64,000 bases of DNA, taken from positions 6,407 to 70,406 of the forward strand of contig CAYLPS010000004.1 in NCBI GenBank assembly GCA_964385625.1, written 5' to 3'. Made by a program: the position numbers and the translations under genes. Positions within the stretch are counted from its first letter, which is position 1, and every line of letters starts with the position of its first letter. Below the pieces are notes generated by a model, which made no database searches, was not told the DNA's origin, and saw nothing but the letters and a program-made list of their open reading frames with translations. The stretch is from an uncultured Anaerolineaceae bacterium. Its GTDB lineage: Bacteria > Chloroflexota > Anaerolineae > Anaerolineales > UBA4823. This document shows, one piece after another, positions 1-64,000 of the stretch.

Positions 1-108
1 GGTGGGTTCGTTTTTAATCCAATTCATAATGTGCAGGCTTGTATTCCTGTGGAAAATTTGATTGCTCTATATGAAGCAGTGCGTGATTATCGTAGCCTTG
101 TGGACTAA
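1..108 (+). CDS. 3-prime end of a gene cut by the window edge; C-terminus resembles URO-D / MtaA-type methyltransferase family
   Basis: Frame 1 reads GGFVFNPIHNVQACIPVENLIALYEAVRDYRSLVD with stop at 106-108. The GG.I.NP.H.....P.EN pattern is typical of URO-D-fold C-termini. Only 35 codons are visible. Confidence 0.4.
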   Translation, partial: GGFVFNPIHNVQACIPVENLIALYEAVRDYRSLVD

Positions 109-114
109 TTTTTT

Positions 115-1593
115 ATGGACCAACTTCTCCTCGGTTTAGATATCGGTACCAGCCATATAAAAGCGACTGTAATCACCCCAGCAGGCCAGGTATTGGCAAA
201 TGCCCAGGTAGATTACCCCACCTATTTTCCAAAGCCAGGCTGGGCCGAACAGTCACCACCAGATTGGTGGCGAGGAGTGGCAACCGTTACCCGCCAGGTG
301 ATGAAGCGGGTGAACGGAGAAATTGCATGTATTGGCGTGAGCGGCCAGGGCTGCGCGGTTACCTTGATTGATCGAAAAGGGGATGTCATCCGCCCGGCAA
401 TCATCTGGATGGATAGCAGGGCTGAGCCGCAATGCGAGAGGTTGCGCCGCTGCTGTATCACAGATGTCCTGGCCAGGAATGGAAAATCTCCTGCTCCTTA
501 CAATGCTGATCCGGTACTGATGTGGCTCATTGAAAACGAGCCCGAATCAATCAAGTTGGCAAATACCAGTCTTACGACCACTGCTTACATCACTTTCCGG
601 TTGACTGGAAGAGTGGTTGCAAATCTTTCAGATGCCAGCATCCTGTTGGCATTTGATCTGGAGAAACAGACCTGGTCTGAAGCGTTGATTGAGAATTTTG
701 CACTGCCAGAACGCCTGTACCCACCTCTGGCGGCCTGTGATGAGGTGATCGGCGAACTGACCTCTGAGGCAGCCAACGAACTGGGCCTGCCGGCTGGAAT
801 ACCCGTAGTTGCAGGTGGAGAGGATACTTCTTCTGCTGGATTGGCATCAGGCGCAACTCGCCCTGGTATGGTTTACCTTTCCCTCGGCACTGCGGGCACA
901 ATCAATGTTCCGATCAATACTTTAGCCATTCACCCTCAGTTGTTGACATTTTTACATGTGCTATCAGGGCAATACCTGGTTGGTGGTTCAATGGTGGCAC
1001 TGGGCGCCTCGATGGTCTCATGCCGCAAGATCCTGGGCGAAGATTTGGATTTTGACAGCCTGATTGCCCTGGCTGCTCAAAGTGAGCCGGGGGCCGGCCG
1101 GCTGATTTTCCTGCCCTATCTCAGTGGTGAACTTCAGCCAATTAATGATGGCCATGCCCGCGGAGTCCTGTTTGGCCTCAGCTTAAGTACAGAGCGCAAA
1201 CACATTGTCAGGGCAGTGCTTGAGGGCACAGCGTTTGCAATTGCCCATAATCTCTCCATCATTGAATCACTCAATTTGCCTGTGAATGAGATCCGGGCAG
1301 TTGGCGGGCCAACTCGTTCTCCGCTGTGGTGTCAGATCATTGCAGATGTTACAGGCTACCCTTTGCATGTCCTCAATGATCAGGGCGGGGCGCCATTTGG
1401 GAATGCGCTGCTGGCTGGCAAGGGAGTTGGGTTGATTGATGATCCGGCAAAAGTGGCATTGTCTGCTGCTCGTATCGAAACCACCTACCAGCCTGACGCT
1501 CGATTATTTTCGCGCTACCAGGCCCAGTACGCAATTTACCGGCAGTTGTACCCCCAGTTAAAAGAACAATTTGTTCGGTTATCAAACTTATGA
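115..1593 (+). CDS. FGGY-family carbohydrate kinase (xylulokinase-like; substrate unknown)
   Basis: 492-aa ORF with N-terminal LGLDIGTSHIKA phosphate-binding motif and overall FGGY kinase layout. Confidence 0.85.
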   Translation: MDQLLLGLDIGTSHIKATVITPAGQVLANAQVDYPTYFPKPGWAEQSPPDWWRGVATVTRQVMKRVNGEIACIGVSGQGCAVTLIDRKGDVIRPAIIWMDSRAEPQCERLRRCCITDVLARNGKSPAPYNADPVLMWLIENEPESIKLANTSLTTTAYITFRLTGRVVANLSDASILLAFDLEKQTWSEALIENFALPERLYPPLAACDEVIGELTSEAANELGLPAGIPVVAGGEDTSSAGLASGATRPGMVYLSLGTAGTINVPINTLAIHPQLLTFLHVLSGQYLVGGSMVALGASMVSCRKILGEDLDFDSLIALAAQSEPGAGRLIFLPYLSGELQPINDGHARGVLFGLSLSTERKHIVRAVLEGTAFAIAHNLSIIESLNLPVNEIRAVGGPTRSPLWCQIIADVTGYPLHVLNDQGGAPFGNALLAGKGVGLIDDPAKVALSAARIETTYQPDARLFSRYQAQYAIYRQLYPQLKEQFVRLSNL

Positions 1594-2384
1594 ATAATGG
1601 AGGCAAGGACTCAATGCGATTAGCCCAGAAAGTAGCAATAATCACGGGGGCGGCAGCGGGGATAGGCCTAGCATGTGCAGAGGCCTTTGTCAGAGAAGGT
1701 GCCGCCGTGTCTTTGCTCGATATTGACCGTAATTCTGGAGAGAGCACTGCAATTACTTTGAAGAAAAATGGCGCCGATGTTGTGTTCTTTGAAGTGGATA
1801 TTTCTGATCCTGCTGCAGTCAGTGCTGCGGTAGAAAGTACGAGGAAGCGCTACGGGCGAATCGACATCCTGGTAAGTAACGCCGGGATAGGTGGACGAAA
1901 ACTCGGGGATGGCCCGGTACATCTTTGTTCGCTTGAAGCCTGGGATGCTGTGATGAGTGTAAATTTACGAGGCACCTTCCTGGTTTGCAAAGCTGTTTTG
2001 CCTTTCATGCTGCAACAGGGCTGCGGCAGCATTATTACGATTGCCTCCGTGCTGGGGTTGGTAGGTACCCAGGGTTTGTTTGATACGCATGCTTATGCAA
2101 CCAGCAAAGCTGGCATTATCGGTCTGACACGTTCGATCGCAGCTCATTATGCTCGGAACAAAATCCGAGCGAATACGATTGCCCCAGGTTTGATTGATAC
2201 ACAAATGGCGAATAGGGCGAAGTCTGACCCTGCTCTGCTTGAGCGTGTTGCTTTCTGGCAGCCTTTGGGCCCGTTGGGTGTTGCAGACGATGTTGCTGCT
2301 GCAGCGGTATTTCTTGCCAGCGATGAAGCCAGCTTCATTACTGGGGCAATGTTACCCGTTGATGGCGGTTGGACCGTTCAATAA
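1590..2384 (+). CDS. Short-chain dehydrogenase/reductase (SDR)
   Basis: TGAAAGIG Rossmann motif, NAG, and YATSK (YxxxK) catalytic motif. ATGA start/stop overlap with the upstream kinase. Confidence 0.9.
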   Translation: MNNGGKDSMRLAQKVAIITGAAAGIGLACAEAFVREGAAVSLLDIDRNSGESTAITLKKNGADVVFFEVDISDPAAVSAAVESTRKRYGRIDILVSNAGIGGRKLGDGPVHLCSLEAWDAVMSVNLRGTFLVCKAVLPFMLQQGCGSIITIASVLGLVGTQGLFDTHAYATSKAGIIGLTRSIAAHYARNKIRANTIAPGLIDTQMANRAKSDPALLERVAFWQPLGPLGVADDVAAAAVFLASDEASFITGAMLPVDGGWTVQ

Positions 2385-2413
2385 TCAACCACCTGGATTC
2401 ATAAGGAGAAAGT

Positions 2414-3736
2414 GTGGAATTTTACACCCGGCAAATCAATCAATCGTTGGAGACAGATGTAGTTGTCATTGGATCAGGCTCTGCCGGTTCTATTGCCGCC
2501 ATCGCAGCCGCCCGCAATGGCGCGAAAACGATTTTGGTAGAAAGGTACGGTTTCCTGGGGGGGACCAGCACTCAAGTACTGGATACCTTCTATGGTTTTT
2601 ATACTCCCGGCACTGTAGCCTATAAAGTAGTCGGGGGCATACCCGATGAGGTCGTGCAGACGTTAAAAAAATATGGCGCAGCCTTTGAACGCCCGAATAG
2701 TTTTGGTGCAGGCACAGGCGTCACTTATGATCCGGAAATTCTGAAAATTGTTTGGGAGACTTTAGCAGAACAGGCCGGTGTGCGATTACTCTATCACAGC
2801 TTTTGTACCGATGTAGTAATGGATGGTGAACGGATTTGTGGGGTCATCGTGGATGGCAAAAAAGGTTTGATGAAGATCTCCGCGCGCGTGGTGATCGACT
2901 GCAGTGGCGATGCTGATGTCTGCCACTGGGCAGGTGCCCCTTATGAACGAGCTGGTGAGATTGACCCGGCCCAAACCCTGACCACTACCTTCCGTATGGT
3001 TAATGTAGATATCTCCAAAGCCCAGGCTTTTGGAAAAAAGGCTCTTGCTGAAAAGATGGAAGCTGCCGCGGAGTCTGGGCAGTACCACCTACCTCGCCGC
3101 GAAGGAAGCTGGCATATTACCACGCAGGCTGGTGTGATCCACACCATCATGACCCGTGTAGCCAATGTAGACGGTACAGATCCAATAGCTCTGACAACGG
3201 CTGAAATCGAGGGTCGCAGGCAGGCTTACGAATATGCTCGTTTTTTGAAGGATTGCGTGCCGGGTTATAGAGACGCCCAGCTTTCCTGGCTGAGCCACCC
3301 AATTGGTGTACGTGAAACCCGCCGAATATACGGCGAATACCGCTTGACCCGGGAAGACTGCCTGTCTGCCCATAAGTTTTCAGACGCAATTGCAGCTTGC
3401 GGAGCCCCCATTGAAGATCACCACGCCGGCAAACATACAACGTGGCAGTATCTACCCGATGGCATGACCTATGATATTCCTTACCGTACACTGCTGCCAC
3501 AAAAAATCAGGGGGCTGCTGGTGGCCGGGCGTTGTTTCAGCGCCACACATGATGCCCATGCCTCCTGCCGCTCCATGGCCCAAACGATGAGCATGGGCCA
3601 GGCAGCAGGCACAGCTGCTGCCCTTGCTATCCTTCACAATAATCTACCCCATGAACTGCCAATCTTCCTCCTTCAAGAACAGCTGGTTCAGATGGGTGCC
3701 AGATTTGGCGATATACGTGCTGATCGGATAAGTTAA
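2414..3736 (+). CDS. FAD-dependent oxidoreductase
   Basis: VVVIGSGSAGSIAAIAAARNG...VERYGFLGGT dinucleotide-binding motif. GTG start preceded by AAGGAG (2403-2408). Confidence 0.8.
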   Translation: MEFYTRQINQSLETDVVVIGSGSAGSIAAIAAARNGAKTILVERYGFLGGTSTQVLDTFYGFYTPGTVAYKVVGGIPDEVVQTLKKYGAAFERPNSFGAGTGVTYDPEILKIVWETLAEQAGVRLLYHSFCTDVVMDGERICGVIVDGKKGLMKISARVVIDCSGDADVCHWAGAPYERAGEIDPAQTLTTTFRMVNVDISKAQAFGKKALAEKMEAAAESGQYHLPRREGSWHITTQAGVIHTIMTRVANVDGTDPIALTTAEIEGRRQAYEYARFLKDCVPGYRDAQLSWLSHPIGVRETRRIYGEYRLTREDCLSAHKFSDAIAACGAPIEDHHAGKHTTWQYLPDGMTYDIPYRTLLPQKIRGLLVAGRCFSATHDAHASCRSMAQTMSMGQAAGTAAALAILHNNLPHELPIFLLQEQLVQMGARFGDIRADRIS

Positions 3737-3747
3737 GAGGCGAAGAT

Positions 3748-4407
3748 ATGAAACCGATCATCGATAAGCTACTTTCTTGTTGCTTAATGGGTATCATCCG
3801 CATGCCGCGCTATGAATATCCTGCAGAGGTAGCCAGGGCACTGAAGGATGGTGGCCTCCAGGTGTTGGAGTTTACCTTGAGTGGTGAAGGTGCCTTGCAC
3901 GCGATTGAGTTGGCACGCCATGCCCTGCCCCGCCAGGTATTCTTGGGAGCTGGAACTGTTTTGAACCCAGGAGATGTAAACGATGCCAGGTCGGCTGGGG
4001 CAGAATTTATTGTCACCCCGACCCTCAGTATCCCAGTCATCGAAGCCTGCCAGCGCCACGATCTGCCAATCGTATGTGGGGCGTTGACCCCCACCGAAAT
4101 CTTTACAGCGATGCAGGCTGGGGCTGACCTGGTGAAACTTTTCCCGGCGCGCCTGGGTGGCGCACAATACCTGCGCGACCTGCTTGCTCCCCTGCCCGGG
4201 GTAAAACTGGTCCCCACCGGAGGCGTTACCTCAGAGAACGCTCAAAGCTATCTTGAGGCTGGGGCAGTTGCCGTAGCGATTGGCGGCAGCCTGGTTGATC
4301 CCCAGCTTGTTATCCAGCGTAAGTTTTTCGAGATCAGTGAAAGAGGACGGCGCTGTGTAGAGGCCGTTGCCAGATATAAATCCACCCGAGGAGAAAATCA
4401 TTCATGA
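3748..4407 (+). CDS. eda: KDPG / KHG aldolase family protein
   Basis: 219 aa with the Eda-type motif series GAGTV, FIVTP, CGALTPTEI, VKLFPA, PTGGV. Confidence 0.75.
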   Translation: MKPIIDKLLSCCLMGIIRMPRYEYPAEVARALKDGGLQVLEFTLSGEGALHAIELARHALPRQVFLGAGTVLNPGDVNDARSAGAEFIVTPTLSIPVIEACQRHDLPIVCGALTPTEIFTAMQAGADLVKLFPARLGGAQYLRDLLAPLPGVKLVPTGGVTSENAQSYLEAGAVAVAIGGSLVDPQLVIQRKFFEISERGRRCVEAVARYKSTRGENHS

Positions 4408-5096
4408 TCGAATGGGCTCAACTTACCAGCGATGAGATAAAAACCACAGACCGCAACCTGCCAGTGATTATCCCGGTAGGATTGATAGAAGCACACGGGC
4501 ATCATCTACCCCTGGGTCTTGATAATGAAACCGCTGAGTTCTTCAGTCGAAAAACCGCAGCAGCAGCTGGAGCAATCCTGGCGCCACCGATCTATTACGG
4601 TTTTGCAGATGCGATGCGGGAATATCCAGGTACCATTGGAGTAACGGTAGAAACATTGAGCCTTGTTGTTCGGGATATCACGATGATGTTTTACCGGCAT
4701 GGCTTCAAAAAACAAATTTACTTCAGTGGACACGGCGGAAATAAAATAGCCTGTGAACTGGGCTTTTACAAGGCATGGGAAGTTCATCCCGATTTAAAGC
4801 TTGCTTATTGGAACTGGTGGACGGAGGCTGGCTTCAACAGAATTCACCACGCTGATAAAGGTGAAACCGAGATTGCGCTGGCGATCGGCTCCGCAGTACA
4901 CATGGAGCTCGCCCGTGACTATACTTTCGAAAAGCCCTGGCATATGGTCTACTCACGTTACCAATACCAGCCTGAAACCGGTGGTATCAATGGCTTTCCA
5001 ACGCAAGCCGATCAGGCTGCGGGAGAGCAGATGCGAGATCAGGTGATTGCCCTTCTTACAGAGCGCTTAAAAGGGATCATTGCCGATCGTGGTTAA
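4404..5096 (+). CDS. Creatininase-family amidohydrolase
   Basis: PVGLIEAHGHHLPLGLD metal-binding signature. ATGA overlap with the upstream gene. Confidence 0.75.
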   Translation: MIEWAQLTSDEIKTTDRNLPVIIPVGLIEAHGHHLPLGLDNETAEFFSRKTAAAAGAILAPPIYYGFADAMREYPGTIGVTVETLSLVVRDITMMFYRHGFKKQIYFSGHGGNKIACELGFYKAWEVHPDLKLAYWNWWTEAGFNRIHHADKGETEIALAIGSAVHMELARDYTFEKPWHMVYSRYQYQPETGGINGFPTQADQAAGEQMRDQVIALLTERLKGIIADRG

Positions 5097-5116
5097 AAAT
5101 TTATAAGGTTAGAAAC

Positions 5117-5656
5117 ATGAAAAAAATTACATTGTACCCTGTACCTATCACTATTCAAATTCTCGTAGAACTAGAAGAACGTGATCTGATCCGTATGTTC
5201 CACCCCACTGCAGCCACCTTGTATCCGCCGCCCGGGGAGAATGTGGCTGAAGCTCTTTACGAATCCGACCCTGCCTTTGGCCCCCATCGCTTGATTGCAG
5301 TTGGCGTGAACAAACAGCGTGTGCGCTGGGGAACCCATTCTGATCATGAAGAATTCTTGATACCATCTCATGGAACTGAGGTAAAACCGCTTTACCTGGT
5401 TATCTCTTACCTCAAGGAAAAAGAGTTGCGCGCCCGCGATGCTGCTGGTGAATTGAAGCCAGAAGATTTCATATGTTTGAATATGTACCCCTGTCCGCGG
5501 GGAGCAGAGATGTTCACCATGCTTCCAGGGACAGTCCATTGTGAATTGACGCTTCCAGGTGAGGGCAGTATTGGAAGTTTTTACGTAACAGAACCGCGCG
5601 ATCTGGATATCATCTGGATCGATCTAGCGGCATCAGATTTTTGCATCCAGATTTGA
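5117..5656 (+). CDS. Hypothetical protein (179 aa)
   Basis: Clean ORF in operon context; no family recognised. Confidence 0.5.
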   Translation: MKKITLYPVPITIQILVELEERDLIRMFHPTAATLYPPPGENVAEALYESDPAFGPHRLIAVGVNKQRVRWGTHSDHEEFLIPSHGTEVKPLYLVISYLKEKELRARDAAGELKPEDFICLNMYPCPRGAEMFTMLPGTVHCELTLPGEGSIGSFYVTEPRDLDIIWIDLAASDFCIQI

Positions 5657-5680
5657 ACTACAGCAGGAAGGATTAGGTTT

Positions 5681-6319
5681 ATGTCAACATTACTCTCAAC
5701 ACTCTATAACGCTATCTTAGATGGAGATACACCTGGGGCCCAACAAGGAGTTAGAGAAGCCCTGGCAGCTGGGCTTGAGCCAGGTCAAATCCTTGCTGAA
5801 GGTATGATTGCGGCCATGAAAGAGGTTGGTAAACGTTTTGAGGAAGGTGAGTATTTTGTGCCAGAAATGCTGATCTCGGCGCGCGCCATGCAGTCTGGGC
5901 TGACGCTTCTCAAACCTTCCCTGGCCAATACCGGCGTTAAGGCAGCAGGGAAAGTGGTAATCGGCACCGTTAAAGGCGATTTGCATGATATTGGGAAAAA
6001 CCTGGTAGCCTTGATGCTCGAAGGTGCCGGGTTTGAAGTTAAAGACCTTGGGGTGGATATCGCTCCAGAAAAGTTCGTCCAGGCTATTGAAACCGAAAAC
6101 GCCAATATTGTTGCTCTTTCAGCCCTGCTGACCACGACCATGTCGAATATGAAAGCGACGGTCGATGCCATTCAGCAGGCGGGTATGCGTGAACGAGTCA
6201 AAATCATGATTGGCGGCGCGCCCGTCACCCAGGATTATGCCAACCAAATTGGGGCAGATGGCTTTGCTGCTGATGCCAGTCGTGCAGTCAGCATGGCGCA
6301 TTCTTTACTCGCAGGATAA
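5681..6319 (+). CDS. Corrinoid (B12-binding) protein of a methyltransferase system
   Basis: DxHxxG cobalamin-binding motif (GDLHDIGKNLV) after an N-terminal helical cap domain; 212 aa. Confidence 0.85.
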   Translation: MSTLLSTLYNAILDGDTPGAQQGVREALAAGLEPGQILAEGMIAAMKEVGKRFEEGEYFVPEMLISARAMQSGLTLLKPSLANTGVKAAGKVVIGTVKGDLHDIGKNLVALMLEGAGFEVKDLGVDIAPEKFVQAIETENANIVALSALLTTTMSNMKATVDAIQQAGMRERVKIMIGGAPVTQDYANQIGADGFAADASRAVSMAHSLLAG

Positions 6320-6520
6320 AACCCCAGGGGAACAATCTTATGCAGCACAACGAAAACCGTCCACCTTGAAAGGGAAAAACCGCCTGGATTATTGGGCACA
6401 GGTGATACCAACCGACATGGGTGAAACCACCTGTGCCGGAACTGGTTCTTGAAAAGTAAAAAGTAGCTCCTAAAGTTGCCAGTGCACTACGGGAGAAGCT
6501 TTTTATGTATGGTTTTTGCT

Positions 6521-8308
6521 TCAAAGATCAAAACAGCACCATACCTTCCGCATCCGCCAACAAATCCCCCTGATCCCCGATTTCGACAATCCAAACTGTT
6601 CGGCAAGTTCACGCGTCGATTTTCCTCCCTTATGCAGCTCATAAATCTTCAAATCCCTCTCTGACGGCCCCCTCGACGCCGCTTTCAACCGCCGTCGTGT
6701 CTTCTTCCCCTCCCCAGCTAACTCTGCCACCATCATCCCCCTGGCTTCAACGCCCTTATAGCCCTCAATTGGGAAGGCATACCACACCTTTGCCCGATCA
6801 TACCCCAGTTCCACCTTAGTAATAAACCGTGGGAACAGCAGATTGCGTAGCACCCGAACGTCGCCGGCCTGGCTGGCGGCCTGGATCTTACCCCGCCATA
6901 CATCCAGCACCACTTTCAACGCTTCAGGAGAGATTTCCAATTGGGAGGCGGCTTTTTTTGATTGCAAATCCCAGATTTCTGCCTGGTGGAAAGCTAATTC
7001 AGCTTCACGTGCCTTCAGCCGCTCGCCAGCCGCCTGGGCGCCGTAGGTTTCGGCCAGGTCGAGCAGGTTCTGGATCGCCTTCTGCGTTTCTTTGACTTGC
7101 TTTTCCAGGCGCTCGATATCCCGTTCGATGGCCGATGTATCCGCCAGTTGGGCTCTGGTTTCGGCCAGCAGGGCCTGGATGAAGTCCGGGGTCAGGATGC
7201 GGGTCAGGACGGCATCCAGGATGGCATTTTCAGCTTTTTCGGCGTTGACCATCCGTCCCTGGCAACTATCCCAGCCATAACGCGACTTCTGGCCGCACAT
7301 GTAGTACGGCCATGTGAAGTTCCGCCCCTGCTGTGTGTTCGCTTGGCTGTACGCAACGGCCGCGCCACAGTGGATACACACTGCATGTCCCGAAAGCAGC
7401 GATGGGGCAGATTGCCGGCGAGGGTGGGCCACACTGGAAGTCTGCTTGTGTTTGGGGTGAGCACCTTGGATTTTCTGTACCGCGTCCCAGGTAGCCTGAT
7501 CTACCACTGCCGGGTGGTGATTGGGGATTTCTAAATCCCCGCATTTGCCAATGCCCAGGTAGGTCTTATTGGCGAAGAAACTTGGCCAACAGCTCTTGGA
7601 CTTGTAGAGGAATCCATGCGTGGCTTCCTGGATTTCCCCATAGCTTTTCCCCTGGAAACGCATGACCCAGGCCAGCTTCGCCAGTTCAAAAAGCTCCGGA
7701 TCCTCTATCCAGCGGCTGACTTTGCGCGGCATTCCGTTGCGCTTGGTTCCGATAATCACTTCTTCAGCCTGGTATCCTCGTGCAGGCACCCCGCCGGAAG
7801 AAAAGCCTTGTCGCACCTGGGCCGCAAGTGAGCGTTTCACATCGCGTGAGGTCTGCCGGCGCTTTTCTTCGTTGGTGATATCAATGATAACTTCCACTAC
7901 CCGGCCGTAGACACCCTCCGGGATCGGATCAGTCAGTGAATGAATGATTACACCCTGCTTACGGATCAGGGCTTTGTAATAGCTGGAGTCATCAAGTTCG
8001 CGAGCAAAGCGGGCAAAGTTCCATAATAGCAACCCGCGTGGGCGCAGGTCTGAGTCTTTGACCATATCCACCAGGTCGTTGAAAGCATCGCGTCCGATGA
8101 CGCTGCCGCCGCTGCGGGCTACATCGGCAAAGACATGCCCCATCAGCAGGTTGTGCCGCAGGCAGTAAGCCTCAATTTCCGTCTTTTGCTGGGGAACGCT
8201 TTGTTCCTGGCTGTCGCCGCCCGAATCGCGCAAATATGCCCAAACTATGGACCCGGGCGGAAGCGCAGCAGGTGGGGGCATATAGTCAGGCATGGTTTTT
8301 ACCTTCAA
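6521..8308 (-). CDS. Large serine recombinase (integrase type) with an extra C-terminal HTH
   Basis: Resolvase-type catalytic N-terminus (AYLRDSGGDSQEQS), recombinase domain, Cys-rich zinc ribbon (CIHCG...CGQKSRYGWDSC) and a long coiled coil. The last ~45 aa look like a sigma70-region-4/LuxR-type HTH (STRELAEQFGLSKSGIRGI). Confidence 0.9.
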   Translation of the reverse strand: MKVKTMPDYMPPPAALPPGSIVWAYLRDSGGDSQEQSVPQQKTEIEAYCLRHNLLMGHVFADVARSGGSVIGRDAFNDLVDMVKDSDLRPRGLLLWNFARFARELDDSSYYKALIRKQGVIIHSLTDPIPEGVYGRVVEVIIDITNEEKRRQTSRDVKRSLAAQVRQGFSSGGVPARGYQAEEVIIGTKRNGMPRKVSRWIEDPELFELAKLAWVMRFQGKSYGEIQEATHGFLYKSKSCWPSFFANKTYLGIGKCGDLEIPNHHPAVVDQATWDAVQKIQGAHPKHKQTSSVAHPRRQSAPSLLSGHAVCIHCGAAVAYSQANTQQGRNFTWPYYMCGQKSRYGWDSCQGRMVNAEKAENAILDAVLTRILTPDFIQALLAETRAQLADTSAIERDIERLEKQVKETQKAIQNLLDLAETYGAQAAGERLKAREAELAFHQAEIWDLQSKKAASQLEISPEALKVVLDVWRGKIQAASQAGDVRVLRNLLFPRFITKVELGYDRAKVWYAFPIEGYKGVEARGMMVAELAGEGKKTRRRLKAASRGPSERDLKIYELHKGGKSTRELAEQFGLSKSGIRGICWRMRKVWCCFDL

Positions 8309-8339
8309 TCGATGGTGATATTTTGTTTGATACTGTCAC

Positions 8340-8582
8340 TTATGGAGCCGCTGCTCGGGATGACGTTGTATGTGGCAGCGGCGCAAGCGACACTGAACCG
8401 TCCTTGATGATGACACGACCGTTCTCTACCGTCAGAATCCCCTGGGAGATCAAAGAACGCAGCGTCGCTGCCAGTTCCACAGCCAGGGGCTGCAGGGCAG
8501 CCTGCTGGGCGCTGGCCAGATTGGGGAAAGTCTGCTCTCCCCGGCATTCTTCGACCACGAACGGTGTCATCGTCCTGGCCAC
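8340..8582 (-). CDS. Small hypothetical protein (80 aa), possibly winged-helix
   Basis: Its ATG lies 3 nt after the primase stop and sits in the operon between primase and recombinase. The overlapping 98-aa alternative frame has non-protein-like composition. Confidence 0.5.
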   Translation of the reverse strand: MARTMTPFVVEECRGEQTFPNLASAQQAALQPLAVELAATLRSLISQGILTVENGRVIIKDGSVSLAPLPHTTSSRAAAP

Positions 8583-8584
8583 AG

Positions 8585-9943
8585 TTATTCAAGCTCCACA
8601 ATCGGGTGGGGCTCGCCGCGGGGCCAGGTGACAGATTTAATGTGCAGGCTTTTCGCCCGCATGTATTCAGCCGTTTCTTCTATAGAGCGGATGACAGCCC
8701 GCCGCTGTGGAGGCGGTGCGGGCAGCGCCACAACTTGCGGCGCATTTTCTATTGGGATGGTCGGCTCTGGAGCTGGATTTTCAGACGGCCTGGCCTGCTC
8801 CCGGTGCTCAATTTGCGTCAGCGCCCAGGAAACCAGGTCGAGCAGCCGCCCACCGGAACGGTGATAATCGGTCAGGTCTTTATCATGGGGGCGGATATTG
8901 CGCCACTCGACCAGCCGGGTGCGTGCGCTCAGGTTCTGCCAGAAGTGGATCGCCCGCTGGCTCTTGCCATCCTGATCATAAAAGAGCAAAAAATATTTGA
9001 CCGGGTAGAAATAACGCGCCCATTGTTCAAGGCAAGGATAGTAAGAATTGCTGCCCAGGGTGATCACCCCCAGGGCTTGCCAGCGCGGGTTATCGGCGTG
9101 CAGCAGGCATTGCCTTAGCAGCATGGCGTCCAGTTCCCCTTCCGTGATACAGACCGCTTCTGGGGCGGAAAGCAGCGTCTCAGCCTGGAAAAGACCCGGC
9201 TGGCCGCCGCGCACCTGGATATACTTGGGTTTCCCTGCCGGCCGCCTAATCTTCAGGTTTGATATCGTCCCGTTGACCTGAGAAGGGATCAGGATTCCCT
9301 GGGAAAGGTACACCGGCCCTCCAGTCAACCCCCAGTGAGCGGGTTGATCGGTCGAGTCTATTGGAATATAGCCAATCTGAGCCGCCTGCAGTGTGGCAGG
9401 TTCGAGCCCCCGCTCTTGCATCCAATCCAACGGGGGTACCCGCCGTAGGCAGGGCTCACCGCTAACCGGGTCGGTTTCCTGCCATGCGACATCTACTGTA
9501 CCGGCTTTGCCCAACAGGCGCTCCATCCCCCTTTCGACAACTTGCCCGGCTCGCTTCTGCCAGCGGTCGTCTGGTGGCCGGCAGGGTTTTGCCGCCTTGG
9601 GCGCCTGCACCTTACGCTCCGGTGCAGCAGGCAGACCATCCTGTGTCAAAGCCAGGACCGCCTGCGTAAAAGTCTGCCCACTGAGGCGCATTTGCAGCTC
9701 GATGGCATCTTTCCAGCCGCCATCCTCTGGACCACCCGTGCAGTGGCGGCAAAACCAACGGTTGGTCTCTTCCTGGACATGGAAACGGTCATCGCCGCCG
9801 CATATCGGGCAGGGCCCGGCATATTCCCCTCCGCCGGTAGTGGCCACCCGCCTGAGCGTGGTTTTCCGGGACGCCAGGTCCTGCACATTTACCTGCCTGG
9901 CGCTCCTGATTTGGTCTGTTGAAACCATGGATTCTCTCCCCAT
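8585..9943 (-). CDS. DnaG-like primase (zinc finger + Toprim)
   Basis: CPICGGDDRFH...WFCRHC zinc finger; Toprim acidic motifs CITEGELDAM and LFYDQDGKS. Confidence 0.8.
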   Translation of the reverse strand: MGRESMVSTDQIRSARQVNVQDLASRKTTLRRVATTGGGEYAGPCPICGGDDRFHVQEETNRWFCRHCTGGPEDGGWKDAIELQMRLSGQTFTQAVLALTQDGLPAAPERKVQAPKAAKPCRPPDDRWQKRAGQVVERGMERLLGKAGTVDVAWQETDPVSGEPCLRRVPPLDWMQERGLEPATLQAAQIGYIPIDSTDQPAHWGLTGGPVYLSQGILIPSQVNGTISNLKIRRPAGKPKYIQVRGGQPGLFQAETLLSAPEAVCITEGELDAMLLRQCLLHADNPRWQALGVITLGSNSYYPCLEQWARYFYPVKYFLLFYDQDGKSQRAIHFWQNLSARTRLVEWRNIRPHDKDLTDYHRSGGRLLDLVSWALTQIEHREQARPSENPAPEPTIPIENAPQVVALPAPPPQRRAVIRSIEETAEYMRAKSLHIKSVTWPRGEPHPIVELE

Positions 9944-9945
9944 AC

Positions 9946-10012
9946 CCGGAAGGGCGTCCTTCGGGTTTCGGATTTCGCGTTTTAAAAACCCGAAACATGA
10001 AACCCGAAATCC
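9946..10012. repeat. Repeat-rich intergenic region (TTTCGGG / CCCGAAA units around a TTTTAAAAA centre)
   Basis: Sequence ccggaagggcgtccttcgggtttcggatttcgcgttttaaaaacccgaaacatgaaacccgaaatcc, between the helicase-like gene and the primase gene. Confidence 0.5.
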
Positions 10013-10018
10013 ACCCCT

Positions 10019-11851
10019 TCATGTTTTGTCGCTCTTGAACCTGCCAGGCAGGCCGCCACCCATCAAAATCCAGGCCTGGGCTGCCGGCCCACGCGCCCCT
10101 TTGCGCTCGACCAGGTCAATCAACCCATCCCGGCGCATCCGTTCCACCAGGCGATCCACCAGGTCACGGCGGTTGCTGTCCGTCATACTCAAAGCAATGG
10201 CCAGCTCGCGAGTGGACAGGCCGGCCGGTTTCTGGCGCAGGACACGGATGGTCTTGGCTTCCAGGTCATCATCTTCGCTGGCACGGCCGGCGTCTGCGAT
10301 CATCCGGTGCAGGCTGGCGCGCATCGCCTCGGTAATCACCTGGGCCTTTGCCCAGTGCTCCATGGTGACGGTGACAGTCCCGGTGTGAGAGGCGTTTGCC
10401 CAATCGGTTGTGGCCAGTAGCAGGGCTATTTTCATTGCCAGGGCGTGAAAGCGGCCATAGTTGGCGTAGAATTTCTCGAGCACCAGTTTCTGGCGCATTA
10501 GCTCCCACAACCCACTGTGGTAAGCATCCCAGCTCTCCCACACTCCCCTGGCCAGTGCCGCCTGCAGCGCCGCTGCGTTCTGGATTTCACCCAGGCCCGT
10601 TTCTTGCGGCTGAGGCAATATCTCCAATGCCAGGTCATGCAAGGAACTGATCAGCCCATGAGGGGTCTCAACCTGCGGTGGGTAGAAGACCCGCCAGGGT
10701 GGCACATCCGGCGTGATAAAGCCGACACGGGCAAACAGACCGTTGCCCCAATACGCCCGGTTATTGATATGCACGCGCATCGCGGAAGGTGTGGTAGAGC
10801 CACAAATGGTCAAATAAGCGTTATGGATGGTCTGGCGGCCGCGGATAATCGTGGAGGCAGCGGTCAGTTTCTTGGGACAATCGAACAACCTCAACACCTG
10901 ATTGAGTAAATCGGACGTGTACTTCTGGTCAAACGCTTCCAGCAGGGCAGCCGCTTCGTCGATCAGCCAGACACGCTGCGCTGCAAAAGGGCGTTCACGG
11001 CGCCAATCTTCCTGATCGTTCAGTTCCCAGGAGGCGAACGTATCAGGCTGGCGACCGGTCAGCTCGCTGATCAGGCTTTGCGGGGTGATCCCCACTGGCA
11101 GCATGAACCGCTCCAGGCCTGCCTGTTCCAGGATATAGCGAGCGAGGTCCAGCGCAGTGGTTTTGGCATACAGCGTCGAATGGGCCACAATCAAGCCATA
11201 AAAGTTGGAGTACAGGCTGGTGTTCGACACGCGCAAGAACACCCGCCTGGCGATGGCGGTGGCAAGGAGCGCCAGGCCTAAGATCAGGTGAAACAACCGT
11301 GGGCTCATGGGAGCCGCCTGGCAGGCAAAATCCATATAGGCACCCAACCAGCCGCCAATGCCATCGATCCCTCTGACCAGCTTCTCAGGATAACGAGCCG
11401 AAGCAGGCAGTTCAGGCACATCCGTCAGCATGCTCAGTTCCTGGGCCTTGGTTTCTGCTTTGAACTCATCCTCGTCTTCGGCAAGCGGGGCGGAAAGAAC
11501 CTCTGCTCGAATTTCGTTGGCATCGTCGCGACTGGCAATCAGCTCTTCAAATATTTCCACTGCGCTGCGCCCATTGCGCCGGGCAATAATCTCCCGAGCC
11601 AGTCCATTCCAGGGCTCAACCAGGTTCACTGCATCAGGCACATGCTCCCCCGCAATCAAACGGGCGATGTGACGTGCCCCTGCGTTTGCGGTATAATTTG
11701 AATAGCTACCGGCACGGTTTTCCGTGTCCTCTGAATTGGGCGCCTGCGACAAGGCGCCCAGTTTGTTTTCTTCCATGGGCATCTCCTGCTTGAGTTCAGC
11801 CAGCCTGGCCAGGCTCAGGTTCCGTGCGGTTCTGGTTTTCAACCTCCGCAT
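10019..11851 (-). CDS. Helicase/loader-like replication protein (DUF3987-like, tentative) with C-terminal winged helix
   Basis: 610 aa with a deviant P-loop-like VAHSTLYAKTTAL, Walker-B-like WLIDEAA, and C-terminal STRELAIALSM...LVERMRRDGLI. Lies directly upstream of the primase. Confidence 0.45.
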   Translation of the reverse strand: MRRLKTRTARNLSLARLAELKQEMPMEENKLGALSQAPNSEDTENRAGSYSNYTANAGARHIARLIAGEHVPDAVNLVEPWNGLAREIIARRNGRSAVEIFEELIASRDDANEIRAEVLSAPLAEDEDEFKAETKAQELSMLTDVPELPASARYPEKLVRGIDGIGGWLGAYMDFACQAAPMSPRLFHLILGLALLATAIARRVFLRVSNTSLYSNFYGLIVAHSTLYAKTTALDLARYILEQAGLERFMLPVGITPQSLISELTGRQPDTFASWELNDQEDWRRERPFAAQRVWLIDEAAALLEAFDQKYTSDLLNQVLRLFDCPKKLTAASTIIRGRQTIHNAYLTICGSTTPSAMRVHINNRAYWGNGLFARVGFITPDVPPWRVFYPPQVETPHGLISSLHDLALEILPQPQETGLGEIQNAAALQAALARGVWESWDAYHSGLWELMRQKLVLEKFYANYGRFHALAMKIALLLATTDWANASHTGTVTVTMEHWAKAQVITEAMRASLHRMIADAGRASEDDDLEAKTIRVLRQKPAGLSTRELAIALSMTDSNRRDLVDRLVERMRRDGLIDLVERKGARGPAAQAWILMGGGLPGRFKSDKT

Positions 11852-12011
11852 CGGCAGACTGGTGGATCAAGTCTGGCAGCAGCCCTCGGCGCAGCAGCTC
11901 CTGCCGGACAAGGAAACGGATCTGGTCACGCGGGTCGCGCATTTCCAGCGCCGCCCACTGGGCCAGGGTTTCCGCTTCGGTTTCGTTCAAGTGAACCAAC
12001 AATCGGATCAT
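11796..12011 (-). CDS. Ribbon-helix-helix (CopG/Arc-like) DNA-binding protein, 71 aa
   Basis: Internal ATG at 12011 with GGAGG 5 nt upstream (cctcc at 12017-12021 on +). MIRLLVHLNETEAETLAQWAAL fits a strand-helix-helix pattern. The 124-aa ORF-track version is probably over-extended. Confidence 0.6.
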   Translation of the reverse strand: MIRLLVHLNETEAETLAQWAALEMRDPRDQIRFLVRQELLRRGLLPDLIHQSADAEVENQNRTEPEPGQAG

Positions 12012-12213
12012 CAAAACCTCCTGAATCATGTTTATTGGACATACTTGCAACAGGATATCGAAAAGTGGAGGAAGGAAAAAGGGATTATTTCTTTTCCTTC
12101 TTAACCTTCCTGCACGTTGCCGTGCCTCTTCCCCGCCCTCAATCCGCCTTGTTTTGTATCGGGCTCGCACCGCCGGGTGGGAAGAGTATGAAGTTGGTAA
12201 TGTTCAGGGGTTG

Positions 12214-12269
12214 CTATTGTGTAACACAATAGGTTTGGCGAAATAAGTACTTATTGTATTATACAATAG
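12214..12269. promoter_or_regulatory. Paired palindromic operator-like sites (CTATTGTG-taa-CACAATAG; TTATTGTAT-t-ATACAATAG)
   Basis: Perfect 8-bp arms at 12214-12232 and 8/9 arms at 12251-12269, upstream of the RHH/replication operon. 12248-12272 recurs at 33248-33272 with 24/25 identity. Confidence 0.55.
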
Positions 12270-12330
12270 GTTATAACAAAACAAACACAGATCCTGGAAC
12301 CTGTACCTGGATTCAAATTATCAGCAACCC

Positions 12331-13344
12331 TTACCTGGTTTTCTTTTGAAGTTCGCGCTTAACCTGCTGCACTTCATCCAGCAGGGCATCATCGGCTTCT
12401 TGATAGCGCTTCAGCCGTTTTCGGGCATATTCCAGCAGCTTTACATCATGAGGCCAACCAATCCTGAGTTTGATTTCCTTCCAGGGCATCCGGGGGTCTT
12501 GTTCACGAATTTCTTCTGCCCACTGTGCATATGCCATACGCTGGATAATTTCTTCTTTAGATAATCCTGGGTTGCCTGGCTGAGCGTTACGGGCGGGTGC
12601 GATCACTTCGGCTGCTGATGTTGCAGAGGTTTCGGCTTGCAGCAGCCCGTCCCGCTGCAAGCGCCGTTCTATATGCACCAGTAGTTGATTTTGCTTGTCC
12701 AGCTTCTGCTGTAGCAGCCTTATCTGACCCACGTTCAGCATGCGAGGCCGGGTAGTATTCAAACATTCCTTAAATCCGGGATCCAGCGGATCACAATTTT
12801 TCATTGCTTCACCTAAAGCCAGCGCGTCCAGCTTGTTCTCCGCTTCTGAACGCTTGTGCAGGATATGATCGGTATGGTAAGCCCATCCGACCAGGTAATA
12901 CATGGTCTCTTCCTCCGATGGCATGTCGGGGTCGGTCGCTCGCAAGTTGGTGCGCTGATCACCAATCGACCTCAGCCAGATCTCGCCGAAATATCCCATG
13001 CGGGACCACCCTGAGTCATCGAAAAGGGTGTAAATGATCAAGCCATCCATTTGGGGCGGCCTGCGCCACCAGCGTACCTTATCGCCAAATTGATCCACCA
13101 GGTACACCATCACAGCCGCGTCTACGGATGCCAGAGGAGCCTGGATGACGATTCCATCTGTGCGAATTTTATTGTTGCCTTCCATATCCTGAACACTGCC
13201 CCTTTCGGCGCTAATTTTACCCGGTGTACAATAGGATGGCAAACAAGTACTCTTGTAGTGAAAGATTGGGGGGTAAGGCGCGTTTTTCTGGTCGCCGCCA
13301 GGCCAATAACGGCTGAAAAGGATGGCGTATAATTGGATGGACAA
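12331..13344 (-). CDS. Hypothetical protein (up to 337 aa; start uncertain, alternative ATG at 13185)
   Basis: Long ORF with a protein-like C-terminal two-thirds (coiled-coil and charged helical region). No family recognised. Confidence 0.5.
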   Translation of the reverse strand: MSIQLYAILFSRYWPGGDQKNAPYPPIFHYKSTCLPSYCTPGKISAERGSVQDMEGNNKIRTDGIVIQAPLASVDAAVMVYLVDQFGDKVRWWRRPPQMDGLIIYTLFDDSGWSRMGYFGEIWLRSIGDQRTNLRATDPDMPSEEETMYYLVGWAYHTDHILHKRSEAENKLDALALGEAMKNCDPLDPGFKECLNTTRPRMLNVGQIRLLQQKLDKQNQLLVHIERRLQRDGLLQAETSATSAAEVIAPARNAQPGNPGLSKEEIIQRMAYAQWAEEIREQDPRMPWKEIKLRIGWPHDVKLLEYARKRLKRYQEADDALLDEVQQVKRELQKKTR

Positions 13345-13369
13345 AATTGTGCTTCACTATTCTGCCCGT

Positions 13370-13387
13370 TTTCAGCAAATGCTGAAA
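13370..13387. promoter_or_regulatory. Palindrome TTTCAGCA-aa-TGCTGAAA upstream of abiEi
   Basis: Perfect 8-bp inverted arms about 85 nt upstream of the abiEi ATG. Confidence 0.3.
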
Positions 13388-13472
13388 GTGCAAGCAGAAG
13401 GTCAACAGAAAGACGTAGAGGCAGGATCCGTTATCCATTGCATTAATTTAGCATCGGTGCTAGGATTCAATC

Positions 13473-14126
13473 ATGGAATTTGAGCGCTTGTTGGAGCTGG
13501 TTGGCGATGAACCGGTCTTTGAGACCGCCCTGCTGTTGGCTGGCAAGGTCAACCCAGATATCGTGCGCCTGCAGCTCACCCGCTGGACGAATAGCGGGCG
13601 GGTGTATCAACTGCGTCGCGGCCTGTACGCCATCGCCCCGCCCTATCAAAAAGTCAAGCCGCACCCCTTCCTGATTGCCAACCGCATGCGGCGCGCCTCC
13701 TATGTCAGCGGGCAGTCGGCCCTGGCTTTTTACGGGCTGATCCCCGATACTGTGCAGCTCACCCTCAGCATCACTACCGGCCGCCCAGAGCGTTTAGAAA
13801 CGCCGCTGGGCGTTTTTGAGTTCCGCCACGTCAAACCCGAGCTGCTGCGCGGCTATCGCATGCTGGCGCTGCACGGCCAAAAAGCCCCAGAGCAACAGGC
13901 CCTGGTAGCCACACCCGAAAAGGCCCTGCTGGACCTGGTGTATTTACAGCCCGGCGGTGATACCCCATCTTACCTGCACGAGCTGCGCCTACAAAACCTG
14001 GAGCGGCTGGATCTTGACGAGCTGCGCCGCCAGGCTGAAACCTTCCATACCCCCAAACTGCGCCGGGCCGTCAAGGCCATTACCAGCCTGGCGCACAGCG
14101 AAACCCAGGAGTATGAAACATTATGA
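13473..14126 (+). CDS. abiEi: AbiEi-family antitoxin (type IV TA / abortive infection)
   Basis: N-terminal winged helix (LQLTRWTNSGRVYQLRRGLYAI), C-terminal AbiEi-type domain, and ATGA overlap with the downstream AbiEii gene. Confidence 0.85.
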   Translation: MEFERLLELVGDEPVFETALLLAGKVNPDIVRLQLTRWTNSGRVYQLRRGLYAIAPPYQKVKPHPFLIANRMRRASYVSGQSALAFYGLIPDTVQLTLSITTGRPERLETPLGVFEFRHVKPELLRGYRMLALHGQKAPEQQALVATPEKALLDLVYLQPGGDTPSYLHELRLQNLERLDLDELRRQAETFHTPKLRRAVKAITSLAHSETQEYETL

Positions 14127-14929
14127 GAGAGCACCTGGCTGAACTGGTTCGGCAGACTGCCACGCCCGCCCAAGGCCGCAACCTGGCAAGAGAATACCTG
14201 CAGGCCCGCATCCTGGCTGCGTTGCAGCGCGCCGGGGCGATGATCCCGCTGGCTTTTCATGGCGGCACCGCCCTGCGCTTTCTATATGCCCACGGGCGTT
14301 ACTCTGAAGATTTGGACTTCGCCCTGGAAGGCGACCGCGGCAGCTACGATTTTCGCGGCTACCTGCAAGCAATTCGAGCCGAGTTGACGCCGGAGGGTTA
14401 CCCGGTTGAGCTCAAGGTCAGCGATCAAAAGACCGTCCACAGCGCCTTCGTGCGCTTCCCCGGCCTGTTGTACGATCTGGGGCTGTCTGGCCAGCAAAGA
14501 GAAGTCTTGGCCGTGAAAATCGAAGTGGACACCAACCCACCCGCCGGCGCCGGGGTGGCGACCACGGTCGTGCGCCGCTTTGTGGTGCTCCAGCTTCAGC
14601 ACCACGATAAGCCCTCGCTGCTCTCAGGCAAGCTGCACGCCATCTTGCAGCGTTCTTACACCAAGGGCCGCGACCTTTACGACCTGCTCTGGTATCTCAG
14701 CGACCCCGCCTGGCCGCCGCCGAACCTGACCCTGCTTAACAATGCCCTGGCGCAAACCGGCTGGCAAGGCGAGATATTGACAGCGATCAACTGGCGAAAC
14801 CAGGTGCGCCAGCGCCTGCGCCGCCTGGATTGGGAGAACATCCAGGCGGACGTGCGCCCGTTCATAGAATCGGGGTTTGACTTGAGTTTATTGAGCCTGG
14901 AAAACCTGGAACGGGTGTTGGGAGAATAG
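14123..14929 (+). CDS. abiEii: AbiEii/AbiGii-family nucleotidyltransferase toxin
   Basis: LAFHGGTALRFLY...RYSEDLDFAL nucleotidyltransferase signature; 268 aa. Confidence 0.9.
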   Translation: MREHLAELVRQTATPAQGRNLAREYLQARILAALQRAGAMIPLAFHGGTALRFLYAHGRYSEDLDFALEGDRGSYDFRGYLQAIRAELTPEGYPVELKVSDQKTVHSAFVRFPGLLYDLGLSGQQREVLAVKIEVDTNPPAGAGVATTVVRRFVVLQLQHHDKPSLLSGKLHAILQRSYTKGRDLYDLLWYLSDPAWPPPNLTLLNNALAQTGWQGEILTAINWRNQVRQRLRRLDWENIQADVRPFIESGFDLSLLSLENLERVLGE

Positions 14930-14933
14930 TGGA

Positions 14934-17681
14934 ATGCGCAAAATTTCCGAAGCTGAGACTCGCAAAAAGTTGATCGACCCTGCCCTGGAAAGAGCAGGAT
15001 GGAATCTGAAGAACCATGCCCAGGTCGGTTTGGAAATTCCAGTGGATGGGTATGACAAAGAGCCCTGGAATGGAGTCACCGATTACTGTCTCTACCGGGC
15101 AAATGGTGAAGTGATCGCTGTGGTAGAAGCTAAACGTACCAGCCATGACCCGCGCCTGGCACAGCAGCAAGCCGAGCATTATGTAACCGAAATCACCAAA
15201 CACCAGCGCTTTCAGCCCTTTGCCTTCCTGACAAACGGAACAGATATCTATTTCCTGGAAAAAGGCCTGGCTCCAAAGCGCCTGGTTTATGGCTTTTTCT
15301 CGCCCGACGATCTGGAACGCTTGCTCTTCTTGCGGCAGCAGCAAAAGCCTCTCAGCAGCATTGCAATTGATAATACCATCACTGATCGCGCTTACCAGCA
15401 TGAAGCGATTCGTCGGGTGTGTGAAGCCTTCGACGCGGGCAAACGTAAAGCTTTGCTTGTAATGGCAACAGGCACCGGCAAAACCCGGACAACCATGTCC
15501 ATTATTGATGTTTTTCTGCGCGCCAACCAGGCGCGCACGATCTTATTTGTCGCTGACCGCGACGCTCTGGTTGAGCAAGCGAAAACCGATGGTTTTGAGA
15601 AGTTTTTGCCGCATGAACCATGCGATCGGATTTACTCCCATACGATCGATAAAACCAAACGTCTGTACGCAGTAACCTTGCAAACGCTTAGCCAATGCTT
15701 TGAACAATTTTCGCCTGCCTTTTTCGATTTGATCATTTTTGATGAGGTTCACCGCTCCATTTTCAACAAGTTCAATGAGGTGCTTCAGTATTTTGATGCA
15801 CGCATGATCGGCCTGACCGCCACCCCAGCGCAGTTCATTGATCGGGATACGTTTCGTGTTTTTGAATGCGGCGATGGCAAGCCCACCTTTTTGTACCCTT
15901 ACAAACAGGCCATCGAAGAAGGCTTCCTAGTGGATTACACGCTTTACGCCGCGCAAACCCGTTTTCAGCGCTCCGGCATTCGCGGCGTTGACTTGAGCGA
16001 CGAAGAGCGGAATTTACTGATCGAGCAGGGTTTTGATCCTGATGAAATTGATTTCGAAGGTACTCAGCTCGAAAAGGATGTCAGCAACAAGGATACCCTG
16101 CGCAAGCAGTGGGAAGAGATCATGGATAAATGCTACCGTGACCAATCCGGTCAACTACCGGGTAAGACCATCATTTTTGCCATAACCCAAGAACATGCCC
16201 TGCGCTTGCAAGAAATCTTCGACCAGATGTATCCCCAGTTCCCGAACCTGGTGCGCGTGATAACGCATAAATCTGAATATCGCGGCCAATTGGTCAAGAA
16301 TTTCAAACAGGAAGATATGCCGCGGATTGCCATTTCGGTGGACATGCTCGATACCGGCATTGATGTCCCCGAAGTAGTCAACCTAGTATTCATGAAACCT
16401 GTTCAGTCACGCATCAAGCTGGAGCAGATGGTCGGACGTGGCACCCGCTCGAACGCGGCATGCAGGTTTCCCGAGCGCCTGCCCGGCGGCGTTAAACGCG
16501 AGTTCCAGGTGATTGATTTCTGGGAAAATGATTTCAATAAAGCCCCTGAAGTAGCCCAGGCCCAAGAACTGCCCGTGCTGGTCTCGCTATTTAACACCCG
16601 CCTGCGATTGTTAGAAACTTATCTCGGAGAACAGGATGATCCTGGCTGCCAGCAGACGATTGGCGATCTACGCGCTCAGATTGGGCGCATTCCCAAGGAA
16701 TCTTTCTCTGTGCGGCGCGTGCTTCCCGAGATCGAAGAAGCCTTCACCGATGCATTTTGGGGCTATTTGGTCTCTACGAAAATCGATTTTCTACGCCTCA
16801 AGGTTGGTCCCCTGCTGCGTTTAGCCCCAGACGTGGATGTGCCGGCAGAAACCTTCCACCACAAAATTGAACGGTTGAAGTTAGCTCAACGCACAGGAAG
16901 AGACCCTGCCGATCTTGTGCAATCTATTGTTGAGGATGCTGCCAGTCTGCCCGATTTTGTCATTCAAGATCCGGCGCTTTCTCCACTAGTCAAACAATGT
17001 AAGCCCAACAATTTGACGCAAGCTTCACCCAGCGAACTCAGCCAGATTGCGGCTGGCCTGGCGCCGCAGATGAAGAACAAGCGCCGGGTGAGCAGTTTCT
17101 TGACCCTGGATCTGCCTGATCGCATTGATCTGAGCGGTTACATCTTGCTAACCCAAAGCGGTGAGCAAGTGTATGTCAAGGAATACCGCCAACGGGTGGA
17201 GACGCGTATCCTGGCAATCGTTGAAAACCACCCCGCAATGCAAGCCATTGGCCGCGGCGAAACCCCCGATGATTTGCTACTGCTCGATCTGGAACGAACC
17301 TTGCAAGCTGAGCTGGCTGCAAGCGAGTTGGAGTTGACGCCGCAAAATATCCGCCGCGCTTATGGTGTACAAGTGGAAAGTTTCCTGGACTTTCTGCGCC
17401 TGATATTAGCTGTGGATGCCATTCCTGGGTATCGTGAGATCGTTCAACATCAATTCCAACAATTCATCAGTGCTCACCTGTATAATGCCAATCAAATCCG
17501 CTTCTTGCGCGCCGTACAAAGCGTATTTCTACAAAAACGCCGCCTGGCTTTGCCCGATTTCTATGCTGAACCGCTCACCAATTTTGGCGCCGATGCCGTT
17601 GATCGCTGGTTTAGCCAGGACGAAGTGTCTGAAGTCCTGGAATTTACTGAAAAACTTACCCTTGCTGATGGTCCAAAATGA
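14934..17681 (+). CDS. hsdR: Type I restriction enzyme R subunit
   Basis: N-terminal nuclease motif (DYCLY...AVVEAKR), helicase motif I MATGTGKTRT, motif II IIFDEVHRS, and an EcoEI-R-type C-terminal domain. Confidence 0.9.
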   Translation: MRKISEAETRKKLIDPALERAGWNLKNHAQVGLEIPVDGYDKEPWNGVTDYCLYRANGEVIAVVEAKRTSHDPRLAQQQAEHYVTEITKHQRFQPFAFLTNGTDIYFLEKGLAPKRLVYGFFSPDDLERLLFLRQQQKPLSSIAIDNTITDRAYQHEAIRRVCEAFDAGKRKALLVMATGTGKTRTTMSIIDVFLRANQARTILFVADRDALVEQAKTDGFEKFLPHEPCDRIYSHTIDKTKRLYAVTLQTLSQCFEQFSPAFFDLIIFDEVHRSIFNKFNEVLQYFDARMIGLTATPAQFIDRDTFRVFECGDGKPTFLYPYKQAIEEGFLVDYTLYAAQTRFQRSGIRGVDLSDEERNLLIEQGFDPDEIDFEGTQLEKDVSNKDTLRKQWEEIMDKCYRDQSGQLPGKTIIFAITQEHALRLQEIFDQMYPQFPNLVRVITHKSEYRGQLVKNFKQEDMPRIAISVDMLDTGIDVPEVVNLVFMKPVQSRIKLEQMVGRGTRSNAACRFPERLPGGVKREFQVIDFWENDFNKAPEVAQAQELPVLVSLFNTRLRLLETYLGEQDDPGCQQTIGDLRAQIGRIPKESFSVRRVLPEIEEAFTDAFWGYLVSTKIDFLRLKVGPLLRLAPDVDVPAETFHHKIERLKLAQRTGRDPADLVQSIVEDAASLPDFVIQDPALSPLVKQCKPNNLTQASPSELSQIAAGLAPQMKNKRRVSSFLTLDLPDRIDLSGYILLTQSGEQVYVKEYRQRVETRILAIVENHPAMQAIGRGETPDDLLLLDLERTLQAELAASELELTPQNIRRAYGVQVESFLDFLRLILAVDAIPGYREIVQHQFQQFISAHLYNANQIRFLRAVQSVFLQKRRLALPDFYAEPLTNFGADAVDRWFSQDEVSEVLEFTEKLTLADGPK

Positions 17682-18541
17682 TCGAATTTATTGAATCTCA
17701 CCGTGGAAAACCAATCTGCCAGACCTTTAAAGACCTGGCTGCCCGGACGTGGAATTATCTGGCTGAGGGCGCCAGGATCGGTATGCCTCCGGGTGAGGAA
17801 ACATTGACCGATGAAAACCTGATGGCGATCCTGGCTCTGCATGCAAGCCAGGTGGCAATTTGGCGTTTCACCAAGCACAGGGAAAGCCAGGTTGGTGCAG
17901 ATTGGGAATGGTGGTTCGGCAACCCGACAAACGGCTGGTTTGGAATGCGAGTGCAGGCTAAAAAGCTTGACCTGAAACAATTCTCCTCTTATTACGGGGT
18001 TGACCACCCCGATCACACCAACCAACAGATTGATGCATTGATTCGGGAAAGCCAAAGTGCAGGTCTGTTTCCTGCTTACTGCCTCTATAACACCCATTTA
18101 TCTCCCAGACTCCCCGAATGGGGCTGCAGCATAACATCTGCTGTGGCCATGCGGAGCGCCTTAGGACAGCCCCAGGCGCGCCGTTCGCACGCTGTTGCGT
18201 TTAAAGATATTGAAAAATATTTGTTCCCCTGGCATCGCCTGGTTTGCCATCCTGAAACAGGCCACCCCGACGGCGGTGGTTTTCCTGACCTGGTGCGCAA
18301 TTCAATTTTGCCTGGCCTTCCATCTAGTCTGCAGGGAGAGGTGCCGGAGACTCACCCCGAGTTGCCCGATTACGCCAGAAAACTGGTGGGAGAAGTGACT
18401 GCTTCTTTGGAAAATAAAATGATCCCTGCTGTGGATACCATGGAACTTGAGTTTCCCACCCAATATCTGGTTGTTGTGTCAGACCAACCCATATTTCCGC
18501 GATTTATCATTGATGAGATGAAACCTTTTCGGGAGAAATAA
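17678..18541 (+). CDS. Uncharacterised 287-aa protein embedded in the hsd operon; possible PD-(D/E)xK-like fold
   Basis: ATGA overlap with the hsdR stop; its stop is 3 nt before the hsdM ATG. Pattern is E40/E41, D75 (GADWEWWF), Q93-A-K95 (MRVQAKK). No family recognised. Confidence 0.6.
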   Translation: MIEFIESHRGKPICQTFKDLAARTWNYLAEGARIGMPPGEETLTDENLMAILALHASQVAIWRFTKHRESQVGADWEWWFGNPTNGWFGMRVQAKKLDLKQFSSYYGVDHPDHTNQQIDALIRESQSAGLFPAYCLYNTHLSPRLPEWGCSITSAVAMRSALGQPQARRSHAVAFKDIEKYLFPWHRLVCHPETGHPDGGGFPDLVRNSILPGLPSSLQGEVPETHPELPDYARKLVGEVTASLENKMIPAVDTMELEFPTQYLVVVSDQPIFPRFIIDEMKPFREK

Positions 18542-18544
18542 ACG

Positions 18545-20254
18545 ATGCTAACGGACCCCAAACTTCGCAGCCAGGTTGATTCTCTGTGGGACAAGTTCTG
18601 GTCAGGCGGCCTGACGAACCCCCTCGACGCCATCGAGCAGTTTTCTTACCTGCTTTTTCTCAAACGCATGGACGACGCCGAAAGCAGGCGCGAGAAACTG
18701 GCCAAGAAGCTGGGGCAAGCTTACACTCCTGGCCTGGCGCCAGATCTGCGTTGGGGCTATTGGACAAACCTGAAGGCTGATGAAGCGCTGCGCCACCTGA
18801 AAGAAGTGATCTTCCCCGATCTGCGCAAGCTGGGTGCAGCCGGCAGCTCGTTTGAGCGTTACATGGCCAACGCTGAATGCAAGATCAGCAAACCATCCTT
18901 GCTCATCGAAGCCTGTAAGCTGATTGACCAGATGGAAATCAGCCAGCAGAACCAGGATGTGCAGGGCGATCTATATGAATACCTGCTCAGCAAGCTCAAC
19001 ACTGCCGGCCGCAACGGCCAGTTCCGCACGCCGCGCCATATCATCCGCATGATGGTGCAGATGTTGGCGCCGCAGCCGATGGAGCGCATCGGCGACCTGG
19101 CCGGCGGCACCTGCGGTTTTCCGGTCAATGCGCACCAGTATATTTTGGAGACTCACACCTCGCCTGAGATTTTGGAATATGACGAGGCTGGCCTGCCGCA
19201 CAACTTGATTGGCGATTTGCTCAAGCCGGAAGAACGCACTTTCATGGCTTCCGCCAGGTACTTGCGCGCCTTCGATAATGACGCCGGCATGACCATGCTG
19301 CGGATCGGCTCCATGAACTTGATCTTGCATGGGATCGAATCGCCGCAGTTTTTTTACATGGACACGCTCTCCAAAGCCTTCATCGACGAGCGCGAGTACG
19401 ATGTGATCCTGATGAATCCGCCTTTCAAGGGAGCGGTGGACAAAGGCGATGTCAACCCCAGCCTGCCCGGCGACACGACCAAGACTGAGCTGCTCTTCCT
19501 GCACCTGATCCTGCGCGCCCTGGACATGGGTGGGCGCTGTGCGGTGATTGTGCCGGACGGGGTGTTGTTTGGCTCCAGCAAGGCGCATGTGGCGCTGCGT
19601 AAAAAGATCATTGAGGAAAACCGCCTGGACGGGGTCGTTTCCATGCCTCCGGGCGTGTTCAGGCCCTATGCCGGGGTTTCAACGGCCATTCTGTTCTTCA
19701 CCCGCGGCGCCAAAACTGAGCGTATCTGGTTCTATGACATGGCGCATGATGGGTTTTCGCTGGACGACAAGCGCCTGCCTGTGGGGGAGAACGATATTCC
19801 AGATGTACTGCTGTGCTGGCAGAAGCGCGGCGACAATGCCTTCCAGCAAGCCCGTCAGCAGCGATTGGACGAACTCAAAGCCCAGGTTGCGCCGCTGAAG
19901 GTCGAGCAATTGAGTCTGCACGCTGAGATCAACCGCCTGACCTTCGAACAGGCCATTGCCCCAGAGGGAGATAGCCCGTTGACGGCTGAACTGGCCGCAG
20001 CACAAGCCCGTCTTGTCGACCTTGATGCCCACATTGCCCCCTTGCAGGCCGAAATGGATCAACTCTCGCGCCAGTTCTGGGTTAACAAAGCTCAGGTCAA
20101 GGCCAACAAGTATGATTTGTCCACCAGCCGCTATCGTCAATTTGAGATAGACGAAACATATTATGAGAAACCACAGATCACTCTAAAGCGTATGAGAAAA
20201 CTGGAGGAAATTTGTTTGGACACTCTGGATGAACTTCAGGATTACAGCAGATGA
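18545..20254 (+). CDS. hsdM: Type I R-M N6-adenine DNA methyltransferase subunit
   Basis: HsdM N-terminal domain, AdoMet motif DLAGGTCGF, catalytic NPPF (LMNPPFKG), and a C-terminal coiled coil. Confidence 0.9.
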   Translation: MLTDPKLRSQVDSLWDKFWSGGLTNPLDAIEQFSYLLFLKRMDDAESRREKLAKKLGQAYTPGLAPDLRWGYWTNLKADEALRHLKEVIFPDLRKLGAAGSSFERYMANAECKISKPSLLIEACKLIDQMEISQQNQDVQGDLYEYLLSKLNTAGRNGQFRTPRHIIRMMVQMLAPQPMERIGDLAGGTCGFPVNAHQYILETHTSPEILEYDEAGLPHNLIGDLLKPEERTFMASARYLRAFDNDAGMTMLRIGSMNLILHGIESPQFFYMDTLSKAFIDEREYDVILMNPPFKGAVDKGDVNPSLPGDTTKTELLFLHLILRALDMGGRCAVIVPDGVLFGSSKAHVALRKKIIEENRLDGVVSMPPGVFRPYAGVSTAILFFTRGAKTERIWFYDMAHDGFSLDDKRLPVGENDIPDVLLCWQKRGDNAFQQARQQRLDELKAQVAPLKVEQLSLHAEINRLTFEQAIAPEGDSPLTAELAAAQARLVDLDAHIAPLQAEMDQLSRQFWVNKAQVKANKYDLSTSRYRQFEIDETYYEKPQITLKRMRKLEEICLDTLDELQDYSR

Positions 20255-20784
20255 AAGAGGTCTCTCTTTCTGATGTCAGCCGAATTAACCCACCCAAGCG
20301 GGCTGGCTTATCACGTGATCTGTTGTGTTCATTCGTGCCCATGGAATATGTAGACGATATTTCAGGCACCATCACCCAGACATCAGTTCGTTCAGTTGGA
20401 GAAGTTGAAAAAGGATATACACCGTTTCTAAATGGCGATGTAATTTTTGCAAAAATTACACCTTGCATGGAAAATGGCAAATGTGCCATAGCCCAAGGAA
20501 TGATGAACGGCGTTGGTTTTGGCTCGACAGAATTTCATGTTCTGCGCGCAGAACATGATGTTCTGCCAGAGTGGATTTATTACTTCTTGCGCCAGGAAAA
20601 AATCAGACAACAAGCAGCGCGCTGGTTTCGTGGTACCGCTGGTCAGCAACGTGTTCCAAGCGACTTTCTCGATCAATTGAAGCTCCCCCTCCCAACTATT
20701 CCAGAACAGCGCCGCCTCGCCGCCATCCTGGCCAAAGCCGACCGCCTGCGCAGCCTGCGCCGTTACGCCAATGCGCTGGGATAG
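20251..20784 (+). CDS. hsdS: Type I R-M specificity subunit, proximal half (TRD1 + part of central conserved region), ends at in-frame TAG
   Basis: ATGA overlap with hsdM. TRD-like region followed by LPLPTIPEQRRLAAILAKADRLRSL. TAG at 20782-20784. Confidence 0.85.
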   Translation: MKEVSLSDVSRINPPKRAGLSRDLLCSFVPMEYVDDISGTITQTSVRSVGEVEKGYTPFLNGDVIFAKITPCMENGKCAIAQGMMNGVGFGSTEFHVLRAEHDVLPEWIYYFLRQEKIRQQAARWFRGTAGQQRVPSDFLDQLKLPLPTIPEQRRLAAILAKADRLRSLRRYANALG

Positions 20785-20805
20785 ACCTACCTGCAGTCTG
20801 TATTT

Positions 20806-21429
20806 ATGGAAATGTTTGGGAATGTTGCTATAAATCAAACGAAATGGGAAGTGGAGGCTTTGGTAAATTTATGCACCAATGTTACTGATGGAACACACGA
20901 TACACCAGAACGGGTGCCAGTAGGGGTGCCTTTTATCACATCAAAGAATATTCGACCTTATGAAATTGATTTAACAAATCTAGAATTTGTATCGATGGAA
21001 ACACATCAAGAAATCATAAAAAGGTGCAATCCTAAATCAGGTGATATTCTGTATACAAATATTGGTGTGAACGTGGGTAATGCTGTTGCAAATCGACTAG
21101 GTTTTTCCTTTAGCTTAAAAAACGTTGCCCTCTTCCAATTGAACACCGCAAAGCTAGACCCATACTATATGGAATCCCTTTTGAATAACCCCGGCTTCAA
21201 AGAAAGTAGGTTACAATTTTCTTCGGTTGGTGGGGCTCAAAAATTTATGTCGTTGGATGTATTACGAGAAATGCCAATACCTATCCCGCCACTTGATTTA
21301 CAAGAGCGCTTCGCTACTGTGGTGCAGTGTTACGAGCGCCTGCATTCCCAGCAGCGTGAGGCCAGTCGTCAGGCAGAGTTGCTGTTCCAGGGCCTGCTTG
21401 CCGATGCATTCAATATGTGTCAATATTAA
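20806..21429 (+). CDS. hsdS: Type I R-M specificity subunit, distal half (TRD2 + C-terminal conserved region)
   Basis: Same reading frame as 20251-20784. Begins inside the central conserved FxEMFG motif and ends PIPPLDLQERF...LLFQGLLADAF. AT-rich. Confidence 0.8.
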   Translation: MEMFGNVAINQTKWEVEALVNLCTNVTDGTHDTPERVPVGVPFITSKNIRPYEIDLTNLEFVSMETHQEIIKRCNPKSGDILYTNIGVNVGNAVANRLGFSFSLKNVALFQLNTAKLDPYYMESLLNNPGFKESRLQFSSVGGAQKFMSLDVLREMPIPIPPLDLQERFATVVQCYERLHSQQREASRQAELLFQGLLADAFNMCQY

Positions 21430-21435
21430 CCACCT

Positions 21436-21915
21436 ATGAATGAGAAAACCTTTCATTTAGCCATACGCTTCTCCGATAATTTATTTTCTATTGGGGATGT
21501 GGTGGTTAAACACAATGAAGTATTTTACCAAAAAGGATACGTGTGGTTTGGGAAGATGGGTCAAACGATCTCTCAAACCAGAATGGATTTATTGAATCGC
21601 CAAATTGCACAGAGTATTCCCACATTCGTTTACCTAGTAAAAGGCAATCGAAAAAAATCCACCTTCTATCGCGCGGACCTTATCGCCATTACCAAAGAAC
21701 TACCTATAGGCGAAGAAGTTGCAATTCCCAGTTATTACCAAAATAATAATCTTCTTCAATACATGAAAACATGGGTCAGAATTTCGGAAATTGTTGCAAT
21801 AGAAATATCAGTAATTTCACATTTGCAGGCAATTGGTTCAGTATTTCCACTTCAAGAAACCCTTATTAGAAGCTCGTCCGGATATTTTCTGGTTCGCGAG
21901 GCAAAAAATATTTAA
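21436..21915 (+). CDS. Hypothetical protein (159 aa)
   Basis: Starts 7 nt after the hsdS stop. AT-rich and beta-rich-looking sequence; no family recognised. Confidence 0.5.
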   Translation: MNEKTFHLAIRFSDNLFSIGDVVVKHNEVFYQKGYVWFGKMGQTISQTRMDLLNRQIAQSIPTFVYLVKGNRKKSTFYRADLIAITKELPIGEEVAIPSYYQNNNLLQYMKTWVRISEIVAIEISVISHLQAIGSVFPLQETLIRSSSGYFLVREAKNI

Positions 21916-21944
21916 CATTGAGAGCCTCGTTACCGCGAAGCGAA

Positions 21945-22064
21945 TTTCCATGGAGTACCATTCCTTTGTTGGAAGAAAACTTCCCAATGATGGCATCCCA
22001 GGTGCTACAGGCTAAAAAGCTAGTCCAAGGCCTCCTCAGCTCGGCATTTACGGGGGACATGTGA
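21945..22064 (+). pseudogene. Possible relic of an HsdS C-terminal conserved region
   Basis: Translates to FPWSTIPLLEENFPMMASQVLQAKKLVQGLLSSAFTGDM*, which parallels the genuine HsdS end (PIPPLDLQERF...LLFQGLLADAF). By-eye similarity only. Confidence 0.3.
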
Positions 22065-22744
22065 TTGCGTTTAAATACGGGCAGGTTGCCGAAAGTCAGG
22101 CCATCAACGCGTTCATTTACCTCTGTTTTGAGGAATTCGAAGAAAGCGCACAGCAAAAATTCGTCAAACTGTTTCGCCAACAGCCGTATGACCAGGCGCA
22201 GGTTATGCACACCTTTCGCGAATTGATCCTGGGCGCTTACTTGCATCGCGCTGGTTTTCGGGTGCTCTACGCGCAACATTTACAAGGCAAAACCCCGGAT
22301 TGGGTGATCGTAAACGAGCAATTGATTCCTCTGGCAATTGTAGAGTTGGTGAATTTTCATATTGATCGCCAGACGGAAATGGCCCTTCAAAAACAAAGCC
22401 AGACCAGGCCGGCAGTGGTGGGTTATTGGCGCGATGGGAATGTGGATAATATAGAGCGCCTGAGGTATCGCCTGCAAGAGAAGGCTCAGGTTTACCAGGA
22501 TTTAGTGACCAAGCTGGCCTATGTCATTGCAGTGTTTGGTGAGTTTGAGGCGGCATTAGATGTGGATGATATCGTGGCTTGTCTGAACGGAGAACGGGAG
22601 GGGCTGTTTGATCAATATCCGCATGTCAGTGGAGTGTTATTTTTCGACGAAAACGGCGGCAAGTACCGCTTTCAATATTTTGAGAACCCCGCCAATCCAC
22701 GAAAACTGGAAATACCTGCAGGAATATTTTCAAGAGGCTCTTGA
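22061..22744 (+). CDS. Hypothetical protein (227 aa, GTG start)
   Basis: ORF in the co-directional array. KTPDWVIV...(13 aa)...AIVELVN is reminiscent of a PD-(D/E)xK core but lacks the Lys. No family recognised. Confidence 0.5.
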   Translation: MIAFKYGQVAESQAINAFIYLCFEEFEESAQQKFVKLFRQQPYDQAQVMHTFRELILGAYLHRAGFRVLYAQHLQGKTPDWVIVNEQLIPLAIVELVNFHIDRQTEMALQKQSQTRPAVVGYWRDGNVDNIERLRYRLQEKAQVYQDLVTKLAYVIAVFGEFEAALDVDDIVACLNGEREGLFDQYPHVSGVLFFDENGGKYRFQYFENPANPRKLEIPAGIFSRGS

Positions 22745-22757
22745 TGCAAAGGAATGA

Positions 22758-23717
22758 ATGATGAGTCCAGAAGAACAAATCTCTTTTACTTTGATGGAAA
22801 ATGGCCTGGATTTTATCCTGCGATCGTTGGAGTATCTAACCGACGACCCAGACACTCGCTCTTTAAAATACGCTGTTCTCCATTTGCATTCTGGAATTGA
22901 GCTGATCCTAAAAGAGCGCTTGCGCAGGGAACACTGGGCGTTGGTCTTCGAGAAACCTGATGAAGCCAATATGGCCAAATACGAGGCGGGTGATTTCGTC
23001 AGTGTTCAATGGAAGACCTGCCTGAGCAGACTTCAAGGCATCTGCAAAGTTGATATACCAGAGGATCAGCGCAAATTATTAGAGGAACTCAAGAAAAAGC
23101 GAAACCGCCTTGAACATTTTGGTATTGTGGATACTGTTTTAGCGGTCAAAGGCTCGACAGTCCCGGTACTCGCGTTTGCATTAGATTTCATCAACGATGA
23201 AATTGGCATAGATCAGCTCTCGGAATCGGAGGTGGCTCTCTTGCAACAAATACGGAGAGCTTTGGGGAATTTCCAGGATTTCGTCTCGGAACGAACCAGA
23301 TCTATAGCAGCGCAATTGGACCCTTACGGCAAGAGCATTGTCACCTGCCCGCGCTGCATGCAGGATGCAATGGTTATTGATGATGGCGCTCTATGCTACT
23401 TTTGTGGTCACCGGCATGATGATATGGAAGCCGCTATTCAAGAATTTGTTCATGATGTGCTAGAAATTGATTGGCATACCGTCGCGCGGGGAGGGGAATG
23501 GCCAGTCTACACATGCCCAGGTTGTGGAATAGATACTCTGGTTGACTTGAAAGAAGCCGAACAAGAGGATAAGCCACGTTTCATTTGCTTTTATTGTGGT
23601 AATCACTGGGACTGGGGGCACTTAATCTTCTGCTCGAATTGCGGTCAGCCTTATGAGCCAAACGGGATGGCAGCTTGCGACGATTGTTTTGAATGGAGTT
23701 TGCGTCGAAACGATTGA
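22758..23717 (+). CDS. HEPN-like domain protein fused to three CxxC...CxxC zinc ribbons (319 aa)
   Basis: The helical N-terminal ~130 aa ends with R115-N-R-L-E-H120 (Rx4H with RN, nt 23100-23117). C-terminal half carries CPRC..CYFC, CPGC..CFYC and CSNC..CDDC. Confidence 0.6.
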   Translation: MMSPEEQISFTLMENGLDFILRSLEYLTDDPDTRSLKYAVLHLHSGIELILKERLRREHWALVFEKPDEANMAKYEAGDFVSVQWKTCLSRLQGICKVDIPEDQRKLLEELKKKRNRLEHFGIVDTVLAVKGSTVPVLAFALDFINDEIGIDQLSESEVALLQQIRRALGNFQDFVSERTRSIAAQLDPYGKSIVTCPRCMQDAMVIDDGALCYFCGHRHDDMEAAIQEFVHDVLEIDWHTVARGGEWPVYTCPGCGIDTLVDLKEAEQEDKPRFICFYCGNHWDWGHLIFCSNCGQPYEPNGMAACDDCFEWSLRRND

Positions 23718-24271
23718 TGAGCGCTTTAGATTCCTTACTCCACCAAGCCCTTCGCTCCACCTGGTCGAAAGCTCCCGGCGAGAAAGCACGCCGTTACATC
23801 GGCAAGTTCTATGCCCTGGAGCGGATCGGGGATCGGATCACCGGTAAGGTAGAAGGCAATCATGGCACCTATACTGTCTCAATCCGAGTAGATGATGGGC
23901 ATGTGTCATCCACCTGCGGATGCTATATTGGCAAGCATGGCTACTGTCACCACTGTGAAGCCCTGGCGCACACCTTTTTCCAAACTCCCGAAGCCTTTGT
24001 TGAAGTGATTTCAAAAGATAAGGCTGAACTCTCTGCATTGGGCGATCTGCCCGACTATATCAAGACCGCCACGTTGGAATCCCTGCTGGCTGAGTTGAAG
24101 GCCAAGGGCATCACCCAGAAAGCCTTTGCGGAAAGCATTGGCATGAACCCCCGTCATTTGACCGCCGTCAAATCCAGCGAGCTGCGCAACCATTACTTCA
24201 ACGAATTAGGGGCCCTCAAGCTGGCTTGCCTGTGGATGTTGGACCACATCAGCAATGAAAAAGACGCATAG
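23717..24271 (+). CDS. SWIM zinc-finger protein with C-terminal XRE-type HTH (184 aa from ATG 23717)
   Basis: CGCYIGKHGYCHH = CxCx7CxH SWIM motif. C-terminal GITQKAFAESIGMNPRHLTAVKS is an HTH. TGATG stop/start overlap with the upstream HEPN-like gene. Confidence 0.65.
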   Translation: MSALDSLLHQALRSTWSKAPGEKARRYIGKFYALERIGDRITGKVEGNHGTYTVSIRVDDGHVSSTCGCYIGKHGYCHHCEALAHTFFQTPEAFVEVISKDKAELSALGDLPDYIKTATLESLLAELKAKGITQKAFAESIGMNPRHLTAVKSSELRNHYFNELGALKLACLWMLDHISNEKDA

Positions 24272-24276
24272 CTCGC

Positions 24277-25770
24277 TCAGAGCGTATCCAACACCGTCCT
24301 GATTACATACTGTTTATCCCCAATCCGGTCAAAGAAGCACTCCTCAAGCGTGTTCGTGGCGATCAGGTAATGAGCCTGCGCCGGCTGCGCCAACAAGCCC
24401 TCGGCGCGCTGCTGGTCGGCGGGCGTGAAGCCCAGCTCCACAAACAACGCCTGGCGGGCCGGTGCGAGGTTCCAGCCACGGCTGTCGGCGCGGATGCTGA
24501 TGACGATGAGACGGCACGCCGAGTCGTTGGTAAAGCGCTCAATGGCTTTTGCCCGTTTGCGTTTTGTCGTTTCGCCGGTGATCCAGGGGGCCTGGAACGC
24601 GCCGGCAATGTCACCCACGATCTCGCGGTGATAGGCAAAAATCACCAGCTTGTCCGGTTTGTTTTTCAGAAACGCCCGGACCCAGGCGAGCGCGGCATCG
24701 AACTTGCCCCAGGCTAATTCCAGGCGCGGTGCGGTGTGCCAGCCCACCCAGTCGTCATCCTTCGAAGCCGCCACTTCCGTGGAGTTGTAATCCTCCCGGT
24801 TGTCAATGCGCACACGATGGTATTGGCGGGGCATCGTCTCCGGGTCCAGCCTGGGCCGGCGCAGCAGGCAGCGGGTGCGCAACAGCCGGCCAAGCTCGTC
24901 CAGGCGGGCGGCGCCGTTTTCTTGCCCCAGGCAGTAGCGCTGGAAGAAACCGGCGCGACCGCCGAATTTATCCAACCGCCCCATCACATTCAATTGGCTG
25001 ATCAGCTCCGCCGGGCCGTTGAGGATTGGGGTGGGCGTGAGCAGCAGCCGGTAGTGGATGCCCTGTGCCAGGGCCAGGGAGCGCCTGGTGCGCTGGGCAT
25101 CCCAACTCTTCACGTAATGCGCCTCGTCCAGGATCAGGCCATAAGGGCGGCGGTTCAAATGTTGGATCACGGCGCCAGCGGCATCCAGCGTTTCGTAGTT
25201 GACCAGCACCAGGTCGGCCGCCGCGTCCACGGCGGCGTCTTTGCAAGTGGGCAGCTTTTTACCGGGCAGGTATCGTTCGATGGCGCGATGCCAGGCCTGG
25301 CTGCGGTTCGCCGGGCAGACGATCCAGGCCGGAAAAGCATTGGCGGCTTGCACAGCGCCCAGGGCGATGGCCATCCGATCTTGCTCATCGTCATCGGCGA
25401 TAAAACAGCGCATGGCCTTGAGGGTATACTGCACGCCGGCAACTTGAAAAGGCGTCAGGCCTGGCAATGGTGACTTGAAGAGTGATTCGGGTTCCAGGGC
25501 GTGGCTGGCATCGTAACGGCTGCTTTCGAAACGTGCCATCAGCTCTTCTGCCGGCAGCTTGAAAGCAGGGTGCACGGCCATGCGATATTGATTGGCCAGC
25601 GACAGCACCGATTGAATAACACCGGGTGAAGGCCAGGCCAGCCAGCCGCGCTGCTGGTAAAAGTCAAAATGCGCGCTCGGGATACGCCGGACTGCGTTTC
25701 TGATAGCGTCATTCTTGGGGAAATCAATCACGATCTCCCCCGCTTGATCAAGATAAACTCTTCCAGGCAT
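24277..25770 (-). CDS. SNF2-family helicase-like protein with degenerate motif I
   Basis: Q-motif-like LTPFQVAGVQY, motif II LILDEAHYVK, and a helicase C-terminal domain. The GLGKT position reads DDDEQDRM. Confidence 0.75.
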   Translation of the reverse strand: MPGRVYLDQAGEIVIDFPKNDAIRNAVRRIPSAHFDFYQQRGWLAWPSPGVIQSVLSLANQYRMAVHPAFKLPAEELMARFESSRYDASHALEPESLFKSPLPGLTPFQVAGVQYTLKAMRCFIADDDEQDRMAIALGAVQAANAFPAWIVCPANRSQAWHRAIERYLPGKKLPTCKDAAVDAAADLVLVNYETLDAAGAVIQHLNRRPYGLILDEAHYVKSWDAQRTRRSLALAQGIHYRLLLTPTPILNGPAELISQLNVMGRLDKFGGRAGFFQRYCLGQENGAARLDELGRLLRTRCLLRRPRLDPETMPRQYHRVRIDNREDYNSTEVAASKDDDWVGWHTAPRLELAWGKFDAALAWVRAFLKNKPDKLVIFAYHREIVGDIAGAFQAPWITGETTKRKRAKAIERFTNDSACRLIVISIRADSRGWNLAPARQALFVELGFTPADQQRAEGLLAQPAQAHYLIATNTLEECFFDRIGDKQYVIRTVLDTL

Positions 25771-25772
25771 GC

Positions 25773-26714
25773 TTAATCCTCTAACTTGGCTACGGCTTCT
25801 TCCAGATCGCGCTCGCCAGGCGTGGTATAGATCCGGGTGGTGTTCAGACTGTTATGGCCGAGCAGCGCGGCGACTTTTTCAAGCGTTACGCCCTCATCCA
25901 GCAACGCCTTGGCAAAACTGTGCCTGAGCGTGTGGGGCGATACGTTTTGTAAGCCAGCGGCGGTCGCGGCGCGTTCCACAGCCCGCTGCACCGAGCGCAC
26001 ACCCACCCGCTCTCCCCGCTGGCCAATGAACAAAGCCTCGCCAGATCCTTCAGGCCGCACCGCCAACCACTCGTTCAGAAGCTGGCGCGCCGGGCCGTTC
26101 AAGGGAATAGAACGCTGTTTTTGACCCTTGCCGGAGCGCACCACCAGGCTGCCCTTGCGCTCGCCGATCTGCACATCGTTCAGTTGCAGGGCGCACAGCT
26201 CGCCAACACGCAAGCCGGTGTTCAGCAGCGTTAGCGCCATCGCGGCGTCCCGCAGGCGCATCACCCACAAGCGTGGGTAGCGCTGCCTGGCCAGGCGCAG
26301 ATCGTTTTCAACGGCCCGCACCAGCGCCGCCCGCTGGCGTTTGTCCAGCCATTTCGGGGCCAGGGGCACGCTTTCCACGTTGCGGATATTGAGCGCCGGG
26401 TTTTGGGTCAGCTTGCCGGTTTGGACTGCCCAGTGCCCGTAAGCGACCAACGCCGCCAGCTTGCGATTGATGGTGTGCGGCCGAGCGCCGGCTTCGCTCA
26501 GAGATTGACGATAGGCGCGCAGTTCACTCGCCGACCAGTCAAGCAGGCGAAACGGCTCGCCTTTGGCGTGGGCTGACCAGGCGGCATAGATACGGATGTC
26601 GCTGATATAACCACGGATAGTGACCGGAGAGCGATCTTGCTCGGTGAGGTACCCGGCAAAAGCCTGCAAGTCCAGGCCATCGTCATATTCGGTTAAGTGT
26701 GATGTAGTTGTCAT
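25773..26714 (-). CDS. Tyrosine recombinase (XerC/XerD-like)
   Basis: N-terminal SAM-like domain. Catalytic region has ARxxxxxLxxxGLRVGE, HTLRHSFA, LLGHNSLNTTRIYT. Confidence 0.9.
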   Translation of the reverse strand: MTTTSHLTEYDDGLDLQAFAGYLTEQDRSPVTIRGYISDIRIYAAWSAHAKGEPFRLLDWSASELRAYRQSLSEAGARPHTINRKLAALVAYGHWAVQTGKLTQNPALNIRNVESVPLAPKWLDKRQRAALVRAVENDLRLARQRYPRLWVMRLRDAAMALTLLNTGLRVGELCALQLNDVQIGERKGSLVVRSGKGQKQRSIPLNGPARQLLNEWLAVRPEGSGEALFIGQRGERVGVRSVQRAVERAATAAGLQNVSPHTLRHSFAKALLDEGVTLEKVAALLGHNSLNTTRIYTTPGERDLEEAVAKLED

Positions 26715-26738
26715 GGCGAGAATTCCTTTCGATGGGTT

Positions 26739-28205
26739 TTACCAAAACGGGGGTTTCTTCAATCCCAGGTGATGGGTTTCCGCAAAGAGTGCGCTTAACA
26801 CCCAGGCCAGGGATTTTTCCAGGATTTCGATTTCCTGCTTGCCCGGCACAACTTCGGTTTCTGCAGGCATCAGGATTTCGGGATCGGTGATCTCAACATT
26901 GACGCTCAGGCGGCGCGGGCCGCGCGTCTGGTAGTCAGGCGTGTAGGAATAAGCCAGCAGCGGGCCGTCGCTCTGCCAGCCGTGGTATTCCAGGAAGGCG
27001 TCAATCACCACCTGCATGCGGTGCAGGGCGGTGCTCTGGTTCCAATGGATGCGCCGGGCATCCATCTGGATGGTCTGCTCCACCAGTTGCAGCAGCCCAG
27101 GGTTCATGCGCAGGTAGTGGTACAGCAGGTACAGCGACTCGCGCGGCACGCCGCTGCGCGTCAAAGCCGCGGCGAAGGGATCGTGCGAAGCCAGGTAAAT
27201 GGTGCGCATAACGTACAGGAACTCGCTGTCCGCCTGCGGCTGGTTCGTATACAGTCCGTTTTGCTGCAGTTCCTGGTAAAGGGCGGCCAGGATCATGCGC
27301 CGTTCCGGGTTGGTGAACTGCGGCATCTCCTGGGCCACCTGGGCCAATGATTTGGCTTCACCTAAAGCAGTTGCCAGGGCTCCGGTGGCCGTCAAATCTA
27401 CCCAACGGCCTGCTGTCGGCTCGATCTCCCACTCCGGGTTGGCCAGGAACTCGCTCAACGGCAGCGCCAGCAGGCGGAACGGCAGCCGGCCATGCTTCTG
27501 GCGGGCGATTTCCACTGCCTGGCGCCAGGTGTTCAAGGTGCGCTGCCATTCTTTGCCGCGCGGCAGGTCAACCAGCATGCGCACCACCGGCGAGAACTCC
27601 TGCGCTGGCGAGCTGGCGTAAAAGGCAACCTTATGATCCAGGCTACGCAGGATCCGCTCTAGAAAATCTGAACGGGCGTCTTGCTCGGATTCGAAAATGG
27701 CTTTGGTCATATCCGCCAGCGTGACCAGGTTATCTGGGCGGATGTGGCCATCTTCGCCATAATCCAGGTTGCGGTCGGTGGTCACATTCAAACCAGCCGC
27801 CAGCGCCGCCAGGTGGACATCCAGCACACCCAGGGCATGCCGGATGGCCCGGGGCTCCTCAAGCTGGCAGGCGCGGGCGTTCGCGAGACCATCCAGCTTG
27901 CACAAGGCGGCGCCGCTTTCGCCCAGGCGATAAACGCGGGGCGCTGGGCCTGTCTGCCCCCCGCGTTTGAGCTTGCTGCTGTAGGTTGAGAAAAGCGGTG
28001 GGAACCCGGCGCTGGCCGCTTCCATTTTTTCCAACGTCCGGCGCAGGCGGTCGCGGTTCAGTCCGCTGGCCTGGGTCAGTTGTTTGTTATCGGCCACGCC
28101 GACGACTGCCTGCGTGTGCAGGATTTTGCGCCAGCCGTTGTTACGCACCTGGTTGTCCAGGGCTTCCTGTAGTTCCAGGATTCTTTCAGGGGAAAGAGAA
28201 CTCAT
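26739..28205 (-). CDS. Replication-relaxation-family-like protein (488 aa from ATG 28205)
   Basis: N-terminal winged-helix-like region, then HALGVLDVHLAL...IRPDNLVTL...AIFESEQD (H..D / PD / ExE pattern seen in Replic_Relax proteins). AAGGAG lies before the ATG at 28205. Assignment is tentative. Confidence 0.5.
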   Translation of the reverse strand: MSSLSPERILELQEALDNQVRNNGWRKILHTQAVVGVADNKQLTQASGLNRDRLRRTLEKMEAASAGFPPLFSTYSSKLKRGGQTGPAPRVYRLGESGAALCKLDGLANARACQLEEPRAIRHALGVLDVHLAALAAGLNVTTDRNLDYGEDGHIRPDNLVTLADMTKAIFESEQDARSDFLERILRSLDHKVAFYASSPAQEFSPVVRMLVDLPRGKEWQRTLNTWRQAVEIARQKHGRLPFRLLALPLSEFLANPEWEIEPTAGRWVDLTATGALATALGEAKSLAQVAQEMPQFTNPERRMILAALYQELQQNGLYTNQPQADSEFLYVMRTIYLASHDPFAAALTRSGVPRESLYLLYHYLRMNPGLLQLVEQTIQMDARRIHWNQSTALHRMQVVIDAFLEYHGWQSDGPLLAYSYTPDYQTRGPRRLSVNVEITDPEILMPAETEVVPGKQEIEILEKSLAWVLSALFAETHHLGLKKPPFW

Positions 28206-28262
28206 CCATAACTCCTTGCAAGGGTGAGGGTGACTGCGCGCCCTGTTGCGCACATTGGATGC

Positions 28263-28304
28263 TGCGCACATTGCTCGCGCACAGCCACCCTCTTAATATG
28301 CGCA
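28263..28304. repeat. Left copy of a 42-nt inverted repeat (partner 30360-30401)
   Basis: TGCGCACATTGCTCGCGCACAGCCACCCTCTTAATATGCGCA equals the reverse complement of 30360-30401 at 39/42 positions (20 nt perfect). It lies in a cluster of (T/C)GCGCA hexamers. Confidence 0.85.
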
Positions 28305-28369
28305 CGGTTTATGCGTGTACTCCGCTGGTGGCAGAGCGGATAGGAAATATCCGGTAGCGACCGCGCACA

Positions 28370-28921
28370 TCAGGCTTGATCCTCGGACGTTTCTGCGTCA
28401 GAGGGCTCGCTGGGCAGCGTGCTGCAGCCCAGGTGATCGAGCTGGATACGCTGCTTGGCGATAATGCTGTTCTGGGTAACGAAGGCTTGCTGCATTTCTC
28501 GCCTCTCATGCTGGCGAGCAGTTTGCTCAGCTTCCAGGGCGCGCCGAGTGGCGGCCAGGTCGCGTTCGGCTTTTTCGGCTCGTACGGTGAGATCGAGAAC
28601 TTGCTGCTGGGCCTGGCCCAGTTTTTGGCGCACTGGCTCATTGCGTAAGCGCTCGGTTTCCAGAAGCAGCCCTTCGATGCGGATTTCGGAAAACCGCAGG
28701 GCATGCTGCAAGTCCGTAATGCGGGTCTGCTGCTGACGCAAATGGTCAGCCAGTGCGATGCCAAACTCAGATAAGATGCTTTCGGGCGACTGGCCGCTCT
28801 CGATGGCTGAGGCATAGGTCGAGAAATCGCCAGATAAGCGCGCTTCCAGGCTGCGCAAGAAGCTGATGGCAGCCTGGCGGCGGATTTCATCAGGATTAGG
28901 GGGAGATGTGAACCAGGGCAC
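28370..28921 (-). CDS. Coiled-coil hypothetical protein (about 184 aa; GTG start at 28921 is a guess)
   Basis: Long heptad-like region (LRQQQTRITDLQHAL...AEKAERDLAATRRALEAEQTARQHE). The overlapping 215-aa frame is Ser/Pro/Ala/Arg-rich and was rejected. Confidence 0.5.
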   Translation of the reverse strand: MPWFTSPPNPDEIRRQAAISFLRSLEARLSGDFSTYASAIESGQSPESILSEFGIALADHLRQQQTRITDLQHALRFSEIRIEGLLLETERLRNEPVRQKLGQAQQQVLDLTVRAEKAERDLAATRRALEAEQTARQHERREMQQAFVTQNSIIAKQRIQLDHLGCSTLPSEPSDAETSEDQA

Positions 28922-28946
28922 GGTGATAACTCGATGAAGATGATGA

Positions 28947-29174
28947 CTAGCTCCACAGCTCGCCCAACGAATCCAGGATGGCGTTGGCCTCTTCCTGCTC
29001 GCTGAGCGGCTGGGGTTGGTTGGATAGCCCGCCGCGCATGGCGCGTAAGACTGCTGCTGCACGCTGGCGGGGCGGGACGGTCTCTAGAAAGCGGATGATG
29101 TCATCATCACGCCCCGGCACAAGCCATAATTTGAGCGGTACAACGACAACTTGAGAACGGCGGGGGCGAGCCAT
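28947..29174 (-). CDS. Small DNA-binding-like protein (75 aa), ParR-like by position
   Basis: Lies immediately downstream of the ParM-like gene. N-terminal basic stretch plus a beta-strand-like VVVVPLKLWLV followed by helices. Function inferred from gene order only. Confidence 0.4.
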   Translation of the reverse strand: MARPRRSQVVVVPLKLWLVPGRDDDIIRFLETVPPRQRAAAVLRAMRGGLSNQPQPLSEQEEANAILDSLGELWS

Positions 29175-29213
29175 AGAGCGCTTTTTATGCTACCTGATTG
29201 GGTCTGAAGGCAA

Positions 29214-30323
29214 TCATGCTACCTGTTTGGGCGCATCCAGCACCCCGGCGCGTTGGGCAAACTTGGCCAGGCCGCGGGCATTTGCAGTTACCAGTTCAGG
29301 CAGTTCGATGGCATTGGGGTAAGCCGAGCGCAGCCGCTCGCCCAGCGCCAAAATACCGCCGCCCGTGAGTAAGATATAGTCGAAGGCTTTGCCATCTTCC
29401 CAGGTTTGGGATAGATAAGCGCGCACTTCGCCGGCGGCAATATCCAACGCCTGGCGCGCCAGCGGTTTCAGGTCGAGCGCCTCGCCTTTGACCAGCAGTT
29501 CTGCCCGGTGGCCATTGCAGGCCAGGCGGACATATTCATCGGCCTCGTGCAGGCTGAAGCGCCGCCCGCCTTTTTGCAGCAGCAGGTCTTGCATGACCTT
29601 GGCAGCCCGGCGCTGGCCAAGCGTCTCGCCGCCGGTGTAGCGCCGGACGATCTGCCCACCGGCCAGGTGGAACAAATCGAGCGTGTTGAAACCCTGGTCG
29701 AGCACCGCTACCGAGGCTTTTAGATCGGCCGGTGAGCGCCCCCACTGGCCGTTGCTATTCAGCCCCCAGTCGAAGAAACTGCCGAGCGGCTGAGCCATGG
29801 CCTTGAGCGCCTGAATGTGCAGGTGAAAGGCCTGGCTGTTGAGGATGAAGTGATGATCGCCGATCAGCCAGGTTTCAAGCGCCTGCACCACGGTTTTCGC
29901 GTCTGGGCTTTGCAGCACCTGCACCGGCAGCGCCACGATCAGAGCCAACTCGATCAACGGCTCAAGTTCCACCTTGACGCCCAGGCGTAAGAGCAGCCTC
30001 CCCAAGGTGGTATAGAGCAGGGCGCGTAACTCGGGCGAGAAAGTCAGCCGGTCAAAGTCCAGGCGCTCGATGGGGCGGGCATACAGGTTAACGTGCTGAC
30101 CCACCAGGTGGCGCAGATCGTCCACGATGACCACATCGGGCATTTGCTTCTTCTGGCGGACCAGGCCAATACTCAACAGCCCGTTGTCAGTTTCACCCAC
30201 GCCCACAATGGCGGGAACCCGTTCGGTCACGATTTTATCTTCCCAAACGGCAGCGGCCTTGAAGGCGTAAAAGCCAACATCCACGGCGATTTTATAAGTG
30301 GAAGGTGTATTTTGAGATGTCAT
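29214..30323 (-). CDS. ParM/StbA-like actin-fold partition ATPase (369 aa from ATG 30323)
   Basis: Actin-fold motifs IAVDVGFYAFK, VAVLDQGFNTLD, ILLTGGG. AAGGAG lies 8 nt before the ATG at 30323; the longer ORF-track start was rejected. Confidence 0.8.
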   Translation of the reverse strand: MTSQNTPSTYKIAVDVGFYAFKAAAVWEDKIVTERVPAIVGVGETDNGLLSIGLVRQKKQMPDVVIVDDLRHLVGQHVNLYARPIERLDFDRLTFSPELRALLYTTLGRLLLRLGVKVELEPLIELALIVALPVQVLQSPDAKTVVQALETWLIGDHHFILNSQAFHLHIQALKAMAQPLGSFFDWGLNSNGQWGRSPADLKASVAVLDQGFNTLDLFHLAGGQIVRRYTGGETLGQRRAAKVMQDLLLQKGGRRFSLHEADEYVRLACNGHRAELLVKGEALDLKPLARQALDIAAGEVRAYLSQTWEDGKAFDYILLTGGGILALGERLRSAYPNAIELPELVTANARGLAKFAQRAGVLDAPKQVA

Positions 30324-30359
30324 GCAAAAGTCTCCTTGTCTGCGAGTGCGCAAATTCAT

Positions 30360-30401
30360 TGCGCATATTAAGAGGGTGGATGTGCGCGGGCAATATGCGC
30401 A
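30360..30401. repeat. Right copy of the 42-nt inverted repeat; contains a sigma70-like promoter facing the ParM-like gene
   Basis: On the minus strand: TTGCCC-17 nt-TAATAT, ending about 41 nt upstream of the ParM-like ATG. TGCGCA hexamers occur throughout 30346-30417. Confidence 0.8.
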
Positions 30402-30409
30402 CACAGAAA

Positions 30410-31777
30410 TCATGCGCATCCAGCCTGTACGGGTTCCTGTATGGGCAGGACTGCCCCTGTATGGGCATGTACGGCCTGTACGCCTGTATGCGCTACCCCG
30501 GCCAGGCGAGCCAATTCGAGGGTAATGCGGCGGGCGTCGGTGGCGTGTTGGGGTTTGGTCAGCCAGCTCCGGCGCTCGAATTGCTCGGCGATCTTCTGCA
30601 CCTGGTGGTGGCTGATCCCCTGCCCTGCCAGCGCCTGCGCCAGCCGATTGACGATGAAACGCCCTTCGAGCTGCTCCAGGGCATAAGCCACCAGCGCCCG
30701 CTCCACATCGCTCAAAGGGTTGAACTCTACCGGCTGAGCGGGGACAGCTTGCTCAGCCGTGAGGCGGTACGCCTGGAAAATGCTGTACTGACCGTTCATG
30801 AATAGGATGCCCCGCCCTGGCAAGCGCAGACTCAGCGCTTCTTTACCCCACCGGCGCGACCCCAACACGACCGCTGCCGAGGTATCGTCTGAAACGCGGA
30901 AGGAGATGCGCACCGGGATCATCGCCGAAAGCCCGCGCGGCACATCCTTTGCCCGCCAGTTGTGGCCGGCCAACACAACGGTCAAACCCCACTTGCGCCC
31001 GCGCCGCGCCAAGTCGGTGACCTGTTCCAAGATTTCCTTGTCGTCGAAGTAGGAGTTGGCCTCGTCAACGAACAGGATCAGGCGCGGCAGCGGCTCTTTG
31101 GCGATCTGGTTGTACTCGTCCAGATTAGTTGGCATTGCTCCGTTCTGAGCGGCTTCCTGGAACAGCGTCCGGCGCCGGGCCAGTTCAGCGTGAACCGCTC
31201 CCAACAGAACTTTGAACTCCTTAGCAGACTGAGCAACTGGGTAAGGGTTCTTGGGGTTGAGCACATCGGGGTTGAACGTGGTAGCGTCCGGGTCAACATA
31301 GAACCTGATCCAGCCATGTAGAGTTGCGGCGTAGTTCAGGCCTTCCAACAAGTTGCTCTTGCCCGAACCCGGCTCACCGCAGATCAGGGTGTTTTGCAGG
31401 GTCAACATGGCGAGCGGCCCAGACAGCCCGACGCCCAGGGGCAGCGAGTTTTTCTCGAACACACTGGGGTAGGGGATCATTTCGGGCAGCTTGGGAAGGG
31501 CACTGAGCAAGATCATGTAACGTAATCCTGTCGAGTTAGAGAGAAAAACTGGTTTACCGTGCAAGGCCGTACTCAGGTGATGCAGGGTTTCGCTGGAGAT
31601 GAAGCCTTCCAGCCGCCCTTCCATCTGGGTCAAGTTGAGCACCACAGCCAGCCAGACCAGGCCGTTGCGTTCGGTCAGGTAGAAGGTGACTGCCGCGTTC
31701 AGGTTGCGTTGTGCCAGGGTATGCACAATCAGCCGGGCGCAGTGCCTGGCTTCTGAGAAAAAGCGAGATCCGTTCAT
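30410..31777 (-). CDS. FtsK/SpoIIIE-family DNA translocase (TraB-like) with C-terminal winged helix
   Basis: Walker A GEPGSGKSNLL, Walker B LILFVDEANSYF, no N-terminal membrane spans, and a C-terminal wHTH-like region (IVNRLAQALAGQGISHHQVQKIAEQF). Confidence 0.85.
   Translation of the reverse strand: MNGSRFFSEARHCARLIVHTLAQRNLNAAVTFYLTERNGLVWLAVVLNLTQMEGRLEGFISSETLHHLSTALHGKPVFLSNSTGLRYMILLSALPKLPEMIPYPSVFEKNSLPLGVGLSGPLAMLTLQNTLICGEPGSGKSNLLEGLNYAATLHGWIRFYVDPDATTFNPDVLNPKNPYPVAQSAKEFKVLLGAVHAELARRRTLFQEAAQNGAMPTNLDEYNQIAKEPLPRLILFVDEANSYFDDKEILEQVTDLARRGRKWGLTVVLAGHNWRAKDVPRGLSAMIPVRISFRVSDDTSAAVVLGSRRWGKEALSLRLPGRGILFMNGQYSIFQAYRLTAEQAVPAQPVEFNPLSDVERALVAYALEQLEGRFIVNRLAQALAGQGISHHQVQKIAEQFERRSWLTKPQHATDARRITLELARLAGVAHTGVQAVHAHTGAVLPIQEPVQAGCA
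30424..30492. repeat. Iteron cluster CCTGTA(C/T)GG x5 plus one CATGTACGG
   Basis: Copies start at 30424, 30436, 30456, 30466, 30475 and 30483, inside the last ~25 codons of the TraB-like gene. Confidence 0.7.
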
Positions 31778-32799
31778 ACATGGTTTCCTCCAGTGAGCAA
31801 CTTGGGTTCGATTTCATCCAATAAGGGGCGGACGCGCGGGTCATCAGGGGGGATGACGATGACTTCTGTATCCACGATGTCCCCTTCCGGCAAGGCCGGT
31901 TGGGTAGCCTTGTTACCGGCCTGCAGCGCCTGGCGCAGCACGGTGCGGCGTTGGGCGCTCTGAACCGCCTGGCCGGAGTTGGCGGCCAGCATCAGTTCAG
32001 CCGCCTGGGCGCGGGCAGCCACCTGGCTTTGGAGCTGGGGATCATCGGCGCCACCGGCGGTGAGCACCTTGCCTTCCTTGCTGACCGAGGCGCCAGGGTT
32101 CAACGAGCGGCTGATGTCGAAGATGTTGAACCCGCCCTTGCCATTCGGGGTGATCACCACCGGGCGATTCGCCAGGCGGTGGATGCCAAAAGCGCGCAGC
32201 AGCACCCAACTGACCGACTGCCAGGCGATGAACATTCCAACTGCGAACAAGACTACCAGAGCAATGCGCCCGGCCCAGGTGCGAAAGAGCAGGGTTTGGC
32301 GCTCGCTTTCACGCTGTTCAGCCAGGCGCTCCACCTGGGCGGTGGCTGAGGCTTGCAGCAGCCCAACGGCGATGCTGGTCGAGGTAGCCTGGTTGTTGTA
32401 GGCCGACTGAGTGGCTGTGCCGGCAGCGCTCAAGGCTGCTTGCGTGTGAACAGCGGCTTGTGCGGTGGCTGTGGCTTCGATAGACTGTTGGGCGGCCGTG
32501 ACGGTGGCAGCCTGAGCCTGTTCCGTCTGGCGCAAGAAATAGGCTTCAGTCGCTGCGGCCTGGGTCATCTGTAAAACAACCGCTGTACTTTCAGCGGCCA
32601 GTTCGGACATGCGGCCTTCGCTGGCCTGGCGGGTAGCCCGCGCCTGCAGGGCGGCGGCCTGGTCCGTAGCCACATAGGGCGGGATCGGCGTGGCGATCTC
32701 CACACGAACATCATCGGTTACAGGAGCGCCGGTACAAGCCTGGAGCAAAACCGCCAGGCCCAAGATCGCGAACAGGATCACCACAACCCGAGGGTTCAT
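31774..32799 (-). CDS. Membrane/lipoprotein-like protein with Ala/Gln/Thr-rich region (341 aa from ATG 32799)
   Basis: MNPRVVVILFAILGLAVLLQAC is signal/lipobox-like. There is a second hydrophobic span IALVVLFAVGMFIAW. ATGA-type overlap with the TraB-like gene. Confidence 0.5.
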   Translation of the reverse strand: MNPRVVVILFAILGLAVLLQACTGAPVTDDVRVEIATPIPPYVATDQAAALQARATRQASEGRMSELAAESTAVVLQMTQAAATEAYFLRQTEQAQAATVTAAQQSIEATATAQAAVHTQAALSAAGTATQSAYNNQATSTSIAVGLLQASATAQVERLAEQRESERQTLLFRTWAGRIALVVLFAVGMFIAWQSVSWVLLRAFGIHRLANRPVVITPNGKGGFNIFDISRSLNPGASVSKEGKVLTAGGADDPQLQSQVAARAQAAELMLAANSGQAVQSAQRRTVLRQALQAGNKATQPALPEGDIVDTEVIVIPPDDPRVRPLLDEIEPKLLTGGNHV

Positions 32800-32809
32800 A
32801 CCGATCACT

Positions 32810-33226
32810 CTAGAATCCCCAACCTTGCAGGGGGAGATCGTCATCTTCCTCAACATTTGCCGCCAGCAGTATCTGCTGCTTTGGCAGCGGCTGAGGCTGC
32901 GGGGAAGATAATTGTGCCCGTATGGGTACATTTATTTTCTGCCAACGGGCGTTGGGGCCAGGCAGCCAGCGGGGCTGGGCCGTCGGCGCTGGCAGCGACT
33001 TGCCGCGCAACACGCCTACGCCCAGGCCAAACACAATGCCGGCCGCTAAAGAGACAACCACCAGGAAGGCAGTCAGGCACTGGCCGGTGAGCAAGGCTGT
33101 GCTCGACGCCAGATTGGCCGCGCCGTTGGCCAGGCTGGCCATGGAAGCAGTCAACGCAACCCCTAATGCGCCAAAGGCGAATATGAGCAGAAGGATGCCG
33201 GCAGAGATGTAGAGAACCTTGTTCAT
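32810..33226 (-). CDS. Small membrane protein (138 aa, two predicted spans)
   Basis: Hydrophobic stretches ISAGILLLIFAFGALGVAL and CLTAFLVVVSLAAGIVFGLGVGV. First gene of the leftward transfer operon. Confidence 0.5.
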   Translation of the reverse strand: MNKVLYISAGILLLIFAFGALGVALTASMASLANGAANLASSTALLTGQCLTAFLVVVSLAAGIVFGLGVGVLRGKSLPAPTAQPRWLPGPNARWQKINVPIRAQLSSPQPQPLPKQQILLAANVEEDDDLPLQGWGF

Positions 33227-33250
33227 GATCGTGTCACTCGATAATGTTAC

Positions 33251-33308
33251 TTATTGTATAATACAATAGGTTTGGATATTAAAAATGCCTATTGTGGCAT
33301 ACAATAGG
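33251..33308. promoter_or_regulatory. Second pair of palindromic operator-like sites (TTATTGTAT-a-ATACAATAG; CCTATTGT-ggcat-ACAATAGG)
   Basis: Located at 33251-33269 and 33288-33308, directly upstream of the transfer operon start (33226). Shares 24/25 nt with 12248-12272. Confidence 0.55.
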
Positions 33309-33334
33309 ATAGCATAATCTCACCATTTGGTCAA

Positions 33335-33365
33335 GGAAAAACAAACGCCTCCGCAATGGGAGGCG
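33335..33365 (-). terminator. Rho-independent terminator after the 353-aa gene
   Basis: Minus strand reads CGCCUCCC-AUUGC-GGAGGCG followed by UUUGUUUUUCC. Confidence 0.6.
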
Positions 33366-33376
33366 TAGATGCACAA

Positions 33377-34438
33377 TTAATTCTTTTTGCCCCGTCTACC
33401 TCTGGAGCGTTTCTTCTGCTGCTTCTGCTCCTTGGTAACAGCCTGATGGTTTGCGGCAGTCTGGTTCAGCTTTCTTTCTGCCATACGTAAGGCGGAAGCT
33501 TTTTCAGGTTTTCCCCATTCTTTATATAAACCCGTTAGACGTTCCAGTAGATCGGGACGATTCTTCAATTGAGGACGCGCCAATGCTTGCAGCATGATTG
33601 CTTCTGCTCGAGCATATTGCTTGGGAGACTTATCCAGTATCCAATATTTGTCTGCCCATCCAATATAAGCCCAGGCTTCATCTGGCAGGCGTTTTACCAG
33701 ATCAGAGTAAACAGCTTCTGACTCTGCCTGCTTCCCCAATTCCCACAATGCTTCTGCGCGTCCACTGCTAAAATTCAAGACAACATCGTTGTCTTCATCT
33801 GGAAACTGAGTGAAGAATTCCTGAATATATTGAAGGCGATACTCGTGGAACGTGCGGTTATCCAGTCCCGCATTATGAAGCTCAAACATAAAGTCATAGC
33901 ACCAGTTATCAAAATCCGGGTTGAGTTGCGGATGAGCCTTGCTGAATTCATCCCGTGTGCGCATTTCTGGTCGGGCCATCGTCTTGGCAATTTCCCATGC
34001 CTGTATCCATGTCTGGCAGGCGGCAAGGAAATCCTGTTTTTCCAGAAATTGGTAACCGATTTGCATCTGGTCTATGAAACGTTGTTCAGGAGCTAGCTGA
34101 ATCACTGGCAAACTTCCGTTTCGGGTCTGTGCCCAATGTGCTTCCTCGCTCATTTGGAAGGCATCAATGGTCTGGATAGCCGACTGACCGGCATCTACAC
34201 CCACGTGGTGAATGACTGCGCTACGCAATGCCTTGACAAGAAAAGCATTAACCTCTGGGTTATCTCCGCCATCTTCAACCTGCATTGTTAGCGCGCCAAG
34301 AATGCCATTCAATTTGCGAAACTGGATCAGAGACAATCTCAAACCTTGAATCGCTTTCTCAACTGGCTTCAATTGATTCAGCCGAGGGCGATCAATATTT
34401 TTACCTGGGACGGATGATGGTATCCGATTCACGCGCAT
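33377..34438 (-). CDS. Hypothetical helical-repeat protein with basic C-terminal tail (353 aa)
   Basis: Long ORF with TPR-like helical content and a C-terminus KEQKQQKKRSRGRRGKKN. No family recognised. Confidence 0.5.
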   Translation of the reverse strand: MRVNRIPSSVPGKNIDRPRLNQLKPVEKAIQGLRLSLIQFRKLNGILGALTMQVEDGGDNPEVNAFLVKALRSAVIHHVGVDAGQSAIQTIDAFQMSEEAHWAQTRNGSLPVIQLAPEQRFIDQMQIGYQFLEKQDFLAACQTWIQAWEIAKTMARPEMRTRDEFSKAHPQLNPDFDNWCYDFMFELHNAGLDNRTFHEYRLQYIQEFFTQFPDEDNDVVLNFSSGRAEALWELGKQAESEAVYSDLVKRLPDEAWAYIGWADKYWILDKSPKQYARAEAIMLQALARPQLKNRPDLLERLTGLYKEWGKPEKASALRMAERKLNQTAANHQAVTKEQKQQKKRSRGRRGKKN

Positions 34439-34490
34439 TCTCCCAATTGAATTTTAATTTCAAGATCAAGCTATACCTGAGGCCCACTGA

Positions 34491-34700
34491 CTATTTTCTG
34501 CCCCGCCTTGGGTCAAACTTGCTCAAATCCTTATTTTGTTCCTGGTAATCTTCTACGGATTTCTTGAGCACCAGCCAGGCCGTGCCGATCTTCTCCCCCT
34601 GGAGATCGCCTTCGCGCAGCAGCCGGCGCACATGCTCAACATGGAATTGCAAAATGCGCGCTGCTTCTTCGGTTGTTACAAAGTCTCTAAGGTCTGGCAT
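34491..34700 (-). CDS. Excisionase-family (MerR-like) HTH protein, 69 aa
   Basis: FVTTEEAARILQFHVEHVRRLLREGDLQGEKIGTAWLV matches the excisionase-type HTH pattern. The ATG at 34700 was chosen because the longer start at 34787 lies in a palindrome. Confidence 0.7.
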   Translation of the reverse strand: MPDLRDFVTTEEAARILQFHVEHVRRLLREGDLQGEKIGTAWLVLKKSVEDYQEQNKDLSKFDPRRGRK

Positions 34701-34734
34701 CCGTACCCTCTTGTATGGCACAACAGGTTTCGCC

Positions 34735-34787
34735 TTGATAAAAGGGTACTGATTTACGGTGGCCGTAAGCCTGTACCCTTTTATCAA
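34735..34787. repeat. 53-bp nested palindrome between the excisionase-like gene and tRNA-Glu
   Basis: TTGATAAAAGGGTAC (34735-34749) and GTACCCTTTTATCAA (34773-34787) are perfect 15-bp inverted arms enclosing TTACGG-tgg-CCGTAA (34754-34768). Confidence 0.8.
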
Positions 34788-34807
34788 TAAGACACGCGAA
34801 CTGCGTG

Positions 34808-34880
34808 TGCCCCCACCCAGATTCGAACTGGGGTTTTAGCCTTGAAAGGGCTGCGTCCTGGTCCCCTAGACGATGGGGGC
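34808..34880 (-). tRNA. tRNA-Glu (anticodon UUC)
   Basis: GCCCCCATCGTCTAGGGGACCAGGACGCAGCCCTTTCAAGGCTAAAACCCCAGTTCGAATCTGGGTGGGGGCA has a 7-bp acceptor stem, D arm GTCT/GGAC, anticodon loop CTTTCAA, and T arm CCCAG-TTCGAAT-CTGGG. CCA is not encoded. Confidence 0.9.
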
Positions 34881-35001
34881 GGGTTCCAAGCGCACGGATT
34901 TTACCATCAGCACTGATTCGGGTCAAGGAAAACTGGACAAAAATGCCACCCTCAAGTAAAATATTGTGCCTTTATTCAGATGGATTATTTGGAGGAACAA
35001 G

Positions 35002-35277
35002 TTGGCCAACACCAAATCTGCAATCAAACGCATCAAGCAAAATCACAAGCGGCGATCACGCAACCGCCTGTTCACCGGCCGGGCACGTACATATATCAAG
35101 CAGGCCCGTTCCACGATCGCCAATGGCACACCCGAAGATGCCCGCACTGCAACCCTCAACGCCATCAGCGCATTGGACAAAGCGGCTGAAAAGGGTATCA
35201 TCCACAAAAACAACGCCGCTCGCCGCAAGAGCCGCCTGATGCACCGGCTTGCCCAAATGGAAAAGCCCGAAGCCTAA
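35002..35277 (+). CDS. rpsT: 30S ribosomal protein S20
   Basis: LANTKSAIKRIKQNHKRRSRN... is a typical S20 sequence. TTG start at 35002 with GGAGG at 34991-34995. Confidence 0.9.
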   Translation: MANTKSAIKRIKQNHKRRSRNRLFTGRARTYIKQARSTIANGTPEDARTATLNAISALDKAAEKGIIHKNNAARRKSRLMHRLAQMEKPEA

Positions 35278-35381
35278 TATTCCTTACTCTGGTCTTGCAT
35301 TGTCTGCAAGGCACTAGCATATTGCATGGTAAATCTCAGCGGGAGTATCAGGAACTCCCGCTTTTTGTTACAATTGGGCAT

Positions 35382-37199
35382 ATGTTTGAGCTTCAACAGC
35401 AGCTTATATCCGATAAAATCCGCTCGTATTGCAGCGAGCATCACCTGCCTCAACCGGGTGAGATCATTTGGAGCCCCATCCCGTTCGCCGGTGAATGGGG
35501 TATCACCACTTCCTTCTTCCAACTCGCTGCCCTGGAAAGTAAAGCGGTAAAGGAAGCCACCGGGCATTCGATCAATGTCTCCCAACGTGCCCAGGAGCTA
35601 TCGATCGCCATCGCCGAATACTTGGGCGATATACCGGGTTTTACACGCCTGGAAGCCGTAAAAGGCTATCTGAACCTATATTTCACTCCGGCTGAATATT
35701 CCCAGCGCCTGGTGGATATGGTGATCGAGCAGGGCGACGATTTTGGGCGTGGTAAGCCCAAGAGAGAGCGAGTGATGATCGAGTATGCCCAGCCCAACAT
35801 GCTTCACTCCTTCCACATCGGCCATTACCGTAATGCCATTCTGGGTGAATCGCTCGCCCGCATTGTGGATTTTGCCGGCTTCGAAACCATCCGAGCCACC
35901 TATCCGGGGGATATCGGCCTGGGCGTCATCACCGTTTTGTGGATCTACCAAAAGTATTACCAGAGATTAGAACCTGAAGGGATTCACGAGCGGGGGCAGT
36001 GGTTACTAAAGATTTATGCCGAAGCCACCGCCATGCTCGAGCCTAAGGAAGGCGAAACACCCGAGCAGAAAGCCCAACGCGAAGCCTATGATACCGAACG
36101 CCGTGAGCTTTACCGCAAATGGAATGAAAAAGATCCCGCAGTACGCGAACTCTGGTTGAAAACCCGCCAGTGGAGCCTGGATGAGCTCAATGACATTTTC
36201 CAGATGCTGGATATCAGGATGGATGTATGGTTCTTTGAAAGCGATGTGGATGAACCCGCCAAGGAGATCGTGGATGAGCTGATCCAGAAAGGCATAGCTG
36301 AAGATGAGCGCCCTCAGGGTGGTCCGGTGATCGTGCACATCGATGAAAAACTTGGGTTACAAAAGGAAAAGTATCATAGCAACATTATTCTGCGTAGCGA
36401 TGGTACCACCCTGTACCTCACCAAAGACCTAGCCCTTGCCAAGATCAAATTCCAAACATACCATGTGGAACGCTCGGTATACGTGGTGGATGTACGCCAG
36501 GGCTTGCACTTGCAACAAGCGTTTAAAATCCTGGAACTGCTTGGTTTCCCGCAGGCTGCTAAATGCTATCACCTGGGATATGGCTTTGTCAGCCTGCCAG
36601 AAGGGGCGATGTCAGCCCGTGAAGGCCGGGTGGTGTTATTCAAAAATGTGGTCGATGAAGCCATCCGCAAGGCTGTTTTGGAAATCGAGAAGATCAATCC
36701 TGACCTGATCGATCAGCAGCGCCAGACAGCTGCCAGGCAAGTTGGCCTGGGCGCGATGGCTTACGCCATGCTGTCCGTCGACAATAATAAGGACATGGTC
36801 TATGATATGCAAGCTGCGCTCAACTTTGATGGACATACCGGGCCGTACATCCAGTACGCCCACGTGCGTGCTAATAGCATAATCAAGAAAAGCGACGGTA
36901 TCCCGCCACAAGCTAATTTCAAATATCCACTCACCAGCCACGAAATCCAGCTGATTGATCTCATGTCACGCTTCCCATCCACCGTTGAGTTAGCAGCCAA
37001 AGAGTACCGCCCATTGATCGTTGCCAATTACGCCTATGAGCTAGCCAGCACGTTCCACAGTTTTTACCACGTGGTCAAGGTCATTCAAACGGAAAACCCG
37101 GGTATACGGGCAGCCAGGCTGCGGCTGGTGGCAGCTGCGCGCCAGACGCTGGCCAATGCATTACAATTGCTGGATATCGAAGCACCACAAGAGATGTAG
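35382..37199 (+). CDS. argS: Arginine--tRNA ligase
   Basis: HIGH-type motif SFHIGHYRNA and a DALR anticodon-binding C-terminus (GPYIQYAHVRANSI). The start was moved to the ATG at 35382 (MFELQQQL). Confidence 0.9.
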   Translation: MFELQQQLISDKIRSYCSEHHLPQPGEIIWSPIPFAGEWGITTSFFQLAALESKAVKEATGHSINVSQRAQELSIAIAEYLGDIPGFTRLEAVKGYLNLYFTPAEYSQRLVDMVIEQGDDFGRGKPKRERVMIEYAQPNMLHSFHIGHYRNAILGESLARIVDFAGFETIRATYPGDIGLGVITVLWIYQKYYQRLEPEGIHERGQWLLKIYAEATAMLEPKEGETPEQKAQREAYDTERRELYRKWNEKDPAVRELWLKTRQWSLDELNDIFQMLDIRMDVWFFESDVDEPAKEIVDELIQKGIAEDERPQGGPVIVHIDEKLGLQKEKYHSNIILRSDGTTLYLTKDLALAKIKFQTYHVERSVYVVDVRQGLHLQQAFKILELLGFPQAAKCYHLGYGFVSLPEGAMSAREGRVVLFKNVVDEAIRKAVLEIEKINPDLIDQQRQTAARQVGLGAMAYAMLSVDNNKDMVYDMQAALNFDGHTGPYIQYAHVRANSIIKKSDGIPPQANFKYPLTSHEIQLIDLMSRFPSTVELAAKEYRPLIVANYAYELASTFHSFYHVVKVIQTENPGIRAARLRLVAAARQTLANALQLLDIEAPQEM

Positions 37200-37270
37200 T
37201 CAGGTATGGTTTTCAAGGAAACCTGCACCAACCTGTTTAAAAATCCAATCTCGAGGAGTATAACCAGTCT

Positions 37271-38590
37271 ATGTCAGCCATCCGTACACTTATCATGGGC
37301 GCCGCCGGGCGCGATTTTCACAACTTCAATGTCTTCTTCCGCAATAACCCCGATTATGAGGTTGTTGCTTTCACCGCCACCCAGATTCCCGATATCGAGG
37401 GGCGCACCTACCCCACCGAGCTGGCCGGTAAGCTGTATCCCAAGGGCATCCCCATTTACGCTGAAAGCGACCTGAACAAACTGATTGGCGAGTACCATGT
37501 GGACCAGGTGATCTTCGCTTATAGCGATGTTCCTCACGAGGTACTGATGCATAAAGCTTCCGCAGTGCTCGCCTCTGGAGCTGATTTCCGCCTGATGGGC
37601 ACTAAGTCTACACAGATTAAGTCCACCAAACCTGTGGTTTCAGTATGTGCAGTGCGCACTGGCTCTGGTAAGAGCCAGACCACGCGGCGAGTATCGCTTA
37701 TCTTGCGCAACATGGGCTACCGGGTCGCTGCCATTCGCCATCCCATGCCATATGGTGACCTGGCTAAACAAGCCGTCCAGCGCTTTGCCGATTATTCTGA
37801 CCTCGATAAGCATGAATGTACAATTGAGGAGCGCGAAGAGTACGAACCTCACCTGGACAACGGGGTCATTGTATATGCCGGCGTGGATTATGAAAAAATC
37901 CTGCGCCAGGCCGAGCAGGAAGTGGACATCGTGCTGTGGGATGGCGGCAATAATGACTTCCCATTTTACGTATCTGACTTGCAAATTGTAGTCGCTGATC
38001 CGCATCGTGCAGGCCATGAACGCAGCTATTATCCCGGTGAAACAAATGTTGATGCCGCAGATGTATTTGTGATCAACAAGGTGGATACCGCCGATCCAGA
38101 AAAAGTGATCATCGTACGCCAGAACCTGCGTATGCTTAACCCCGGCGCGATCGTGATTGAAGCTGCTTCCCCGCTATTTGTTGAAAATCCTGACGCCATC
38201 CACGGGAAACGCGTGCTGGTGATCGAAGATGGCCCTACGCTGACCCATGGTGAAATGGCATACGGGGCAGGCTACGTGGCTGCCCGCCGCTTTGGCGCCG
38301 CGGAGATCGTCGACCCGCGCCCTTTCGCGGTCAAGTCTATCAAAGCCACCTACGAAAAATACCCCAAGACCGGCCCGATCCTGCCCGCCATGGGTTATGG
38401 CGAAGCTCAAACGCGTGACCTGGAAGCCACGATCAACCAAGCCGATGTGGATTTGGTGATTATTGGCACACCTATAGACATGAACCGCGTGATGAAGATC
38501 AATAAGCCCACCCAGCGCGTGCGCTACGAGCTGCAGGAGATCGGCAAACCGACTTTGGAAGATGTTCTAAAAGCAAAATTTGGCAAATAG
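37271..38590 (+). CDS. P-loop NTPase of the predicted-GTPase (COG2403-like) type
   Basis: LIMGAAGRDFHNFN N-terminus and a P-loop VRTGSGKSQTT; 439 aa. Family recalled by eye; function unknown. Confidence 0.5.
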   Translation: MSAIRTLIMGAAGRDFHNFNVFFRNNPDYEVVAFTATQIPDIEGRTYPTELAGKLYPKGIPIYAESDLNKLIGEYHVDQVIFAYSDVPHEVLMHKASAVLASGADFRLMGTKSTQIKSTKPVVSVCAVRTGSGKSQTTRRVSLILRNMGYRVAAIRHPMPYGDLAKQAVQRFADYSDLDKHECTIEEREEYEPHLDNGVIVYAGVDYEKILRQAEQEVDIVLWDGGNNDFPFYVSDLQIVVADPHRAGHERSYYPGETNVDAADVFVINKVDTADPEKVIIVRQNLRMLNPGAIVIEAASPLFVENPDAIHGKRVLVIEDGPTLTHGEMAYGAGYVAARRFGAAEIVDPRPFAVKSIKATYEKYPKTGPILPAMGYGEAQTRDLEATINQADVDLVIIGTPIDMNRVMKINKPTQRVRYELQEIGKPTLEDVLKAKFGK

Positions 38591-38619
38591 TAGACCAGGA
38601 TATTTGAAACCAGGACCAG

Positions 38620-39867
38620 ATGCCCTCGTTAAATTGGGCTTCTAAATTTCTATCCGTACCCTCACCAACCGCCCTGGAGATGGATTCTATCGTCTATCCC
38701 CAGGGCAATGGCTACCCTAATGCCACACCGGTAAATCAGCTGATACTGGGCGAAAACCTGGCCGTGATGGCTGCCCTGCTGCCAGAGTATCGCGGTAGGA
38801 TTAATTTGATCTATGCGGACCCACCCTTTTTCACCAACCGGCGCTATCATGTGCGCATCGGCAGGGGAGAAGATTCACGCCACCCCCAAGATTGGCAGCT
38901 CGAAGAGGGCTATCCAGATCATTGGGCTAACCTCGATGCCTACCTCGACATGCTCTACCCGCGCATCAAATTAATGCACGAATTGCTCGCTCCAACCGGC
39001 ACACTTTACCTGCACCTCGATTGGCACGCTGATGCCTACGCGCGCCTGTTGCTGGATGAGATTTTCGGTGAAGACCGCTTGCTAAATGAGATAATTTGGG
39101 TGTACCACGGCCCATCCCCCATTCGTTCTGCGTTTAACCGCAAGCACGACACAATCCTGGTATATACCAAGAGCGATAAGTATACTTTCAATGTCGATGA
39201 CGTGCGCCAGCCTTATGATCCCATCACAGTGAAAACCTTTGCATCATCATCCAAGGCTGGGTTTGGAAAAATCCCCAACCTGGCCAGGGGCAAAGTACCT
39301 GAAGACTGGTGGTACTTTCCTGTGATCGCCCGCTTGCACTCCGAACGCAGTGGTTACCCAACTCAAAAGCCTGAGGCGCTGCTGGAGCGTATCATCCTGG
39401 CGTCATCCAACCCGGGGGATTTGGTGGCAGATTTTTTCTGCGGTTCTGGAACCACCCCGGTGGTGGCCGCAAAACTCGAGCGCTGTTTCATCGCTAATGA
39501 TATAAGCTTCCGCGCCATCCACACTTCCCGTCTCAGGTTGGTTGGCTCGGTTTCGCCTGCATTCAACATCCGCCAGGCCATGGGGAGCCATCTTGCTGAA
39601 AACGATCCCAGGTTATCTCAATCTACCTCGCTGTTTGTCGACGGCCAATCAGTTCGGCTGCAATCAGAAGATGCCAGGTCAATCGATTACTGGGAAGTAG
39701 ACCCTCACTGGGACGGGAAGCTTTTCCGCAGCGCCCGCCAGGTGATCAGGCCACCCAGGAAAGGTTCCATCAGTAATCACATTTCCCTGCCTGGTTCTAA
39801 TTGTTCGTACACCGTCTGTGCCCGGATAGTCGATATCCACGGCAAAATTCGCATCCTATCGTATTAA
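38620..39867 (+). CDS. Beta-class N4/N6 DNA methyltransferase, no cognate nuclease seen
   Basis: Motif IV DPPF (LIYADPPFF) precedes motif I FFCGSGTT. There is an extra ~110-aa C-terminal region. Confidence 0.8.
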   Translation: MPSLNWASKFLSVPSPTALEMDSIVYPQGNGYPNATPVNQLILGENLAVMAALLPEYRGRINLIYADPPFFTNRRYHVRIGRGEDSRHPQDWQLEEGYPDHWANLDAYLDMLYPRIKLMHELLAPTGTLYLHLDWHADAYARLLLDEIFGEDRLLNEIIWVYHGPSPIRSAFNRKHDTILVYTKSDKYTFNVDDVRQPYDPITVKTFASSSKAGFGKIPNLARGKVPEDWWYFPVIARLHSERSGYPTQKPEALLERIILASSNPGDLVADFFCGSGTTPVVAAKLERCFIANDISFRAIHTSRLRLVGSVSPAFNIRQAMGSHLAENDPRLSQSTSLFVDGQSVRLQSEDARSIDYWEVDPHWDGKLFRSARQVIRPPRKGSISNHISLPGSNCSYTVCARIVDIHGKIRILSY

Positions 39868-39951
39868 ATTAGCTCTATATCGAGAACTGTTATTTAAACA
39901 AAAAACCCGCCTGTACGATAAAGTGGGTGATTTGCTGCAGCGTTGCGACCT

Positions 39952-40608
39952 TTACGCATCCAGCCGGTAGCCCACCCCCCGGATGGTCTTCAAGAATTGC
40001 GGCTGTCGCGGGTTTTCTTCGATGGCCTCGCGCAGCCAGCTGATGTGCACATCCAGGGTACGCGTATCCACGGTGTATTGCGTATCCCAAACCTCCGAGA
40101 ACAGCCTTTGCCGCTCAACCGCTTCCCCGGCGTGCAGCAGTAACACCTGCAACAAGCGATTTAACCTGGGAGTCAGGCGTGCTTCGCGCCCCCGGCAGCG
40201 TACGCGTTTCAGTTCCAAATCCAGGCGGATGTAACCCACGTGCAGGATATTCTTTCCATCGCCTGGCAACAGGGGCGCGATGCGGTTCAGCAACTTTCGC
40301 GAAGTGAAAGGCAGCTCAAGGACAACATTCGCAGAGGTTTCACCCAACGCCTTATGCTCAGGGGAGGTGATCAAAACAATGGGTAATTCAGCAGATTTTT
40401 CACGGATTTCATTGCAGATGCGCTTGCCACTGCTGCGCATCGAGGCAGCGTTGATCACCACCAAGTCCGGGTCAATCTCCACAAGGCGCGCTAGTGCAGC
40501 AGCGCCTGTGGGCACAAGCTCCACCAAGTATTCTTTTTTCCTTAAGGAGGGCACGAAGGATTTATACTCCGTTCGATTTCCCTCCACCCATAAAATCCTA
40601 GCTTTCAT
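39952..40608 (-). CDS. OmpR-family winged-helix regulator with a pseudo-receiver domain
   Basis: C-terminal trans_reg_C (LTPRLNRLLQVLL...TIRGVGYRLDA). The receiver lacks the acidic pair (VEGN), the phospho-Asp (VVINAA) and the conserved Lys (LELPF). Confidence 0.8.
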   Translation of the reverse strand: MKARILWVEGNRTEYKSFVPSLRKKEYLVELVPTGAAALARLVEIDPDLVVINAASMRSSGKRICNEIREKSAELPIVLITSPEHKALGETSANVVLELPFTSRKLLNRIAPLLPGDGKNILHVGYIRLDLELKRVRCRGREARLTPRLNRLLQVLLLHAGEAVERQRLFSEVWDTQYTVDTRTLDVHISWLREAIEENPRQPQFLKTIRGVGYRLDA

Positions 40609-40833
40609 GCATCAATATTCCAATTAATAAAATTACCCTGGGTAAAATAATCCCCTGCGACCTATTAAAAGTGCCAGTATTATACCGTAATCTATTCATC
40701 AAGCAAGATGTTAAAGGATTCTTTTAACAAAATTGCTCTATTCATTCTTTCATCCAGGTTTTACCGAGATCAATTTCTACATTGCTAAACCATGTTACAA
40801 TCATTCCGCGGAGAATATTGCTGGAGGCGTTTT

Positions 40834-41409
40834 ATGTCAGATATGGTAGAAGTTGTTATTGATAGCATCCGCGTTAGCCTGATATCACAACAGCGAATCG
40901 TCATTTTAAGGGAAGTGGGTGCTGACCGATATTTGCCCATCTGGATCGGCATTTATGAAGCGGAAGCTATCGCCTTAGCCCTTCAGGATGTCGAAGTAGC
41001 CCGCCCTCTCACCTGGGATTTATTGAAAAATGTATTCTCTCTTATGGAAGCACAAATCTTGCGCGTTGAAGTGACCTCCCTACATGAAGACACTTATTAC
41101 GGCAATATCGTTGTCGAGCTCGATGGGCGAAATATCGATATTGATTCCCGTCCCTCCGACGCCATTGCTTTGGCAGTCCGCGCTCATGTGCCGATATTGG
41201 TATCGCGCCCCATCCTGGATTCTGTGGGGGTTACCCCCGAGGAAGACATGCAAGAAACTGCTCAAGGGAAAGGCCAAAACGCGGAGACGCCTGCCTCGGA
41301 GGTCAATGAGGAGAATTTATCGGTCTTCAAAGATTTCCTGGAAAATCTTGACATTGACGATGAAGATAAAGGCGACGAAGAAGATAACGGTAAAAAGAAA
41401 AAACTTTAG
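40834..41409 (+). CDS. Bifunctional-nuclease-domain (DUF151/BFN) protein with acidic tail
   Basis: RIVILREVGADRYLPIWIGIYEAEAIALAL...RPLTWDLL pattern. ATG at 40834 follows GGAGG. Confidence 0.7.
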   Translation: MSDMVEVVIDSIRVSLISQQRIVILREVGADRYLPIWIGIYEAEAIALALQDVEVARPLTWDLLKNVFSLMEAQILRVEVTSLHEDTYYGNIVVELDGRNIDIDSRPSDAIALAVRAHVPILVSRPILDSVGVTPEEDMQETAQGKGQNAETPASEVNEENLSVFKDFLENLDIDDEDKGDEEDNGKKKKL

Positions 41410-41492
41410 AAATTTTCAATCTGATTCTTTTTAAGATTGTAATTCGTGATATCCTATAGTTTACACCCAACCGATCAAACTGATGAAGGCCG

Positions 41493-42872
41493 GTGATGAG
41501 CGATTTATTTACCTTTGATGAAACTCCTGCAGCCGCTCCACAGGTGGTGCCGCACAGCCGTGAGGCCGAGGAAGCGGTGTTAGGTGCTGTGTTGATCAAT
41601 CCCGAAGCGTATTATGAGGTCTCATCTTTCCTGCGCCCGGATGATTTTTACCTTCAACGCCATCGCTGGCTTTGGGAAGCTTTCATGCACCTTCATGAAC
41701 AACGCACCCCTATCGATTTCCTCACTGTGGTAGAGGAGCTTGAACAAGCGGGTAAGCTGAACGAGGTTGGTGGGCCTGCTTATGTGTCAACCCTGATCAA
41801 CAACGTGCCTTCTTCACTCCATGCAGAGGCATATGGCCGGATCATTGAGCAAACTGCCATCCGCCGGCGGATGCTGGATGCAGCCAACCAGATCGCCAAG
41901 CTGGCTTACCAGGAGGAAAGCCGCCTCGAGATGGTGATGGATGAAGCTGAAAAAGCCATCTTTGGGGTCAGCGAGCGACGAATGACGCGTGATCTGCAAC
42001 CCATCAGGACGGTATTAAGCGACTACTTGTTCCGTATCGATCAGCTATCAAAACGCGATGAAGAAACTTTTGGCGTGCCCACCGGCTTCATCGACTTGGA
42101 CCGCCTGCTGGGTGGTTTACAACCCTCCGATTTTTTGATCATCGCCGGCAGGCCTGGCACCGGCAAGACTTCTTTTATGCTGTCAGTGGCGAAGAATGCG
42201 GCCCTTATCCACAAGAAACACATCGCTGTTTTTTCCATGGAGATGTCCAACGACCAGCTTGCCCAGCGCCTGATTGCCCAGCAAACCGGCATCGATGCCC
42301 ACCACCTGCGCACCGGCAAGCTTAGCGATGACGAATGGGCGCTGTTCGCCCAGGCCATCGAAGTGCTCAACGATACCTCCATCTTCCTGGATGACACCCC
42401 TGGCCTCACCCCTATCCAGCTGCGCACAAAAAGCCGCCGCCTGCACATGGAGTTCAACCTCGACCTGATCCTGGTGGACTACCTGCAGCTGATGAGCGGC
42501 GGCGTGCGCTCTGAAAACCGCGTCCAGGAAGTATCCTATATCTCGCGCAATATGAAAATCCTGGCACGTGAGCTGAATGTGCCCGTCCTGGCTGCAGCGC
42601 AACTCTCGCGTGCTATCGAGCAACGCACCGACAAGGAGCCCCAGCTTTCCGACCTGCGCGAGTCAGGCAGCCTGGAGCAGGACTCGGATGTGGTAATGTT
42701 CATCCATCGACCCGAATTGTATGAAAAAGATACCCTCAAGCGCCACTTGGTACAGATAAAAATAGCCAAGCACCGTAACGGCCCTATCGGTAATATCGAG
42801 CTCGTTTTCCGAGAGAACATCACCAAGTTTGAAAATGCCGCTACCCAGGTGATTGACCTGCGGAAGATCTAG
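41493..42872 (+). CDS. dnaB: Replicative DNA helicase
   Basis: PHSREAEEAVLGAVLI N-terminal domain, Walker A GRPGTGKTSF, Walker B LILVDYLQLM. Confidence 0.9.
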   Translation: MMSDLFTFDETPAAAPQVVPHSREAEEAVLGAVLINPEAYYEVSSFLRPDDFYLQRHRWLWEAFMHLHEQRTPIDFLTVVEELEQAGKLNEVGGPAYVSTLINNVPSSLHAEAYGRIIEQTAIRRRMLDAANQIAKLAYQEESRLEMVMDEAEKAIFGVSERRMTRDLQPIRTVLSDYLFRIDQLSKRDEETFGVPTGFIDLDRLLGGLQPSDFLIIAGRPGTGKTSFMLSVAKNAALIHKKHIAVFSMEMSNDQLAQRLIAQQTGIDAHHLRTGKLSDDEWALFAQAIEVLNDTSIFLDDTPGLTPIQLRTKSRRLHMEFNLDLILVDYLQLMSGGVRSENRVQEVSYISRNMKILARELNVPVLAAAQLSRAIEQRTDKEPQLSDLRESGSLEQDSDVVMFIHRPELYEKDTLKRHLVQIKIAKHRNGPIGNIELVFRENITKFENAATQVIDLRKI

Positions 42873-42874
42873 CC

Positions 42875-43570
42875 ATGACCTTTCAAGGTTTTCCTGAAGA
42901 AGGCACTACTCAGATACGCATACCAGAGCAGTTCTTTAGGCATATTTTGCTCGATATCAGCAATCTGAATGAACTCAAGCTCACCCTGTATATTTTCTGG
43001 CGCTTGGAGGGCATGGAAGGACCCTTTCGTTACCTGCGCTTCAGTGACTTGATGAATGATTCCCGTTTGGTGGAATCGATAGCGCGAGATGCAGAAAAAG
43101 CACGCTCCGCCATGGAAACTGCCTTGAACCGGGCGGTGAAGCACGGCGCAATCTTGCAAGCAGAGATTATCAAAAATAAAGAGAAGGATAAGATCATTTG
43201 CTTAAACTCACCCAGGGGTCGGGCGGCCGTAGCAGCCATCAAGAAGGGTGAATGGCGGGTCATTGACCGCTTAAACCAATCCATCGAGATCTATACAGAG
43301 CACCCGAATATTTTCCAGCTATACGAAGCCAATATCGGACCGCTTACACCCCTGATGGCAGATACCCTACGGGATGCAGAAAAGACCTACCAGGCCGATT
43401 GGATCGAGGATGCCTTTCGCATCGCCGTGGAGCATAACAAGCGTAACTGGCACTACATTGAGGCAATCCTACGGCGCTGGCAGGATGGAGGACGTAATGA
43501 CCGAAAAGATCAGCAGGATCGATACAACCCTGAAGAAGCTCGGCGAAAATACAGAGAATGGGAAAAATGA
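42875..43570 (+). CDS. DnaD-domain replication initiation/primosome protein
   Basis: C-terminal IFQLYEANIGPLTPLMADTL...AVEHNKRNWHYIEAILRRW matches the DnaD/DnaB_2 domain pattern. Confidence 0.7.
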   Translation: MTFQGFPEEGTTQIRIPEQFFRHILLDISNLNELKLTLYIFWRLEGMEGPFRYLRFSDLMNDSRLVESIARDAEKARSAMETALNRAVKHGAILQAEIIKNKEKDKIICLNSPRGRAAVAAIKKGEWRVIDRLNQSIEIYTEHPNIFQLYEANIGPLTPLMADTLRDAEKTYQADWIEDAFRIAVEHNKRNWHYIEAILRRWQDGGRNDRKDQQDRYNPEEARRKYREWEK

Positions 43571-44930
43571 ACCAGCTGACGAAATGAGTGAGCTGGAATA
43601 TCTTGAATCTGCCAACCTAGCAGGTGATATCAATTGCCCCTACTGCCATGGCTTGGGGTATTTACGCCGCGACCTGCCCATCGGCCACCCTGATTTTGGC
43701 AAGCTGCAAATTTGCTCCTGCCGTCAAAATCAGGTGTCACAGCAAATCCACCAACGCCTGTTCTCCATCAGCAATCTGGAAAACCTGCAGCACCTGACCT
43801 TTGAGAATTTCCAGCCACGCGGTCGGATCGGTCTTGGTCCTTGGCAAGCTGATTCGCTCGAACGGGCTTTTAACCAGGCACAGCAATTCGCCCAAAAAGC
43901 CGAAGGTTGGCTGCTCTTCCAGGGTGGCTTTGGCTGCGGTAAAACCCACCTGGCTGCCGCCATTGCTAATTTCAGCGTCAGCCTGGGATTACCCACCCTC
44001 TTTATTACCGTCCCCGACCTGCTGGATGCGCTGCGTTTTGCCTATGACAACCCGGAGAGCACTTTTGAGCAGCGTTTCGAGGAAATCCGCGCCGCGCCCC
44101 TGCTGATCATGGACGATTTTGGTACCCAAAATGCCACCACCTGGGCACAGGAAAAGCTCTTCCAAATCCTTAATTATCGCTACATCAACAGGCTGCCCCT
44201 GGTGGTGACCACTAACCTGCTGCTTGAGCAAATCGAGGGGCGTATCCGCTCGCGCCTGGAAGACCCTGAGCTGGTCACCCGCGTCTTCATCCAGGCCCCC
44301 GATTACCGGCGTCCTACCGATGACACCACCCACTCCGACCTGTCATCCCTGGCCATGCATCACGAGCAAACCTTTAGCAGCTGGGACGACCGGCGGAACG
44401 AAGGTTTGGCTTTGGAAGAAATAAAAAGTCTGGAAAAAGCCCTCCTAACTGCCACGGAATATGCGAAATCACCCAATGGTTGGTTGGTCTTCACTGGAAT
44501 ATATGCCTGCGGGAAAACCCATCTGGCCGCGGCCATCGCAAACTCTCGCGCCGATATTTGCCAGCCTCCCATGCTCATCAGCGTGTCTGATTTACTCGAT
44601 CACCTTCGGGCTACATTCAGTTCCAACAGTCCCATCAGCCTCGACCGGCGCTTCGAGGAAATCCGCACCACCTCCTTGTTGATCTTGGATGCATTGGGAG
44701 AGCAGTCTCCAACACCATGGGCGAATGAAAAACTATTCCAGCTGATCGATTACCGCCACCTTAACAAATTACCCACAGTGATCACCACCGCTAAATTCTT
44801 GAATGGGTTGGATCCCAGGATTCTCAGCCGCATTTATGATACCCGCTTGTGTACGATTTGCTTAATCGATGCTCCCGGTTATACGGGAGGAACAACCAAA
44901 GTTACCAAACGGCGCAAACGCGTACACTGA
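43497..44930 (+). CDS. Helicase-loader-like protein with two tandem DnaC/DnaI-type AAA+ modules (start uncertain: 43497 or 43584)
   Basis: N-terminal Cys cluster CPYCHG...CSC. Module 1 has GGFGCGKTHLAAAIAN / LLIMDDFG; module 2 has GIYACGKTHLAAAIAN / LLILDALG. Confidence 0.75.
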   Translation: MTEKISRIDTTLKKLGENTENGKNEPADEMSELEYLESANLAGDINCPYCHGLGYLRRDLPIGHPDFGKLQICSCRQNQVSQQIHQRLFSISNLENLQHLTFENFQPRGRIGLGPWQADSLERAFNQAQQFAQKAEGWLLFQGGFGCGKTHLAAAIANFSVSLGLPTLFITVPDLLDALRFAYDNPESTFEQRFEEIRAAPLLIMDDFGTQNATTWAQEKLFQILNYRYINRLPLVVTTNLLLEQIEGRIRSRLEDPELVTRVFIQAPDYRRPTDDTTHSDLSSLAMHHEQTFSSWDDRRNEGLALEEIKSLEKALLTATEYAKSPNGWLVFTGIYACGKTHLAAAIANSRADICQPPMLISVSDLLDHLRATFSSNSPISLDRRFEEIRTTSLLILDALGEQSPTPWANEKLFQLIDYRHLNKLPTVITTAKFLNGLDPRILSRIYDTRLCTICLIDAPGYTGGTTKVTKRRKRVH

Positions 44931-44938
44931 TGCGAAAA

Positions 44939-44975
44939 AAACGACGGGGAATGAATAATGGCCGCCGTTTTAATT
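44939..44975. terminator. Probable bidirectional terminator between convergent genes
   Basis: AAACGACGG ... CCGCCGTTT (one mismatch) flanked by an A-run and a T-run. Confidence 0.45.
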
Positions 44976-44987
44976 CTATCGAGTTAA

Positions 44988-45569
44988 TCATTCCTCCCGC
45001 GTCAGCCAGCGATCCATACCAGTTGGATACTGGAAACTCTCCAGCTTATCGAGCAATCCCTGTGGTTCATCGTCCACCACGAATAATGAATGGTGCTCGG
45101 CATACATAAAACCCTCTTTGTGGGCGTACTCAATGGCCGCCAGTAGTGCATCGAAATAATGATATGCATTCAGCAAGCCAACCGGCTTGGTGTGCAGTCC
45201 AATTTGCGACCAGGTGAGCACCTCAAAAAGCTCCTCGAAAGTGCCATAACCTCCTGGTAGGGCAATAAATGCATCCGATATATCGACCAGGCGTTGCTTG
45301 CGGGCATGCATGCTCTCCACAATCTCGAGTTTTGACAGCCCATTATGCATCAATGTTGGGGTGGCAAACATGCCGGGGATCACGCCAACTACCTCACCAC
45401 CGGCTTCTAAAGCACCATCCGCCACCGCTCCCATCATACCGGTGCAACCAGCACCGTAATTCATAATTAATCCACGCCTGGCAATGGCGTTCCCCACTTT
45501 CCAGGCAGCTTGCAAGTAAGCTTCCCGCATTTTATCTGACGAGCCACAGTAAACACACACCGATTTCAT
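44988..45569 (-). CDS. LOG-family (TIGR00730-type) nucleotide phosphoribohydrolase
   Basis: VCVYCGSS, GGGxGxMG-like YGAGCTGMMGAV, and PGGYGTFEE motifs. Confidence 0.85.
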   Translation of the reverse strand: MKSVCVYCGSSDKMREAYLQAAWKVGNAIARRGLIMNYGAGCTGMMGAVADGALEAGGEVVGVIPGMFATPTLMHNGLSKLEIVESMHARKQRLVDISDAFIALPGGYGTFEELFEVLTWSQIGLHTKPVGLLNAYHYFDALLAAIEYAHKEGFMYAEHHSLFVVDDEPQGLLDKLESFQYPTGMDRWLTREE

Positions 45570-45765
45570 AGCACCTTTTCCCTGATAATTATCGATCGAA
45601 TTTCGTAATTATAGCATCCCCAGATATCGCCTAAAAAATCATCCAAATTATAGTAAGATATAGCCTTCAAGATCTAAGAACAATCCTCGGATAATCTGTG
45701 CCATAATTGTTGTGAATGCCTTAAAATTGGTGGAGACCAAATGAAGATGTATTACTAGGAAGGAC

Positions 45766-46689
45766 TTGTTCATGCATACAGTTGAAATTTCACATATCAG
45801 CAAATCTTTCGGCGCTTTGAAGGCTGTTGATGATGTCTCATTCGAAGTGGAAAAAGGCGAGATATTCGGACTTCTGGGTCCAAATGGAGCCGGCAAGACC
45901 ACATCTATAAGGGTGATGCTAGACATCTTCAAACCCGATCAGGGCAATGTCAATATCCTGGGTGGACCCATGACCGAAGCGAAGAAAGATCGTATCGGCT
46001 ATATGCCTGAAGAGCGAGGCATGTATCAGGATATCCCGCTAGATCGCTGCCTGACATACTTGGCTACCCTGAAGGGGCTGACACCTGCTGAAGCTCATTC
46101 CAGAATGGTCAGGTACCTTCAAAGCTTTGACTTGATGTCCTCACGCTATAAAAAAGTCAAGGAGCTCAGCAAGGGTATGCAACAAAAGGCTCAGCTAATC
46201 ACCACACTTATCCATGAACCTGAGCTGGTCATCATCGATGAACCATTCGGCGGCCTCGATCCGGTTAATACCCAGATGGTAAAAGACCTGTTGCGCGAGC
46301 AGCGTGATAAGGGAGTGACCATCCTTATGTCTACTCACCAGATGCACCAGGTGGAAGAACTCTGCGATCGCATTGTGTTGATCGACCACGGACGGACTGT
46401 CCTATATGGTCGATTGGACGAGATCAGGCGTCAATTCGCCGGACATGCGGTCATCGTTCAAACACCCGATGCAATCCCCGAGCTGGCTGGCGTAACTAAT
46501 ATCGAAAAACACAACTCATCAGCAATTCGGCTCAACCTGGCCCAATCAACCAGCACCCAGGATGTGCTACGGAGGTTGGTTGAACAGGGCATCCGGGTAG
46601 ATCAATTCGAGATCGCCACACCCACCCTGGATGAAATTTTCATCCGTGTGGTGCAGAAAGACAACCAGGAGCTAGGAGCCAAGTCATGA
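45766..46689 (+). CDS. ABC transporter ATP-binding protein (ABC-2 type)
   Basis: Walker A GPNGAGKTT, signature LSKGMQQK, Walker B LVIIDEP. Confidence 0.9.
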   Translation: MFMHTVEISHISKSFGALKAVDDVSFEVEKGEIFGLLGPNGAGKTTSIRVMLDIFKPDQGNVNILGGPMTEAKKDRIGYMPEERGMYQDIPLDRCLTYLATLKGLTPAEAHSRMVRYLQSFDLMSSRYKKVKELSKGMQQKAQLITTLIHEPELVIIDEPFGGLDPVNTQMVKDLLREQRDKGVTILMSTHQMHQVEELCDRIVLIDHGRTVLYGRLDEIRRQFAGHAVIVQTPDAIPELAGVTNIEKHNSSAIRLNLAQSTSTQDVLRRLVEQGIRVDQFEIATPTLDEIFIRVVQKDNQELGAKS

Positions 46690-47888
46690 ATAAGTTCTGG
46701 CAGGTTACCTGGCATGAATATTCCAGGCACGTGTTGCGTAAGCGTTTTATATTTGCTTTGTTGAGTGTGCCATTCTTTATCGCAATCACGATTGGATTGG
46801 TTGTCTTGATTATATGGATGCAATCGACCCCTACCCCGGTTGGCTACATCGATCAATCGGGTTTACTGGCAAATCCAGTCCCGCGGCCGCCGGTGAAATT
46901 CCCCGAGCGCTTGATACCGATTCAGGCTTATCCAGATGAGGCTAAAGCCATGGCTGACCTCGAAGCTGGCAAATTGCAGGTGTATTATGTGGTCCCGGCG
47001 GATTTTCTCCAATCTGGTCAAGTCACCCAATTTTATAAAAATAATCCTGAAGAGTTAGCAGTCAATCAATTCAATACCATTTTAACCGCTAATTTACTGT
47101 CTAAACAACCGGCTGATATCGCCAATCGAATACTCAATGGAAACCAGCTGATTGTTCAATCGGTGGATAAATCCAGGGAAGTTTCGCTTGAAGGCATCGT
47201 CAACATTATCTTGCCCTTCATAGCAGGCATCCTGTTCATCGTGGCTATGAGCACCAGCTCGGGATATTTGTTGCAAGCAGTGGTGGAAGAAAAAGAAAAC
47301 CGCACCATGGAAATCGTGGTGACATCCGTATCACCAGGCCAGCTTATGAGCGGAAAAATCCTGGCAGATATTGGTATAGGCGTCACCCAGCTAGTTGTTT
47401 GGGGAATATTCATTGTTTTGGTATTGTTGCTGGGCAAGCCCTACTTCTCATTCCTGAGTGGGCTCACCTTTTCCGGCAGCATGATTGTAACCCTGATTGC
47501 AGTGATGGTACCGGCGTTTGTTATGATTTGTGGCCTGATGGCCGCCGTGGGGGCAACGGTAACGGAAGCCAGCGAGGGTCAGCAAATCATGGCTTTGTTC
47601 ACCATCCCGATCTGGATTCCCTATTTATTGATATCGGTCTTTATCCAAAATCCCAACAGCCCACTGGTAATCGCTATGAGCATCTTCCCGTTAACTGCCC
47701 CGATGTCGGTTGCCATGCGTATCGGATTCACGAATATTCCTTCCTGGCAGGTCCTAGCTTCAATCGTCCTGTTGGTGCTATCAGCGATTGGCGCAATTTG
47801 GCTGGCGGGCAGGGTTTTTCGCCTGGGCATGTTGCGCTACGGCCAGCGATTACGCTGGAATGAAATTTTTAGTCGTCAGAGAGTATAA
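46686..47888 (+). CDS. ABC-2 family transporter permease
   Basis: ATGA overlap with the ATPase gene. One N-terminal span plus a C-terminal multi-span region after a large loop. Confidence 0.75.
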   Translation: MNKFWQVTWHEYSRHVLRKRFIFALLSVPFFIAITIGLVVLIIWMQSTPTPVGYIDQSGLLANPVPRPPVKFPERLIPIQAYPDEAKAMADLEAGKLQVYYVVPADFLQSGQVTQFYKNNPEELAVNQFNTILTANLLSKQPADIANRILNGNQLIVQSVDKSREVSLEGIVNIILPFIAGILFIVAMSTSSGYLLQAVVEEKENRTMEIVVTSVSPGQLMSGKILADIGIGVTQLVVWGIFIVLVLLLGKPYFSFLSGLTFSGSMIVTLIAVMVPAFVMICGLMAAVGATVTEASEGQQIMALFTIPIWIPYLLISVFIQNPNSPLVIAMSIFPLTAPMSVAMRIGFTNIPSWQVLASIVLLVLSAIGAIWLAGRVFRLGMLRYGQRLRWNEIFSRQRV

Positions 47889-47891
47889 ACT

Positions 47892-49124
47892 ATGAACAAA
47901 ATCTGGTTGGTTTTACGCCAAGAAATCGTCAATACCCTTTCACGCAAATCGTTTCTATTTGCCATGTTCGGCATTCCTATCATCGGAGTGGTGGTCTTCC
48001 TCATCGCCGGTCAGCTTTCCAAAGACAACCCGGCACAAAATATAATCAGCCAGTTGATCGGCAGCCCTCCTGGTGTGCAAACCGAGGGCTATGTGGACCT
48101 GAGCGGGATAATCAAGAAGTTACCGGCCAATGTGCCCACCAGCGTCTTAGAGGCCTTTCCCAATGAAGCAGCGGCTATGGAAGCGATGAAAAAAGGTGAA
48201 ATTTCGGGCTATTACATCATTCCTCCCGATTACATCCAAACCGGAGAGATTACCTACATACCGGTGAATTTCAGCCCTCTCGGATCAACAGGCAAATCAA
48301 GCACGCTTGACTACGTGATCAATTACAATTTATTGGATGAGAATGCTCAGCTCGCGAATCTGGTCAATGGCCCTTCTGTAATACCGCATCCCCTTTCGGC
48401 TGCACCACAGCGAGAACAAAGTAACCCGCTCACCTATTTCCTGCCGTATGGCGCCACGATGCTGTTCTACATTATCATCCTCAGCGCAGCCAGCCTGCTG
48501 CTGAGCAGTGTGGCCAAGGAAAAGGAAAACCGGGTGATTGAAATCTTGATGTTATCTGTCACGCCGCGCCAGCTGCTCACCGGCAAGATTGTGGGCTTGG
48601 GATTGCTTGGCCTGCTACAAACGATCATCTGGGTTGGAACCGCACGCATCTTGCTGGCTCAGGGAGGCTCAATTTTCAATCTGCCGGCTGCATTTCAGCT
48701 GCCTGCCTCGTTCCTGGTGTGGGGGATCATCTTCTTCGTGCTGGGTTATGCGGTATATGCCAGCCTGATGGCCGGCTTGGGCGCCTTGGTACCCAACCTG
48801 CGCGAAGCCACTCAAGCCACCATCATGGTGATTTTCCCGCTGATCATCCCCATCTTCCTGCTCAGTGTCTTGATCAATGAGCCCAATAACATGCTGTCTA
48901 TCGTTCTGAGCATCTTCCCATTTACTGCTCCCATTGCCATGATCACCCGCCTGTCTGCAATAGAAGTGCCCCTATGGCAAATCCTGGTGGCGATTACTTT
49001 ATTGCTCATCACAACCGTGTTGATCGTTCGGGCAGTAGCGCGCATGTTCCAGGCCCAAACCATCTTATCCGGGCAACCTTTCAGCCGCAAGTTATTTATC
49101 AACACGCTGTTCGGTAGGGCTTAA
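47892..49124 (+). CDS. ABC-2 family transporter permease (paralogue)
   Basis: Same architecture as the upstream permease (KEKENR motif before the membrane block). Confidence 0.75.
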   Translation: MNKIWLVLRQEIVNTLSRKSFLFAMFGIPIIGVVVFLIAGQLSKDNPAQNIISQLIGSPPGVQTEGYVDLSGIIKKLPANVPTSVLEAFPNEAAAMEAMKKGEISGYYIIPPDYIQTGEITYIPVNFSPLGSTGKSSTLDYVINYNLLDENAQLANLVNGPSVIPHPLSAAPQREQSNPLTYFLPYGATMLFYIIILSAASLLLSSVAKEKENRVIEILMLSVTPRQLLTGKIVGLGLLGLLQTIIWVGTARILLAQGGSIFNLPAAFQLPASFLVWGIIFFVLGYAVYASLMAGLGALVPNLREATQATIMVIFPLIIPIFLLSVLINEPNNMLSIVLSIFPFTAPIAMITRLSAIEVPLWQILVAITLLLITTVLIVRAVARMFQAQTILSGQPFSRKLFINTLFGRA

Positions 49125-49162
49125 GCTGGCTCACCAGCCCAAGACGAATCAATTCTAAATGC

Positions 49163-49600
49163 TCATGCTTCCAGCCAAATGGTCACCGGGCCATCGTTGG
49201 CGATTTCAACCAGCATATGTGCGCCAAACTCACCTGTCTGGGTGGGCACTCCCTGTTCCCGCAACAACTCTGCGAAACGCTCTACCAGCGGACGGGCTAC
49301 ACCTGGTGAGGCTGCGTCAGTAAAAGAGGGTCGCCTGCCCTTTCGGGTATCGGCATACAATGTAAATTGTGAGACGATGATTGCCTCTCCCTGCACATCC
49401 AGTATTGAAAGGTTCATTTTTCCTTGCTGATCTTCGAAGATCCGCAGCTGAGCGATCTTGTCAGCTAAATTTCGCACTTGCTCTTCTCCGTCCTGCGGGC
49501 CTATTCCAAGCAAGATTACCAACCCCTTACCTATCTCAGCAATGGTCTGACCTGCTACCAGCACCCTGCCTGATTTGGCCCTTTGCATTACAAGGCGCAT
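49163..49600 (-). CDS. dtd: D-aminoacyl-tRNA deacylase
   Basis: MRLVMQRA...[17 protein letters not shown]...GEFGAHM is a typical Dtd sequence. Confidence 0.9.
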
Positions 49601-49607
49601 AAATTGC

Positions 49608-50153
49608 TTATCCTTTTGGAATGCGCAGCAGGGCGAAGGATACCGCTGCTGCCCAGGCTAATACCTTGAATTCACCGTTCAATAATGCAGTTTCGAGATC
49701 ATCCCGGCGCAGCATGAGTATCTCTTGCTCCTCAAGATCATCGCTTTCAATTGACGTGACCCGTCTCGCCTGACAAGCCAGAAACAAATAACCTGTCGCA
49801 ACTCCCCGGTTGGGATCTACGATGTAACTTCCCAGGGAATGCCAGTCTTGTGCAATATAACCGGTCTCTTCACGCAGCTCACGCTGTGCAGCTGACAGAG
49901 GGGTTTCCCCTGGCTCGACATAACCTCCTACCAGTGCCAGCATGGGCTCATCCACCGCATACTTGAGCTGCTTGAAGCACAAAAACAATCCTTCATCGGT
50001 CTGTACCACCACGTTGATGTAATCAGGCGTTTTAATCCATGTCCAATCGGTTATGATGCGTCCGCCAGGCAGCTTCACTTCGTGATACTCCACCCTCAGC
50101 CAGGGTGGCTGGTCCATAATGAGGCGTCGGTTGAGTGTTTTCCAGGCAGTCAT
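49608..50153 (-). CDS. NUDIX hydrolase
   Basis: Nudix box [24 protein letters not shown]. The start was set at ATG 50153, just downstream of the trpS stop. Confidence 0.8.
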
Positions 50154-50160
50154 GATCGCT

Positions 50161-51153
50161 TTATGGCAGCCCAACCGCCCCACGAACTTCTGCCATGGTC
50201 TGCTCGGCAATCTTGCGCGCCCGGTTTGCACCATCATCCAGCACACCCATCACGTAATTGGGGTCCTTGGCTAATTCGTTCCGACGTTCTCGGAAAGGTG
50301 CCAGGTGGGTGTTCAGGTTTTTCGCGTACAGCATCTTGCAATCCACACAGCCAATCCCTGCCCGCCGGCACTCCCGATCAACCATGGCTATTTCATCAGG
50401 CGAAGAGAATATCTTGTGCATGGTGAACACATTGCAGATATCAGGATTGCCCGGGTCGCTGCGCAGGATGCGGGCTGGGTCAGTCATCATCATCCTCACT
50501 CGTTGGGTAGTCTCTTCGGGTGTAGCGGCAATTTCGATATGGTTATTGAGGCTCTTGCTCATCTTTTCCACCCCGTCGATGCCCAGCACCTTGGGAATTT
50601 CAGTATTTTTCATCTGTGGCTCGATTAGAACACCCGTGTTGTAGCGGAAATTAAACGAGCGCACGGTCTCACGAGCATATTCGAGGTGGGGTTGCTGGTC
50701 GATACCCACCGGCACAATATTCGCCTTGTACAGCACAATATCGGCGGTCATTAACACCGGGTAGCCCACCAGGCCATAGTTTACATTGTTGGGTTGAAAG
50801 CGCACCTTTTCTTTAAATGTTGGCAGATCAGTTAACTTGCCCAGCGGTGATACCATGGAAAGGATCAGGTGCAGCTCGGTAACTTGCGGGACGTGTGATT
50901 GGATGAACATGATGGTTTCTTCCGGTCGGATGCCCGCCGCCAGGAAGTCCAATGCCATCTCCAGGGTGTTCTGGCGGAGATTGATGGTGTCCTCAACCGT
51001 GGTCAGGGCGTGCAGGTCGACGATGCAGTAAATGCATTCATATTCATCCTGCAAAGCCACATAATTCTTGATCGCTCCCAGGTAATTGCCCAAATGCTGC
51101 CGGCCCGTGGGGCGGGCTCCCGAGAAAACGCGCCCTTTCTTTTGAGAGCTCAT
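50161..51153 (-). CDS. trpS: Tryptophan--tRNA ligase
   Basis: RPTGRQHLGNYLGA (HIGH-type) and KMSKS motifs. ATG at 51153 is preceded by AAGGAG. Confidence 0.9.
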   Translation of the reverse strand: MSSQKKGRVFSGARPTGRQHLGNYLGAIKNYVALQDEYECIYCIVDLHALTTVEDTINLRQNTLEMALDFLAAGIRPEETIMFIQSHVPQVTELHLILSMVSPLGKLTDLPTFKEKVRFQPNNVNYGLVGYPVLMTADIVLYKANIVPVGIDQQPHLEYARETVRSFNFRYNTGVLIEPQMKNTEIPKVLGIDGVEKMSKSLNNHIEIAATPEETTQRVRMMMTDPARILRSDPGNPDICNVFTMHKIFSSPDEIAMVDRECRRAGIGCVDCKMLYAKNLNTHLAPFRERRNELAKDPNYVMGVLDDGANRARKIAEQTMAEVRGAVGLP

Positions 51154-51209
51154 AACTTCTCCTTTCACTCATCGTTTCATTTTTACTGTCAGGGTAAGAA
51201 CCATCGAAA

Positions 51210-51452
51210 TTATTCTTGCCTCAGGTATTTCCTCACCAATCCTGCAATCTCACCCAGTTCTGCGTGCCGATGGGTTTCCAGCTTGGAATACAACAGCTTT
51301 CCATTTATCGAAAACTCGAACCTCCCCCCATCAGAAGGCACCAGGGTGATTGATTCAATATCTGGCTCAAATTCATCAAGTAATTCGGCTGCCAGACCGG
51401 TAGCCCGCTCGGTATAGTGTCAGACCGCACAATAAATCAGCTCAATTTTCAT
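51210..51452 (-). CDS. SelW-like (Rdx family) selenoprotein, 80 aa with Sec at codon 11 (in-frame TGA 51420-51422)
   Basis: MKIELIYCAV-U-HYTERATGLAAELLDEFEPDIESITLVPSDGGRFEFSINGKLLYSKLETHRHAELGEIAGLVRKYLRQE. It has a CxxU redox motif and the Rdx-type GGRFE...NG.L.YSK pattern. A hairpin lies 15 nt after the UGA (51387-51405). Confidence 0.75.
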
Positions 51453-51475
51453 CAACGTTGCAAACCTCTGAAATG

Positions 51476-51513
51476 CTAAGAATAAACACCCCTGCCGGTG
51501 ATGCGACAGGGGT
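51476..51513 (-). terminator. Terminator/attenuator-like hairpin in the leader of the selW-like/trpS operon
   Basis: Minus strand reads ACCCCUGUCG-CAUCA-CCGGCAGGGGU followed by GUUUAUUCUU, and preceded by U8. Confidence 0.4.
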
Positions 51514-52065
51514 AAAAAAAAGCCAGCTTCACTCTTCAAGTACGGTGCAATGCACGATACCTTTTGCCTGGCTAACGGTGGCAGCTCCGGCACGGGATAA
51601 TCCCAGAGAGGTTTCACCCTGCAGCTCTGAAGTCCATTCAACGCAGGCGCACGGGCGGGATTTGCACCAGCTACCGCTCTCTTTTCCGCCGCTTCCGCGC
51701 ATACTCGTCTTCGTCAACGCTATTTTTTATCGAAGGGTAGTATAACATAAATAGGTTTGGAGAAGGAAAATTCTATACCTGTAAGGGTTTTTTTTCATTA
51801 CTATATTTTCTATGCTATGGGGAGGGATGGTTATCAGTTTGTATTTCTAAATTATCCCGGTTTGACCGATATGGCTTTTCCTACACCTTGTGCTTGATGC
51901 TCTCATGAACAGGCTTGTTTGGGCGGGATATGGGATTCCTTAATGTAAAAATAAACTTGCTGGGTAATATGACCTGTTGACGATTAATAATCACCTCATT
52001 ATCGTTTGCTGGGATTTTGAATATTTGCAGCCGGGTCGATCTTATTATTCCTGGTACCCGGGAGG

Positions 52066-52176
52066 GGTAATCGTGCCGCACGATTAATTATTATTTTCAG
52101 GCTGATCCAGGCTATCGGAGGCGCTTTCTTAATTTCCAACTCAGCTGCAATCATAACCGATGCCTTCCCGCCTGAG
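52066..52176 (+). pseudogene. Possible relic of an MFS transporter gene
   Basis: Translates to GNRAARLIIIFRLIQAIGGAFLISNSAAIITDAFPPE, resembling the R.(I/L)QG.G.A...P...A.I...FP TM4-5 signature of drug-efflux MFS proteins. No intact ORF surrounds it. Confidence 0.3.
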
Positions 52177-52355
52177 CCGTATTCGCTTAACCTTGAAAAC
52201 AAGTCGCGCCAACCGTACGGTCGAGGTAGCCCTTCCTGGTGGTTGTGGAATGAGCTGAGCCGGGCAAATAAGAGGATATTTCTGCACCTAATCACTCCAA
52301 ATTCAAGCTGCAGCCTCTCCCAAATATGCTACAATTTATCCGCTATAAGGAGGAT

Positions 52356-53216
52356 ATGATGAGCGCGAATATCGATGTGCGTCCTTCCCCAATTGCCGGG
52401 CAATGGTATCCGGGCAATCCTGAGCAGTTATCCAGGAGTGTGGACCGCTACATCCATGACGCTACTTTGCCAAAGTTGGATGGAGAAGTGATAGCCATCA
52501 TCACCCCGCACGCCGGGCACATGTATTCGGGGCCTGTGGCAGGTTACGCTTTCGCAGCTGTTAAGGACATGAATCCCGAGCTGGTCGCCGTTGTTTCTCC
52601 GATGCACTATCCGTACAATGAGCCGTTGCTCACCACAGCACACCAGGCCTACCAGACGCCTCTCGGGATTATTCCAGTAGATAGCGAAGCGGTTGAAGTG
52701 TTAAACCACCAGCTGGAAGATGAGCTGGGTTACGGTTTATCGTATGTCAGGCGCGACCGTGAACATTCATTGGAAATCGAATTGCCTTTCCTGCAGCGCT
52801 CAATAGCGCCCGGCTTCAAGCTCTTGCCACTCATGGTGCGCGAGCAAAGCCATAAAGTGACCCGCATCCTGGGGCGGTGCCTGGCAATGACCCTGCGTGG
52901 ACGAAATGCGTTGCTAGTTGCCAGCACTGACTTGTCTCATTTCTACCCCCAGGAAATCGCCAACCAGCTAGACGCTGAAATGTTGAAAGCCATCGAATCT
53001 TTTGATCCAGATCTGGTAATCCAAACCGAGGAAGAGGGCAGAGGTTTTGCCTGTGGTAGAGGTGCTCTAGCGGCTGTATTATGGGCAGCCAGGAATCTGG
53101 GGGCAGATCACATCACAATCCTCCATCATGCCACCTCAGGGGATGTCACCGGCGATACCGGGCAGGTAGTGGGATACGGAGCGGCGGTGATCCTGCGCCA
53201 ATCAAAGGCTGCATGA
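52356..53216 (+). CDS. amrB: AmmeMemoRadiSam system protein B (MEMO1 family)
   Basis: RPSPIAGQWYPG...IITPHAGHMYSGPVAGYAF signature. ATG at 52356 follows AAGGAGG. Confidence 0.85.
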   Translation: MMSANIDVRPSPIAGQWYPGNPEQLSRSVDRYIHDATLPKLDGEVIAIITPHAGHMYSGPVAGYAFAAVKDMNPELVAVVSPMHYPYNEPLLTTAHQAYQTPLGIIPVDSEAVEVLNHQLEDELGYGLSYVRRDREHSLEIELPFLQRSIAPGFKLLPLMVREQSHKVTRILGRCLAMTLRGRNALLVASTDLSHFYPQEIANQLDAEMLKAIESFDPDLVIQTEEEGRGFACGRGALAAVLWAARNLGADHITILHHATSGDVTGDTGQVVGYGAAVILRQSKAA

Positions 53217-53268
53217 AGGAAATTCTCAGAAATTTACAAATTAGCTATTTGATCGGATTGATGTAAAG

Positions 53269-54603
53269 ATGTTTGTGTGGAATTTTTTATTAATTCTAGG
53301 GCTGATTGCTATAAATGCATTCTTTGTAAGCGTGGAATTTGCCGCAGTGAGCTCCCGCAGGTATCGCATCGAGCTCCTATCGAAAGAAGGTAATTCAGCT
53401 GCCAACCTCGTAAAACAATGGCTTGAAAATCCAACAGCTCGAGACCGAATAATTGCAGCGGTCCAGCTTGGGATTACTATGGATGGTTTGGCGCTTGGTG
53501 CGCTTGGGGAAAACACTTTCCAGCGATTATTACTACCAATATTTAGCGTAATAAACCTTCCCAATAATTTTCAATTCCTTTCGTCAATATTGAATGCTTT
53601 GCCACTGATCCTGTCTTTAGTCATCATCACAGGCTTGCTGGTGGTGCTGGGCGAAATGGTGCCTAAAGTGGCAACCCTGCAGCAGCCGGAGCGCGTTGCC
53701 ATGCTCTCTGCTCAACCAATGAAAGTTTTCAGTAACATCTTCAAATGGTTCATCGACATCCTGGATTGGTCGACCAAGCTCGTATTGCGCATCCTTGGCT
53801 TAAAATTGGTTGGAGAACATTCATTGATCTATACTGTCGACGATCTTAAGCAGATGATTAATGAATCTGAGGAAAGTGGGGTCATAGAATCTCCTGAGCG
53901 TGAGATGATCGAATCGGTGTTTGACTTCGGTGAGCTATTGGTTCGGCAGGTGATGATCCCACGCACCGAGATCGTCGCCATCGAAGGTGAAACAAAATTA
54001 AAAGACATCATTGCCTTGGTGACAAAATACAGCTACACTAAGCTACCGGTATATGAATCTGACCTTGACCAGATCGTCGGCATACTGCATGTCAAAGATG
54101 TGCTGCATGTGATGAACCAGCCTGGCAGCCAGGGTACCACTGCACGTGAGTTGGCCCGTGAGACGCTATACTTGCCGGAAACCCTTCCTGTGAATCAGCT
54201 GCTATACCAGTTCCGTCAGTTCCGCCAGCATATTGCCATTGTATTGGATGAATACGGCGGCACGGCTGGTTTAGTCACTTTAGAAGACCTCTTGGAAGAA
54301 ATCGTGGGTGAGGTGAGTGATCAGTTTGATAAACAGACACCCGAAATTCAGAAACAGCCCGATGGCAGTGTGCTTATCAACGGCTTGACTTTAATTGAAG
54401 ATGTTAACGAGCAATTGGAACTTAACCTCGCGGACCCGCACTACGATACGATTGCCGGTTACTTCCTGGGTAAATTAGGGCGTATCCCCAAGATCGGTGA
54501 TGCTGTAGAGGCAGCTGGTGTTCGGCTGCAGGTTGAATCTATGGATGGCCTTCGCATCTCGCAGCTCAGCTTGGTGCGCGATAAGGACTCCTCCCCTGAT
54601 TAA
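53269..54603 (+). CDS. CNNM/HlyC-CorC family transporter (DUF21 + CBS pair + CorC_HlyC)
   Basis: N-terminal membrane domain, a CBS region ([14 protein letters not shown]...), and a C-terminal transporter-associated domain. Confidence 0.85.
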
Positions 54604-57159
54604 ATGATGACTTACGTGGAAGTTGCAGTCAATGTTCCACAGGTGAGCGGCACCTTTCACTATCACCTGCCAAATGATCTTGAAGGCGTGGTAAAACCTG
54701 GCATGCTGGTGGAAATCCCATTTGGCCGCCAACAGGTGCAGGGAGTGGTATTTCGCCTGGTAGAACAACCTGAAGTTCCCGAGACCAAGCCGGTTATTTC
54801 CCTGCTCGACCCATTAGCCGTGCTGACGCCCGCTCAAATCAAACTGGCGGAAGAGCTATCACAATCCACTTTGGCGCCCCTGGCCGCCTGCATCGATGCC
54901 ATGATCCCGCCCGGCCTGGCTCAACAGGCAGATACGTTGTACCAGAAAAGCACCCCCGTGATACTGCCCGCTCACCCCCTGACCTCATTGCAAAATCGTA
55001 TCCTCAACCTGATGAATGAGCGAGGTGCCCTGCGAGGGCGCCAGCTGGATAATGCCTTCAGGCACGTAGATTGGCGTCCATCGGTGCGCTCGCTGGTTAA
55101 CCATGGTTTGCTAAGCGCTCATACCGTGTTGCCGCCACCGGCCATCACCGCAAAAACCGTGCGTACCGCCTTGCTGGCTTGCCCTCCAGAACAGGCTCGG
55201 GCTGAGATGCCCGACCTGGCACGCCCCGGCACACCCGCACTTCAGCGCCGGCAAGCCATGCTCAATATATTGTTGCGCGAACACGGTGAGGTCGAGGTGG
55301 CCTGGCTGTACGCCGAAAGCGGCGGTAACCTGGCAGACCTGAAAGCCCTCGCAAAACGCAACCTGGTGCTCCTGGGCAAATCAGAAGTGTGGCGCGACCC
55401 CCTTGACGGGATGGAGTTCGTGTCCAGCTCACCTCCTGAGCTCACCTCAGACCAATCTGTAGTATGGGAAGTGATTGAAAGTGGCATCAAACTAGCTACC
55501 AAAGGATCTCCTATTCTCCCTTATATGCTGCATGGCGTAACTGGCTCGGGAAAAACTGAGGTCTACCTTCGAGCGGTTAAGGAAACCCTGGACCTCGGGC
55601 GCCAGGCAATCATCCTTGTGCCCGAGATTGCCCTTACACCCCAGACCATCCGGCGGTTTGTCAGCCGCTTTCCCGGTTTGGTGGGAAGCATGCATTCGCG
55701 CTTATCGGCCGGTGAGCGTTTCGATACCTGGCGTCGTGCCCGGTTGGGTGAGATCAAGGTGATTGTTGGGCCACGCAGTGCATTATTTACCCCTTTTTCG
55801 AATCTTGGGCTGATCGTGGTAGATGAATTCCATGATGATACCTATTACCAATCTGAAACCCAGCCGCATTATCACGCCCGTGACATGGCAGTGAGATACG
55901 CCCAGCTTACCAGCGCAGTTTGCATATTGGGTTCTGCCACTCCGGATATTGTCAGTCGATACCAGGCAGAGCAACATCACTGGTATTACCTGAAGCTTCC
56001 CCAACGTATCCTGGCGCATCGCCAGGCAGTTCAAAAACAAGTCGAAAAGCTGGGTATCAGCTCGCGCTACCAATCCATCGGCCACCTGACTGAGTTCATC
56101 GACCTGCCGCCTGTTGATGTGGTTGACATGCGGCAAGAGCTCCAGGAAGGCAACCGTTCGATATTCAGCCGGTCATTGCAGGCAGCGCTGCATGAAACCC
56201 TGGAGCACGAGCAGCAAGCCATCCTGTTCCTTAACCGCCGGGGGAGTGCCACATATATCTTCTGCCGTAATTGCGGTTATATCCTCAAGTGTCCCCGCTG
56301 TGATCTGCCACTCACCTTCCACGTGGCTGGCTCGAAGTTAGGCATAAAGACAGTGATCACCGAAGACCAGCTCAATTGTCACTACTGTGGCTATGAGCGC
56401 AAACTGCCCACGCATTGCCCGCAGTGTAACAGTGATCGTATCCGCCAGTATGGCACCGGCACCGAAAAGCTGGAAAAGGAAGTGCAGGCACTCATCCCAG
56501 GGGTTCGCACTCTGCGCTGGGATTTCGAGACCACCCGCCAGAAAGGTGCGCACGATATCATCCTGAGCCACTTCGTCAACCACCATGCCGATGTGCTGGT
56601 TGGCACGCAGATGATCGCTAAAGGGTTGGACCTGCCCCTTGTAACGCTGGTTGGGGTGGTGCTGGCTGATGTTGGCCTAAGCCTGCCGGATTTACGTTCT
56701 GCCGAGCGCACCTTCCAGATTCTTACCCAGGTGGCGGGAAGGGCTGGACGCAGCCCTCTGGGAGGGCAGGTGATTCTGCAAACCTTCCTACCCGAGCATT
56801 ATGTCATCCAGGCGGCTTCCCGGCATGATTACCAGGCGTTTTACCAGCAGGAGCTGGAATACCGCCGCCAGCTGCATTATCCTCCCTTCTCTCAGCTGGT
56901 GCGACTGGAATACCGCCACCGCGACCCTCAACGCGCTGAAGCTACGGCCCAGACGATGGCAGCACAAATCAAAACCTGGCTGGTGGAGGAGAAATTTCTC
57001 GAGACAGAGCTGGTGGGCCCAGTGCCATGCTTTTTTTCGCGTATTGGTGGTTTGTACCGCTGGCAGCTGGTGTTACGCGGGCCCAACCCGGCTTCACTGT
57101 TGCGTGGACGCAACCTGGGAGACTGGCGTGTTGAGGTGAACCCGCCTTCTTTGCTATAA
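54604..57159 (+). CDS. priA: Primosomal protein N-prime (replication restart helicase)
   Basis: Walker A GVTGSGKTEV, DEFH box, Cys cluster CRNCGYILKCPRCD...CHYCG...CPQC. Confidence 0.9.
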   Translation: MMTYVEVAVNVPQVSGTFHYHLPNDLEGVVKPGMLVEIPFGRQQVQGVVFRLVEQPEVPETKPVISLLDPLAVLTPAQIKLAEELSQSTLAPLAACIDAMIPPGLAQQADTLYQKSTPVILPAHPLTSLQNRILNLMNERGALRGRQLDNAFRHVDWRPSVRSLVNHGLLSAHTVLPPPAITAKTVRTALLACPPEQARAEMPDLARPGTPALQRRQAMLNILLREHGEVEVAWLYAESGGNLADLKALAKRNLVLLGKSEVWRDPLDGMEFVSSSPPELTSDQSVVWEVIESGIKLATKGSPILPYMLHGVTGSGKTEVYLRAVKETLDLGRQAIILVPEIALTPQTIRRFVSRFPGLVGSMHSRLSAGERFDTWRRARLGEIKVIVGPRSALFTPFSNLGLIVVDEFHDDTYYQSETQPHYHARDMAVRYAQLTSAVCILGSATPDIVSRYQAEQHHWYYLKLPQRILAHRQAVQKQVEKLGISSRYQSIGHLTEFIDLPPVDVVDMRQELQEGNRSIFSRSLQAALHETLEHEQQAILFLNRRGSATYIFCRNCGYILKCPRCDLPLTFHVAGSKLGIKTVITEDQLNCHYCGYERKLPTHCPQCNSDRIRQYGTGTEKLEKEVQALIPGVRTLRWDFETTRQKGAHDIILSHFVNHHADVLVGTQMIAKGLDLPLVTLVGVVLADVGLSLPDLRSAERTFQILTQVAGRAGRSPLGGQVILQTFLPEHYVIQAASRHDYQAFYQQELEYRRQLHYPPFSQLVRLEYRHRDPQRAEATAQTMAAQIKTWLVEEKFLETELVGPVPCFFSRIGGLYRWQLVLRGPNPASLLRGRNLGDWRVEVNPPSLL

Positions 57160-57237
57160 TATTCTCAGGTTTACGAGCTTACAATTTAACGGCCAATTCG
57201 GAATCCATCAAGCAAATGATCCAAATTGGAGGTCAGT

Positions 57238-58119
57238 ATGCAAAGCATCAATCGCGGGTGGGGATTCTTAAAACAAGCCTGGCAAATGGCCATGGTCGAT
57301 AAAGACCTGCTCAAACCGTCCATCTACGCCCTGTTTGCAGGAATTATCATCACGATCATCCTGGTCATCCCCATTGGGGCGATATCATTCCTGTTGCAAG
57401 ACTTCAATGGTGGGCAATACGTCATCTATGTGCTTGGGGCAATCCTGATCTTCATTCAATACATGGTGGGATATATATTTTCCAGCATGACGGTATATCT
57501 CATCTACGGCTACCTGGCCGAAGGTGATGGTAGGATGGACAAAGCCTGGGCTATCGTCAGGCGTGATCTGTGGGACATCGCTAGCCTGGCCGCGGCATCA
57601 ACTTTAGTCAATCTTCTCAAGAGCGCAGTGCGGGGCAAAGGTAAAAGTGGAGGTCGAAACCTGCTGGCTGGAATCATCGAAACAGTCTGGACGGAAGCCG
57701 CCTTTCTAATCTTGCCCGCCATGGTGATTGAAGATATCAACCTGAAAGGAGGCATCAAGCGCGCCACACAAATCATCAAGGAAAACCTGTTGCTGGTTGG
57801 TATTAGCACTGTGGGTGTTAAAACCATCACCGGTTTGATTGGTTTCCTGTTGGGTGCTCTGGGCATCGCATTTGGTTTTGGCGTAGGGCTGGGCATCGTC
57901 TCCGCCAGCCAGGGGTCTGTGGCAGGCATGGTTGGCGGAGTGACGTTGGGGATTCTGATAGCCACACCATTCATCATGGTAGCGACCATCATCGCCACTT
58001 ACACCTCCACTGCCTATCACACCTGCTTGTACTTGTGGGCACGCGATGTCGAGCGAGCCAGGCTGTCAGGTCAAGCCGGTGAAGTTCGTGCCCCATCACC
58101 ACTTTCAGCAGTCTTATAA
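57238..58119 (+). CDS. Multi-span membrane protein, unknown function
   Basis: Several long hydrophobic segments. ATG at 57238 follows GGAGG. Confidence 0.55.
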   Translation: MQSINRGWGFLKQAWQMAMVDKDLLKPSIYALFAGIIITIILVIPIGAISFLLQDFNGGQYVIYVLGAILIFIQYMVGYIFSSMTVYLIYGYLAEGDGRMDKAWAIVRRDLWDIASLAAASTLVNLLKSAVRGKGKSGGRNLLAGIIETVWTEAAFLILPAMVIEDINLKGGIKRATQIIKENLLLVGISTVGVKTITGLIGFLLGALGIAFGFGVGLGIVSASQGSVAGMVGGVTLGILIATPFIMVATIIATYTSTAYHTCLYLWARDVERARLSGQAGEVRAPSPLSAVL

Positions 58120-58160
58120 TAAGAACACTACCCATAATCATTAAACCACCGGAGTTTGGG

Positions 58161-58661
58161 ATGCCAGAAATACGCCATGAAACGATAACCTGGGACGAAG
58201 TGGACAAGCTGATCGAACACCTGTTGCCTCAGTTTGAGGGGGAATTTGAGGTGATGGTGATCATCACCCGGGGTGGCGTCATCCCTGGCGGGTTGTTGGC
58301 TGAAGCCATGGGTATCCAGACCATCCTGACCGCCTCAGTGGATTTCCCTGGGGAAGCTGAACGCCAGAAAGCCGGCTTATATGCCTGGCCACGCTTTATC
58401 GAATTCCCCGGCGATGAATTGCTGAACGGTAAACGCTGCCTGGTGGTGGATGATGTATGGGGCTCCGGGCGCACCATAACCGCCGTGAAAAACCGCATTG
58501 TCGCCGCGGGTGGCATCCCGCTCACCTGCGTACTGCATTTCAATCCATACCGCACCTTGTTTGGCAGCCTATGCCCCGATTACTACGCCGCCATCACCGA
58601 TGCCTATATCGTTTATCCATGGGAAAGACGGCGCGGAGCCGATAAGGTCCGCCTGGGTTAA
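58161..58661 (+). CDS. Purine/xanthine-type phosphoribosyltransferase
   Basis: PRPP-binding motif CLVVDDVWGSGRT; 166 aa. Confidence 0.8.
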   Translation: MPEIRHETITWDEVDKLIEHLLPQFEGEFEVMVIITRGGVIPGGLLAEAMGIQTILTASVDFPGEAERQKAGLYAWPRFIEFPGDELLNGKRCLVVDDVWGSGRTITAVKNRIVAAGGIPLTCVLHFNPYRTLFGSLCPDYYAAITDAYIVYPWERRRGADKVRLG

Positions 58662-58727
58662 CTTGACACTGGTTTTCACCAGGCTGTAAAGATTCCTGAT
58701 TGTTGAACAATATAAGCTCTGTGTGAT

Positions 58728-59654
58728 CTACTGTTTTTGAATATCGGCTCGTGGATAAGGCTTCTCTTTTGGATCGAGCAATACGAGTAAGCCCAAGGCG
58801 CCCATATCTGAAAACAACATGGGGGCTAGGAAGGGTGCCCCGCGGATGAATCGCTCCACCACGATGGTATTATCCAGGCCCAGGTTGCGCAGGATGTGCA
58901 GCACAACTCCCACCATGCCTACGGCGAGTAGCAAAAGCATCGCAGCCAGGTATGTCAATAAATCGCCGCGATGTGGTGATTTAAGCATGCCGAGTAATAT
59001 TGTTACTATAGTAGCAAACACGCCAATGCCAGTTGGCAGCCACAGCCATGGATTCTCGAAATTTGTTCGGGCGTGGTCTAAGACGCTGCTGATTACGGTA
59101 GCCAGAATGCCCAACCCCACCATGAAAAAGAAGGCTGTGGATTTATTGAGTGGCAGGGTGACTTTGCGTCCAGCCGGAAGCTTCAACCTGCCACTGTCGG
59201 CAGGCTGTTCGGTCCATATAGCAAAAATGCCCATCAAGCCGACCAGCGCAAAGGTTAGCGGCGCCAACAGAGGGGGTGCCCATACTAGCAGCGGGATGGA
59301 AACCTGCTCCCCGGTTGGAGCAAAAGGCAGCACGGCGCGCATCAAGTGAAAAGATATCCCCAGTAACCCAACCACGATACTAGCAAAATAGATCAGCGTA
59401 CCAACGACATTCGCGGTAGCGCGTTTGCGGATGGCCAGAAGCCCCACTGCTGCCAGCATTGTGCCGGCCAGTGGGCCAAAAATAATCGGAATCCACTCCT
59501 TGGGCATAATTGTCCCGCTGATTGAATGTGCCAGGTAGGTTTCGAGACCCAATAAAAACTCATTCAAGGCCAGCATCAAGAGCATCGCCTGGTCGCGTGT
59601 GACCGGTATGCGCACCCGCTCTATCTTCGGGAAAATTGTTGCCAGGTAGTACAT
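58728..59654 (-). CDS. Integral membrane protein (about 8 spans) downstream of the octaheme cytochrome gene
   Basis: Highly hydrophobic 308-aa ORF. Its start lies 2 nt after the cytochrome stop. Confidence 0.6.
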   Translation of the reverse strand: MYYLATIFPKIERVRIPVTRDQAMLLMLALNEFLLGLETYLAHSISGTIMPKEWIPIIFGPLAGTMLAAVGLLAIRKRATANVVGTLIYFASIVVGLLGISFHLMRAVLPFAPTGEQVSIPLLVWAPPLLAPLTFALVGLMGIFAIWTEQPADSGRLKLPAGRKVTLPLNKSTAFFFMVGLGILATVISSVLDHARTNFENPWLWLPTGIGVFATIVTILLGMLKSPHRGDLLTYLAAMLLLLAVGMVGVVLHILRNLGLDNTIVVERFIRGAPFLAPMLFSDMGALGLLVLLDPKEKPYPRADIQKQ

Positions 59655-59656
59655 GC

Positions 59657-60940
59657 TTATGGTGTCATCCCAGCCGCCTGCTGCTTTGCATTGACCATCT
59701 CACGCAGGCTGGCCAGGGTCTCTTGCAAAGGATAAGCGCCGTGCCATTGTGCGTAATCAGGTCCTTGCATCCATGCCCCAAACTTGGTCGTGCGCCCCCA
59801 ATAATGCCACAGGTTGAAGAAAGTGAAATCTATCGTTTCATCGAAAGTATTCGTGTCAACCAATCCCTGTTCCTGGAGAGGGGCTACCAGGTCGTTGCTC
59901 TCCTGTACCCAGGCATTCACTTGGTGAGTAGCAGAATCAGCCTTGGCATATATACTCTCGACGAATGTCTGGTTATGACATTCAAAACAAACGCTTTGCA
60001 TGCGGGCGCGATTATCCTCCCATGCGGGTCTCTGGGTACTTATGGAGGCGAACAGGTACCATGAAAGCCTGTCGCCTACATCATGGGTTGTGCCATTGCT
60101 ACCAAAACCGCTCATATGGCAAACCGCGCAGGTGGGAGCTGGAAAATCGATCACAGTGAGATTGCCGGGCTCCGCCTCCCAATTCCAACCTGCTCCCATG
60201 GTGGCATATGAAATCCCATGTGCCGATTCCTGGTAAATCTCCCATTGGGGGTGGTCGGGGCCAATGTGGCAGTTGTTGCACGTCTCGGGTTTGCGTGCCT
60301 GCTCCAGGCTGAATGCGTGACGGATATGACATTTCTGGCAACGGCCAACCGATTCATCCGCAGCTGGCAAACCAATACTGTGGCAATCTTCACAGGCGAT
60401 GGGGGTGATCGCCGGACCTTCCAGAACTGCGATTGCGTTGCGAGCTTTATCAGGGGCGAAAGAACCCTCAGGGATGGCCTGGTACATCGCCAGGAGCGTG
60501 GATGACAAACCCTGCGAGCCGGCGACAGCTACATAAGCAGGCAATCCATGCCGGCTTTGATAAAACTGGGCTACTTCAGCTTCATGGCAATTCTGGCACA
60601 TGGCGGTGGTGGGGGCCGACAGGATATACGCACCTTCATGTTCTACGGCACCCGGGTAACCAGCCTTGACCTCGTGACAGCTGCGGCATGTTACCTGTGT
60701 TGCCGCCATACTGCTGTGGCTAAACTGGTCAACAATACCCGGGCTGGTTTCTCGGTGGCAGGTAACACACGCATCTGTGCTGTTTGCCAGGACGTCCACC
60801 TGTTCCAGATTCACCTTTGTCCCTGAGTGGCCGATTACCAGCACCAGGAATGCGATGCCCACGATGACCAGCGTCGATATCAGGCCAAGGATCAGGACGC
60901 GAATTGATCGAAATCGTCCAGAAGGTTGGTCCATCAGCAC
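59657..60940 (-). CDS. Octaheme c-type cytochrome (HAO-like family candidate)
   Basis: Eight CxxCH motifs (CVTCH, CRSCH, CQNCH, CEDCH, CQKCH, CNNCH, CAVCH, CFECH) after an N-terminal membrane/signal span. Confidence 0.85.
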   Translation of the reverse strand: MLMDQPSGRFRSIRVLILGLISTLVIVGIAFLVLVIGHSGTKVNLEQVDVLANSTDACVTCHRETSPGIVDQFSHSSMAATQVTCRSCHEVKAGYPGAVEHEGAYILSAPTTAMCQNCHEAEVAQFYQSRHGLPAYVAVAGSQGLSSTLLAMYQAIPEGSFAPDKARNAIAVLEGPAITPIACEDCHSIGLPAADESVGRCQKCHIRHAFSLEQARKPETCNNCHIGPDHPQWEIYQESAHGISYATMGAGWNWEAEPGNLTVIDFPAPTCAVCHMSGFGSNGTTHDVGDRLSWYLFASISTQRPAWEDNRARMQSVCFECHNQTFVESIYAKADSATHQVNAWVQESNDLVAPLQEQGLVDTNTFDETIDFTFFNLWHYWGRTTKFGAWMQGPDYAQWHGAYPLQETLASLREMVNAKQQAAGMTP

Positions 60941-61169
60941 TCTCCTCGAAAAAAGTTAAAAAAACATGGTGGTGGAATGATCTTCGGTCAGGAGGTACCT
61001 CACAAGTGAAGCATTCAGTCACAATCCCAGTCGCTGCCAAGCCACACTCAGGGTTACGCTACTTTTCGAACCAATATTACTCTGCACGGAAATTATACCA
61101 GGAGTAATAATATTAATTCTCCATTAATGTGAATTGCCGTCCAGGTTTTATTTCGCTCAGGGAATGTAA

Positions 61170-62339
61170 TTATCTGTAATGCCGGCCCTTCCAGCTGACC
61201 CCTCGCCCTGACACCACTTTGTAAACCGAAGCTACCATCATGGCGGTGAAGATGAGTGCTCCCAAGGGGAAAGTAAAGGCATACCCGGAGTGGATGCCAA
61301 ATTCCTGGCAAGCATGCAGCCGCTTTTCCAATAAGAAACCCCACAGGATCAACGCTTCGATGACCACTACACTAGCTACCATTCCTCCTCCAGCTGCCAA
61401 CCATATCAGCCCACCTACCAGCCACAGGGGCAATAAGATTGAAACCAGCAATCCCAGCACTGCTCCGAATAACAACAGCCATAACCGGTCACGCAGCCCA
61501 AGATAGATATTCTTGGTCCAGCCTTCCCACATCTCGGGCAAGGAAGTGTACATGCGCGTGCTGGCAACCTGGCGCCCATCTGCCAGGATGAGCCTGAAAC
61601 CAGCCTGTTTAACCACGATTGCCAGGGCTTTGTCTTCATCGATGCGGTCTTTTACCGATGCATGCCCCCCAATCTGATCGTAAACACCCCGCCTGATCAG
61701 GATGAACTGTCCGTTGGAGATGGCTTCAGGGCGGGCAGGGTCATTTACGCGTTCCACTGGAAAACCGAAGGAAAGGCCCATGAAAACCAGTGGGAGAACG
61801 GTCCGTTCCCAGAAAGTGCCCAGCTCCTGGCGGGAGAGGATGGAGAACATATCGGCCTGGTTTTCATTTGCCTCGAGATATGCCGCAAAGAGCAGGTCAG
61901 GGTGGGCGAAGGTATCTGCATCCATAAAACACAGCCATTCGCCACGTGCTGACTCAGCACCTTGCACCAACGCGTGTGGCTTGCCGGCCCATCCTTTGGG
62001 TAATTCGGTCCCATGGATGACGCTTATCCGCGCATCTGCATCAGCCTGCTCAGCCAGGATATGCGGCGTTTCATCGCTTGACCGGTCATCCACAACGATT
62101 AGCTCAAAATGCGGGTATGTTTGCCTGAGCAATGCCTGGATACATCGGTAGATATTGCGGGCTTCATTGCGCGCGGGGATGATCACAGAAATCAAAGGCA
62201 ACCGTCTCGCCAACAGCTCTTCCGGCTGCTCAGCCAGTGGCTTAACTACAACCTGGAACCTTCCCTGGGTGTGCACCAGCCGGGTGATATACAACCCCAG
62301 CAGCATGGCCAGGGTTGAGAAAATAGCTATGGATGACAA
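61170..62339 (-). CDS. Family 2 glycosyltransferase with C-terminal membrane spans
   Basis: SVIIPARNEARNI, VVDDRSSDET and FMDADT (DxD) motifs, with a hydrophobic C-terminal third. Confidence 0.8.
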   Translation of the reverse strand: MSSIAIFSTLAMLLGLYITRLVHTQGRFQVVVKPLAEQPEELLARRLPLISVIIPARNEARNIYRCIQALLRQTYPHFELIVVDDRSSDETPHILAEQADADARISVIHGTELPKGWAGKPHALVQGAESARGEWLCFMDADTFAHPDLLFAAYLEANENQADMFSILSRQELGTFWERTVLPLVFMGLSFGFPVERVNDPARPEAISNGQFILIRRGVYDQIGGHASVKDRIDEDKALAIVVKQAGFRLILADGRQVASTRMYTSLPEMWEGWTKNIYLGLRDRLWLLLFGAVLGLLVSILLPLWLVGGLIWLAAGGGMVASVVVIEALILWGFLLEKRLHACQEFGIHSGYAFTFPLGALIFTAMMVASVYKVVSGRGVSWKGRHYR

Positions 62340-62341
62340 GC

Positions 62342-64000
62342 CTACACCACCCTTATTGTGCTACCGCGTAGCGTTTTCTCGACCTCGATAAGGGTGGGGA
62401 ATGCTTCCTTCAGATCGTCGATATGGCTAATTACCAGCACCTTGGCGAAATCCTGCTTGACCAGATTAATGGCTTCGATTAGATGTTGGCGCCCCTGTGC
62501 ATCCTGACTTCCAAAGCCTTCATCTACCACAAGGGTCTGCAGCCGCGCCCCGGCGCGCTTGGCTAGCAGTTCGGAAAGCGCCAGGCGGATGGCAAAATTG
62601 ACCCGGAATGCCTCGCCGCCTGAAAATAGTTCGTAATCTCGCGTACCGGCGCCATCCGATATCAGGATATCAAGGGTTTCCTTCATATCAGCACGATTCT
62701 TATCCTTGAAGGCTGCCTGGGTAATGAAGCGCACAGACATATTACCCTCACTAAGTCGGTCGAGCAACTCATTGGCACGCGTCTCTATCTCAGGCAAGGC
62801 CTGTTCGATCAGCAATGCAGGCACGCCATCCTTTCCGAAAGCCTTATCTAGCAGCTTATATTGTCCCACCAGGCGGGCAAGCTGCTCACGCTGGCCAGTG
62901 ATCTCCTTCAATCGTATTTTAAGGTCTTTCAGGACCGTCACCTTTTGCTGGGCAGCGCCAACTTCCATGCGCTGGGTATTTTCCTGCTCGAGCAGGTCTT
63001 GCAAGAGCTGCTCGGTAGCCTCCAGGTCTGGTGCGACCGCTTCAGCTGCAGCCAGCCGGGCAGCAGCTTCGTCGAAATCGTGTTGCTGACGGGTGGCTTC
63101 ATCACGCAAGGCTTCCAGCTGGGCACGCAGGCCATCGATCTCGTGCTGCAGTGGCTGTAGTGCAGCCCTGGCACTCTCCAGGGCGCGGTATTCTTCATCT
63201 GCTGAACGCAAATCGGCTTCCTGCCGTCGGCAGTCATCATGCGCCGCAGCATCATAGCCAATGGCTTTCAGCTCATCATCAATCTGTGCCAGCTGCTGGC
63301 GGGCTTTCCCCGAAAATTCATTCTCGCGCATAATCTGCTCTAGCTCAGCCATTCTCGGGGCGCCCTTCTGCTGCCATTTCTCCGCCTTCTGTTGTATGGA
63401 TTCGATCTGGCTCTCCAACCGGCTGATGACCTTTGCCTGAGCCAGGCGCTCGCTCTCGTGACGGGAAAGCAGGTTGATTTCCATGCGCAGGGCGCGCTCC
63501 TTTTCTTCTGCCTCATTCAAAAATGACTGGTTGGAGCGAAAACGATCGCCCAGCTCGATTCCCTGTGCATTAAGCTCATCAACCAGGCGCAGGCGGTCAG
63601 AGGAATCCAATGGCCTACCGCATAACGGGCATTCGGCACCCTCCGTGGCAGAAAGCTTGTCGATGCGCGCCTTTAGTTCCACCATTTCTGTTTTCAGCCT
63701 GGGGTTCTCAGCTTGAGCTTCAGCCAGCCGTGTGCGAACAGTTTGGAGCTGCTCATCGAGCATCTCCTTGCGTTTCAAGCCCGCCTCAGCCAGTTCCATC
63801 TCCTTGCGGGTAGTGATTAGCTGCACCTGCAGTTCAACACTAGCAGCATTCTGGGTACCGACTTCCTGTTCTTCAGCCTGTAAGGTTTCTAGCTCATGCT
63901 GCAGGCGCGCTCGTTCTGTTTCAATTTGCATCAACGGCGCTTGCCGGCGGCCTTCTTGCTCCCTGAATTGTGCAGCCACCTGTTCCCAGCGTTCCAACTC
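62342..64000 (-). CDS. sbcC: SbcC/Rad50-family ATPase, C-terminal part (gene continues beyond the window)
   Basis: Long coiled coil with zinc hook CPLCGRPL, ABC signature FSGGEAFRVNFAIRLAL, and D-loop LVVDEGFGSQD. Confidence 0.8.
   Translation of the reverse strand, partial: ELERWEQVAAQFREQEGRRQAPLMQIETERARLQHELETLQAEEQEVGTQNAASVELQVQLITTRKEMELAEAGLKRKEMLDEQLQTVRTRLAEAQAENPRLKTEMVELKARIDKLSATEGAECPLCGRPLDSSDRLRLVDELNAQGIELGDRFRSNQSFLNEAEEKERALRMEINLLSRHESERLAQAKVISRLESQIESIQQKAEKWQQKGAPRMAELEQIMRENEFSGKARQQLAQIDDELKAIGYDAAAHDDCRRQEADLRSADEEYRALESARAALQPLQHEIDGLRAQLEALRDEATRQQHDFDEAAARLAAAEAVAPDLEATEQLLQDLLEQENTQRMEVGAAQQKVTVLKDLKIRLKEITGQREQLARLVGQYKLLDKAFGKDGVPALLIEQALPEIETRANELLDRLSEGNMSVRFITQAAFKDKNRADMKETLDILISDGAGTRDYELFSGGEAFRVNFAIRLALSELLAKRAGARLQTLVVDEGFGSQDAQGRQHLIEAINLVKQDFAKVLVISHIDDLKEAFPTLIEVEKTLRGSTIRVV

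What the first reader, a model, noticed from the sequence alone, without database searches (positions are those of the whole stretch)
12214..12272. Twin palindromic operator sites 21 kb apart link the replication and transfer operons of the element
Site A contains CTATTGTG-taa-CACAATAG (12214-12232) and TTATTGTAT-t-ATACAATAG (12251-12269). Site B contains TTATTGTAT-a-ATACAATAG (33251-33269) and CCTATTGT-ggcat-ACAATAGG (33288-33308). The 25-mers TACTTATTGTAT(T/A)ATACAATAGGTT at 12248-12272 and 33248-33272 differ at one base. Site A lies upstream of the leftward RHH-helicase-like-primase-recombinase operon. Site B lies directly upstream of the leftward membrane-protein/TraB-like/ParM-like operon. 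A degenerate half-site (CACAACAGGTTT, about 34720-34731) sits upstream of the excisionase-like gene. This looks like a single repressor regulon, with the RHH protein next to site A as the obvious candidate. That regulon would control replication, transfer and perhaps excision. It also argues that the defence array between the two sites is cargo inserted within one element.
Basis: partly seen in the sequence, partly recalled or inferred. Interest (0 to 1): 0.55.

Follow-up and report, generated by a model that had tools for sequence, protein, structure and literature searches.

The report
Shared repressor-binding sites in a mobile element
A 28-kb mobile element sitting next to a tRNA gene, probably in an Anaerolineae bacterium, carries the same short palindromic DNA site in front of its replication, transfer and excision genes, which looks like an ordinary single-repressor control circuit most likely run by a small ribbon-helix-helix protein.

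Summary
Four 19-bp palindromes (CTATTGT-N5-ACAATAG) lie in two pairs at 12214-12269 and 33251-33307, with centres 37 and 38 bp apart. A fifth site at 34708-34726 is a full palindrome with 12 of 14 arm bases, 7 nt upstream of the excisionase-like gene. No other sequence in the 64 kb resembles them.

Five related elements carry the same twin palindromes upstream of the orthologous 71-aa gene. Their arms are invariant, the spacer of the second palindrome varies, and the spacing is 36-37 bp. That is the signature of a protein-binding operator.

The 71-aa protein has a confident ribbon-helix-helix fold, with Arc, AmrZ and CopG as best structural matches.

Thirteen loci from sister elements share the transfer operon but not the RHH module. 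They have no such sites and use at least three other control cassettes.

The most likely mechanism is an RHH repressor that autoregulates the replication operon and co-represses the transfer operon and the excision gene. This resembles CopG, pRN1 ORF56, omega and ArtA.

The binder is not proven, and site B could not be checked in close relatives. Verdict: a new member of a known kind, of modest interest.

The parts
12211..12235 (-). Site A, promoter-proximal palindrome (AACCTATTGT-GTTAC-ACAATAGCAA on the - strand)
   Evidence: The arms are invariant and the 5-bp core varies (GTTAC, GTGAC, ACGCC, GCGCC) in 5 related loci.
12248..12272 (-). Site A, distal palindrome with TATAAT at its dyad (AACCTATTGTATAATACAATAAGTA). 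This is the probable -10 of the replication-operon promoter.
   Evidence: CCTATTGTATAATACAAYAAGT is invariant in 6 loci. The TATAAT-as-promoter reading is my own inspection of the - strand; the consensus scan flagged only a + strand hit here (TTGGCG-16-TATTAT, 12235-12262).
12282..12309 (-). Terminator-like hairpin ending the upstream 337-aa gene, immediately before site A
   Evidence: Relatives have stronger GC-rich hairpins plus a T-run at the same place.
12012..12210 (-). Conserved non-coding leader of about 200 nt between site A and the RHH gene. It contains the invariant hairpin GAAGGAAAAG-N9-CTTTTTCCTTCC.
   Evidence: Alignment, consensus fold, no Rfam match.
11796..12011 (-). 71-aa ribbon-helix-helix protein, first gene of the replication operon (SD AGGAGG 5 nt before the ATG). 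Candidate repressor.
   Evidence: AlphaFold model with pLDDT 94-99 over residues 1-40. Best PDB fold matches are Arc (TM 0.89, rmsd 1.1 A), AmrZ, pRN1 ORF56, CopG and PutA-RHH. hhalign to CopG gives 71% probability.
10019..11851 (-). 610-aa DUF3987 (helicase-like) protein
   Evidence: Pfam PF13148, E = 9e-15. Syntenic in L001, L003, L004 and L024.
8585..9943 (-). 452-aa primase (Zn-ribbon primase domain, weak Toprim match)
6521..8308 (-). 595-aa large serine recombinase at the left end of the element
   Evidence: Pfam Resolvase and Zn_ribbon_recom. Host-type B12-binding genes lie to its left.
12331..13344 (-). 337-aa conserved protein directly upstream of site A (true start probably near 13185). 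Its C-terminus has an HTH-like conserved block. Alternative candidate binder.
   Evidence: No Pfam match.
13473..24271 (+). Rightward cargo: AbiEi/AbiEii, a type I restriction-modification system (HsdR, DUF6615, HsdM, two HsdS), a PUA-like protein and others
33248..33272 (-). Site B, proximal palindrome (AACCTATTGTATTATACAATAAGTA), matching the site A distal site at 24 of 25 bases. TATTAT/TACAAT lie at the dyad, and the palindrome proper (33251-33269) ends 24 nt before the ATG.
33286..33310 (-). Site B, distal palindrome (ATCCTATTGT-ATGCC-ACAATAGGCA). It overlaps the -10 of a TTGACC-17-TATCCT promoter-like site.
33345..33366 (-). Intrinsic terminator of the upstream 353-aa gene (8-bp stem with 6 GC pairs, then TTTGTTTTT)
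24277..33226 (-). Leftward operon downstream of site B. In order: 138-aa membrane protein, 385-aa membrane protein, 455-aa FtsK/SpoIIIE-family ATPase, 401-aa actin-like ALP/ParM, then 75-aa, 230-aa and 510-aa proteins, a 313-aa Xer-like tyrosine recombinase and a 497-aa SNF2 helicase.
   Evidence: The same gene order is found in L058-L069.
34705..34729 (-). Third locus: degenerate full palindrome (CTCTTGT-ATGGC-ACAACAG at 34708-34726), 7 nt upstream of the xis-like ATG
   Evidence: 22 bits; shuffle maximum 16.2
34491..34700 (-). 69-aa HTH_17 (excisionase/AlpA-like) protein
   Evidence: Pfam PF12728, E = 6e-12
34807..34880 (-). tRNA-Glu(TTC), which marks the right border of the element

Best explanation
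The palindromes are operators for one repressor encoded by the element. The most likely repressor is the 71-aa ribbon-helix-helix protein that opens the replication operon.

**Inferred mechanism**
- RHH dimers bind the two 7-bp half-sites (CTATTGT, centres 12 bp apart) of each 19-bp palindrome, as a dimer of dimers in the manner of Arc.
- Each promoter carries two palindromes 36-38 bp apart.
- One palindrome of each pair has a -10-like hexamer (TATAAT or TATTAT) at its dyad, so binding there would exclude RNA polymerase.
- The second palindrome would raise occupancy or act as a roadblock.

**Predicted consequences**
- At site A this is negative autoregulation of the RHH, DUF3987, primase and serine-recombinase operon.
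- The same protein would shut the operon for the membrane proteins, the FtsK-like ATPase and the actin-like protein at site B.
- It would bind more weakly at the degenerate site over the ribosome-binding region of the excisionase-like gene.
- Replication, transfer or segregation, and excision would therefore be held off together in the integrated state and released together.

**Shown:** the sites, their conservation pattern, their promoter context and the RHH fold. **Inferred:** which protein binds, its stoichiometry and the sign of regulation.
For: 1. The sites are far beyond chance and are confined to the element's three leftward promoter regions.
2. In L001, L003, L004, L024 and L040 the twin palindromes lie upstream of the orthologous RHH gene. 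Their arms are invariant, the core of the second palindrome varies and the spacing is 36-37 bp. This is the pattern expected of a binding site, not of an RNA hairpin, because no compensatory arm changes occur.
3. At both sites a terminator for the upstream gene precedes the pair. -10-like hexamers lie within or next to the palindromes. TATAAT is invariant in all six site A copies.
4. The 71-aa protein has an RHH fold. It is the first gene after the operators, which is the classical layout of CopG/RepB and pRN1 ORF56/ORF904 (PMC4234260).
5. The motif tracks the RHH module. It is present in 5 of 5 RHH loci. It is absent from 13 loci (about 175 kb) of sister elements that share the transfer operon (membrane protein 75-89% identical, FtsK-like protein 59-90% identical) but have a different replication module and other control cassettes.
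6. The 75-aa protein that follows the actin-like gene is 75-76% identical in L058 and L060, which lack the motif, so it is not the binder.
7. Precedents exist for RHH regulators acting at several plasmid promoters: ArtA of pSK41 (PMC2777438) and omega of pSM19035 (PMC9499535, PMC2441792).
Against: - No binding data exist.
- The RHH reaches no Pfam or NCBIfam threshold. Only sub-threshold RHH_1, RHH_5, NikR and RelB hits appear in distant members.
- The DUF3987 protein, the primase, the serine recombinase and the 337-aa protein co-occur with site A just as well as the RHH does.
- Site B and the xis site were seen only in this one element, so the 'regulon' rests on a single genome.
- The order of the AT-core and GC-core palindromes relative to transcription is reversed between sites A and B. 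The promoter geometry therefore differs between the two, and the transcription start sites are unknown.
- A centre-to-centre distance of 37-38 bp is about 3.5 helical turns. That places the two palindromes on opposite faces of the helix, which is unfavourable for simple looping.
Confidence: 0.6

Rival explanations
1. The sites are operators, but a different element-encoded protein binds them. Candidates are the 337-aa protein encoded directly upstream of site A (conserved C-terminal HTH-like block), the HTH_17 excisionase-like protein, whose own promoter carries the degenerate site, and the serine recombinase, which has a C-terminal Mor-like HTH.
For: - The 337-aa family is syntenic with site A in window, L001, L003, L004 and L024. 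Its most conserved part is the block PWKEI..I.WPY..KLLEDAR.RL.
- HTH_17 matches at E = 6e-12, and a site lies 7 nt from that gene's start.
- The recombinase has a weak Mor match at its C-terminus.
- A half-site spacing of 12 bp suits HTH dimers as well as RHH tetramers.
Against: - The C-terminus of the 337-aa protein matches no DNA-binding family. Its gene is separated from site A by a terminator.
- Excisionase-type HTH_17 proteins usually bind direct repeats near att sites (general knowledge).
- The gene placed immediately behind the operators is the RHH, which is the canonical autoregulator position.
Confidence: 0.2
2. The octamer repeats are replication-origin iterons rather than, or in addition to, operators. 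Under this reading the helicase-like DUF3987 protein or the primase binds CCTATTGT repeats at two distant cis sites. This would resemble the ori and crr regions of satellite phage P4, which are bound by the alpha primase-helicase (recalled from the literature, not retrieved here).
For: - The replication proteins co-occur with site A in 4 of 4 loci long enough to judge.
- A strongly conserved non-coding leader of about 200 nt, containing a hairpin, lies next to site A and could be an origin.
- There are two repeat clusters 21 kb apart, each with four half-sites.
Against: - All three loci coincide exactly with promoter regions, including one 24 nt and one 7 nt from a start codon.
- An origin has no reason to sit over the xis ribosome-binding site.
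- The strict palindromes with a variable core are typical of dimeric regulators.
- No DNA-binding domain was detected in the C-terminus of the DUF3987 protein.
Confidence: 0.1
3. The sites are centromere-like partition sites for the actin-like (ParM/ALP) segregation system, bound by an adaptor protein as parC is bound by the RHH protein ParR.
For: - Site B lies upstream of the operon that contains the ALP gene and a 75-aa protein that looks RHH-like by eye.
- Type II parC sites overlap the par promoter (general knowledge).
- Omega of pSM19035 is both a global repressor and a centromere binder (PMC9499535).
Against: - Close orthologues of the ALP and of the 75-aa protein (75-76% identical) occur in L058 and L060 with no CTATTGT site anywhere in 13-21 kb.
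- Site A is conserved beside the replication module, away from any par genes.
Confidence: 0.05
4. The two near-identical 25-mers, which are in direct orientation, are recombination sites for the internal Xer-like tyrosine recombinase. Recombination between them would resolve or excise the 21-kb segment between them.
For: - The direct repeat matches at 24 of 25 bases and flanks the segment that encodes the tyrosine recombinase.
Against: - The same tyrosine recombinase is conserved in nine sister loci that carry the gene and lack the motif.
- Site A is conserved in relatives as a promoter-linked pair.
- The arm and spacer geometry (7-9 bp arms, 1-5 bp spacer) is unlike the 11-6/8-11 layout of Xer sites (general knowledge).
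Confidence: 0.03

Closest known systems
CopG/RepB of pMV158 and ORF56/ORF904 of Sulfolobus plasmid pRN1 (RHH copy-control repressor co-transcribed with the replication protein)
   Same: A small RHH protein is the first gene of the replication operon and the operator overlaps the operon's own promoter. In pRN1 the replication protein is a primase/helicase (PMC4234260). pRN1 ORF56 (3ft7) and CopG (1ea4) are among the best fold matches to the 71-aa protein.
   Different: Here each promoter has two 19-bp palindromes rather than one pseudosymmetric element. A conserved leader of about 200 nt separates the operator from the gene. The same operator recurs at two further promoters outside the replication module. 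There is no detectable sequence-family membership.
ArtA of Staphylococcus plasmid pSK41 (RHH master regulator of conjugation and partition genes)
   Same: One small RHH protein has operators in several promoters and coordinates horizontal and vertical transmission functions (PMC2777438).
   Different: ArtA recognises a 10-bp ACATGACATG site, mostly as a single dimer, and has an N-terminal basic extension. The host is a Firmicute and the element is a T4SS plasmid rather than an integrated element.
Omega repressor of inc18 plasmid pSM19035
   Same: An RHH global regulator controls copy number, partition and toxin-antitoxin promoters from repeated short sites (PMC9499535, PMC2441792).
   Different: Omega binds arrays of 7 to 10 contiguous 7-bp heptads, not spaced 19-bp palindromes, and it doubles as the ParB of a ParA system.
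KorA/KorB/TrbA global regulon of IncP plasmids and the kil-kor/KorSA-Pra circuits of Streptomyces plasmids and AICEs (from general knowledge; AICE review PMC2440964)
   Same: Identical palindromic operators are distributed over the replication, transfer and maintenance promoters of one mobile element. In AICEs a repressor controls an FtsK-like transfer gene together with excision and replication.
   Different: Those regulators are HTH or GntR proteins. AICEs use a tyrosine integrase and live in Actinobacteria. This element is probably in Anaerolineae, has a large serine recombinase, and its FtsK-family protein is only generically related (26-31% identity to plasmid FtsK proteins).
Arc and Mnt repressors of phage P22
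   Same: Arc is the best structural match (TM 0.89, rmsd 1.1 A). Its operator of about 21 bp, with two half-sites one helical turn apart and bound by a dimer of dimers, matches the 19-bp geometry here (general knowledge).
   Different: The half-site sequences are unrelated, the context is a phage immunity region, and there is a single operator per promoter.

Membership tests
Ribbon-helix-helix (Arc/MetJ/CopG) DNA-binding superfamily | Fold: N-terminal beta-strand followed by two helices | tested here: met
   The AlphaFold model built from 92 sequences has pLDDT 94-99 over residues 1-40, an extended N-terminus and helices 10-22 and 27-41. The top PDB matches are almost all RHH proteins: Arc at TM 0.89 and rmsd 1.1 A, AmrZ, ORF56, CopG, PutA, ParD and FitA.
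Ribbon-helix-helix (Arc/MetJ/CopG) DNA-binding superfamily | Significant match to a curated RHH sequence family | tested here: inconclusive
   The window protein has no Pfam, PHROG or NCBIfam hit at threshold. Three of 92 distant members hit RHH_1 (best E = 0.01) and three hit RHH_5.
Ribbon-helix-helix (Arc/MetJ/CopG) DNA-binding superfamily | Dimerises and binds repeated or palindromic operator subsites | not testable with these tools
   Only monomer prediction was available, and there are no binding data.
Autoregulated RHH-replication operons (CopG/RepB, ORF56/ORF904 type) | RHH gene is first in the operon with the replication protein(s), and the operator lies in its own promoter | tested here: met
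   The gene order RHH, DUF3987, primase, preceded by the twin palindromes and a terminator, is found in window, L001, L003, L004 and L024. Promoter function itself is inferred.
Global (multi-promoter) regulons of mobile elements (KorA/KorB, omega, ArtA type) | The same operator at promoters of at least two functionally distinct modules of one element | tested here: met
   Sites lie at 12211-12272 (replication), 33248-33310 (transfer/partition) and 34705-34729 (xis-like), and nowhere else in 64 kb. This was seen in one element only.
Global (multi-promoter) regulons of mobile elements (KorA/KorB, omega, ArtA type) | Demonstrated binding and regulation by one element-encoded protein | not testable with these tools
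   Requires EMSA, footprinting or reporter assays.
Actinomycete integrative and conjugative elements (AICE) | FtsK/SpoIIIE-family TraB translocase | tested here: inconclusive
   The window protein scores 21.7 bits against PF01580, below the 24-bit cut-off. Many homologues carry precomputed PF01580. Identity to plasmid FtsK-domain proteins is only 26-31% and no Streptomyces TraB appears among the best hits.
Actinomycete integrative and conjugative elements (AICE) | Tyrosine integrase plus Xis next to a tRNA att site, in an actinobacterial host | tested here: not met
   The end-located recombinase is a large serine recombinase, and the tyrosine recombinase is internal and Xer-like. Homologues are named Anaerolineaceae or Anaerolineales. 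The element may work like an AICE but is not a member.
P4-type ori/crr iteron pairs | Repeated octamers at two distant cis sites bound by the primase-helicase and required for replication | not testable with these tools
   Only the repeat layout (two clusters 21 kb apart) is comparable. No DNA-binding domain was found in the C-terminus of the DUF3987 protein.

The most novel reading that the evidence does not exclude
The twin-palindrome/RHH unit may be a portable control cassette. When a transfer/segregation backbone acquired the RHH, DUF3987 and primase replicon, the cassette would have been grafted onto the transfer operon and the excision gene. Orthologous transfer operons in sister elements use at least three other, unrelated control cassettes, exchanged right up to the start codon. 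That would make this family a natural series of regulatory rewiring in poorly known FtsK-type integrative elements of Anaerolineae (Chloroflexota). A second unexcluded reading is that the sites double as a P4-like pair of origin and enhancer sites bound by the replication proteins.
Probability: 0.2. Interest if true: 0.5.

Novelty: new member of a known kind. Interest (0 to 1): 0.33.

Why it matters
If the circuit is confirmed, it gives a simple, testable handle on a family of integrative elements in Anaerolineae: one 71-aa protein and one 19-bp site that control replication, transfer and excision. This phylum has almost no characterised mobile elements or genetic tools.

The finding also helps to delimit the element and to mark a hot spot for defence-gene cargo.

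The principle is not new. A single repressor with operators at several module promoters is textbook plasmid and ICE biology.

Tried and rejected
- **Chance or generic repeat: rejected.** Shuffles and a matrix scan show no other site in the window. Scans of genome, metagenome and viral collections with the twin pattern recovered true relatives only in the RHH context. All the other hits belong to an unrelated family of 40-bp tandem repeats in gut Lachnospiraceae.
- **Two tandem elements with paralogous genes upstream of each site: rejected.** The 337-aa and 353-aa proteins are unrelated.
- **tRNA-derived direct repeat at the left end: not found.** Only 11-mers at chance level turned up.
- **Known RNA family in the leader: none**. 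The consensus fold shows little covariation.
- **Site B in relatives: not obtained.** Transfer-operon relatives fetched through the FtsK-like protein and the membrane protein (L057-L069) all have other regulatory cassettes.
- **First structure model: uninformative.** The 24-sequence model had pLDDT 64 and its fold search gave nothing useful. The 92-sequence model resolved the fold.
- **PDB sequence searches with the RHH profile: nothing**.
- **The 75-aa post-ALP protein as binder: rejected**.
- **A CTATTGT half-site upstream of the 337-aa gene (13228-13234): rejected.** It is specific to the window and not conserved in relatives.
- **Distant RHH relatives in viral contigs (L070-L075): weak support only.** They sit in different contexts. 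Only L070 has an upstream palindrome, and it has different half-sites (TCTAGGTT-ACAA-AACCTAGA). With n = 1 this is too few for a covariation test.
- **Pfam scan of the C-termini of the DUF3987 protein and the 337-aa protein: no DNA-binding domain**.

Full report
**1. The observation**

- Site A holds CTATTGTG-TAA-CACAATAG (12214-12232) and TTATTGTAT-T-ATACAATAG (12251-12269).
- Site B holds TTATTGTAT-A-ATACAATAG (33251-33269) and CCTATTGT-GGCAT-ACAATAGG (33288-33308).
- Centre-to-centre spacing is 37 bp at site A and 38 bp at site B. The 25-mers at 12248 and 33248 match at 24 of 25 positions.

The sites are far beyond chance.
- A 19-mer pattern allowing three mismatches matches only these places; 0.01 matches are expected.
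- A 25-bp weight matrix built from the window and related sites scores them at 35-40 bits. The best unrelated hit in the 64 kb scores 4.1 bits, and the best hit in 20 shuffles scores 16.2.

The same scans show that the 'degenerate half-site' near the excisionase-like gene is really a complete 19-bp palindrome: CTCTTGT-ATGGC-ACAACAG at 34708-34726. It matches 12 of 14 arm positions and scores 22 bits. It lies 7 nt upstream of the ATG at 34700 and overlaps the probable ribosome-binding site.

Read in the direction of the downstream genes, all five sites begin with AACCT(A/G)TTGT or ATCCTATTGT.

**2. Context**

The window holds an integrated element of about 28 kb.
- On the left it is bounded by a 595-aa large serine recombinase (6521-8308), next to host-type B12-binding genes.
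- On the right it is bounded by tRNA-Glu (34807-34880).

Reading leftward from the tRNA:
1. A 69-aa HTH_17 excisionase-like gene, preceded by the degenerate site.
2. A 353-aa TPR-like gene.
3. A good intrinsic terminator (33345-33366).
4. Site B.
5. An operon encoding a 138-aa and a 385-aa membrane protein, a 455-aa FtsK/SpoIIIE-family ATPase, a 401-aa actin-like ALP/ParM, proteins of 75, 230 and 510 aa, a Xer-like tyrosine recombinase and an SNF2 helicase.
6. Rightward-transcribed cargo at 13473-24271 (AbiEi/AbiEii, a type I R-M system and others).
7. A 337-aa gene.
8. A terminator-like hairpin.
9. Site A.
10. A leader of about 200 nt.
11. The operon of the 71-aa protein (12011-11796, with AGGAGG 5 nt before the ATG), the DUF3987 helicase-like protein, the primase and the serine recombinase.

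Each pair of palindromes therefore sits just after a terminator, at the head of a leftward operon.
- At site A a perfect TATAAT lies at the dyad of the distal palindrome.
- At site B TATTAT/TACAAT lie at the dyad of the proximal palindrome.
- A TTGACC-17-TATCCT promoter-like site abuts the distal palindrome of site B.

The start sites are not known. The order of the AT-core and GC-core palindromes relative to transcription is reversed between the two sites.

**3. Comparative evidence**

*The RHH module.* The 71-aa protein has 24 close homologues.
- The three longest contigs fetched (L001, L003, L004), plus two further loci found by a DNA-pattern scan of metagenomes (L024, L040), all carry the twin palindromes upstream of the orthologous gene. 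Spacing is 36-37 bp.
- In the six-way alignment, CCTATTGTATAATACAAYAAGT and the arms AACCTATTGT...CACAATAG are invariant. The 4-5 central bases of the second palindrome vary (GTTAC, GTGAC, ACGCC, GCGCC).
- Invariant arms with a free core, and no compensatory arm changes, indicate sequence-specific protein recognition rather than an RNA hairpin.
- The terminator before the pair and the leader after it are also conserved.

*The pattern elsewhere.* In 596 Gb of genomes, in the metagenome collection and in IMG/VR, the twin pattern otherwise matched only an unrelated family of 40-bp tandem repeats in gut Lachnospiraceae. The motif is therefore not a generic repeat.

*The transfer operon.* It has many relatives. 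Thirteen loci (L057-L069, about 175 kb) were examined. Their membrane protein is 75-89% identical and their FtsK-like protein 59-90% identical to those in the window. None contains a site scoring above 8 bits. Instead they use:
- a divergent HTH_3 repressor gene (L064-L068);
- a conserved CCAGGCCGGYCTRTAAGCCGCATT element (L058, L060, L063, L069);
- a different 67-aa RHH-like protein with GGTAGC repeats (L057).

Those elements also carry a different replication module (AAA_25 helicase plus a DnaG-like primase) within the same operon. Those that reach their end have a large serine recombinase next to host genes.

*What this shows.* The motif travels with the RHH, DUF3987 and primase module. In the window's element the transfer operon, which has no replication genes of its own, has the same operator in front of it. 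This fits one composite element under common control.

*What could not be done.* I could not look at site B or the xis site in a close sister element.

**4. The candidate binder**

The 71-aa protein matches no curated family at threshold. HMMER finds about 1,400 representative relatives of 60-70 aa.

With a 92-sequence alignment AlphaFold gives a confident model: pLDDT 94-99 over residues 1-40, an extended N-terminus and two helices. Its best PDB matches are almost exclusively ribbon-helix-helix proteins:
- Arc (TM 0.89, rmsd 1.1 A);
- AmrZ;
- pRN1 ORF56 (3ft7);
- CopA, CopG, PutA-RHH, ParD and FitA.

A profile comparison with CopG aligns the beta-strand and helix A in register at 71% probability. 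The RHH assignment is therefore confirmed by fold.

Other candidates:
- The 75-aa protein behind the ALP gene is excluded. Orthologues 75-76% identical occur in L058 and L060, which lack the motif.
- The 337-aa protein has a conserved C-terminal block that looks HTH-like to the eye but matches no family.
- The HTH_17 protein and the replication proteins cannot be excluded.

**5. Most likely mechanism**

I favour, at about 0.6, an Arc/CopG-type circuit.
- RHH dimers occupy the two half-sites of each palindrome (centres 12 bp apart), with two palindromes per promoter.
- One palindrome of each pair covers the -10 hexamer.
- The result is autorepression of the replication operon, co-repression of the transfer/segregation operon, and weaker control of the excision gene through the degenerate site.

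Known parallels are CopG/RepB, pRN1 ORF56/ORF904 (PMC4234260), ArtA of pSK41 (PMC2777438) and omega of pSM19035 (PMC9499535, PMC2441792).

Rivals, in order:
1. Another element protein as the binder (0.2).
2. P4-like origin iterons (0.1).
3. A centromere for the ALP system (0.05).
4. Sites for the tyrosine recombinase (0.03).

**6. Novelty and score**

The architecture is a standard one for plasmids and integrative elements, so this is a new member of a known kind. The setting adds some interest: FtsK-type integrative elements, probably in Anaerolineae to judge from the source names of homologues, and clear swapping of regulatory cassettes between sister elements. The regulon rests on one genome and on no binding data. 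Interest 0.33.

Noticed in passing
window 12012-12210 (- strand); L001 9811-10000, L003 9780-10000, L004 6671-6891: A non-coding leader of about 200 nt lies between site A and the RHH start codon and is strongly conserved in six loci. Its conserved blocks are TTACCAAYTNCATA, CTTCCCACCCGGCGGTGCRAGCCCGA and AAACAAGGCAGATTGAGGG, plus an invariant hairpin GAAGGAAAAG-N9-CTTTTTCCTTCC. It has no Rfam match, and only 3 covarying pairs were seen. It could be an attenuator, a cis-regulatory RNA or the origin of replication.
   Followed up: partly
window 34735-34787: A 53-bp quasi-palindrome (25-nt arms, 88% complementary, 3-nt centre) lies between the xis-like gene and tRNA-Glu, at the right edge of the element. 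Its function is unknown. It might be a binding site for the excisionase or recombinase, or an insulator against read-through from the tRNA.
   Followed up: no
L005-L056 (e.g. L005 539-700): Gut Lachnospiraceae MAGs and human-gut metagenomes carry many arrays of a 40-bp tandem repeat. The unit is a CTATTGTTCATGACAATAG palindrome plus a 21-nt spacer, and there are several arrays per genome. The half-sites are the same as in the finding, but the context is unrelated and the nature of the arrays is unknown.
   Followed up: no
L057 6136-6400; L058 254-573; L060 8334-8546; L063 1004-1344; L064 9588-10000; L069 1024-1265: The orthologous operon (membrane protein, FtsK-like protein and so on) is preceded by at least four unrelated regulatory cassettes in sister elements, exchanged right up to the start codon. 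They are a divergent HTH_3 repressor; a conserved CCAGGCCGGYCTRTAAGCCGCATT element; a 67-aa RHH-like protein with GGTAGC repeats; and the CTATTGT palindromes in the window.
   Followed up: partly
window 13473-24271; L001 1-8533; L003 1-8553; L004 2-5302: The slot between the 337-aa gene and the transfer operon is a cargo hot spot. AbiEii lies next to the 337-aa homologue in three elements. Beyond it are variable defence genes: a type I R-M system, a DUF1156 methylase with AAA_21, a GIY-YIG protein and a 1767-aa trypsin-DEAD helicase protein.
   Followed up: partly
window 13120-13480 (- strand) and L001, L003, L004 equivalents: The intergenic region between the 337-aa gene and AbiEi is conserved. 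It has its own small inverted repeat (ACAAG-AGTA-CTTGT) and a GTAAAAT -10-like box. The called TTG start of the 337-aa ORF (13344) is probably too far upstream; an ATG near 13185 fits the homologues better.
   Followed up: partly
L070 3955-3974: A phage-borne relative of the RHH (55% identity, beta-strand MVRLQVTL) is preceded by a perfect 8-4-8 palindrome, TCTAGGTT-ACAA-AACCTAGA, about 26 nt before its ATG. This hints that family members autoregulate through palindromes of differing sequence.
   Followed up: no
window 6364-6374 and 34840-34850: An 11-bp direct match (CCTTGAAAGGG) links the anticodon-loop region of tRNA-Glu to the left end of the element, just beyond the serine recombinase gene. 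It is about the length expected by chance and the flanks do not match, so it is not evidence for an att core.
   Followed up: yes

Follow-up and report, generated by a model that had tools for sequence, protein, structure and literature searches.

Do the genes of a tightly packed defence array belong together? The question is raised by positions 13473–24271 of a 64,000-nt stretch of DNA from an uncultured Anaerolineaceae bacterium (here called the window), where two short ORFs, orf159 and orf227, lie between a type I restriction-modification (R-M) operon and a gene pair encoding a HEPN protein (orf319) and a SWIM-type zinc-finger protein (orf184). A previous sequence-only reading could name no family for orf159 or orf227 and left two explanations side by side, a four-gene cassette or independent cargo. 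Our answer, to which we give a probability of roughly 0.6, is that the 10.8-kb array consists of defence and accessory modules, separable from one another and stacked in the cargo region of an integrative element, and is not one system.

Layout of the array

Every ORF between 13473 and 24271 lies on the + strand in the window's ORF list, and the junctions claimed for them (14126/14123, 14929/14934, 17681/17678, 18541/18545, 20254/20251, 21429/21436, 22744/22758 and 23717/23717, the last a TGATG overlap) all match the listed coordinates. The co-directionality of the array was thus confirmed, but its description as gap-free was not, because an in-frame TAG at 20782–20784 inside hsdS had been overlooked. 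To call it a defence array is reasonable, as it contains AbiE, a type I R-M system and a HEPN gene like those of HEC-08/PDC-S64.

The left end, common to the sister element L024, is formed by the AbiEi antitoxin/regulator (13473–14126; PADLOC AbiEi, 3.1e-57), followed by the AbiEii nucleotidyltransferase toxin (14123–14929; Pfam AbiEii, 2.2e-27; PADLOC, 2.9e-66), whose dN/dS between the window and L024 was 0.134. The restriction subunit HsdR (14934–17681; Pfam ResIII, HSDR_N and EcoEI_R_C) is the first gene of a variable slot at 14935–22007, and its amino acid identity is 64% to the HsdR of L001 and 53–56% to those of L121 and L122. Between hsdR and hsdM lies a gene for a DUF6615 protein (17678–18541; Pfam PF20320, 56.6 bits), which gave no match in PADLOC, NCBIfam or PHROG. 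HsdM, the N6-adenine DNA methyltransferase (18545–20254; Pfam N6_Mtase, 4.4e-48, and HsdM_N), is 77% identical to its counterpart in L001 and 68% to that in L121. The hsdS gene follows in two parts, a 5' half (20251–20784; PADLOC Specificity_I, 1.4e-60) with TRD1 and part of the central conserved region, and a 3' half (20806–21429; PADLOC Specificity_I; GC 0.415) with TRD2 and the C-terminal conserved region.

Promoter and terminator scans gave signals at the level of shuffled sequence and so did not define the transcription units. In Rfam, the region 20000–24600 produced only a chance miRNA match, located on a palindrome.

The array resembles systems in which accessory defence genes have been inserted into or next to hsd genes and share their orientation, such as PrrC in EcoprrI and other candidates from 'guilt-by-embedding'. 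Two such slots are occupied in the window, one between hsdR and hsdM (the DUF6615 gene) and one after hsdS; the likeness to PrrC and EcoprrI is one of gene placement.

orf159 is a stand-alone PUA-like protein

Although no family had been named for orf159 (21436–21915; 159 aa; GC 0.369), it proved assignable, scoring 42.6 bits against the Pfam family PF24405 ('Pua-like'), whose gathering cut-off is 27; its residues 10–128 align to profile positions 3–123 of 176. It also matched positions 1–121 of 486 of the NCBIfam model DS9_1 ('anti-phage phosphoesterase'). A search returned 296 homologues with 52–68% identity; among the matches listed, PF24405 was found in 120 of 120 and nearly all had a length of 152–200 aa. 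Orf159 is full-length relative to this large conserved family. The mean column identity of a 32-sequence alignment drawn from many environments was 58%, and dN/dS for the PUA gene, measured between L035 and L037, was 0.05.

The AF2 model of orf159 was of high confidence (pLDDT 90.8, pTM 0.87). The top Foldseek matches in the PDB were the YTH-type m6A readers YTHDF2/DC1/DC2, the ASCH protein af2351 and a DUF55/EVE domain, with TM scores of 0.35–0.47 and E-values of 7e-3 or weaker. These matches lend moderate support to a PUA-like fold, and the predicted structure, a compact alpha/beta pseudo-barrel, would place the protein with moderate confidence in the PUA-like superfamily.

The closest described system is Metis (PUA-Cal-HAD), in which the N-terminal PUA-like domain of MisA is a sensor of m6-dAMP; MisA/PUA-Cal binds the N6-methyl-dAMP released when phages degrade methylated host DNA (bioRxiv 10.1101/2025.11.05.686725; 10.64898/2026.01.15.699771). 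The AMP/m6dAMP pocket of MisA consists of F9, H23, W35, W38, Y100 and Y101 together with R8, R10 and K40 (bioRxiv 10.64898/2026.01.15.699771). Like orf159, MisA/PUA-Cal belongs to PF24405, and it is the N-terminus of the same NCBIfam model that orf159 matches. The MisA-like domain is about 25% identical to orf159 and has the R-F, H, VW.G and PxYY motifs in common with it. In the alignment with MisA-like PUA-Cal, R11, F12, H26, W37, P98, Y100 and Y101 of orf159 were kept; all of these except P98 correspond to the pocket residues R8, F9, H23, W35, Y100 and Y101 of MisA, and their equivalents are invariant in the orf159 family. By contrast, equivalents of R10 and of W38, the ligand-responsive tryptophan, are not conserved in the family, so the ligand of orf159 could differ from that of MisA. 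Motif II is three residues shorter (VWFGK, compared with VWWGWWAK in MisA-like proteins) and the position of K40 is ambiguous in the alignment.

Orf159 also shares with Metis the link to N6-adenine methylation. It differs in being a single-domain protein without the calcineurin-like (Calcineurin-CE) phosphoesterase effector, and in its location in a type I R-M operon, so that any output must go through other proteins. No HAD phosphatase (MisB) domain was found by Pfam scans in any of the eleven array proteins.

Neighbourhood and proposed role of orf159

We counted the neighbours of orf159 relatives in 82 non-redundant loci. Type I genes were present in 52 of them: hsdM started at most 200 nt downstream in 30 and 200–1300 nt downstream in 6, hsdS lay at most 200 nt upstream in 5, and another type I gene was found in 11. 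The remaining 30 loci had no type I match, but in the five of these that were sampled N6_N4 or D12 adenine methylases, or an EcoRV nuclease, adjoined the PUA gene; all five were beside R-M genes and four beside another adenine-methylase family. Adjacency to N6-adenine methylase or R-M genes is therefore recurrent, in agreement with an earlier remark that members of the PUA-like family are 'embedded in R-M operons with N6-adenine methylases' (bioRxiv 10.64898/2026.01.15.699771). Two of the six loci with a more distant hsdM were checked (L039 and L053), and in both a PLD-like nuclease gene stood between the PUA gene and hsdM. L056 likewise carries a PLD-like gene, with no hsdM match. The PUA gene is absent from L001 and L121, the closest relatives of the window's type I system, and must therefore be dispensable for restriction.

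Taken with the pocket residues, these neighbourhoods suggest that orf159 is probably, if not with great assurance, a stand-alone reader domain for adenine or N6-methyladenine nucleotides, encoded by an R-M accessory gene. Lacking an effector domain, it would belong to the type I R-M module and bind the N6-methyladenine that the methylase encoded alongside it produces, whether in free form (m6dAMP) or as a base flipped out of the DNA. It would then be a regulatory or sensor subunit whose effects pass through the R-M proteins.

A different role, which we regard as unlikely, is that orf159 reads modified bases in invading DNA as a type IV-like add-on to the type I enzyme. Bell et al. (2020; PMC7641849) proposed modified-DNA reading for stand-alone EVE and ASCH domains in type I operons, and such proteins resemble orf159 in being small, stand-alone modified-base-reader domains that share one operon with hsdM, hsdS and hsdR. 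Orf159, however, belongs to PF24405, a different sequence family, and most of the relatives that we found come from bacterial MAGs or from metagenome contigs without an assignment, while the majority of EVE cases are from archaea (PMC7641849); both roles are putative. The PLD-like genes of L039 and L053, the promiscuous DNA binding of PUA-Cal and the lack of conservation at the equivalents of W38 and R10 would also fit the reading of modified DNA, but a mononucleotide is the ligand demonstrated for the PF24405 family, and orf159 retains most residues of the pocket. Moreover, the steady partner of the gene is an adenine methylase, whose product would be the obvious ligand, and restriction set off by a reader of self-type m6A would be autotoxic. 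The sensor of methylated nucleotides is thus the role that we prefer.

hsdS is a mosaic

The in-frame TAG splits hsdS into ORFs of 177 and 207 aa, and the R-M module may be impaired by this stop. A conserved 'split hsdS' was considered and rejected, as L121 and L035–L037 read through the TAG position. The two halves have different relatives. The 5' half shares 69% identity with the first half of HsdS in L121, where the gene is uninterrupted, and homology to L121 ends at 20819; the 3' half has 60% amino acid identity to L035 and L089, and L035 is colinear with the window over 20737–21894. The GC content of the hsdS 3' half and orf159 is 0.37–0.42, compared with about 0.5 elsewhere.

The only larger gap of the array, the 145 nt at 21916–22060, had been said to hold an hsdS-like relic, and it does: frame 2 reads ...QAKKLVQGLLSSAFTGDM, and the relic at 22008–22062 on the + strand translates as ...VLQAKKLVQGLLSSAFTGDM, which matches the C-terminus of the L001 HsdS in tblastn and aligns with a relic in L024. 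Its TGA overlaps the GTG start of orf227 (GTGA), and the stop codon of the intact hsdS in L001 overlaps in the same way. The relic also marks the right breakpoint of the variable slot: L024, which is 87.6% identical to the window in nucleotides over 13890–14934, loses homology at 14934 and regains it at 22008. Relics of hsdS 3' of the PUA gene were seen in the window, L035 (two copies), L037, L038 and L051. Clean direct repeats on either side of orf159 were looked for and not found, as the hsdS relic has diverged too far.

We suggest that orf159 and the hsdS 3' half arrived together as one AT-rich mosaic cassette, which would have entered an older operon by recombination at conserved stretches of hsdS, leaving the 18-codon hsdS relic in front of orf227.

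orf227 and its predicted fold

The GTG start of orf227 (22061–22744; 227 aa) is backed by full-length homologues in the family alignment. We collected 212 homologues, and 584 cluster representatives at 50% identity. Here the earlier failure to name a family was borne out, with no match in Pfam, PADLOC, NCBIfam or PHROGs; the family profile found only a chance match in the PDB, and Foldseek searches of PDB and BFVD with the model returned nothing with E below 1e-3. Between the window and L024, dN/dS was 0.146.

E54, D80, H100, D102 and K141 are invariant in the family alignment, and at least 90% of the sequences have E95. The sequence-only reading had seen in the KTPDW...VELVN motif a 'PD...E-x-?' core without the lysine. 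The motif is real and conserved; its interpretation as a putative nuclease core is consistent with the model. The third motif position is V97 (E-L-V-N), so the canonical lysine is absent and the catalytic signature D...(D/E)-x-K is not present as such; the invariant K141 sits in a later helix. The AF2 model (pLDDT 85.4) has the order alpha (45–63), beta, beta (81–84), beta (90–96), alpha, beta, with E54 in helix 1, the PD before strand 2 and E95 in strand 3.

This predicted order is that of PD-(D/E)xK proteins, and many of the best fold matches, all weak, were of this type: YaeQ, SfsA, NucS, Cas4 and the nuclease domains of BpuSI and DrdV. The matches were below significance (best E 1.3e-3; TM 0.2–0.34), and orf227 differs from these proteins in lacking the (D/E)xK lysine and any sequence-profile link to a named family. 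On the strength of the model we lean towards orf227 being a divergent member of the PD-(D/E)xK restriction-endonuclease-like fold and the founder of an unnamed family of about 220 aa. It probably binds metal via E54, D80 and E95.

It is very unlikely that orf159, orf227 or both are decaying passengers without a current function. The recombination scar with its hsdS relic, the stop in hsdS and the atypical GC content might be taken as signs of decay, but both ORFs are full-length when compared with large conserved families, their dN/dS values of 0.05–0.15 are far from the neutral value near 1, and the invariant pocket and active-site residues are intact.

Genomic contexts of orf227

In other genomes the relatives of orf227 are either solitary or follow the gene that ends an unrelated module (hsdS, a methyltransferase-Mrr fusion or a HEPN gene), to which they are translationally coupled. 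In L001 the homologue follows hsdS, and in Dehalococcoidia (L004, L005 and L026) it is coupled to an N6_N4 methylase-Mrr fusion. Three adjacencies to HEPN genes were found: in the window and L024, in L008, where the relative adjoins the gene for a DUF3644-HEPN + EC042_2821 protein, and in L015, where it adjoins an Abi_C HEPN gene with a 4-nt overlap. P0371, another member of the family, carries a fused NYN domain.

With such varied partners, orf227 could be described as a promiscuous 'tail-end' gene, most likely an autonomous accessory that cuts or binds nucleic acids. The HEPN adjacencies and the NYN fusion, which an autonomous protein leaves unexplained, hint at a functional tie between orf227 and RNase effectors.

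More specifically, orf227 might be an orphan or accessory restriction endonuclease, of type II or type IV-like, that cuts DNA alone. One database source labels the homologue P0009 a 'restriction endonuclease', and D80 and E95 occupy canonical positions; the couplings to the methylase-Mrr fusion and to hsdS described above point in the same direction. Many homologues, however, are solitary amid housekeeping genes with no methylase nearby, where a sequence-specific type II enzyme would be lethal, and the missing catalytic lysine and the absence of a significant structural match also speak against such an enzyme. We consider it doubtful, and continue to regard orf227 as an accessory of the broader kind described.

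orf319 and orf184

Orf319 (22758–23717) matched the PADLOC models PDC-S64 (2e-31), HEC-08 (1.6e-25) and DUF3644 (5.3e-26). It has the HEPN motif R115NRLEH120 (Rx4H) and C-terminal zinc-ribbon matches in Pfam, and thus combines the DUF3644-type HEPN domain, the Rx4-6H motif and the zinc ribbons of HEC-08/PDC-S64. HEC-08 has been validated as a defence that consists of one gene (Payne et al., 2024; bioRxiv 10.1101/2024.01.29.577857), and orf319 is probably a HEC-08-like single-gene HEPN RNase defence. Most of its homologues are solitary or come after hsdS with neither orf227 nor orf184 beside them, and relatives in L121–L123 are embedded beside type I R-M genes, as are PDC candidates. Unlike HEC-08/PDC-S64, orf319 is followed in the window by a SWIM-HTH gene, which none of the other orf319 homologues examined had beside it. 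This gene, orf184 (23717–24271), encodes the SWIM motif C67xCx8CxH and a C-terminal HTH (weak HTH_3 match). It is 92% identical in L024, the only one of the orf227 and orf319 loci searched to contain a homologue.

One cassette or independent cargo

The tight spacing and common orientation of orf159, orf227, orf319 and orf184 in the window had suggested a four-gene defence cassette, but we now find this hardly credible. Orf159 did not co-occur with any of the other three in 82 non-redundant orf159 loci and 26 orf227 loci from elsewhere. All four genes were together in the window only; L024 has three of them without orf159, and the other loci have one each. In L024 a type IIG system replaces hsdR to orf159 while orf227-orf319-orf184 is retained, and the breakpoint at 22007/22008 falls between orf159 and orf227, which places orf159 in the swapped R-M slot and the other three in the conserved backbone. 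The decayed hsdS relic and 145 non-coding nucleotides also separate orf159 from orf227, and the GC content differs sharply (0.369, against 0.47–0.53). The other possibility offered at the outset, independent cargo, is favoured by the orf159 loci, the L024 breakpoint and the solitary orf319 homologues.

A smaller unit is conceivable, with orf159 separate and orf227 and orf319, possibly also orf184, acting as one module in which orf227 would be the nuclease-fold partner or sensor, orf319 the HEPN RNase and orf184 the SWIM-HTH regulator. The three genes are intact in L024 at 83–92% amino acid identity although the upstream R-M genes were swapped, their junctions are short (13 nt between orf227 and orf319, and the TGATG overlap of orf319 and orf184), and orf227 relatives occur beside RNase-type genes in L008 and L015 and fused to NYN in P0371. 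In L114, moreover, the ORF before an orf319 homologue is PD-ExK-like, though without relation to orf227 (a relationship was considered and rejected at an hhalign probability of 0.2). L024, however, is closely related to the element in the window, so that the shared gene order does not count as independent evidence; HEPN genes do not adjoin most orf227 homologues, orf319 homologues mostly do without orf227, HEC-08 defends as a single gene, and orf184 is shared with L024 only among the loci searched. We therefore think such a module improbable and prefer separable modules throughout the array.

Searches of 72,556 plasmids by tblastn gave no match for orf159, orf227 or orf184. In an IMG/VR scan orf227 turned up at a single locus and orf159 at none, and neither gene is therefore typical of phages.

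Discussion

Purifying selection was observed for orf159 and orf227, in that both belong to large conserved families with dN/dS well below 1 (0.05 for the PUA gene and 0.146 for orf227). Two wider generalizations are, in our opinion, speculative and rather unlikely to hold: that stand-alone PUA-like proteins of the MisA type are a widespread fourth, regulatory component of classical R-M systems and, separately, that orf227 is a new nuclease-fold partner of HEPN/NYN effectors.

The locus refines the annotation of defence islands and does not overturn current views. With orf227, an unnamed family found mostly in uncultured bacteria is added to the candidates at the tails of defence operons. The array also illustrates how accessory genes may spread, by hitch-hiking on hsdS half-gene swaps that leave hsdS 3' relics as scars. 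Finally, orf159 shows that the sensor domain of Metis occurs without an effector, as a highly conserved protein of about 160 aa encoded most often directly before hsdM, and raises the testable question of whether classical R-M systems sense or buffer methylated-nucleotide danger signals.

An array of separate modules

From 13473 to 24271 all ORFs lie on the + strand with overlapping or near-touching ends, and this co-directional layout, described in the sequence-only reading, was borne out by our ORF table. Profile searches named most of the products: AbiEi (13473-14126), AbiEii (14123-14929), HsdR (14934-17681), a DUF6615 protein (17678-18541), HsdM (18545-20254) and HsdS in two pieces (20251-20784 and 20806-21429). 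These are followed by orf159 (21436-21915; Pfam PF24405), orf227 (22061-22744; no match in any profile library), orf319 (22758-23717; PADLOC PDC-S64, 2e-31, and HEC-08, 1.6e-25) and orf184 (23717-24271; a SWIM CxCx8CxH motif and a weak HTH).

The two pieces of hsdS are separated by an in-frame TAG (20782-20784) within the central conserved region (...RRYANALG*TYLQSVFMEMFGN...), which had been overlooked. This position is read through in the hsdS of relatives. The stop may thus make the system specificity-defective; alternatively, two half-subunits may be used, the second re-initiated at ATG 20806. A palindrome inside hsdS (20527-20566; a 19 nt inverted repeat with perfect spacing, I1) gave a chance Rfam match to mir-567 (E 0.006, far under the gathering score) and is probably meaningless. 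The DUF6615 gene sits between hsdR and hsdM, with an overlap or gap of 4 nt on either side; the same position holds a different 276-aa ORF in the comparison locus L001 and none in L121, and is a second variable 'embedding' slot of this operon lineage.

orf159 and the MisA sensor domain

Although orf159 had been considered unassignable, it matches Pfam PF24405 'Pua-like' with 42.6 bits against a gathering score of 27, and it covers positions 1-121 of the 486-position NCBIfam model 'anti-phage phosphoesterase'. We found 296 homologues (52-68% identity), those listed being nearly all stand-alone proteins of ~160 aa, and the family alignment has a mean column identity of 58%. The AF2 model of orf159 is confident (pLDDT 90.8); in the PDB it comes closest to YTH m6A readers, an ASCH protein and an EVE domain.

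MisA/PUA-Cal, the sensor-effector of Metis defence, is reported to bind N6-methyl-dAMP through its N-terminal PUA-like domain; the nucleotide comes from Dam-methylated host DNA degraded by phages (bioRxiv 10.1101/2025.11.05.686725; 10.64898/2026.01.15.699771). The pocket of this domain consists of F9, H23, W35, W38, Y100 and Y101, with R8, R10 and K40 (10.64898/2026.01.15.699771). We aligned the orf159 family with MisA-like proteins from viral contigs, picked by the VWWGWW motif, and R11, F12, D14, H26, V36, W37, G39, P98, Y100 and Y101 were invariant throughout. In contrast to MisA, the orf159 family has a motif II that is three residues shorter (VWFGK), and it retains the equivalent of neither W38 nor R10. 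Also, unlike Metis (PUA-Cal-HAD), orf159 carries no phosphoesterase domain, and profile searches of the array proteins found no HAD gene. By these shared residues and the missing partners, orf159 is a sensor-domain-only relative, a new member of an already known, newly topical kind. Family, fold, pocket residues and neighbourhood together make it best read as a putative accessory reader of N6-methyladenine or m6dAMP that would serve the R-M module; as it has no effector domain, any output would go through other proteins.

The neighbourhood of orf159-type genes was then compared. Four homologues on long contigs (six loci) are encoded 13-24 nt upstream of hsdM; hsdS comes next, and hsdR lies further downstream in 3/6. 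A metagenome scan added 80 further loci, and among 82 non-redundant loci hsdM lay at most 200 nt downstream of the PUA gene in 30 and 200-1300 nt downstream in six, while hsdS lay at most 200 nt upstream, as in the window, in five, which are the nearest relatives of orf159 (62-76% identity). Another type I gene was present in 11 loci. The remaining 30, many of them short contigs, had no type I match; in those sampled, other R-M genes adjoin the PUA gene, namely an N6_N4 methylase with ResIII (L066) or alone (L050), a D12 adenine methylase (L095/96) and EcoRV (L098). The embedding of family members in R-M operons with N6-adenine methylases has already been remarked (10.64898/2026.01.15.699771), and stand-alone EVE/ASCH readers beside type I systems were described in 2020 (PMC7641849); the association is therefore known in outline.

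In L039 (3551-4192), L053 (3277-3966) and L056 (6641-7609) the gene after the PUA-like one encodes a small PLD-like (NgoFVII-type) nuclease. In the first two, which are among the six loci with the wider spacing, it separates the PUA gene from hsdM, and the PUA and nuclease genes may form a reader-nuclease pair inside type I operons. Locus L051 has an internally deleted 80-aa PUA remnant (2927-3169) upstream of hsdM and a full PUA gene (5989-6465) downstream of hsdS, and resembles an intermediate between the two arrangements.

It had also been suggested that orf159 and orf227 may work with orf319 and orf184 as a four-gene cassette, or else be independent cargo. The cassette was not supported: none of the 82 loci contained relatives of the other three genes.

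Mosaic history of the locus

Comparison with L024, a sister element, separates these genes further. By blastn the window matches L024 with 87.6% identity up to 14934, does not match until 22008, and then matches with 88.6% identity to 30741; orf227, orf319 and orf184 are 83%, 86% and 92% identical to their L024 counterparts. In L024 an MmeI-like type IIG enzyme and a methylase replace everything from hsdR to orf159. Thus orf159 lies inside a variable R-M slot (14935-22007), and orf227 is the first gene of the conserved backbone.

The slot is itself a mosaic. Its hsdR, hsdM and hsdS 5' half resemble those of L001 and L121 (HsdM 77% and 68%); the first half of HsdS is 69% identical to that of L121, with homology ending at 20819. 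The hsdS 3' half and orf159 are colinear with L035 (window 20737-21894, 64.5% nt) and with L089, and have a GC of 0.37-0.42 versus ~0.5 in the surroundings. The TAG in hsdS falls exactly at the join of the L121-like 5' half and the L035-like AT-rich 3' half.

The suspected hsdS-like relic in the 145-nt gap before orf227 proved real, one frame translating to ...QAKKLVQGLLSSAFTGDM*, a typical HsdS C-terminus. An hsdS fragment follows the PUA gene in all five hsdS-PUA loci whose downstream sequence is long enough. It is a relic of the 3' end in the window, L035 (two tandem copies, 2033-2179 and 2291-2374), L037 (2090-2209) and L038 (2756-2944), and a central-region fragment in L051 (6578-6991). 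No hsdS relic was found in ~1.1 kb downstream of the PUA gene in L079. In L001 an intact hsdS ends in exactly the same GTGA overlap with the start of orf227 as the window's relic, and a similar relic is retained before orf227 in L024. The simplest history would begin with an ancestral hsdS-orf227 junction, after which R-M module swaps would have recombined within conserved hsdS sequence, one of them delivering an [hsdS 3' half + PUA] cassette. The recurrence of hsdS fragments downstream of the PUA gene suggests a spread of accessory genes as hitch-hikers in hsdS half-gene recombination.

In the L024 spacer before orf227 (5974-6343), a fragment (...LPHFQRQYAWEKKHW...) is joined to the hsdS 3' relic. 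It presumably resembles the N-terminus of a DUF262/GmrSD protein and would then be a further scar left by cargo turnover at this site.

orf227, a putative divergent nuclease-fold family

orf227, for which no family could be named from the sequence alone, is not named by any profile library either. Its family is nevertheless genuine: a first search gave 212 homologues, and there are 584 cluster representatives at 50% identity (E up to 1e-3), mostly single-domain proteins of ~220 aa. Invariant residues include E54, D80, H100, D102 and K141, with E95 and N98 kept in 90% of sequences or more. Between orf227 and its L024 copy dN/dS was 0.146; the gene is under purifying selection. In the AF2 model (pLDDT 85.4, pTM 0.84) a helix (45-63) carrying E54 is followed by strands 67-70, 81-84 (P79-D80 just before it) and 90-96 (carrying E95), then a helix and another strand, a predicted order that is canonical for the restriction-endonuclease core. 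As first seen, (D/E)xK lacks its Lys. Foldseek matches were weak (best E 1.3e-3, TM 0.29-0.34), many of the best being PD-(D/E)xK proteins (YaeQ, BpuSI, SfsA, NucS, DrdV, Cas4), and those in BFVD were weak and 'endonuclease-like'; a sequence-profile search of the PDB gave no match.

The contexts of orf227 homologues (26 loci) are heterogeneous. The gene follows hsdS in L001 (10001-11299), with an extra 205-aa C-terminal region lacking a Pfam match (also in the homologue P0364); an N6_N4 methylase-Mrr fusion in three Dehalococcoidia loci (4-nt overlap); a DUF3644-HEPN + REase-like protein in L008; and an Abi_C HEPN protein in L015 (4-nt overlap). It precedes a Schlafen/AlbA_2 gene in L013, and elsewhere stands alone among housekeeping genes. 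Rare fusions are to NYN (P0371) and an XRE/MqsA-type HTH (P0403). No member occurs in PLSDB plasmids, and IMG/VR has almost none. The best inference is that orf227 is a divergent nuclease-fold accessory acting autonomously. Three HEPN adjacencies and the NYN fusion keep a functional link to RNase effectors alive as an alternative.

orf319, orf184 and the flanks of the array

orf319 combines a HEPN motif (R115NRLEH120) with zinc ribbons, the same architecture as HEC-08, which was validated as a single-gene defence with an essential HEPN histidine (10.1101/2024.01.29.577857). Its broad family (~315 aa; Chloroflexota, Firmicutes, other lineages and 129 plasmid records) is mostly solitary. In L121-L123 a 61% identical copy directly follows hsdS in an operon of the window's lineage (HsdM 68%), with no orf227, PUA gene or orf184 beside it. 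Among the orf227 and orf319 loci searched, an orf184 homologue occurred only in L024. In L114 an orf319 homologue is preceded, at a distance of 13 nt, by a 192-aa ORF (834-1412) with a canonical PD...E-V-K motif; hhalign showed no relation between this ORF and orf227, and the pairing is therefore analogous and non-homologous.

The array is flanked on one side by genes for an SNF2-family helicase and a tyrosine integrase and on the other by a DUF3987 protein gene (24277-26714 and 10019-11851, both - strand; tRNA-Glu at 34807-34880). orf184 (SWIM-HTH) and the SNF2 gene are convergent and 6 nt apart. The backbone is common to L024 over 8.7 kb, where it includes a ParM-like gene, and we regard the region as a whole as the probable cargo bay of an integrative element.

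The array is real, and its explanation changes in part: orf159 can be assigned, the four-gene cassette is not supported, and orf227, an unnamed family, deserves a bench test. The assignment to modules, the mosaic history and purifying selection are shown, whereas the mechanisms are inferred. The position downstream of hsdS, which holds orf227 in L001, orf319 in L121 and the PUA gene in L035-L038, is a hotspot for differing accessory genes in this operon lineage, and the window stacks three of them.

What the first reader, a model, noticed from the sequence alone, without database searches (positions are those of the whole stretch)
24277..26714. SNF2-like protein with a destroyed Walker A, in one operon with a tyrosine recombinase and converging on the SWIM gene
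Where SNF2 ATPases carry ..ADEMGLGKT.., this ORF reads FIADDDEQDRMAIAL (aa 123-137, about nt 25360-25402), with no Gly-Lys-Thr. Motif II is intact (LILDEAHYVK). The motif VI region reads TPADQQRAEGLLAQPAQ rather than the usual Q..R..R.GQ arginine pattern. The recombinase stop (25773) is 2 nt from the SNF2-like start (25770), so the likely operon is rep-relax-like gene -> xerC-like -> SNF2-like. SWIM fingers are classically associated with bacterial SNF2 ATPases. Here the SWIM/HTH gene ends 5 nt from the SNF2-like stop on the opposite strand. An ATPase-dead SNF2 scaffold linked to a recombinase is unusual.
Basis: partly seen in the sequence, partly recalled or inferred. Interest (0 to 1): 0.55.

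Follow-up and report, generated by a model that had tools for sequence, protein, structure and literature searches.

The report
Dead SNF2 helicase in mobile element
This gene encodes a conserved, selectively maintained copy of a phage-type DNA-remodelling helicase that has lost its ATP-using motifs and travels beside a site-specific recombinase in mobile, defence-carrying elements of Chloroflexota, so it probably acts as a passive DNA-binding helper, not a motor.

Summary
ORF 24277-25770(-) is a 497-aa SNF2-fold protein. Its P-loop reads EQDRM instead of GLGKT, both motif VI arginines are lost, and motifs III and V are eroded. No Walker A occurs elsewhere in the protein.

It is not a decaying pseudogene. 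The same losses occur in relatives at 88-93%, 53%, 43% and 28% identity, which group together in an NJ tree. dN/dS is 0.12-0.20, like the neighbouring genes.

The active relatives (~30% identity) are phage helicases with HARP repeats, like SMARCAL1. The N-terminus here is HARP-like (HHalign 93%).

Wherever the flank on that side is visible, dead copies adjoin a Xer-like tyrosine recombinase and lie at most one gene from a Replic_Relax-like protein. The host is a family of Anaerolineae/Chloroflexota mobile elements with variable defence cargo downstream.

The gene is facultative: sister elements with similar recombinases lack it.

The SWIM/HTH gene is cargo. It is absent from three of the other four lineages whose flanks can be read.

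The most likely role is ATP-independent binding of branched DNA, assisting the neighbouring DNA-processing enzymes. This is an inference and is unproven.

The parts
24277..25770 (-). Catalytically dead HARP-SNF2 protein (497 aa), the subject of the finding
   Evidence: Pfam SNF2-rel_dom 1.6e-13. AF2 pLDDT 85, and Foldseek hits to SNF2 cores at E~1e-18. dN/dS 0.12-0.20.
25564..25764 (-). N-terminal HARP-like domain (aa 3-69), predicted beta-beta-alpha-beta-beta-alpha
   Evidence: HHalign against the HARP repeats of active relatives: probability 93%, E 3e-7. Those repeats pass the Pfam HARP cut-off in P0007 and P0010.
25360..25404 (-). Degenerate motif I: FIADDDEQDRMAIAL, with EQDRM in place of GLGKT
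   Evidence: D131 is invariant in the dead clade.
25108..25137 (-). Motif II LILDEAHYVK. DEAH is kept in this subclade only.
25015..25047 (-). Motif III region LLLTPTPILNG (TGTP changed to TPTP)
24466..24498 (-). Motif V region SIRADSRGWNL (eroded)
24376..24426 (-). Degenerate motif VI TPADQQRAEGLLAQPAQ. Both arginines and the Q are replaced.
25773..26714 (-). XerC/XerD-like tyrosine recombinase (313 aa). The sequence strings GLRVGE (aa 167), GKGQKQR (195), HTLRHS (261), LLGH (284) and RIYT (294) are present, and I read them as carrying the catalytic R-K-H-R-H-Y residues.
   Evidence: Phage_integrase 4e-37. XerC model 199 bits, below the 335 cut-off. Sequence strings located; the assignment to catalytic residues is my own reading.
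26739..28271 (-). Replic_Relax-like wHTH + PD-(D/E)xK protein. The likely true start is the ATG at 28205 (488 aa).
   Evidence: Homologues carry PF13814. Invariant RPD...ExEQ. AF2 pLDDT 87, with weak Foldseek hits to wHTH and PD-(D/E)xK nucleases.
28370..29062 (-). Conserved backbone protein of unknown function (183-230 aa)
   Evidence: 81-84% identical in L002 and L007. No family hit.
28947..29174 (-). Conserved 75-aa backbone protein that follows the actin-like gene in all relatives
29214..30419 (-). ParM/ALP actin-like segregation protein
   Evidence: ALP_N 2e-9, MreB-like_C 1e-6. ParM/PRTRC-D.
30410..31777 (-). FtsK/SpoIIIE-like P-loop ATPase
31774..33226 (-). First two genes of the backbone string (138 aa and 385 aa). 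I read the 385-aa translation as having a signal-peptide/transmembrane character.
   Evidence: translations. 91-93% identical in L002. The signal/TM character is my reading of the sequence, not a prediction tool.
33248..33334 (-). Pair of CCTATTGT-N5-ACAATAGG palindromes overlapping the only sigma70-like matches in the 10-kb region. Probable promoter/operator of the string that ends with the dead SNF2.
   Evidence: The same pair is in L002.
12211..12272 (-). Second copy of the palindrome pair, upstream of the 124-aa / DUF3987 / primase / serine recombinase string
13473..24271 (+). Opposite-strand defence cargo: AbiEi/Eii, type I R-M with DUF6615 and a Pua-like gene, a 227-aa protein, a PDC-S64 candidate, and the SWIM/HTH gene (23693-24271)
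   Evidence: The cargo differs in L002, L001 and L007.
6521..12170 (-). Left part of the island: large serine recombinase, primase zinc-ribbon protein, DUF3987 helicase-like protein, 124-aa protein
34807..34880 (-). tRNA-Glu at the right border of the island. An HTH_17 gene lies at 34497-34700.

Best explanation
Shown: the ORF encodes a descendant of phage-type HARP-SNF2 (SMARCAL1-like) annealing helicases. It keeps the HARP-like domain and the two-lobe SNF2 fold but has lost the residues for ATP binding and hydrolysis (motifs I and VI, partly III and V). This dead state is ancestral to a small, deep clade kept under purifying selection. The clade is found in a family of Anaerolineae/Chloroflexota integrative, plasmid-like elements. 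There the gene always adjoins a Xer-like tyrosine recombinase and lies at most one gene from a Replic_Relax-type (wHTH + PD-(D/E)xK) protein, at the junction between the element backbone and its variable defence cargo. Inferred: it no longer acts as a motor. It works as an ATP-independent binder of branched DNA (ss/ds junction, fork or four-way junction). It would be made together with the recombinase and would help assemble, stabilise or bias the nucleoprotein complexes in which the recombinase and/or the Replic_Relax protein process the element's DNA (excision/integration, multimer resolution or origin/oriT opening). It is a facultative enhancer, not an obligatory subunit.
For: Loss of motifs. 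All six P-loop positions and Q/D/R/H/R/I/G of motif VI are changed, while 79 of 115 columns that are >=80% conserved in 155 active relatives are kept. No Walker A lies elsewhere. The fold is intact: AF2 pLDDT 85, SNF2 cores at E~1e-18. The HARP-like N-terminus scores HHalign 93%, E 3e-7. The same losses occur at 88-93%, 53%, 43% and 28% identity, with a clade-specific invariant D131 and conserved DRMAIAL and RAEGLL strings. The dead set is monophyletic in an NJ tree of 166 sequences. dN/dS is 0.12-0.20 against 0.07-0.15 for neighbours. Synteny: the gene is adjacent to the recombinase in window, L002, L003, L007, L010 and L001, even though the order is inverted in L001. The Replic_Relax-like gene is immediately upstream in L001, L009 and L011, and one gene away in the others. 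The junction to the recombinase is 2 nt with a GAGGA upstream. The only promoter-like sites lie at the head of the 9-kb gene string. Established knowledge: SMARCAL1-type HARP-SNF2 enzymes recognise ss/ds junctions and branched DNA, and tyrosine recombinases pass through a four-way junction.
Against: There is no direct evidence of DNA binding or of contact with either neighbour. The gene is dispensable for the module: elements with Replic_Relax-like proteins 65-80% identical to the window's, and with recombinases 73-76% identical to those of L007 and L001, lack it. The dead SNF2 tolerates partner recombinases only 54% identical to each other while itself staying 88% identical, so a tight co-evolving interface is unlikely. 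In relatives, the position after the recombinase is otherwise filled by toxin-antitoxin pairs or helicase-primase genes. That position is therefore an accessory slot and does not by itself indicate function. The number of independent lineages is small (about five).
Confidence: 0.4

Rival explanations
1. Conflict gene. The dead helicase is part of the element's accessory or defence load. As a non-motor mimic of phage HARP-SNF2 replication helicases, it binds phage forks or phage partner proteins and poisons phage replication, or it acts as a decoy against a host defence.
For: The closest active relatives are phage genes (phrog_62 at 7.7e-44). The gene sits at the backbone/cargo boundary, where defence genes and TA pairs lie in all relatives. 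It is facultative in the element family.
Against: It is on the backbone strand and tightly joined to the recombinase (2-nt junction with a GAGGA upstream). In L001, L009 and L011 it lies inside the core module, between the Replic_Relax-like gene and the recombinase. The cargo around it turns over completely while it stays. PADLOC gives only generic SNF2 hits.
Confidence: 0.2
2. Replication accessory. It works with the Replic_Relax-like initiator as a loader or adaptor at the element's origin (for example holding the opened origin for DnaB, DUF3987 or AAA_25 helicases) and has nothing to do with the recombinase.
For: It is directly downstream of the Replic_Relax-like gene in L001, L009 and L011. 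In sister elements the equivalent position carries helicase-primase pairs. Its ancestry is in phage replication modules.
Against: Adjacency to the recombinase is the invariant feature, not adjacency to the Replic_Relax-like gene. Every element examined already has a bona fide helicase.
Confidence: 0.2
3. Decaying pseudogene: a broken SNF2 helicase on its way out.
For: Several catalytic motifs are destroyed. Two copies look fragmented: L010 is split into P0039 and P0172, and L008 has an apparent frameshift.
Against: The 497-codon frame is intact. dN/dS is 0.12-0.20. The same substitutions are shared across 28-93% identity, with new clade-specific conserved residues. In L010 many other genes are fragmented too, which may mean assembly errors or general decay of that copy.
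Confidence: 0.03
4. Still an ATPase, using a non-canonical nucleotide site (R132 replacing the lysine, with DEAH intact).
For: Motif II (DEAH) and the Q-motif glutamine are kept in the window subclade, and K-to-R at the P-loop position is conservative.
Against: The second P-loop glycine is an invariant Asp and the Mg-binding Thr is Met. Both motif VI arginines are gone. Sister lineages have also lost motif II: DDSH and DECT.
Confidence: 0.05
5. Two-component SWIM + SNF2 system. The convergent SWIM/HTH protein supplies the zinc finger that bacterial SNF2 enzymes usually carry in cis.
For: The SWIM motif CxCx7CxH is present. There is a weak hit to the N-terminus of DpdE (E 0.005). Only 5 nt separate the two stop codons.
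Against: The SWIM gene overlaps and is co-oriented with the PDC-S64 candidate in the cargo operon. It is absent from L007, L001 and L010, which all have the dead SNF2.
Confidence: 0.03

Closest known systems
SMARCAL1/HARP-type annealing helicases and their phage homologues (annotated 'DNA helicase' in Arthrobacter, Caulobacter and Rhodothermus phages)
   Same: Same architecture of HARP-like domain(s) followed by an SNF2 two-lobe core. Full-length alignment at 25-34% identity. 69% of the family's highly conserved columns are retained.
   Different: Only one HARP-like unit and no N-terminal extension. Motifs I and VI are destroyed and III and V eroded. The helical insertion after motif III/IV is shortened. 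It is encoded in an integrative element beside a recombinase, not in a phage replication module.
Sulfolobus solfataricus Rad54-like SWI2/SNF2 core (PDB 1z63) and eukaryotic remodeller cores (Mot1, ISWI, CSB)
   Same: Best sequence and fold matches among solved structures.
   Different: All of those are active ATPases with GxGKT and the motif VI arginines.
Accessory factors that activate or direct tyrosine recombinases without using energy themselves (FtsK gamma domain for XerD; Xis/RDF proteins). This is a functional analogy from established knowledge.
   Same: A DNA-binding partner encoded beside, or acting on, a Xer-type recombinase. Gene adjacency is conserved.
   Different: No homology to these factors. 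No interaction has been shown here. The recombinase type also occurs without this protein.
Replic_Relax / MOBC-type PD-(D/E)xK relaxase-replication proteins (PF13814; PMC3424549, PMC5357655). This is the closest family for the upstream neighbour.
   Same: wHTH plus PD-(D/E)xK-like core with invariant RPD...ExEQ. Homologues are annotated with PF13814.
   Different: About 490 aa, with a large extra C-terminal helical domain. The window protein itself does not reach the Pfam model.
Dehalococcoides IME1 elements (bioRxiv 10.64898/2026.09.15.751708)
   Same: Chloroflexota-restricted elements of about 21-28 kb next to a tRNA, with a XerCD-type recombinase, a P-loop packaging/FtsK-like ATPase preceded by membrane proteins, a serine recombinase and a primase-helicase.
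   Different: In IME1 the recombinase is the first gene. No ParM, Replic_Relax-like or SNF2 gene is reported there. Homology between the two element families was not tested.
Gamma-Mobile-Trio islands (bioRxiv 10.1101/2023.03.28.534373)
   Same: A small conserved mobility module that includes a tyrosine recombinase and a DNA-binding accessory protein, and carries variable defence cargo.
   Different: GMT has two recombinases plus a StbA-like protein and occurs in Gammaproteobacteria. The only sequence link is a weak hit of the recombinase to GmtY (2e-10, far below the cut-off).

Membership tests
SNF2 family (PF00176 + PF00271) | Two RecA-like lobes with SNF2-type sequence and fold | tested here: met
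   Pfam 50.8 bits against a cut-off of 24.9, and Helicase_C 23.8 against 23.5. Foldseek E~1e-18 to Mot1, ISWI, CSB and SsoRad54.
SNF2 family (as an ATPase) | Walker A GxGK[ST] (motif I) | tested here: not met
   EQDRM aligns to GLGKT. No GK[ST] occurs anywhere.
SNF2 family (as an ATPase) | Motif II DExH | tested here: met
   DEAH at aa 215-218. It is lost in the clade members P0005 (DDSH) and P0104 (DECT).
SNF2 family (as an ATPase) | Motif VI Q..R..R.GQ arginine fingers | tested here: not met
   R changed to L and R changed to Q, and the conserved Q changed to R.
SNF2 family (as an ATPase) | DNA-dependent ATP hydrolysis | not testable with these tools
   Needs purified protein. The motif status predicts no hydrolysis.
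HARP-SNF2 (SMARCAL1-like) annealing helicases | HARP domain N-terminal to the ATPase core | tested here: met
   Profile-profile match to the HARP repeats of relatives: 93%, E 3e-7. Those repeats pass Pfam HARP in P0007 (26.4 bits) and P0010 (25.5 bits) against a cut-off of 25. Pfam HARP does not hit the window protein directly, so the match is indirect.
HARP-SNF2 (SMARCAL1-like) annealing helicases | ATP-driven strand annealing / fork remodelling | not testable with these tools
   Loss of motifs I and VI argues against it.
XerC/XerD (neighbouring recombinase) | Tyrosine recombinase fold and catalytic R-K-H-R-H-Y | tested here: met
   Phage_integrase 4e-37. The sequence strings that I read as carrying the catalytic residues were located.
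XerC/XerD (neighbouring recombinase) | Score above the NCBIfam equivalog cut-off | tested here: not met
   XerC 199 bits against 335; XerD 174 against 330. It is Xer-like, not XerC or XerD.
Replic_Relax / MOBC (upstream neighbour) | Match to PF13814 | tested here: inconclusive
   The window protein and six relatives give no hit. Homologues at 38-44% identity carry a precomputed PF13814 hit, which is 'faint' in L015.
Replic_Relax / MOBC (upstream neighbour) | HTH fused to a PD-(D/E)xK core | tested here: inconclusive
   Invariant RPD...ExEQ. Foldseek gives wHTH (CzrA/MarR) and PD-(D/E)xK nuclease hits, but with low TM-scores and E>=2e-3 in PDB. Hits to ~275-aa Bacillus phage proteins reach 7e-9.
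SWIM-associated SNF2 systems | SWIM finger fused to, or consistently encoded with, the SNF2 protein | tested here: not met
   The SWIM gene is present only in window, L002 and L003. It is absent in L001, L007 and L010.
Dehalococcoides IME1 elements | The published criteria: tRNA-adjacent; first CDS a XerCD recombinase; a large CDS with a putative metallophosphoesterase domain; primase-helicase; terminal Cro/C1 repressor; about 23 kb | tested here: not met
   tRNA-Glu and a primase/DUF3987 pair are present. But the recombinase is internal, the terminal gene is HTH_17, and the island is about 28 kb. The metallophosphoesterase criterion was not examined.

The most novel reading that the evidence does not exclude
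A phage annealing helicase was domesticated by a Chloroflexota mobile-element lineage into an ATP-independent protein that recognises four-way junctions or forks. This protein would license or direct the neighbouring Xer-like recombinase. It would be a new class of recombination cofactor or directionality factor, possibly involved in the rapid turnover of defence cargo that always lies directly downstream.
Probability: 0.2. Interest if true: 0.75.

Novelty: new variant of a known kind. Interest (0 to 1): 0.52.

Why it matters
Conserved pseudo-enzymes derived from helicases are rarely documented in prokaryotic mobile elements. I found no description of an ATPase-dead bacterial SNF2 clade. If the protein is a passive junction or fork binder that assists a tyrosine recombinase or a PD-(D/E)xK initiator, it would show how a motor protein can be turned into an architectural factor. 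It would also provide a natural 'binding-only' SMARCAL1-like protein, useful for separating substrate recognition from translocation. Finally, it helps define a previously undescribed family of Anaerolineae elements (ParM/ParA, FtsK-like ATPase, Replic_Relax-like protein, Xer-like recombinase) that act as carriers of R-M, BREX, Abi and STAND defence cargo.

Tried and rejected
1. attL/attR search. No repeat of the tRNA-Glu 3' end was found. Only an 11-nt match (CCTTGAAAGGG) lies at the left island border, and it does not extend. The element ends and the recombinase's target therefore remain undefined.

2. The paired palindromes at 12.2 kb and 33.3 kb were considered as att sites. They overlap the only promoter-like matches, and each sits just upstream of a minus-strand gene string (also in L002 and L010). 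I therefore read them as operators. The first genes downstream of the two copies are unrelated.

3. Integron-like cassette capture by the recombinase. The R-M cassette swap between the window and L002 is bounded by AbiEii and a remnant of the hsdS 3' end, which points to homologous recombination and not to attC-like sites.

4. Sequence searches for the 510-aa neighbour in Pfam, PHROGs, NCBIfam, PADLOC, PDB sequences and plasmids gave nothing.

5. No dead-type copies were found in the phage or plasmid collections or in IMG/VR.

6. The context of P0104, the most divergent dead member, could not be retrieved, because it is not in the collection that allows look-ups.

7. P0005 did not appear in the representative library's top hits, so clade size cannot be estimated from that search.

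Full report
OBSERVATION. ORF 24277..25770 on the minus strand encodes 497 aa. FIADDDEQDRMAIAL is aa 123-137 (nt 25360-25404). LILDEAHYVK is aa 212-221. TPADQQRAEGLLAQPAQ is aa 449-465. Pfam recognises an SNF2-related domain (1.6e-13) and Helicase_C (5.5e-5). The best solved relatives are SsoRad54, Mot1 and ISWI. An AlphaFold model (pLDDT 85) matches SNF2 cores at E~1e-18. The recombinase stop is 2 nt from the SNF2-like ATG, with a GAGGA just upstream, and the SWIM/HTH ORF ends 5 nt from the SNF2-like stop.

WHICH MOTIFS ARE LOST. I aligned the protein with 155 active relatives. E129-Q130-D131-R132-M133 falls on G-L-G-K-T. The motif VI Q, D, R, H, R, I and G are all replaced, with the two arginines becoming L and Q. 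Motif III TGTP is TPTP, and several motif V positions are changed. By contrast, 79 of the 115 columns that are >=80% conserved in the active proteins are retained. These include the PFQ..GV.Y block, motif Ia (CP...W), DEAH, T.TPI.N.P.EL, FGG..F..RYC, LR..C..RR and the motif IV histidine. No G-x(0-2)-K-[ST] occurs anywhere in this protein or its dead relatives. A displaced P-loop is therefore excluded.

NOT A PSEUDOGENE. The same losses are present in P0001-P0003 (88-93% identity), P0039 (53%), P0005 (43%) and P0104 (28%). These proteins share new clade-specific conservation: an invariant Asp in place of the second P-loop glycine, and the strings DRMAIAL and RAEGLL. In an NJ tree of 166 family members the dead proteins form one clade. 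Long-branch effects for P0104 cannot be excluded. Motif II has decayed further in P0005 (DDSH) and P0104 (DECT), as expected once catalysis is no longer under selection. Between the window and its orthologues in L002 and L007, dN/dS is 0.12-0.20. This is in the range of the flanking recombinase, Replic_Relax-like, ParM-like and FtsK-like genes, which give 0.07-0.15.

ANCESTRY. The active relatives (~30% identity, 630-850 aa) carry GLGKT and DR.HRIGQ. They lie in phage-like contigs with DNA polymerase A, SSB, Thy1, WhiB and methylases. They match phrog_62 'DNA helicase' and the helicases of Arthrobacter, Caulobacter and Rhodothermus phages. Several pass the Pfam HARP model. The first 70 residues of the dead clade match those HARP repeats profile-to-profile (93%, E 3e-7) and are predicted as beta-beta-alpha-beta-beta-alpha. 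The protein is thus a single-HARP, motor-dead derivative of phage SMARCAL1-like annealing helicases.

CONTEXT. Related DNA comes from Chloroflexota/Anaerolineaceae MAGs. In the window the gene ends a 9-kb minus-strand string: 138 aa, 385 aa, FtsK-like ATPase, ParM-like actin, 75 aa, ~183-230 aa, Replic_Relax-like protein, Xer-like recombinase, dead SNF2. The only sigma70-like matches in this stretch lie at its head, on a pair of CCTATTGT-N5-ACAATAGG palindromes. The ~490-aa neighbour has no direct family hit. Its homologues at 38-44% identity carry PF13814, and it has an invariant RPD...ExEQ. Its model resembles wHTH plus PD-(D/E)xK proteins. PF13814 is the Replic_Relax/MOBC family (PMC3424549, PMC5357655).

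The whole island spans roughly 6.4-34.8 kb, between a B12-binding gene and tRNA-Glu. It also holds a large serine recombinase, a primase and a DUF3987 protein behind a second copy of the palindromes. The plus-strand block 13473-24271 is defence cargo: AbiE, type I R-M, a PDC-S64 candidate and the SWIM/HTH gene.

SYNTENY OF THE DEAD CLADE. The dead SNF2 is immediately next to a tyrosine recombinase in every locus whose flank on that side is visible. The order is recombinase -> SNF2 in window, L002, L003, L007 and L010, and SNF2 -> recombinase in L001. The Replic_Relax-like gene is directly upstream in L001, L009 and L011, and one gene away elsewhere. Downstream, the cargo differs completely between loci. 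L002 and L003 carry an MmeI-type R-M. L001 carries BREX (PglZ/BrxL). L007 carries a PLD nuclease, methylases, an Mrr-ATPase and a pPIWI-associated nuclease.

However, the gene is facultative. Elements with Replic_Relax-like proteins 65-80% identical to the window's, and with recombinases 73-76% identical to those of L007 and L001, have something else at that position. They carry toxin-antitoxin pairs (DUF3368, or Gp49 + HTH) or helicase-primase pairs (AAA_25 or DUF3987 with a DnaG zinc ribbon), again followed by opposite-strand NACHT, NB-ARC or BREX cargo. The dead SNF2 also coexists with two recombinase types that are only 54% identical.

SWIM. The 192-aa protein has a CxCx7CxH motif and an HTH. 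Its gene overlaps the PDC-S64 candidate gene in the cargo operon. It is absent from L001, L007 and L010. The convergence with the SNF2 gene is therefore an accident of cargo placement.

MECHANISM. Shown: an intact SNF2 + HARP fold without ATP-binding or hydrolysis residues; purifying selection; and conserved adjacency to a Xer-like recombinase and a PD-(D/E)xK/wHTH protein. Inferred: the protein retains what HARP-SNF2 enzymes do before they burn ATP, namely recognition of ss/ds junctions and branched DNA. It would use this to help the neighbouring enzymes build or bias their nucleoprotein complexes (four-way junction intermediates, an opened origin or oriT). I give this reading 0.4. It is lowered by the gene's dispensability and by its tolerance of divergent recombinases.

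Rivals and their weights are as follows. Phage-helicase mimic used in conflict: 0.2. Replication accessory of the Replic_Relax-like initiator: 0.2. Residual non-canonical ATPase: 0.05. Pseudogene: 0.03. SWIM-partnered system: 0.03.

COMPARISON AND NOVELTY. By fold and ancestry the protein belongs to the SNF2/HARP lineage. It fails the defining catalytic features, so it should not be filed as an SNF2 ATPase or an annealing helicase. The literature searches found no description of a dead bacterial SNF2 clade or of this element family. Dehalococcoides IME1 elements and GMT islands are conceptual neighbours only. I rate it a new variant of a known kind. The interest is moderate: it is a clean, evolutionarily validated pseudo-helicase with a testable role, but it is rare, confined to uncultured Anaerolineae, and has no functional evidence.

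DEAD ENDS. The att sites were not found. The palindromes are read as operators, not att sites. Cargo exchange looks like homologous recombination at hsdS remnants, not cassette capture. Sequence-only searches for the 510-aa protein gave nothing. The context of P0104 was not retrievable.

Noticed in passing
window 14934-22064; L002 13723-19014: The restriction-modification cassette differs between otherwise 88% identical elements: type I HsdR/M/S + DUF6615 + Pua-like here, MmeI-type in L002. The right breakpoint (22008) falls on a remnant of an HsdS C-terminus (QAKKLVQGLLSSAFTGDM*), and a similar remnant is in L002. This suggests cassette exchange by homologous recombination at hsdS 3' ends.
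   Followed up: partly
window 20251-20784 and 20806-21429: hsdS is split into two ORFs of 177 and 207 aa, 22 nt apart. This could mean half-size specificity subunits or an interrupted gene.
   Followed up: no
window 22758-23717: The 319-aa protein with C-terminal zinc ribbons matches the PADLOC candidate defence family PDC-S64 (2e-31) and HEC-08/DUF3644. Its gene overlaps the start of the SWIM/HTH gene by 25 nt, and a conserved 227-aa gene precedes it.
   Followed up: partly
window 12211-12272, 33248-33310 (and a weaker copy at 34705-34729); L002 2462-2516; L010 2671-2687: Paired 17-bp palindromes TATTGT-N5-ACAATA, 37-38 bp apart, at the heads of two backbone gene strings 21 kb apart. There are 4 copies against 0.01 expected. 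They overlap promoter-like sites. The cognate repressor was not identified.
   Followed up: partly
proteins P0034, P0046, P0081, P0135, P0165 (not in the window): A separate group of long (~920-1070 aa) family members has D(D/N)FVTHNT in place of DEMGLGKT. Motif VI is fully intact in P0034, P0135 and P0165 and partly altered in P0046 and P0081. This looks like a second, independent P-loop variant.
   Followed up: no
window 6521-8308 (-), 6364-6374, 34840-34850: A large serine recombinase sits at the left edge of the island. An 11-nt match to the tRNA-Glu anticodon arm lies between it and the flanking B12-binding gene. This is too short to call an att site. Which of the two recombinases integrates the island is unresolved.
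   Followed up: partly
L008 and L018 (same MAG, CAZVRZ01); L010: One Anaerolineaceae MAG carries both a dead-SNF2 copy with an apparent frameshift (L008) and a sister element without the gene (L018). In L010 the dead SNF2, the recombinase and GmrSD are all fragmented, which may reflect assembly errors or a decaying copy.
   Followed up: no
L012-L014, L020-L021, L015, and the P0191 contig: The five sister element lineages without the dead SNF2 in which that stretch is visible (L012-14, the P0191 contig, L015, L020/21; not visible in L018/19 and L022) carry a small PDDEXK_3 protein near the Replic_Relax-like gene. The dead-SNF2 elements examined (window, L002, L001) do not. This is a possible complementary distribution, based on very few lineages.
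   Followed up: no
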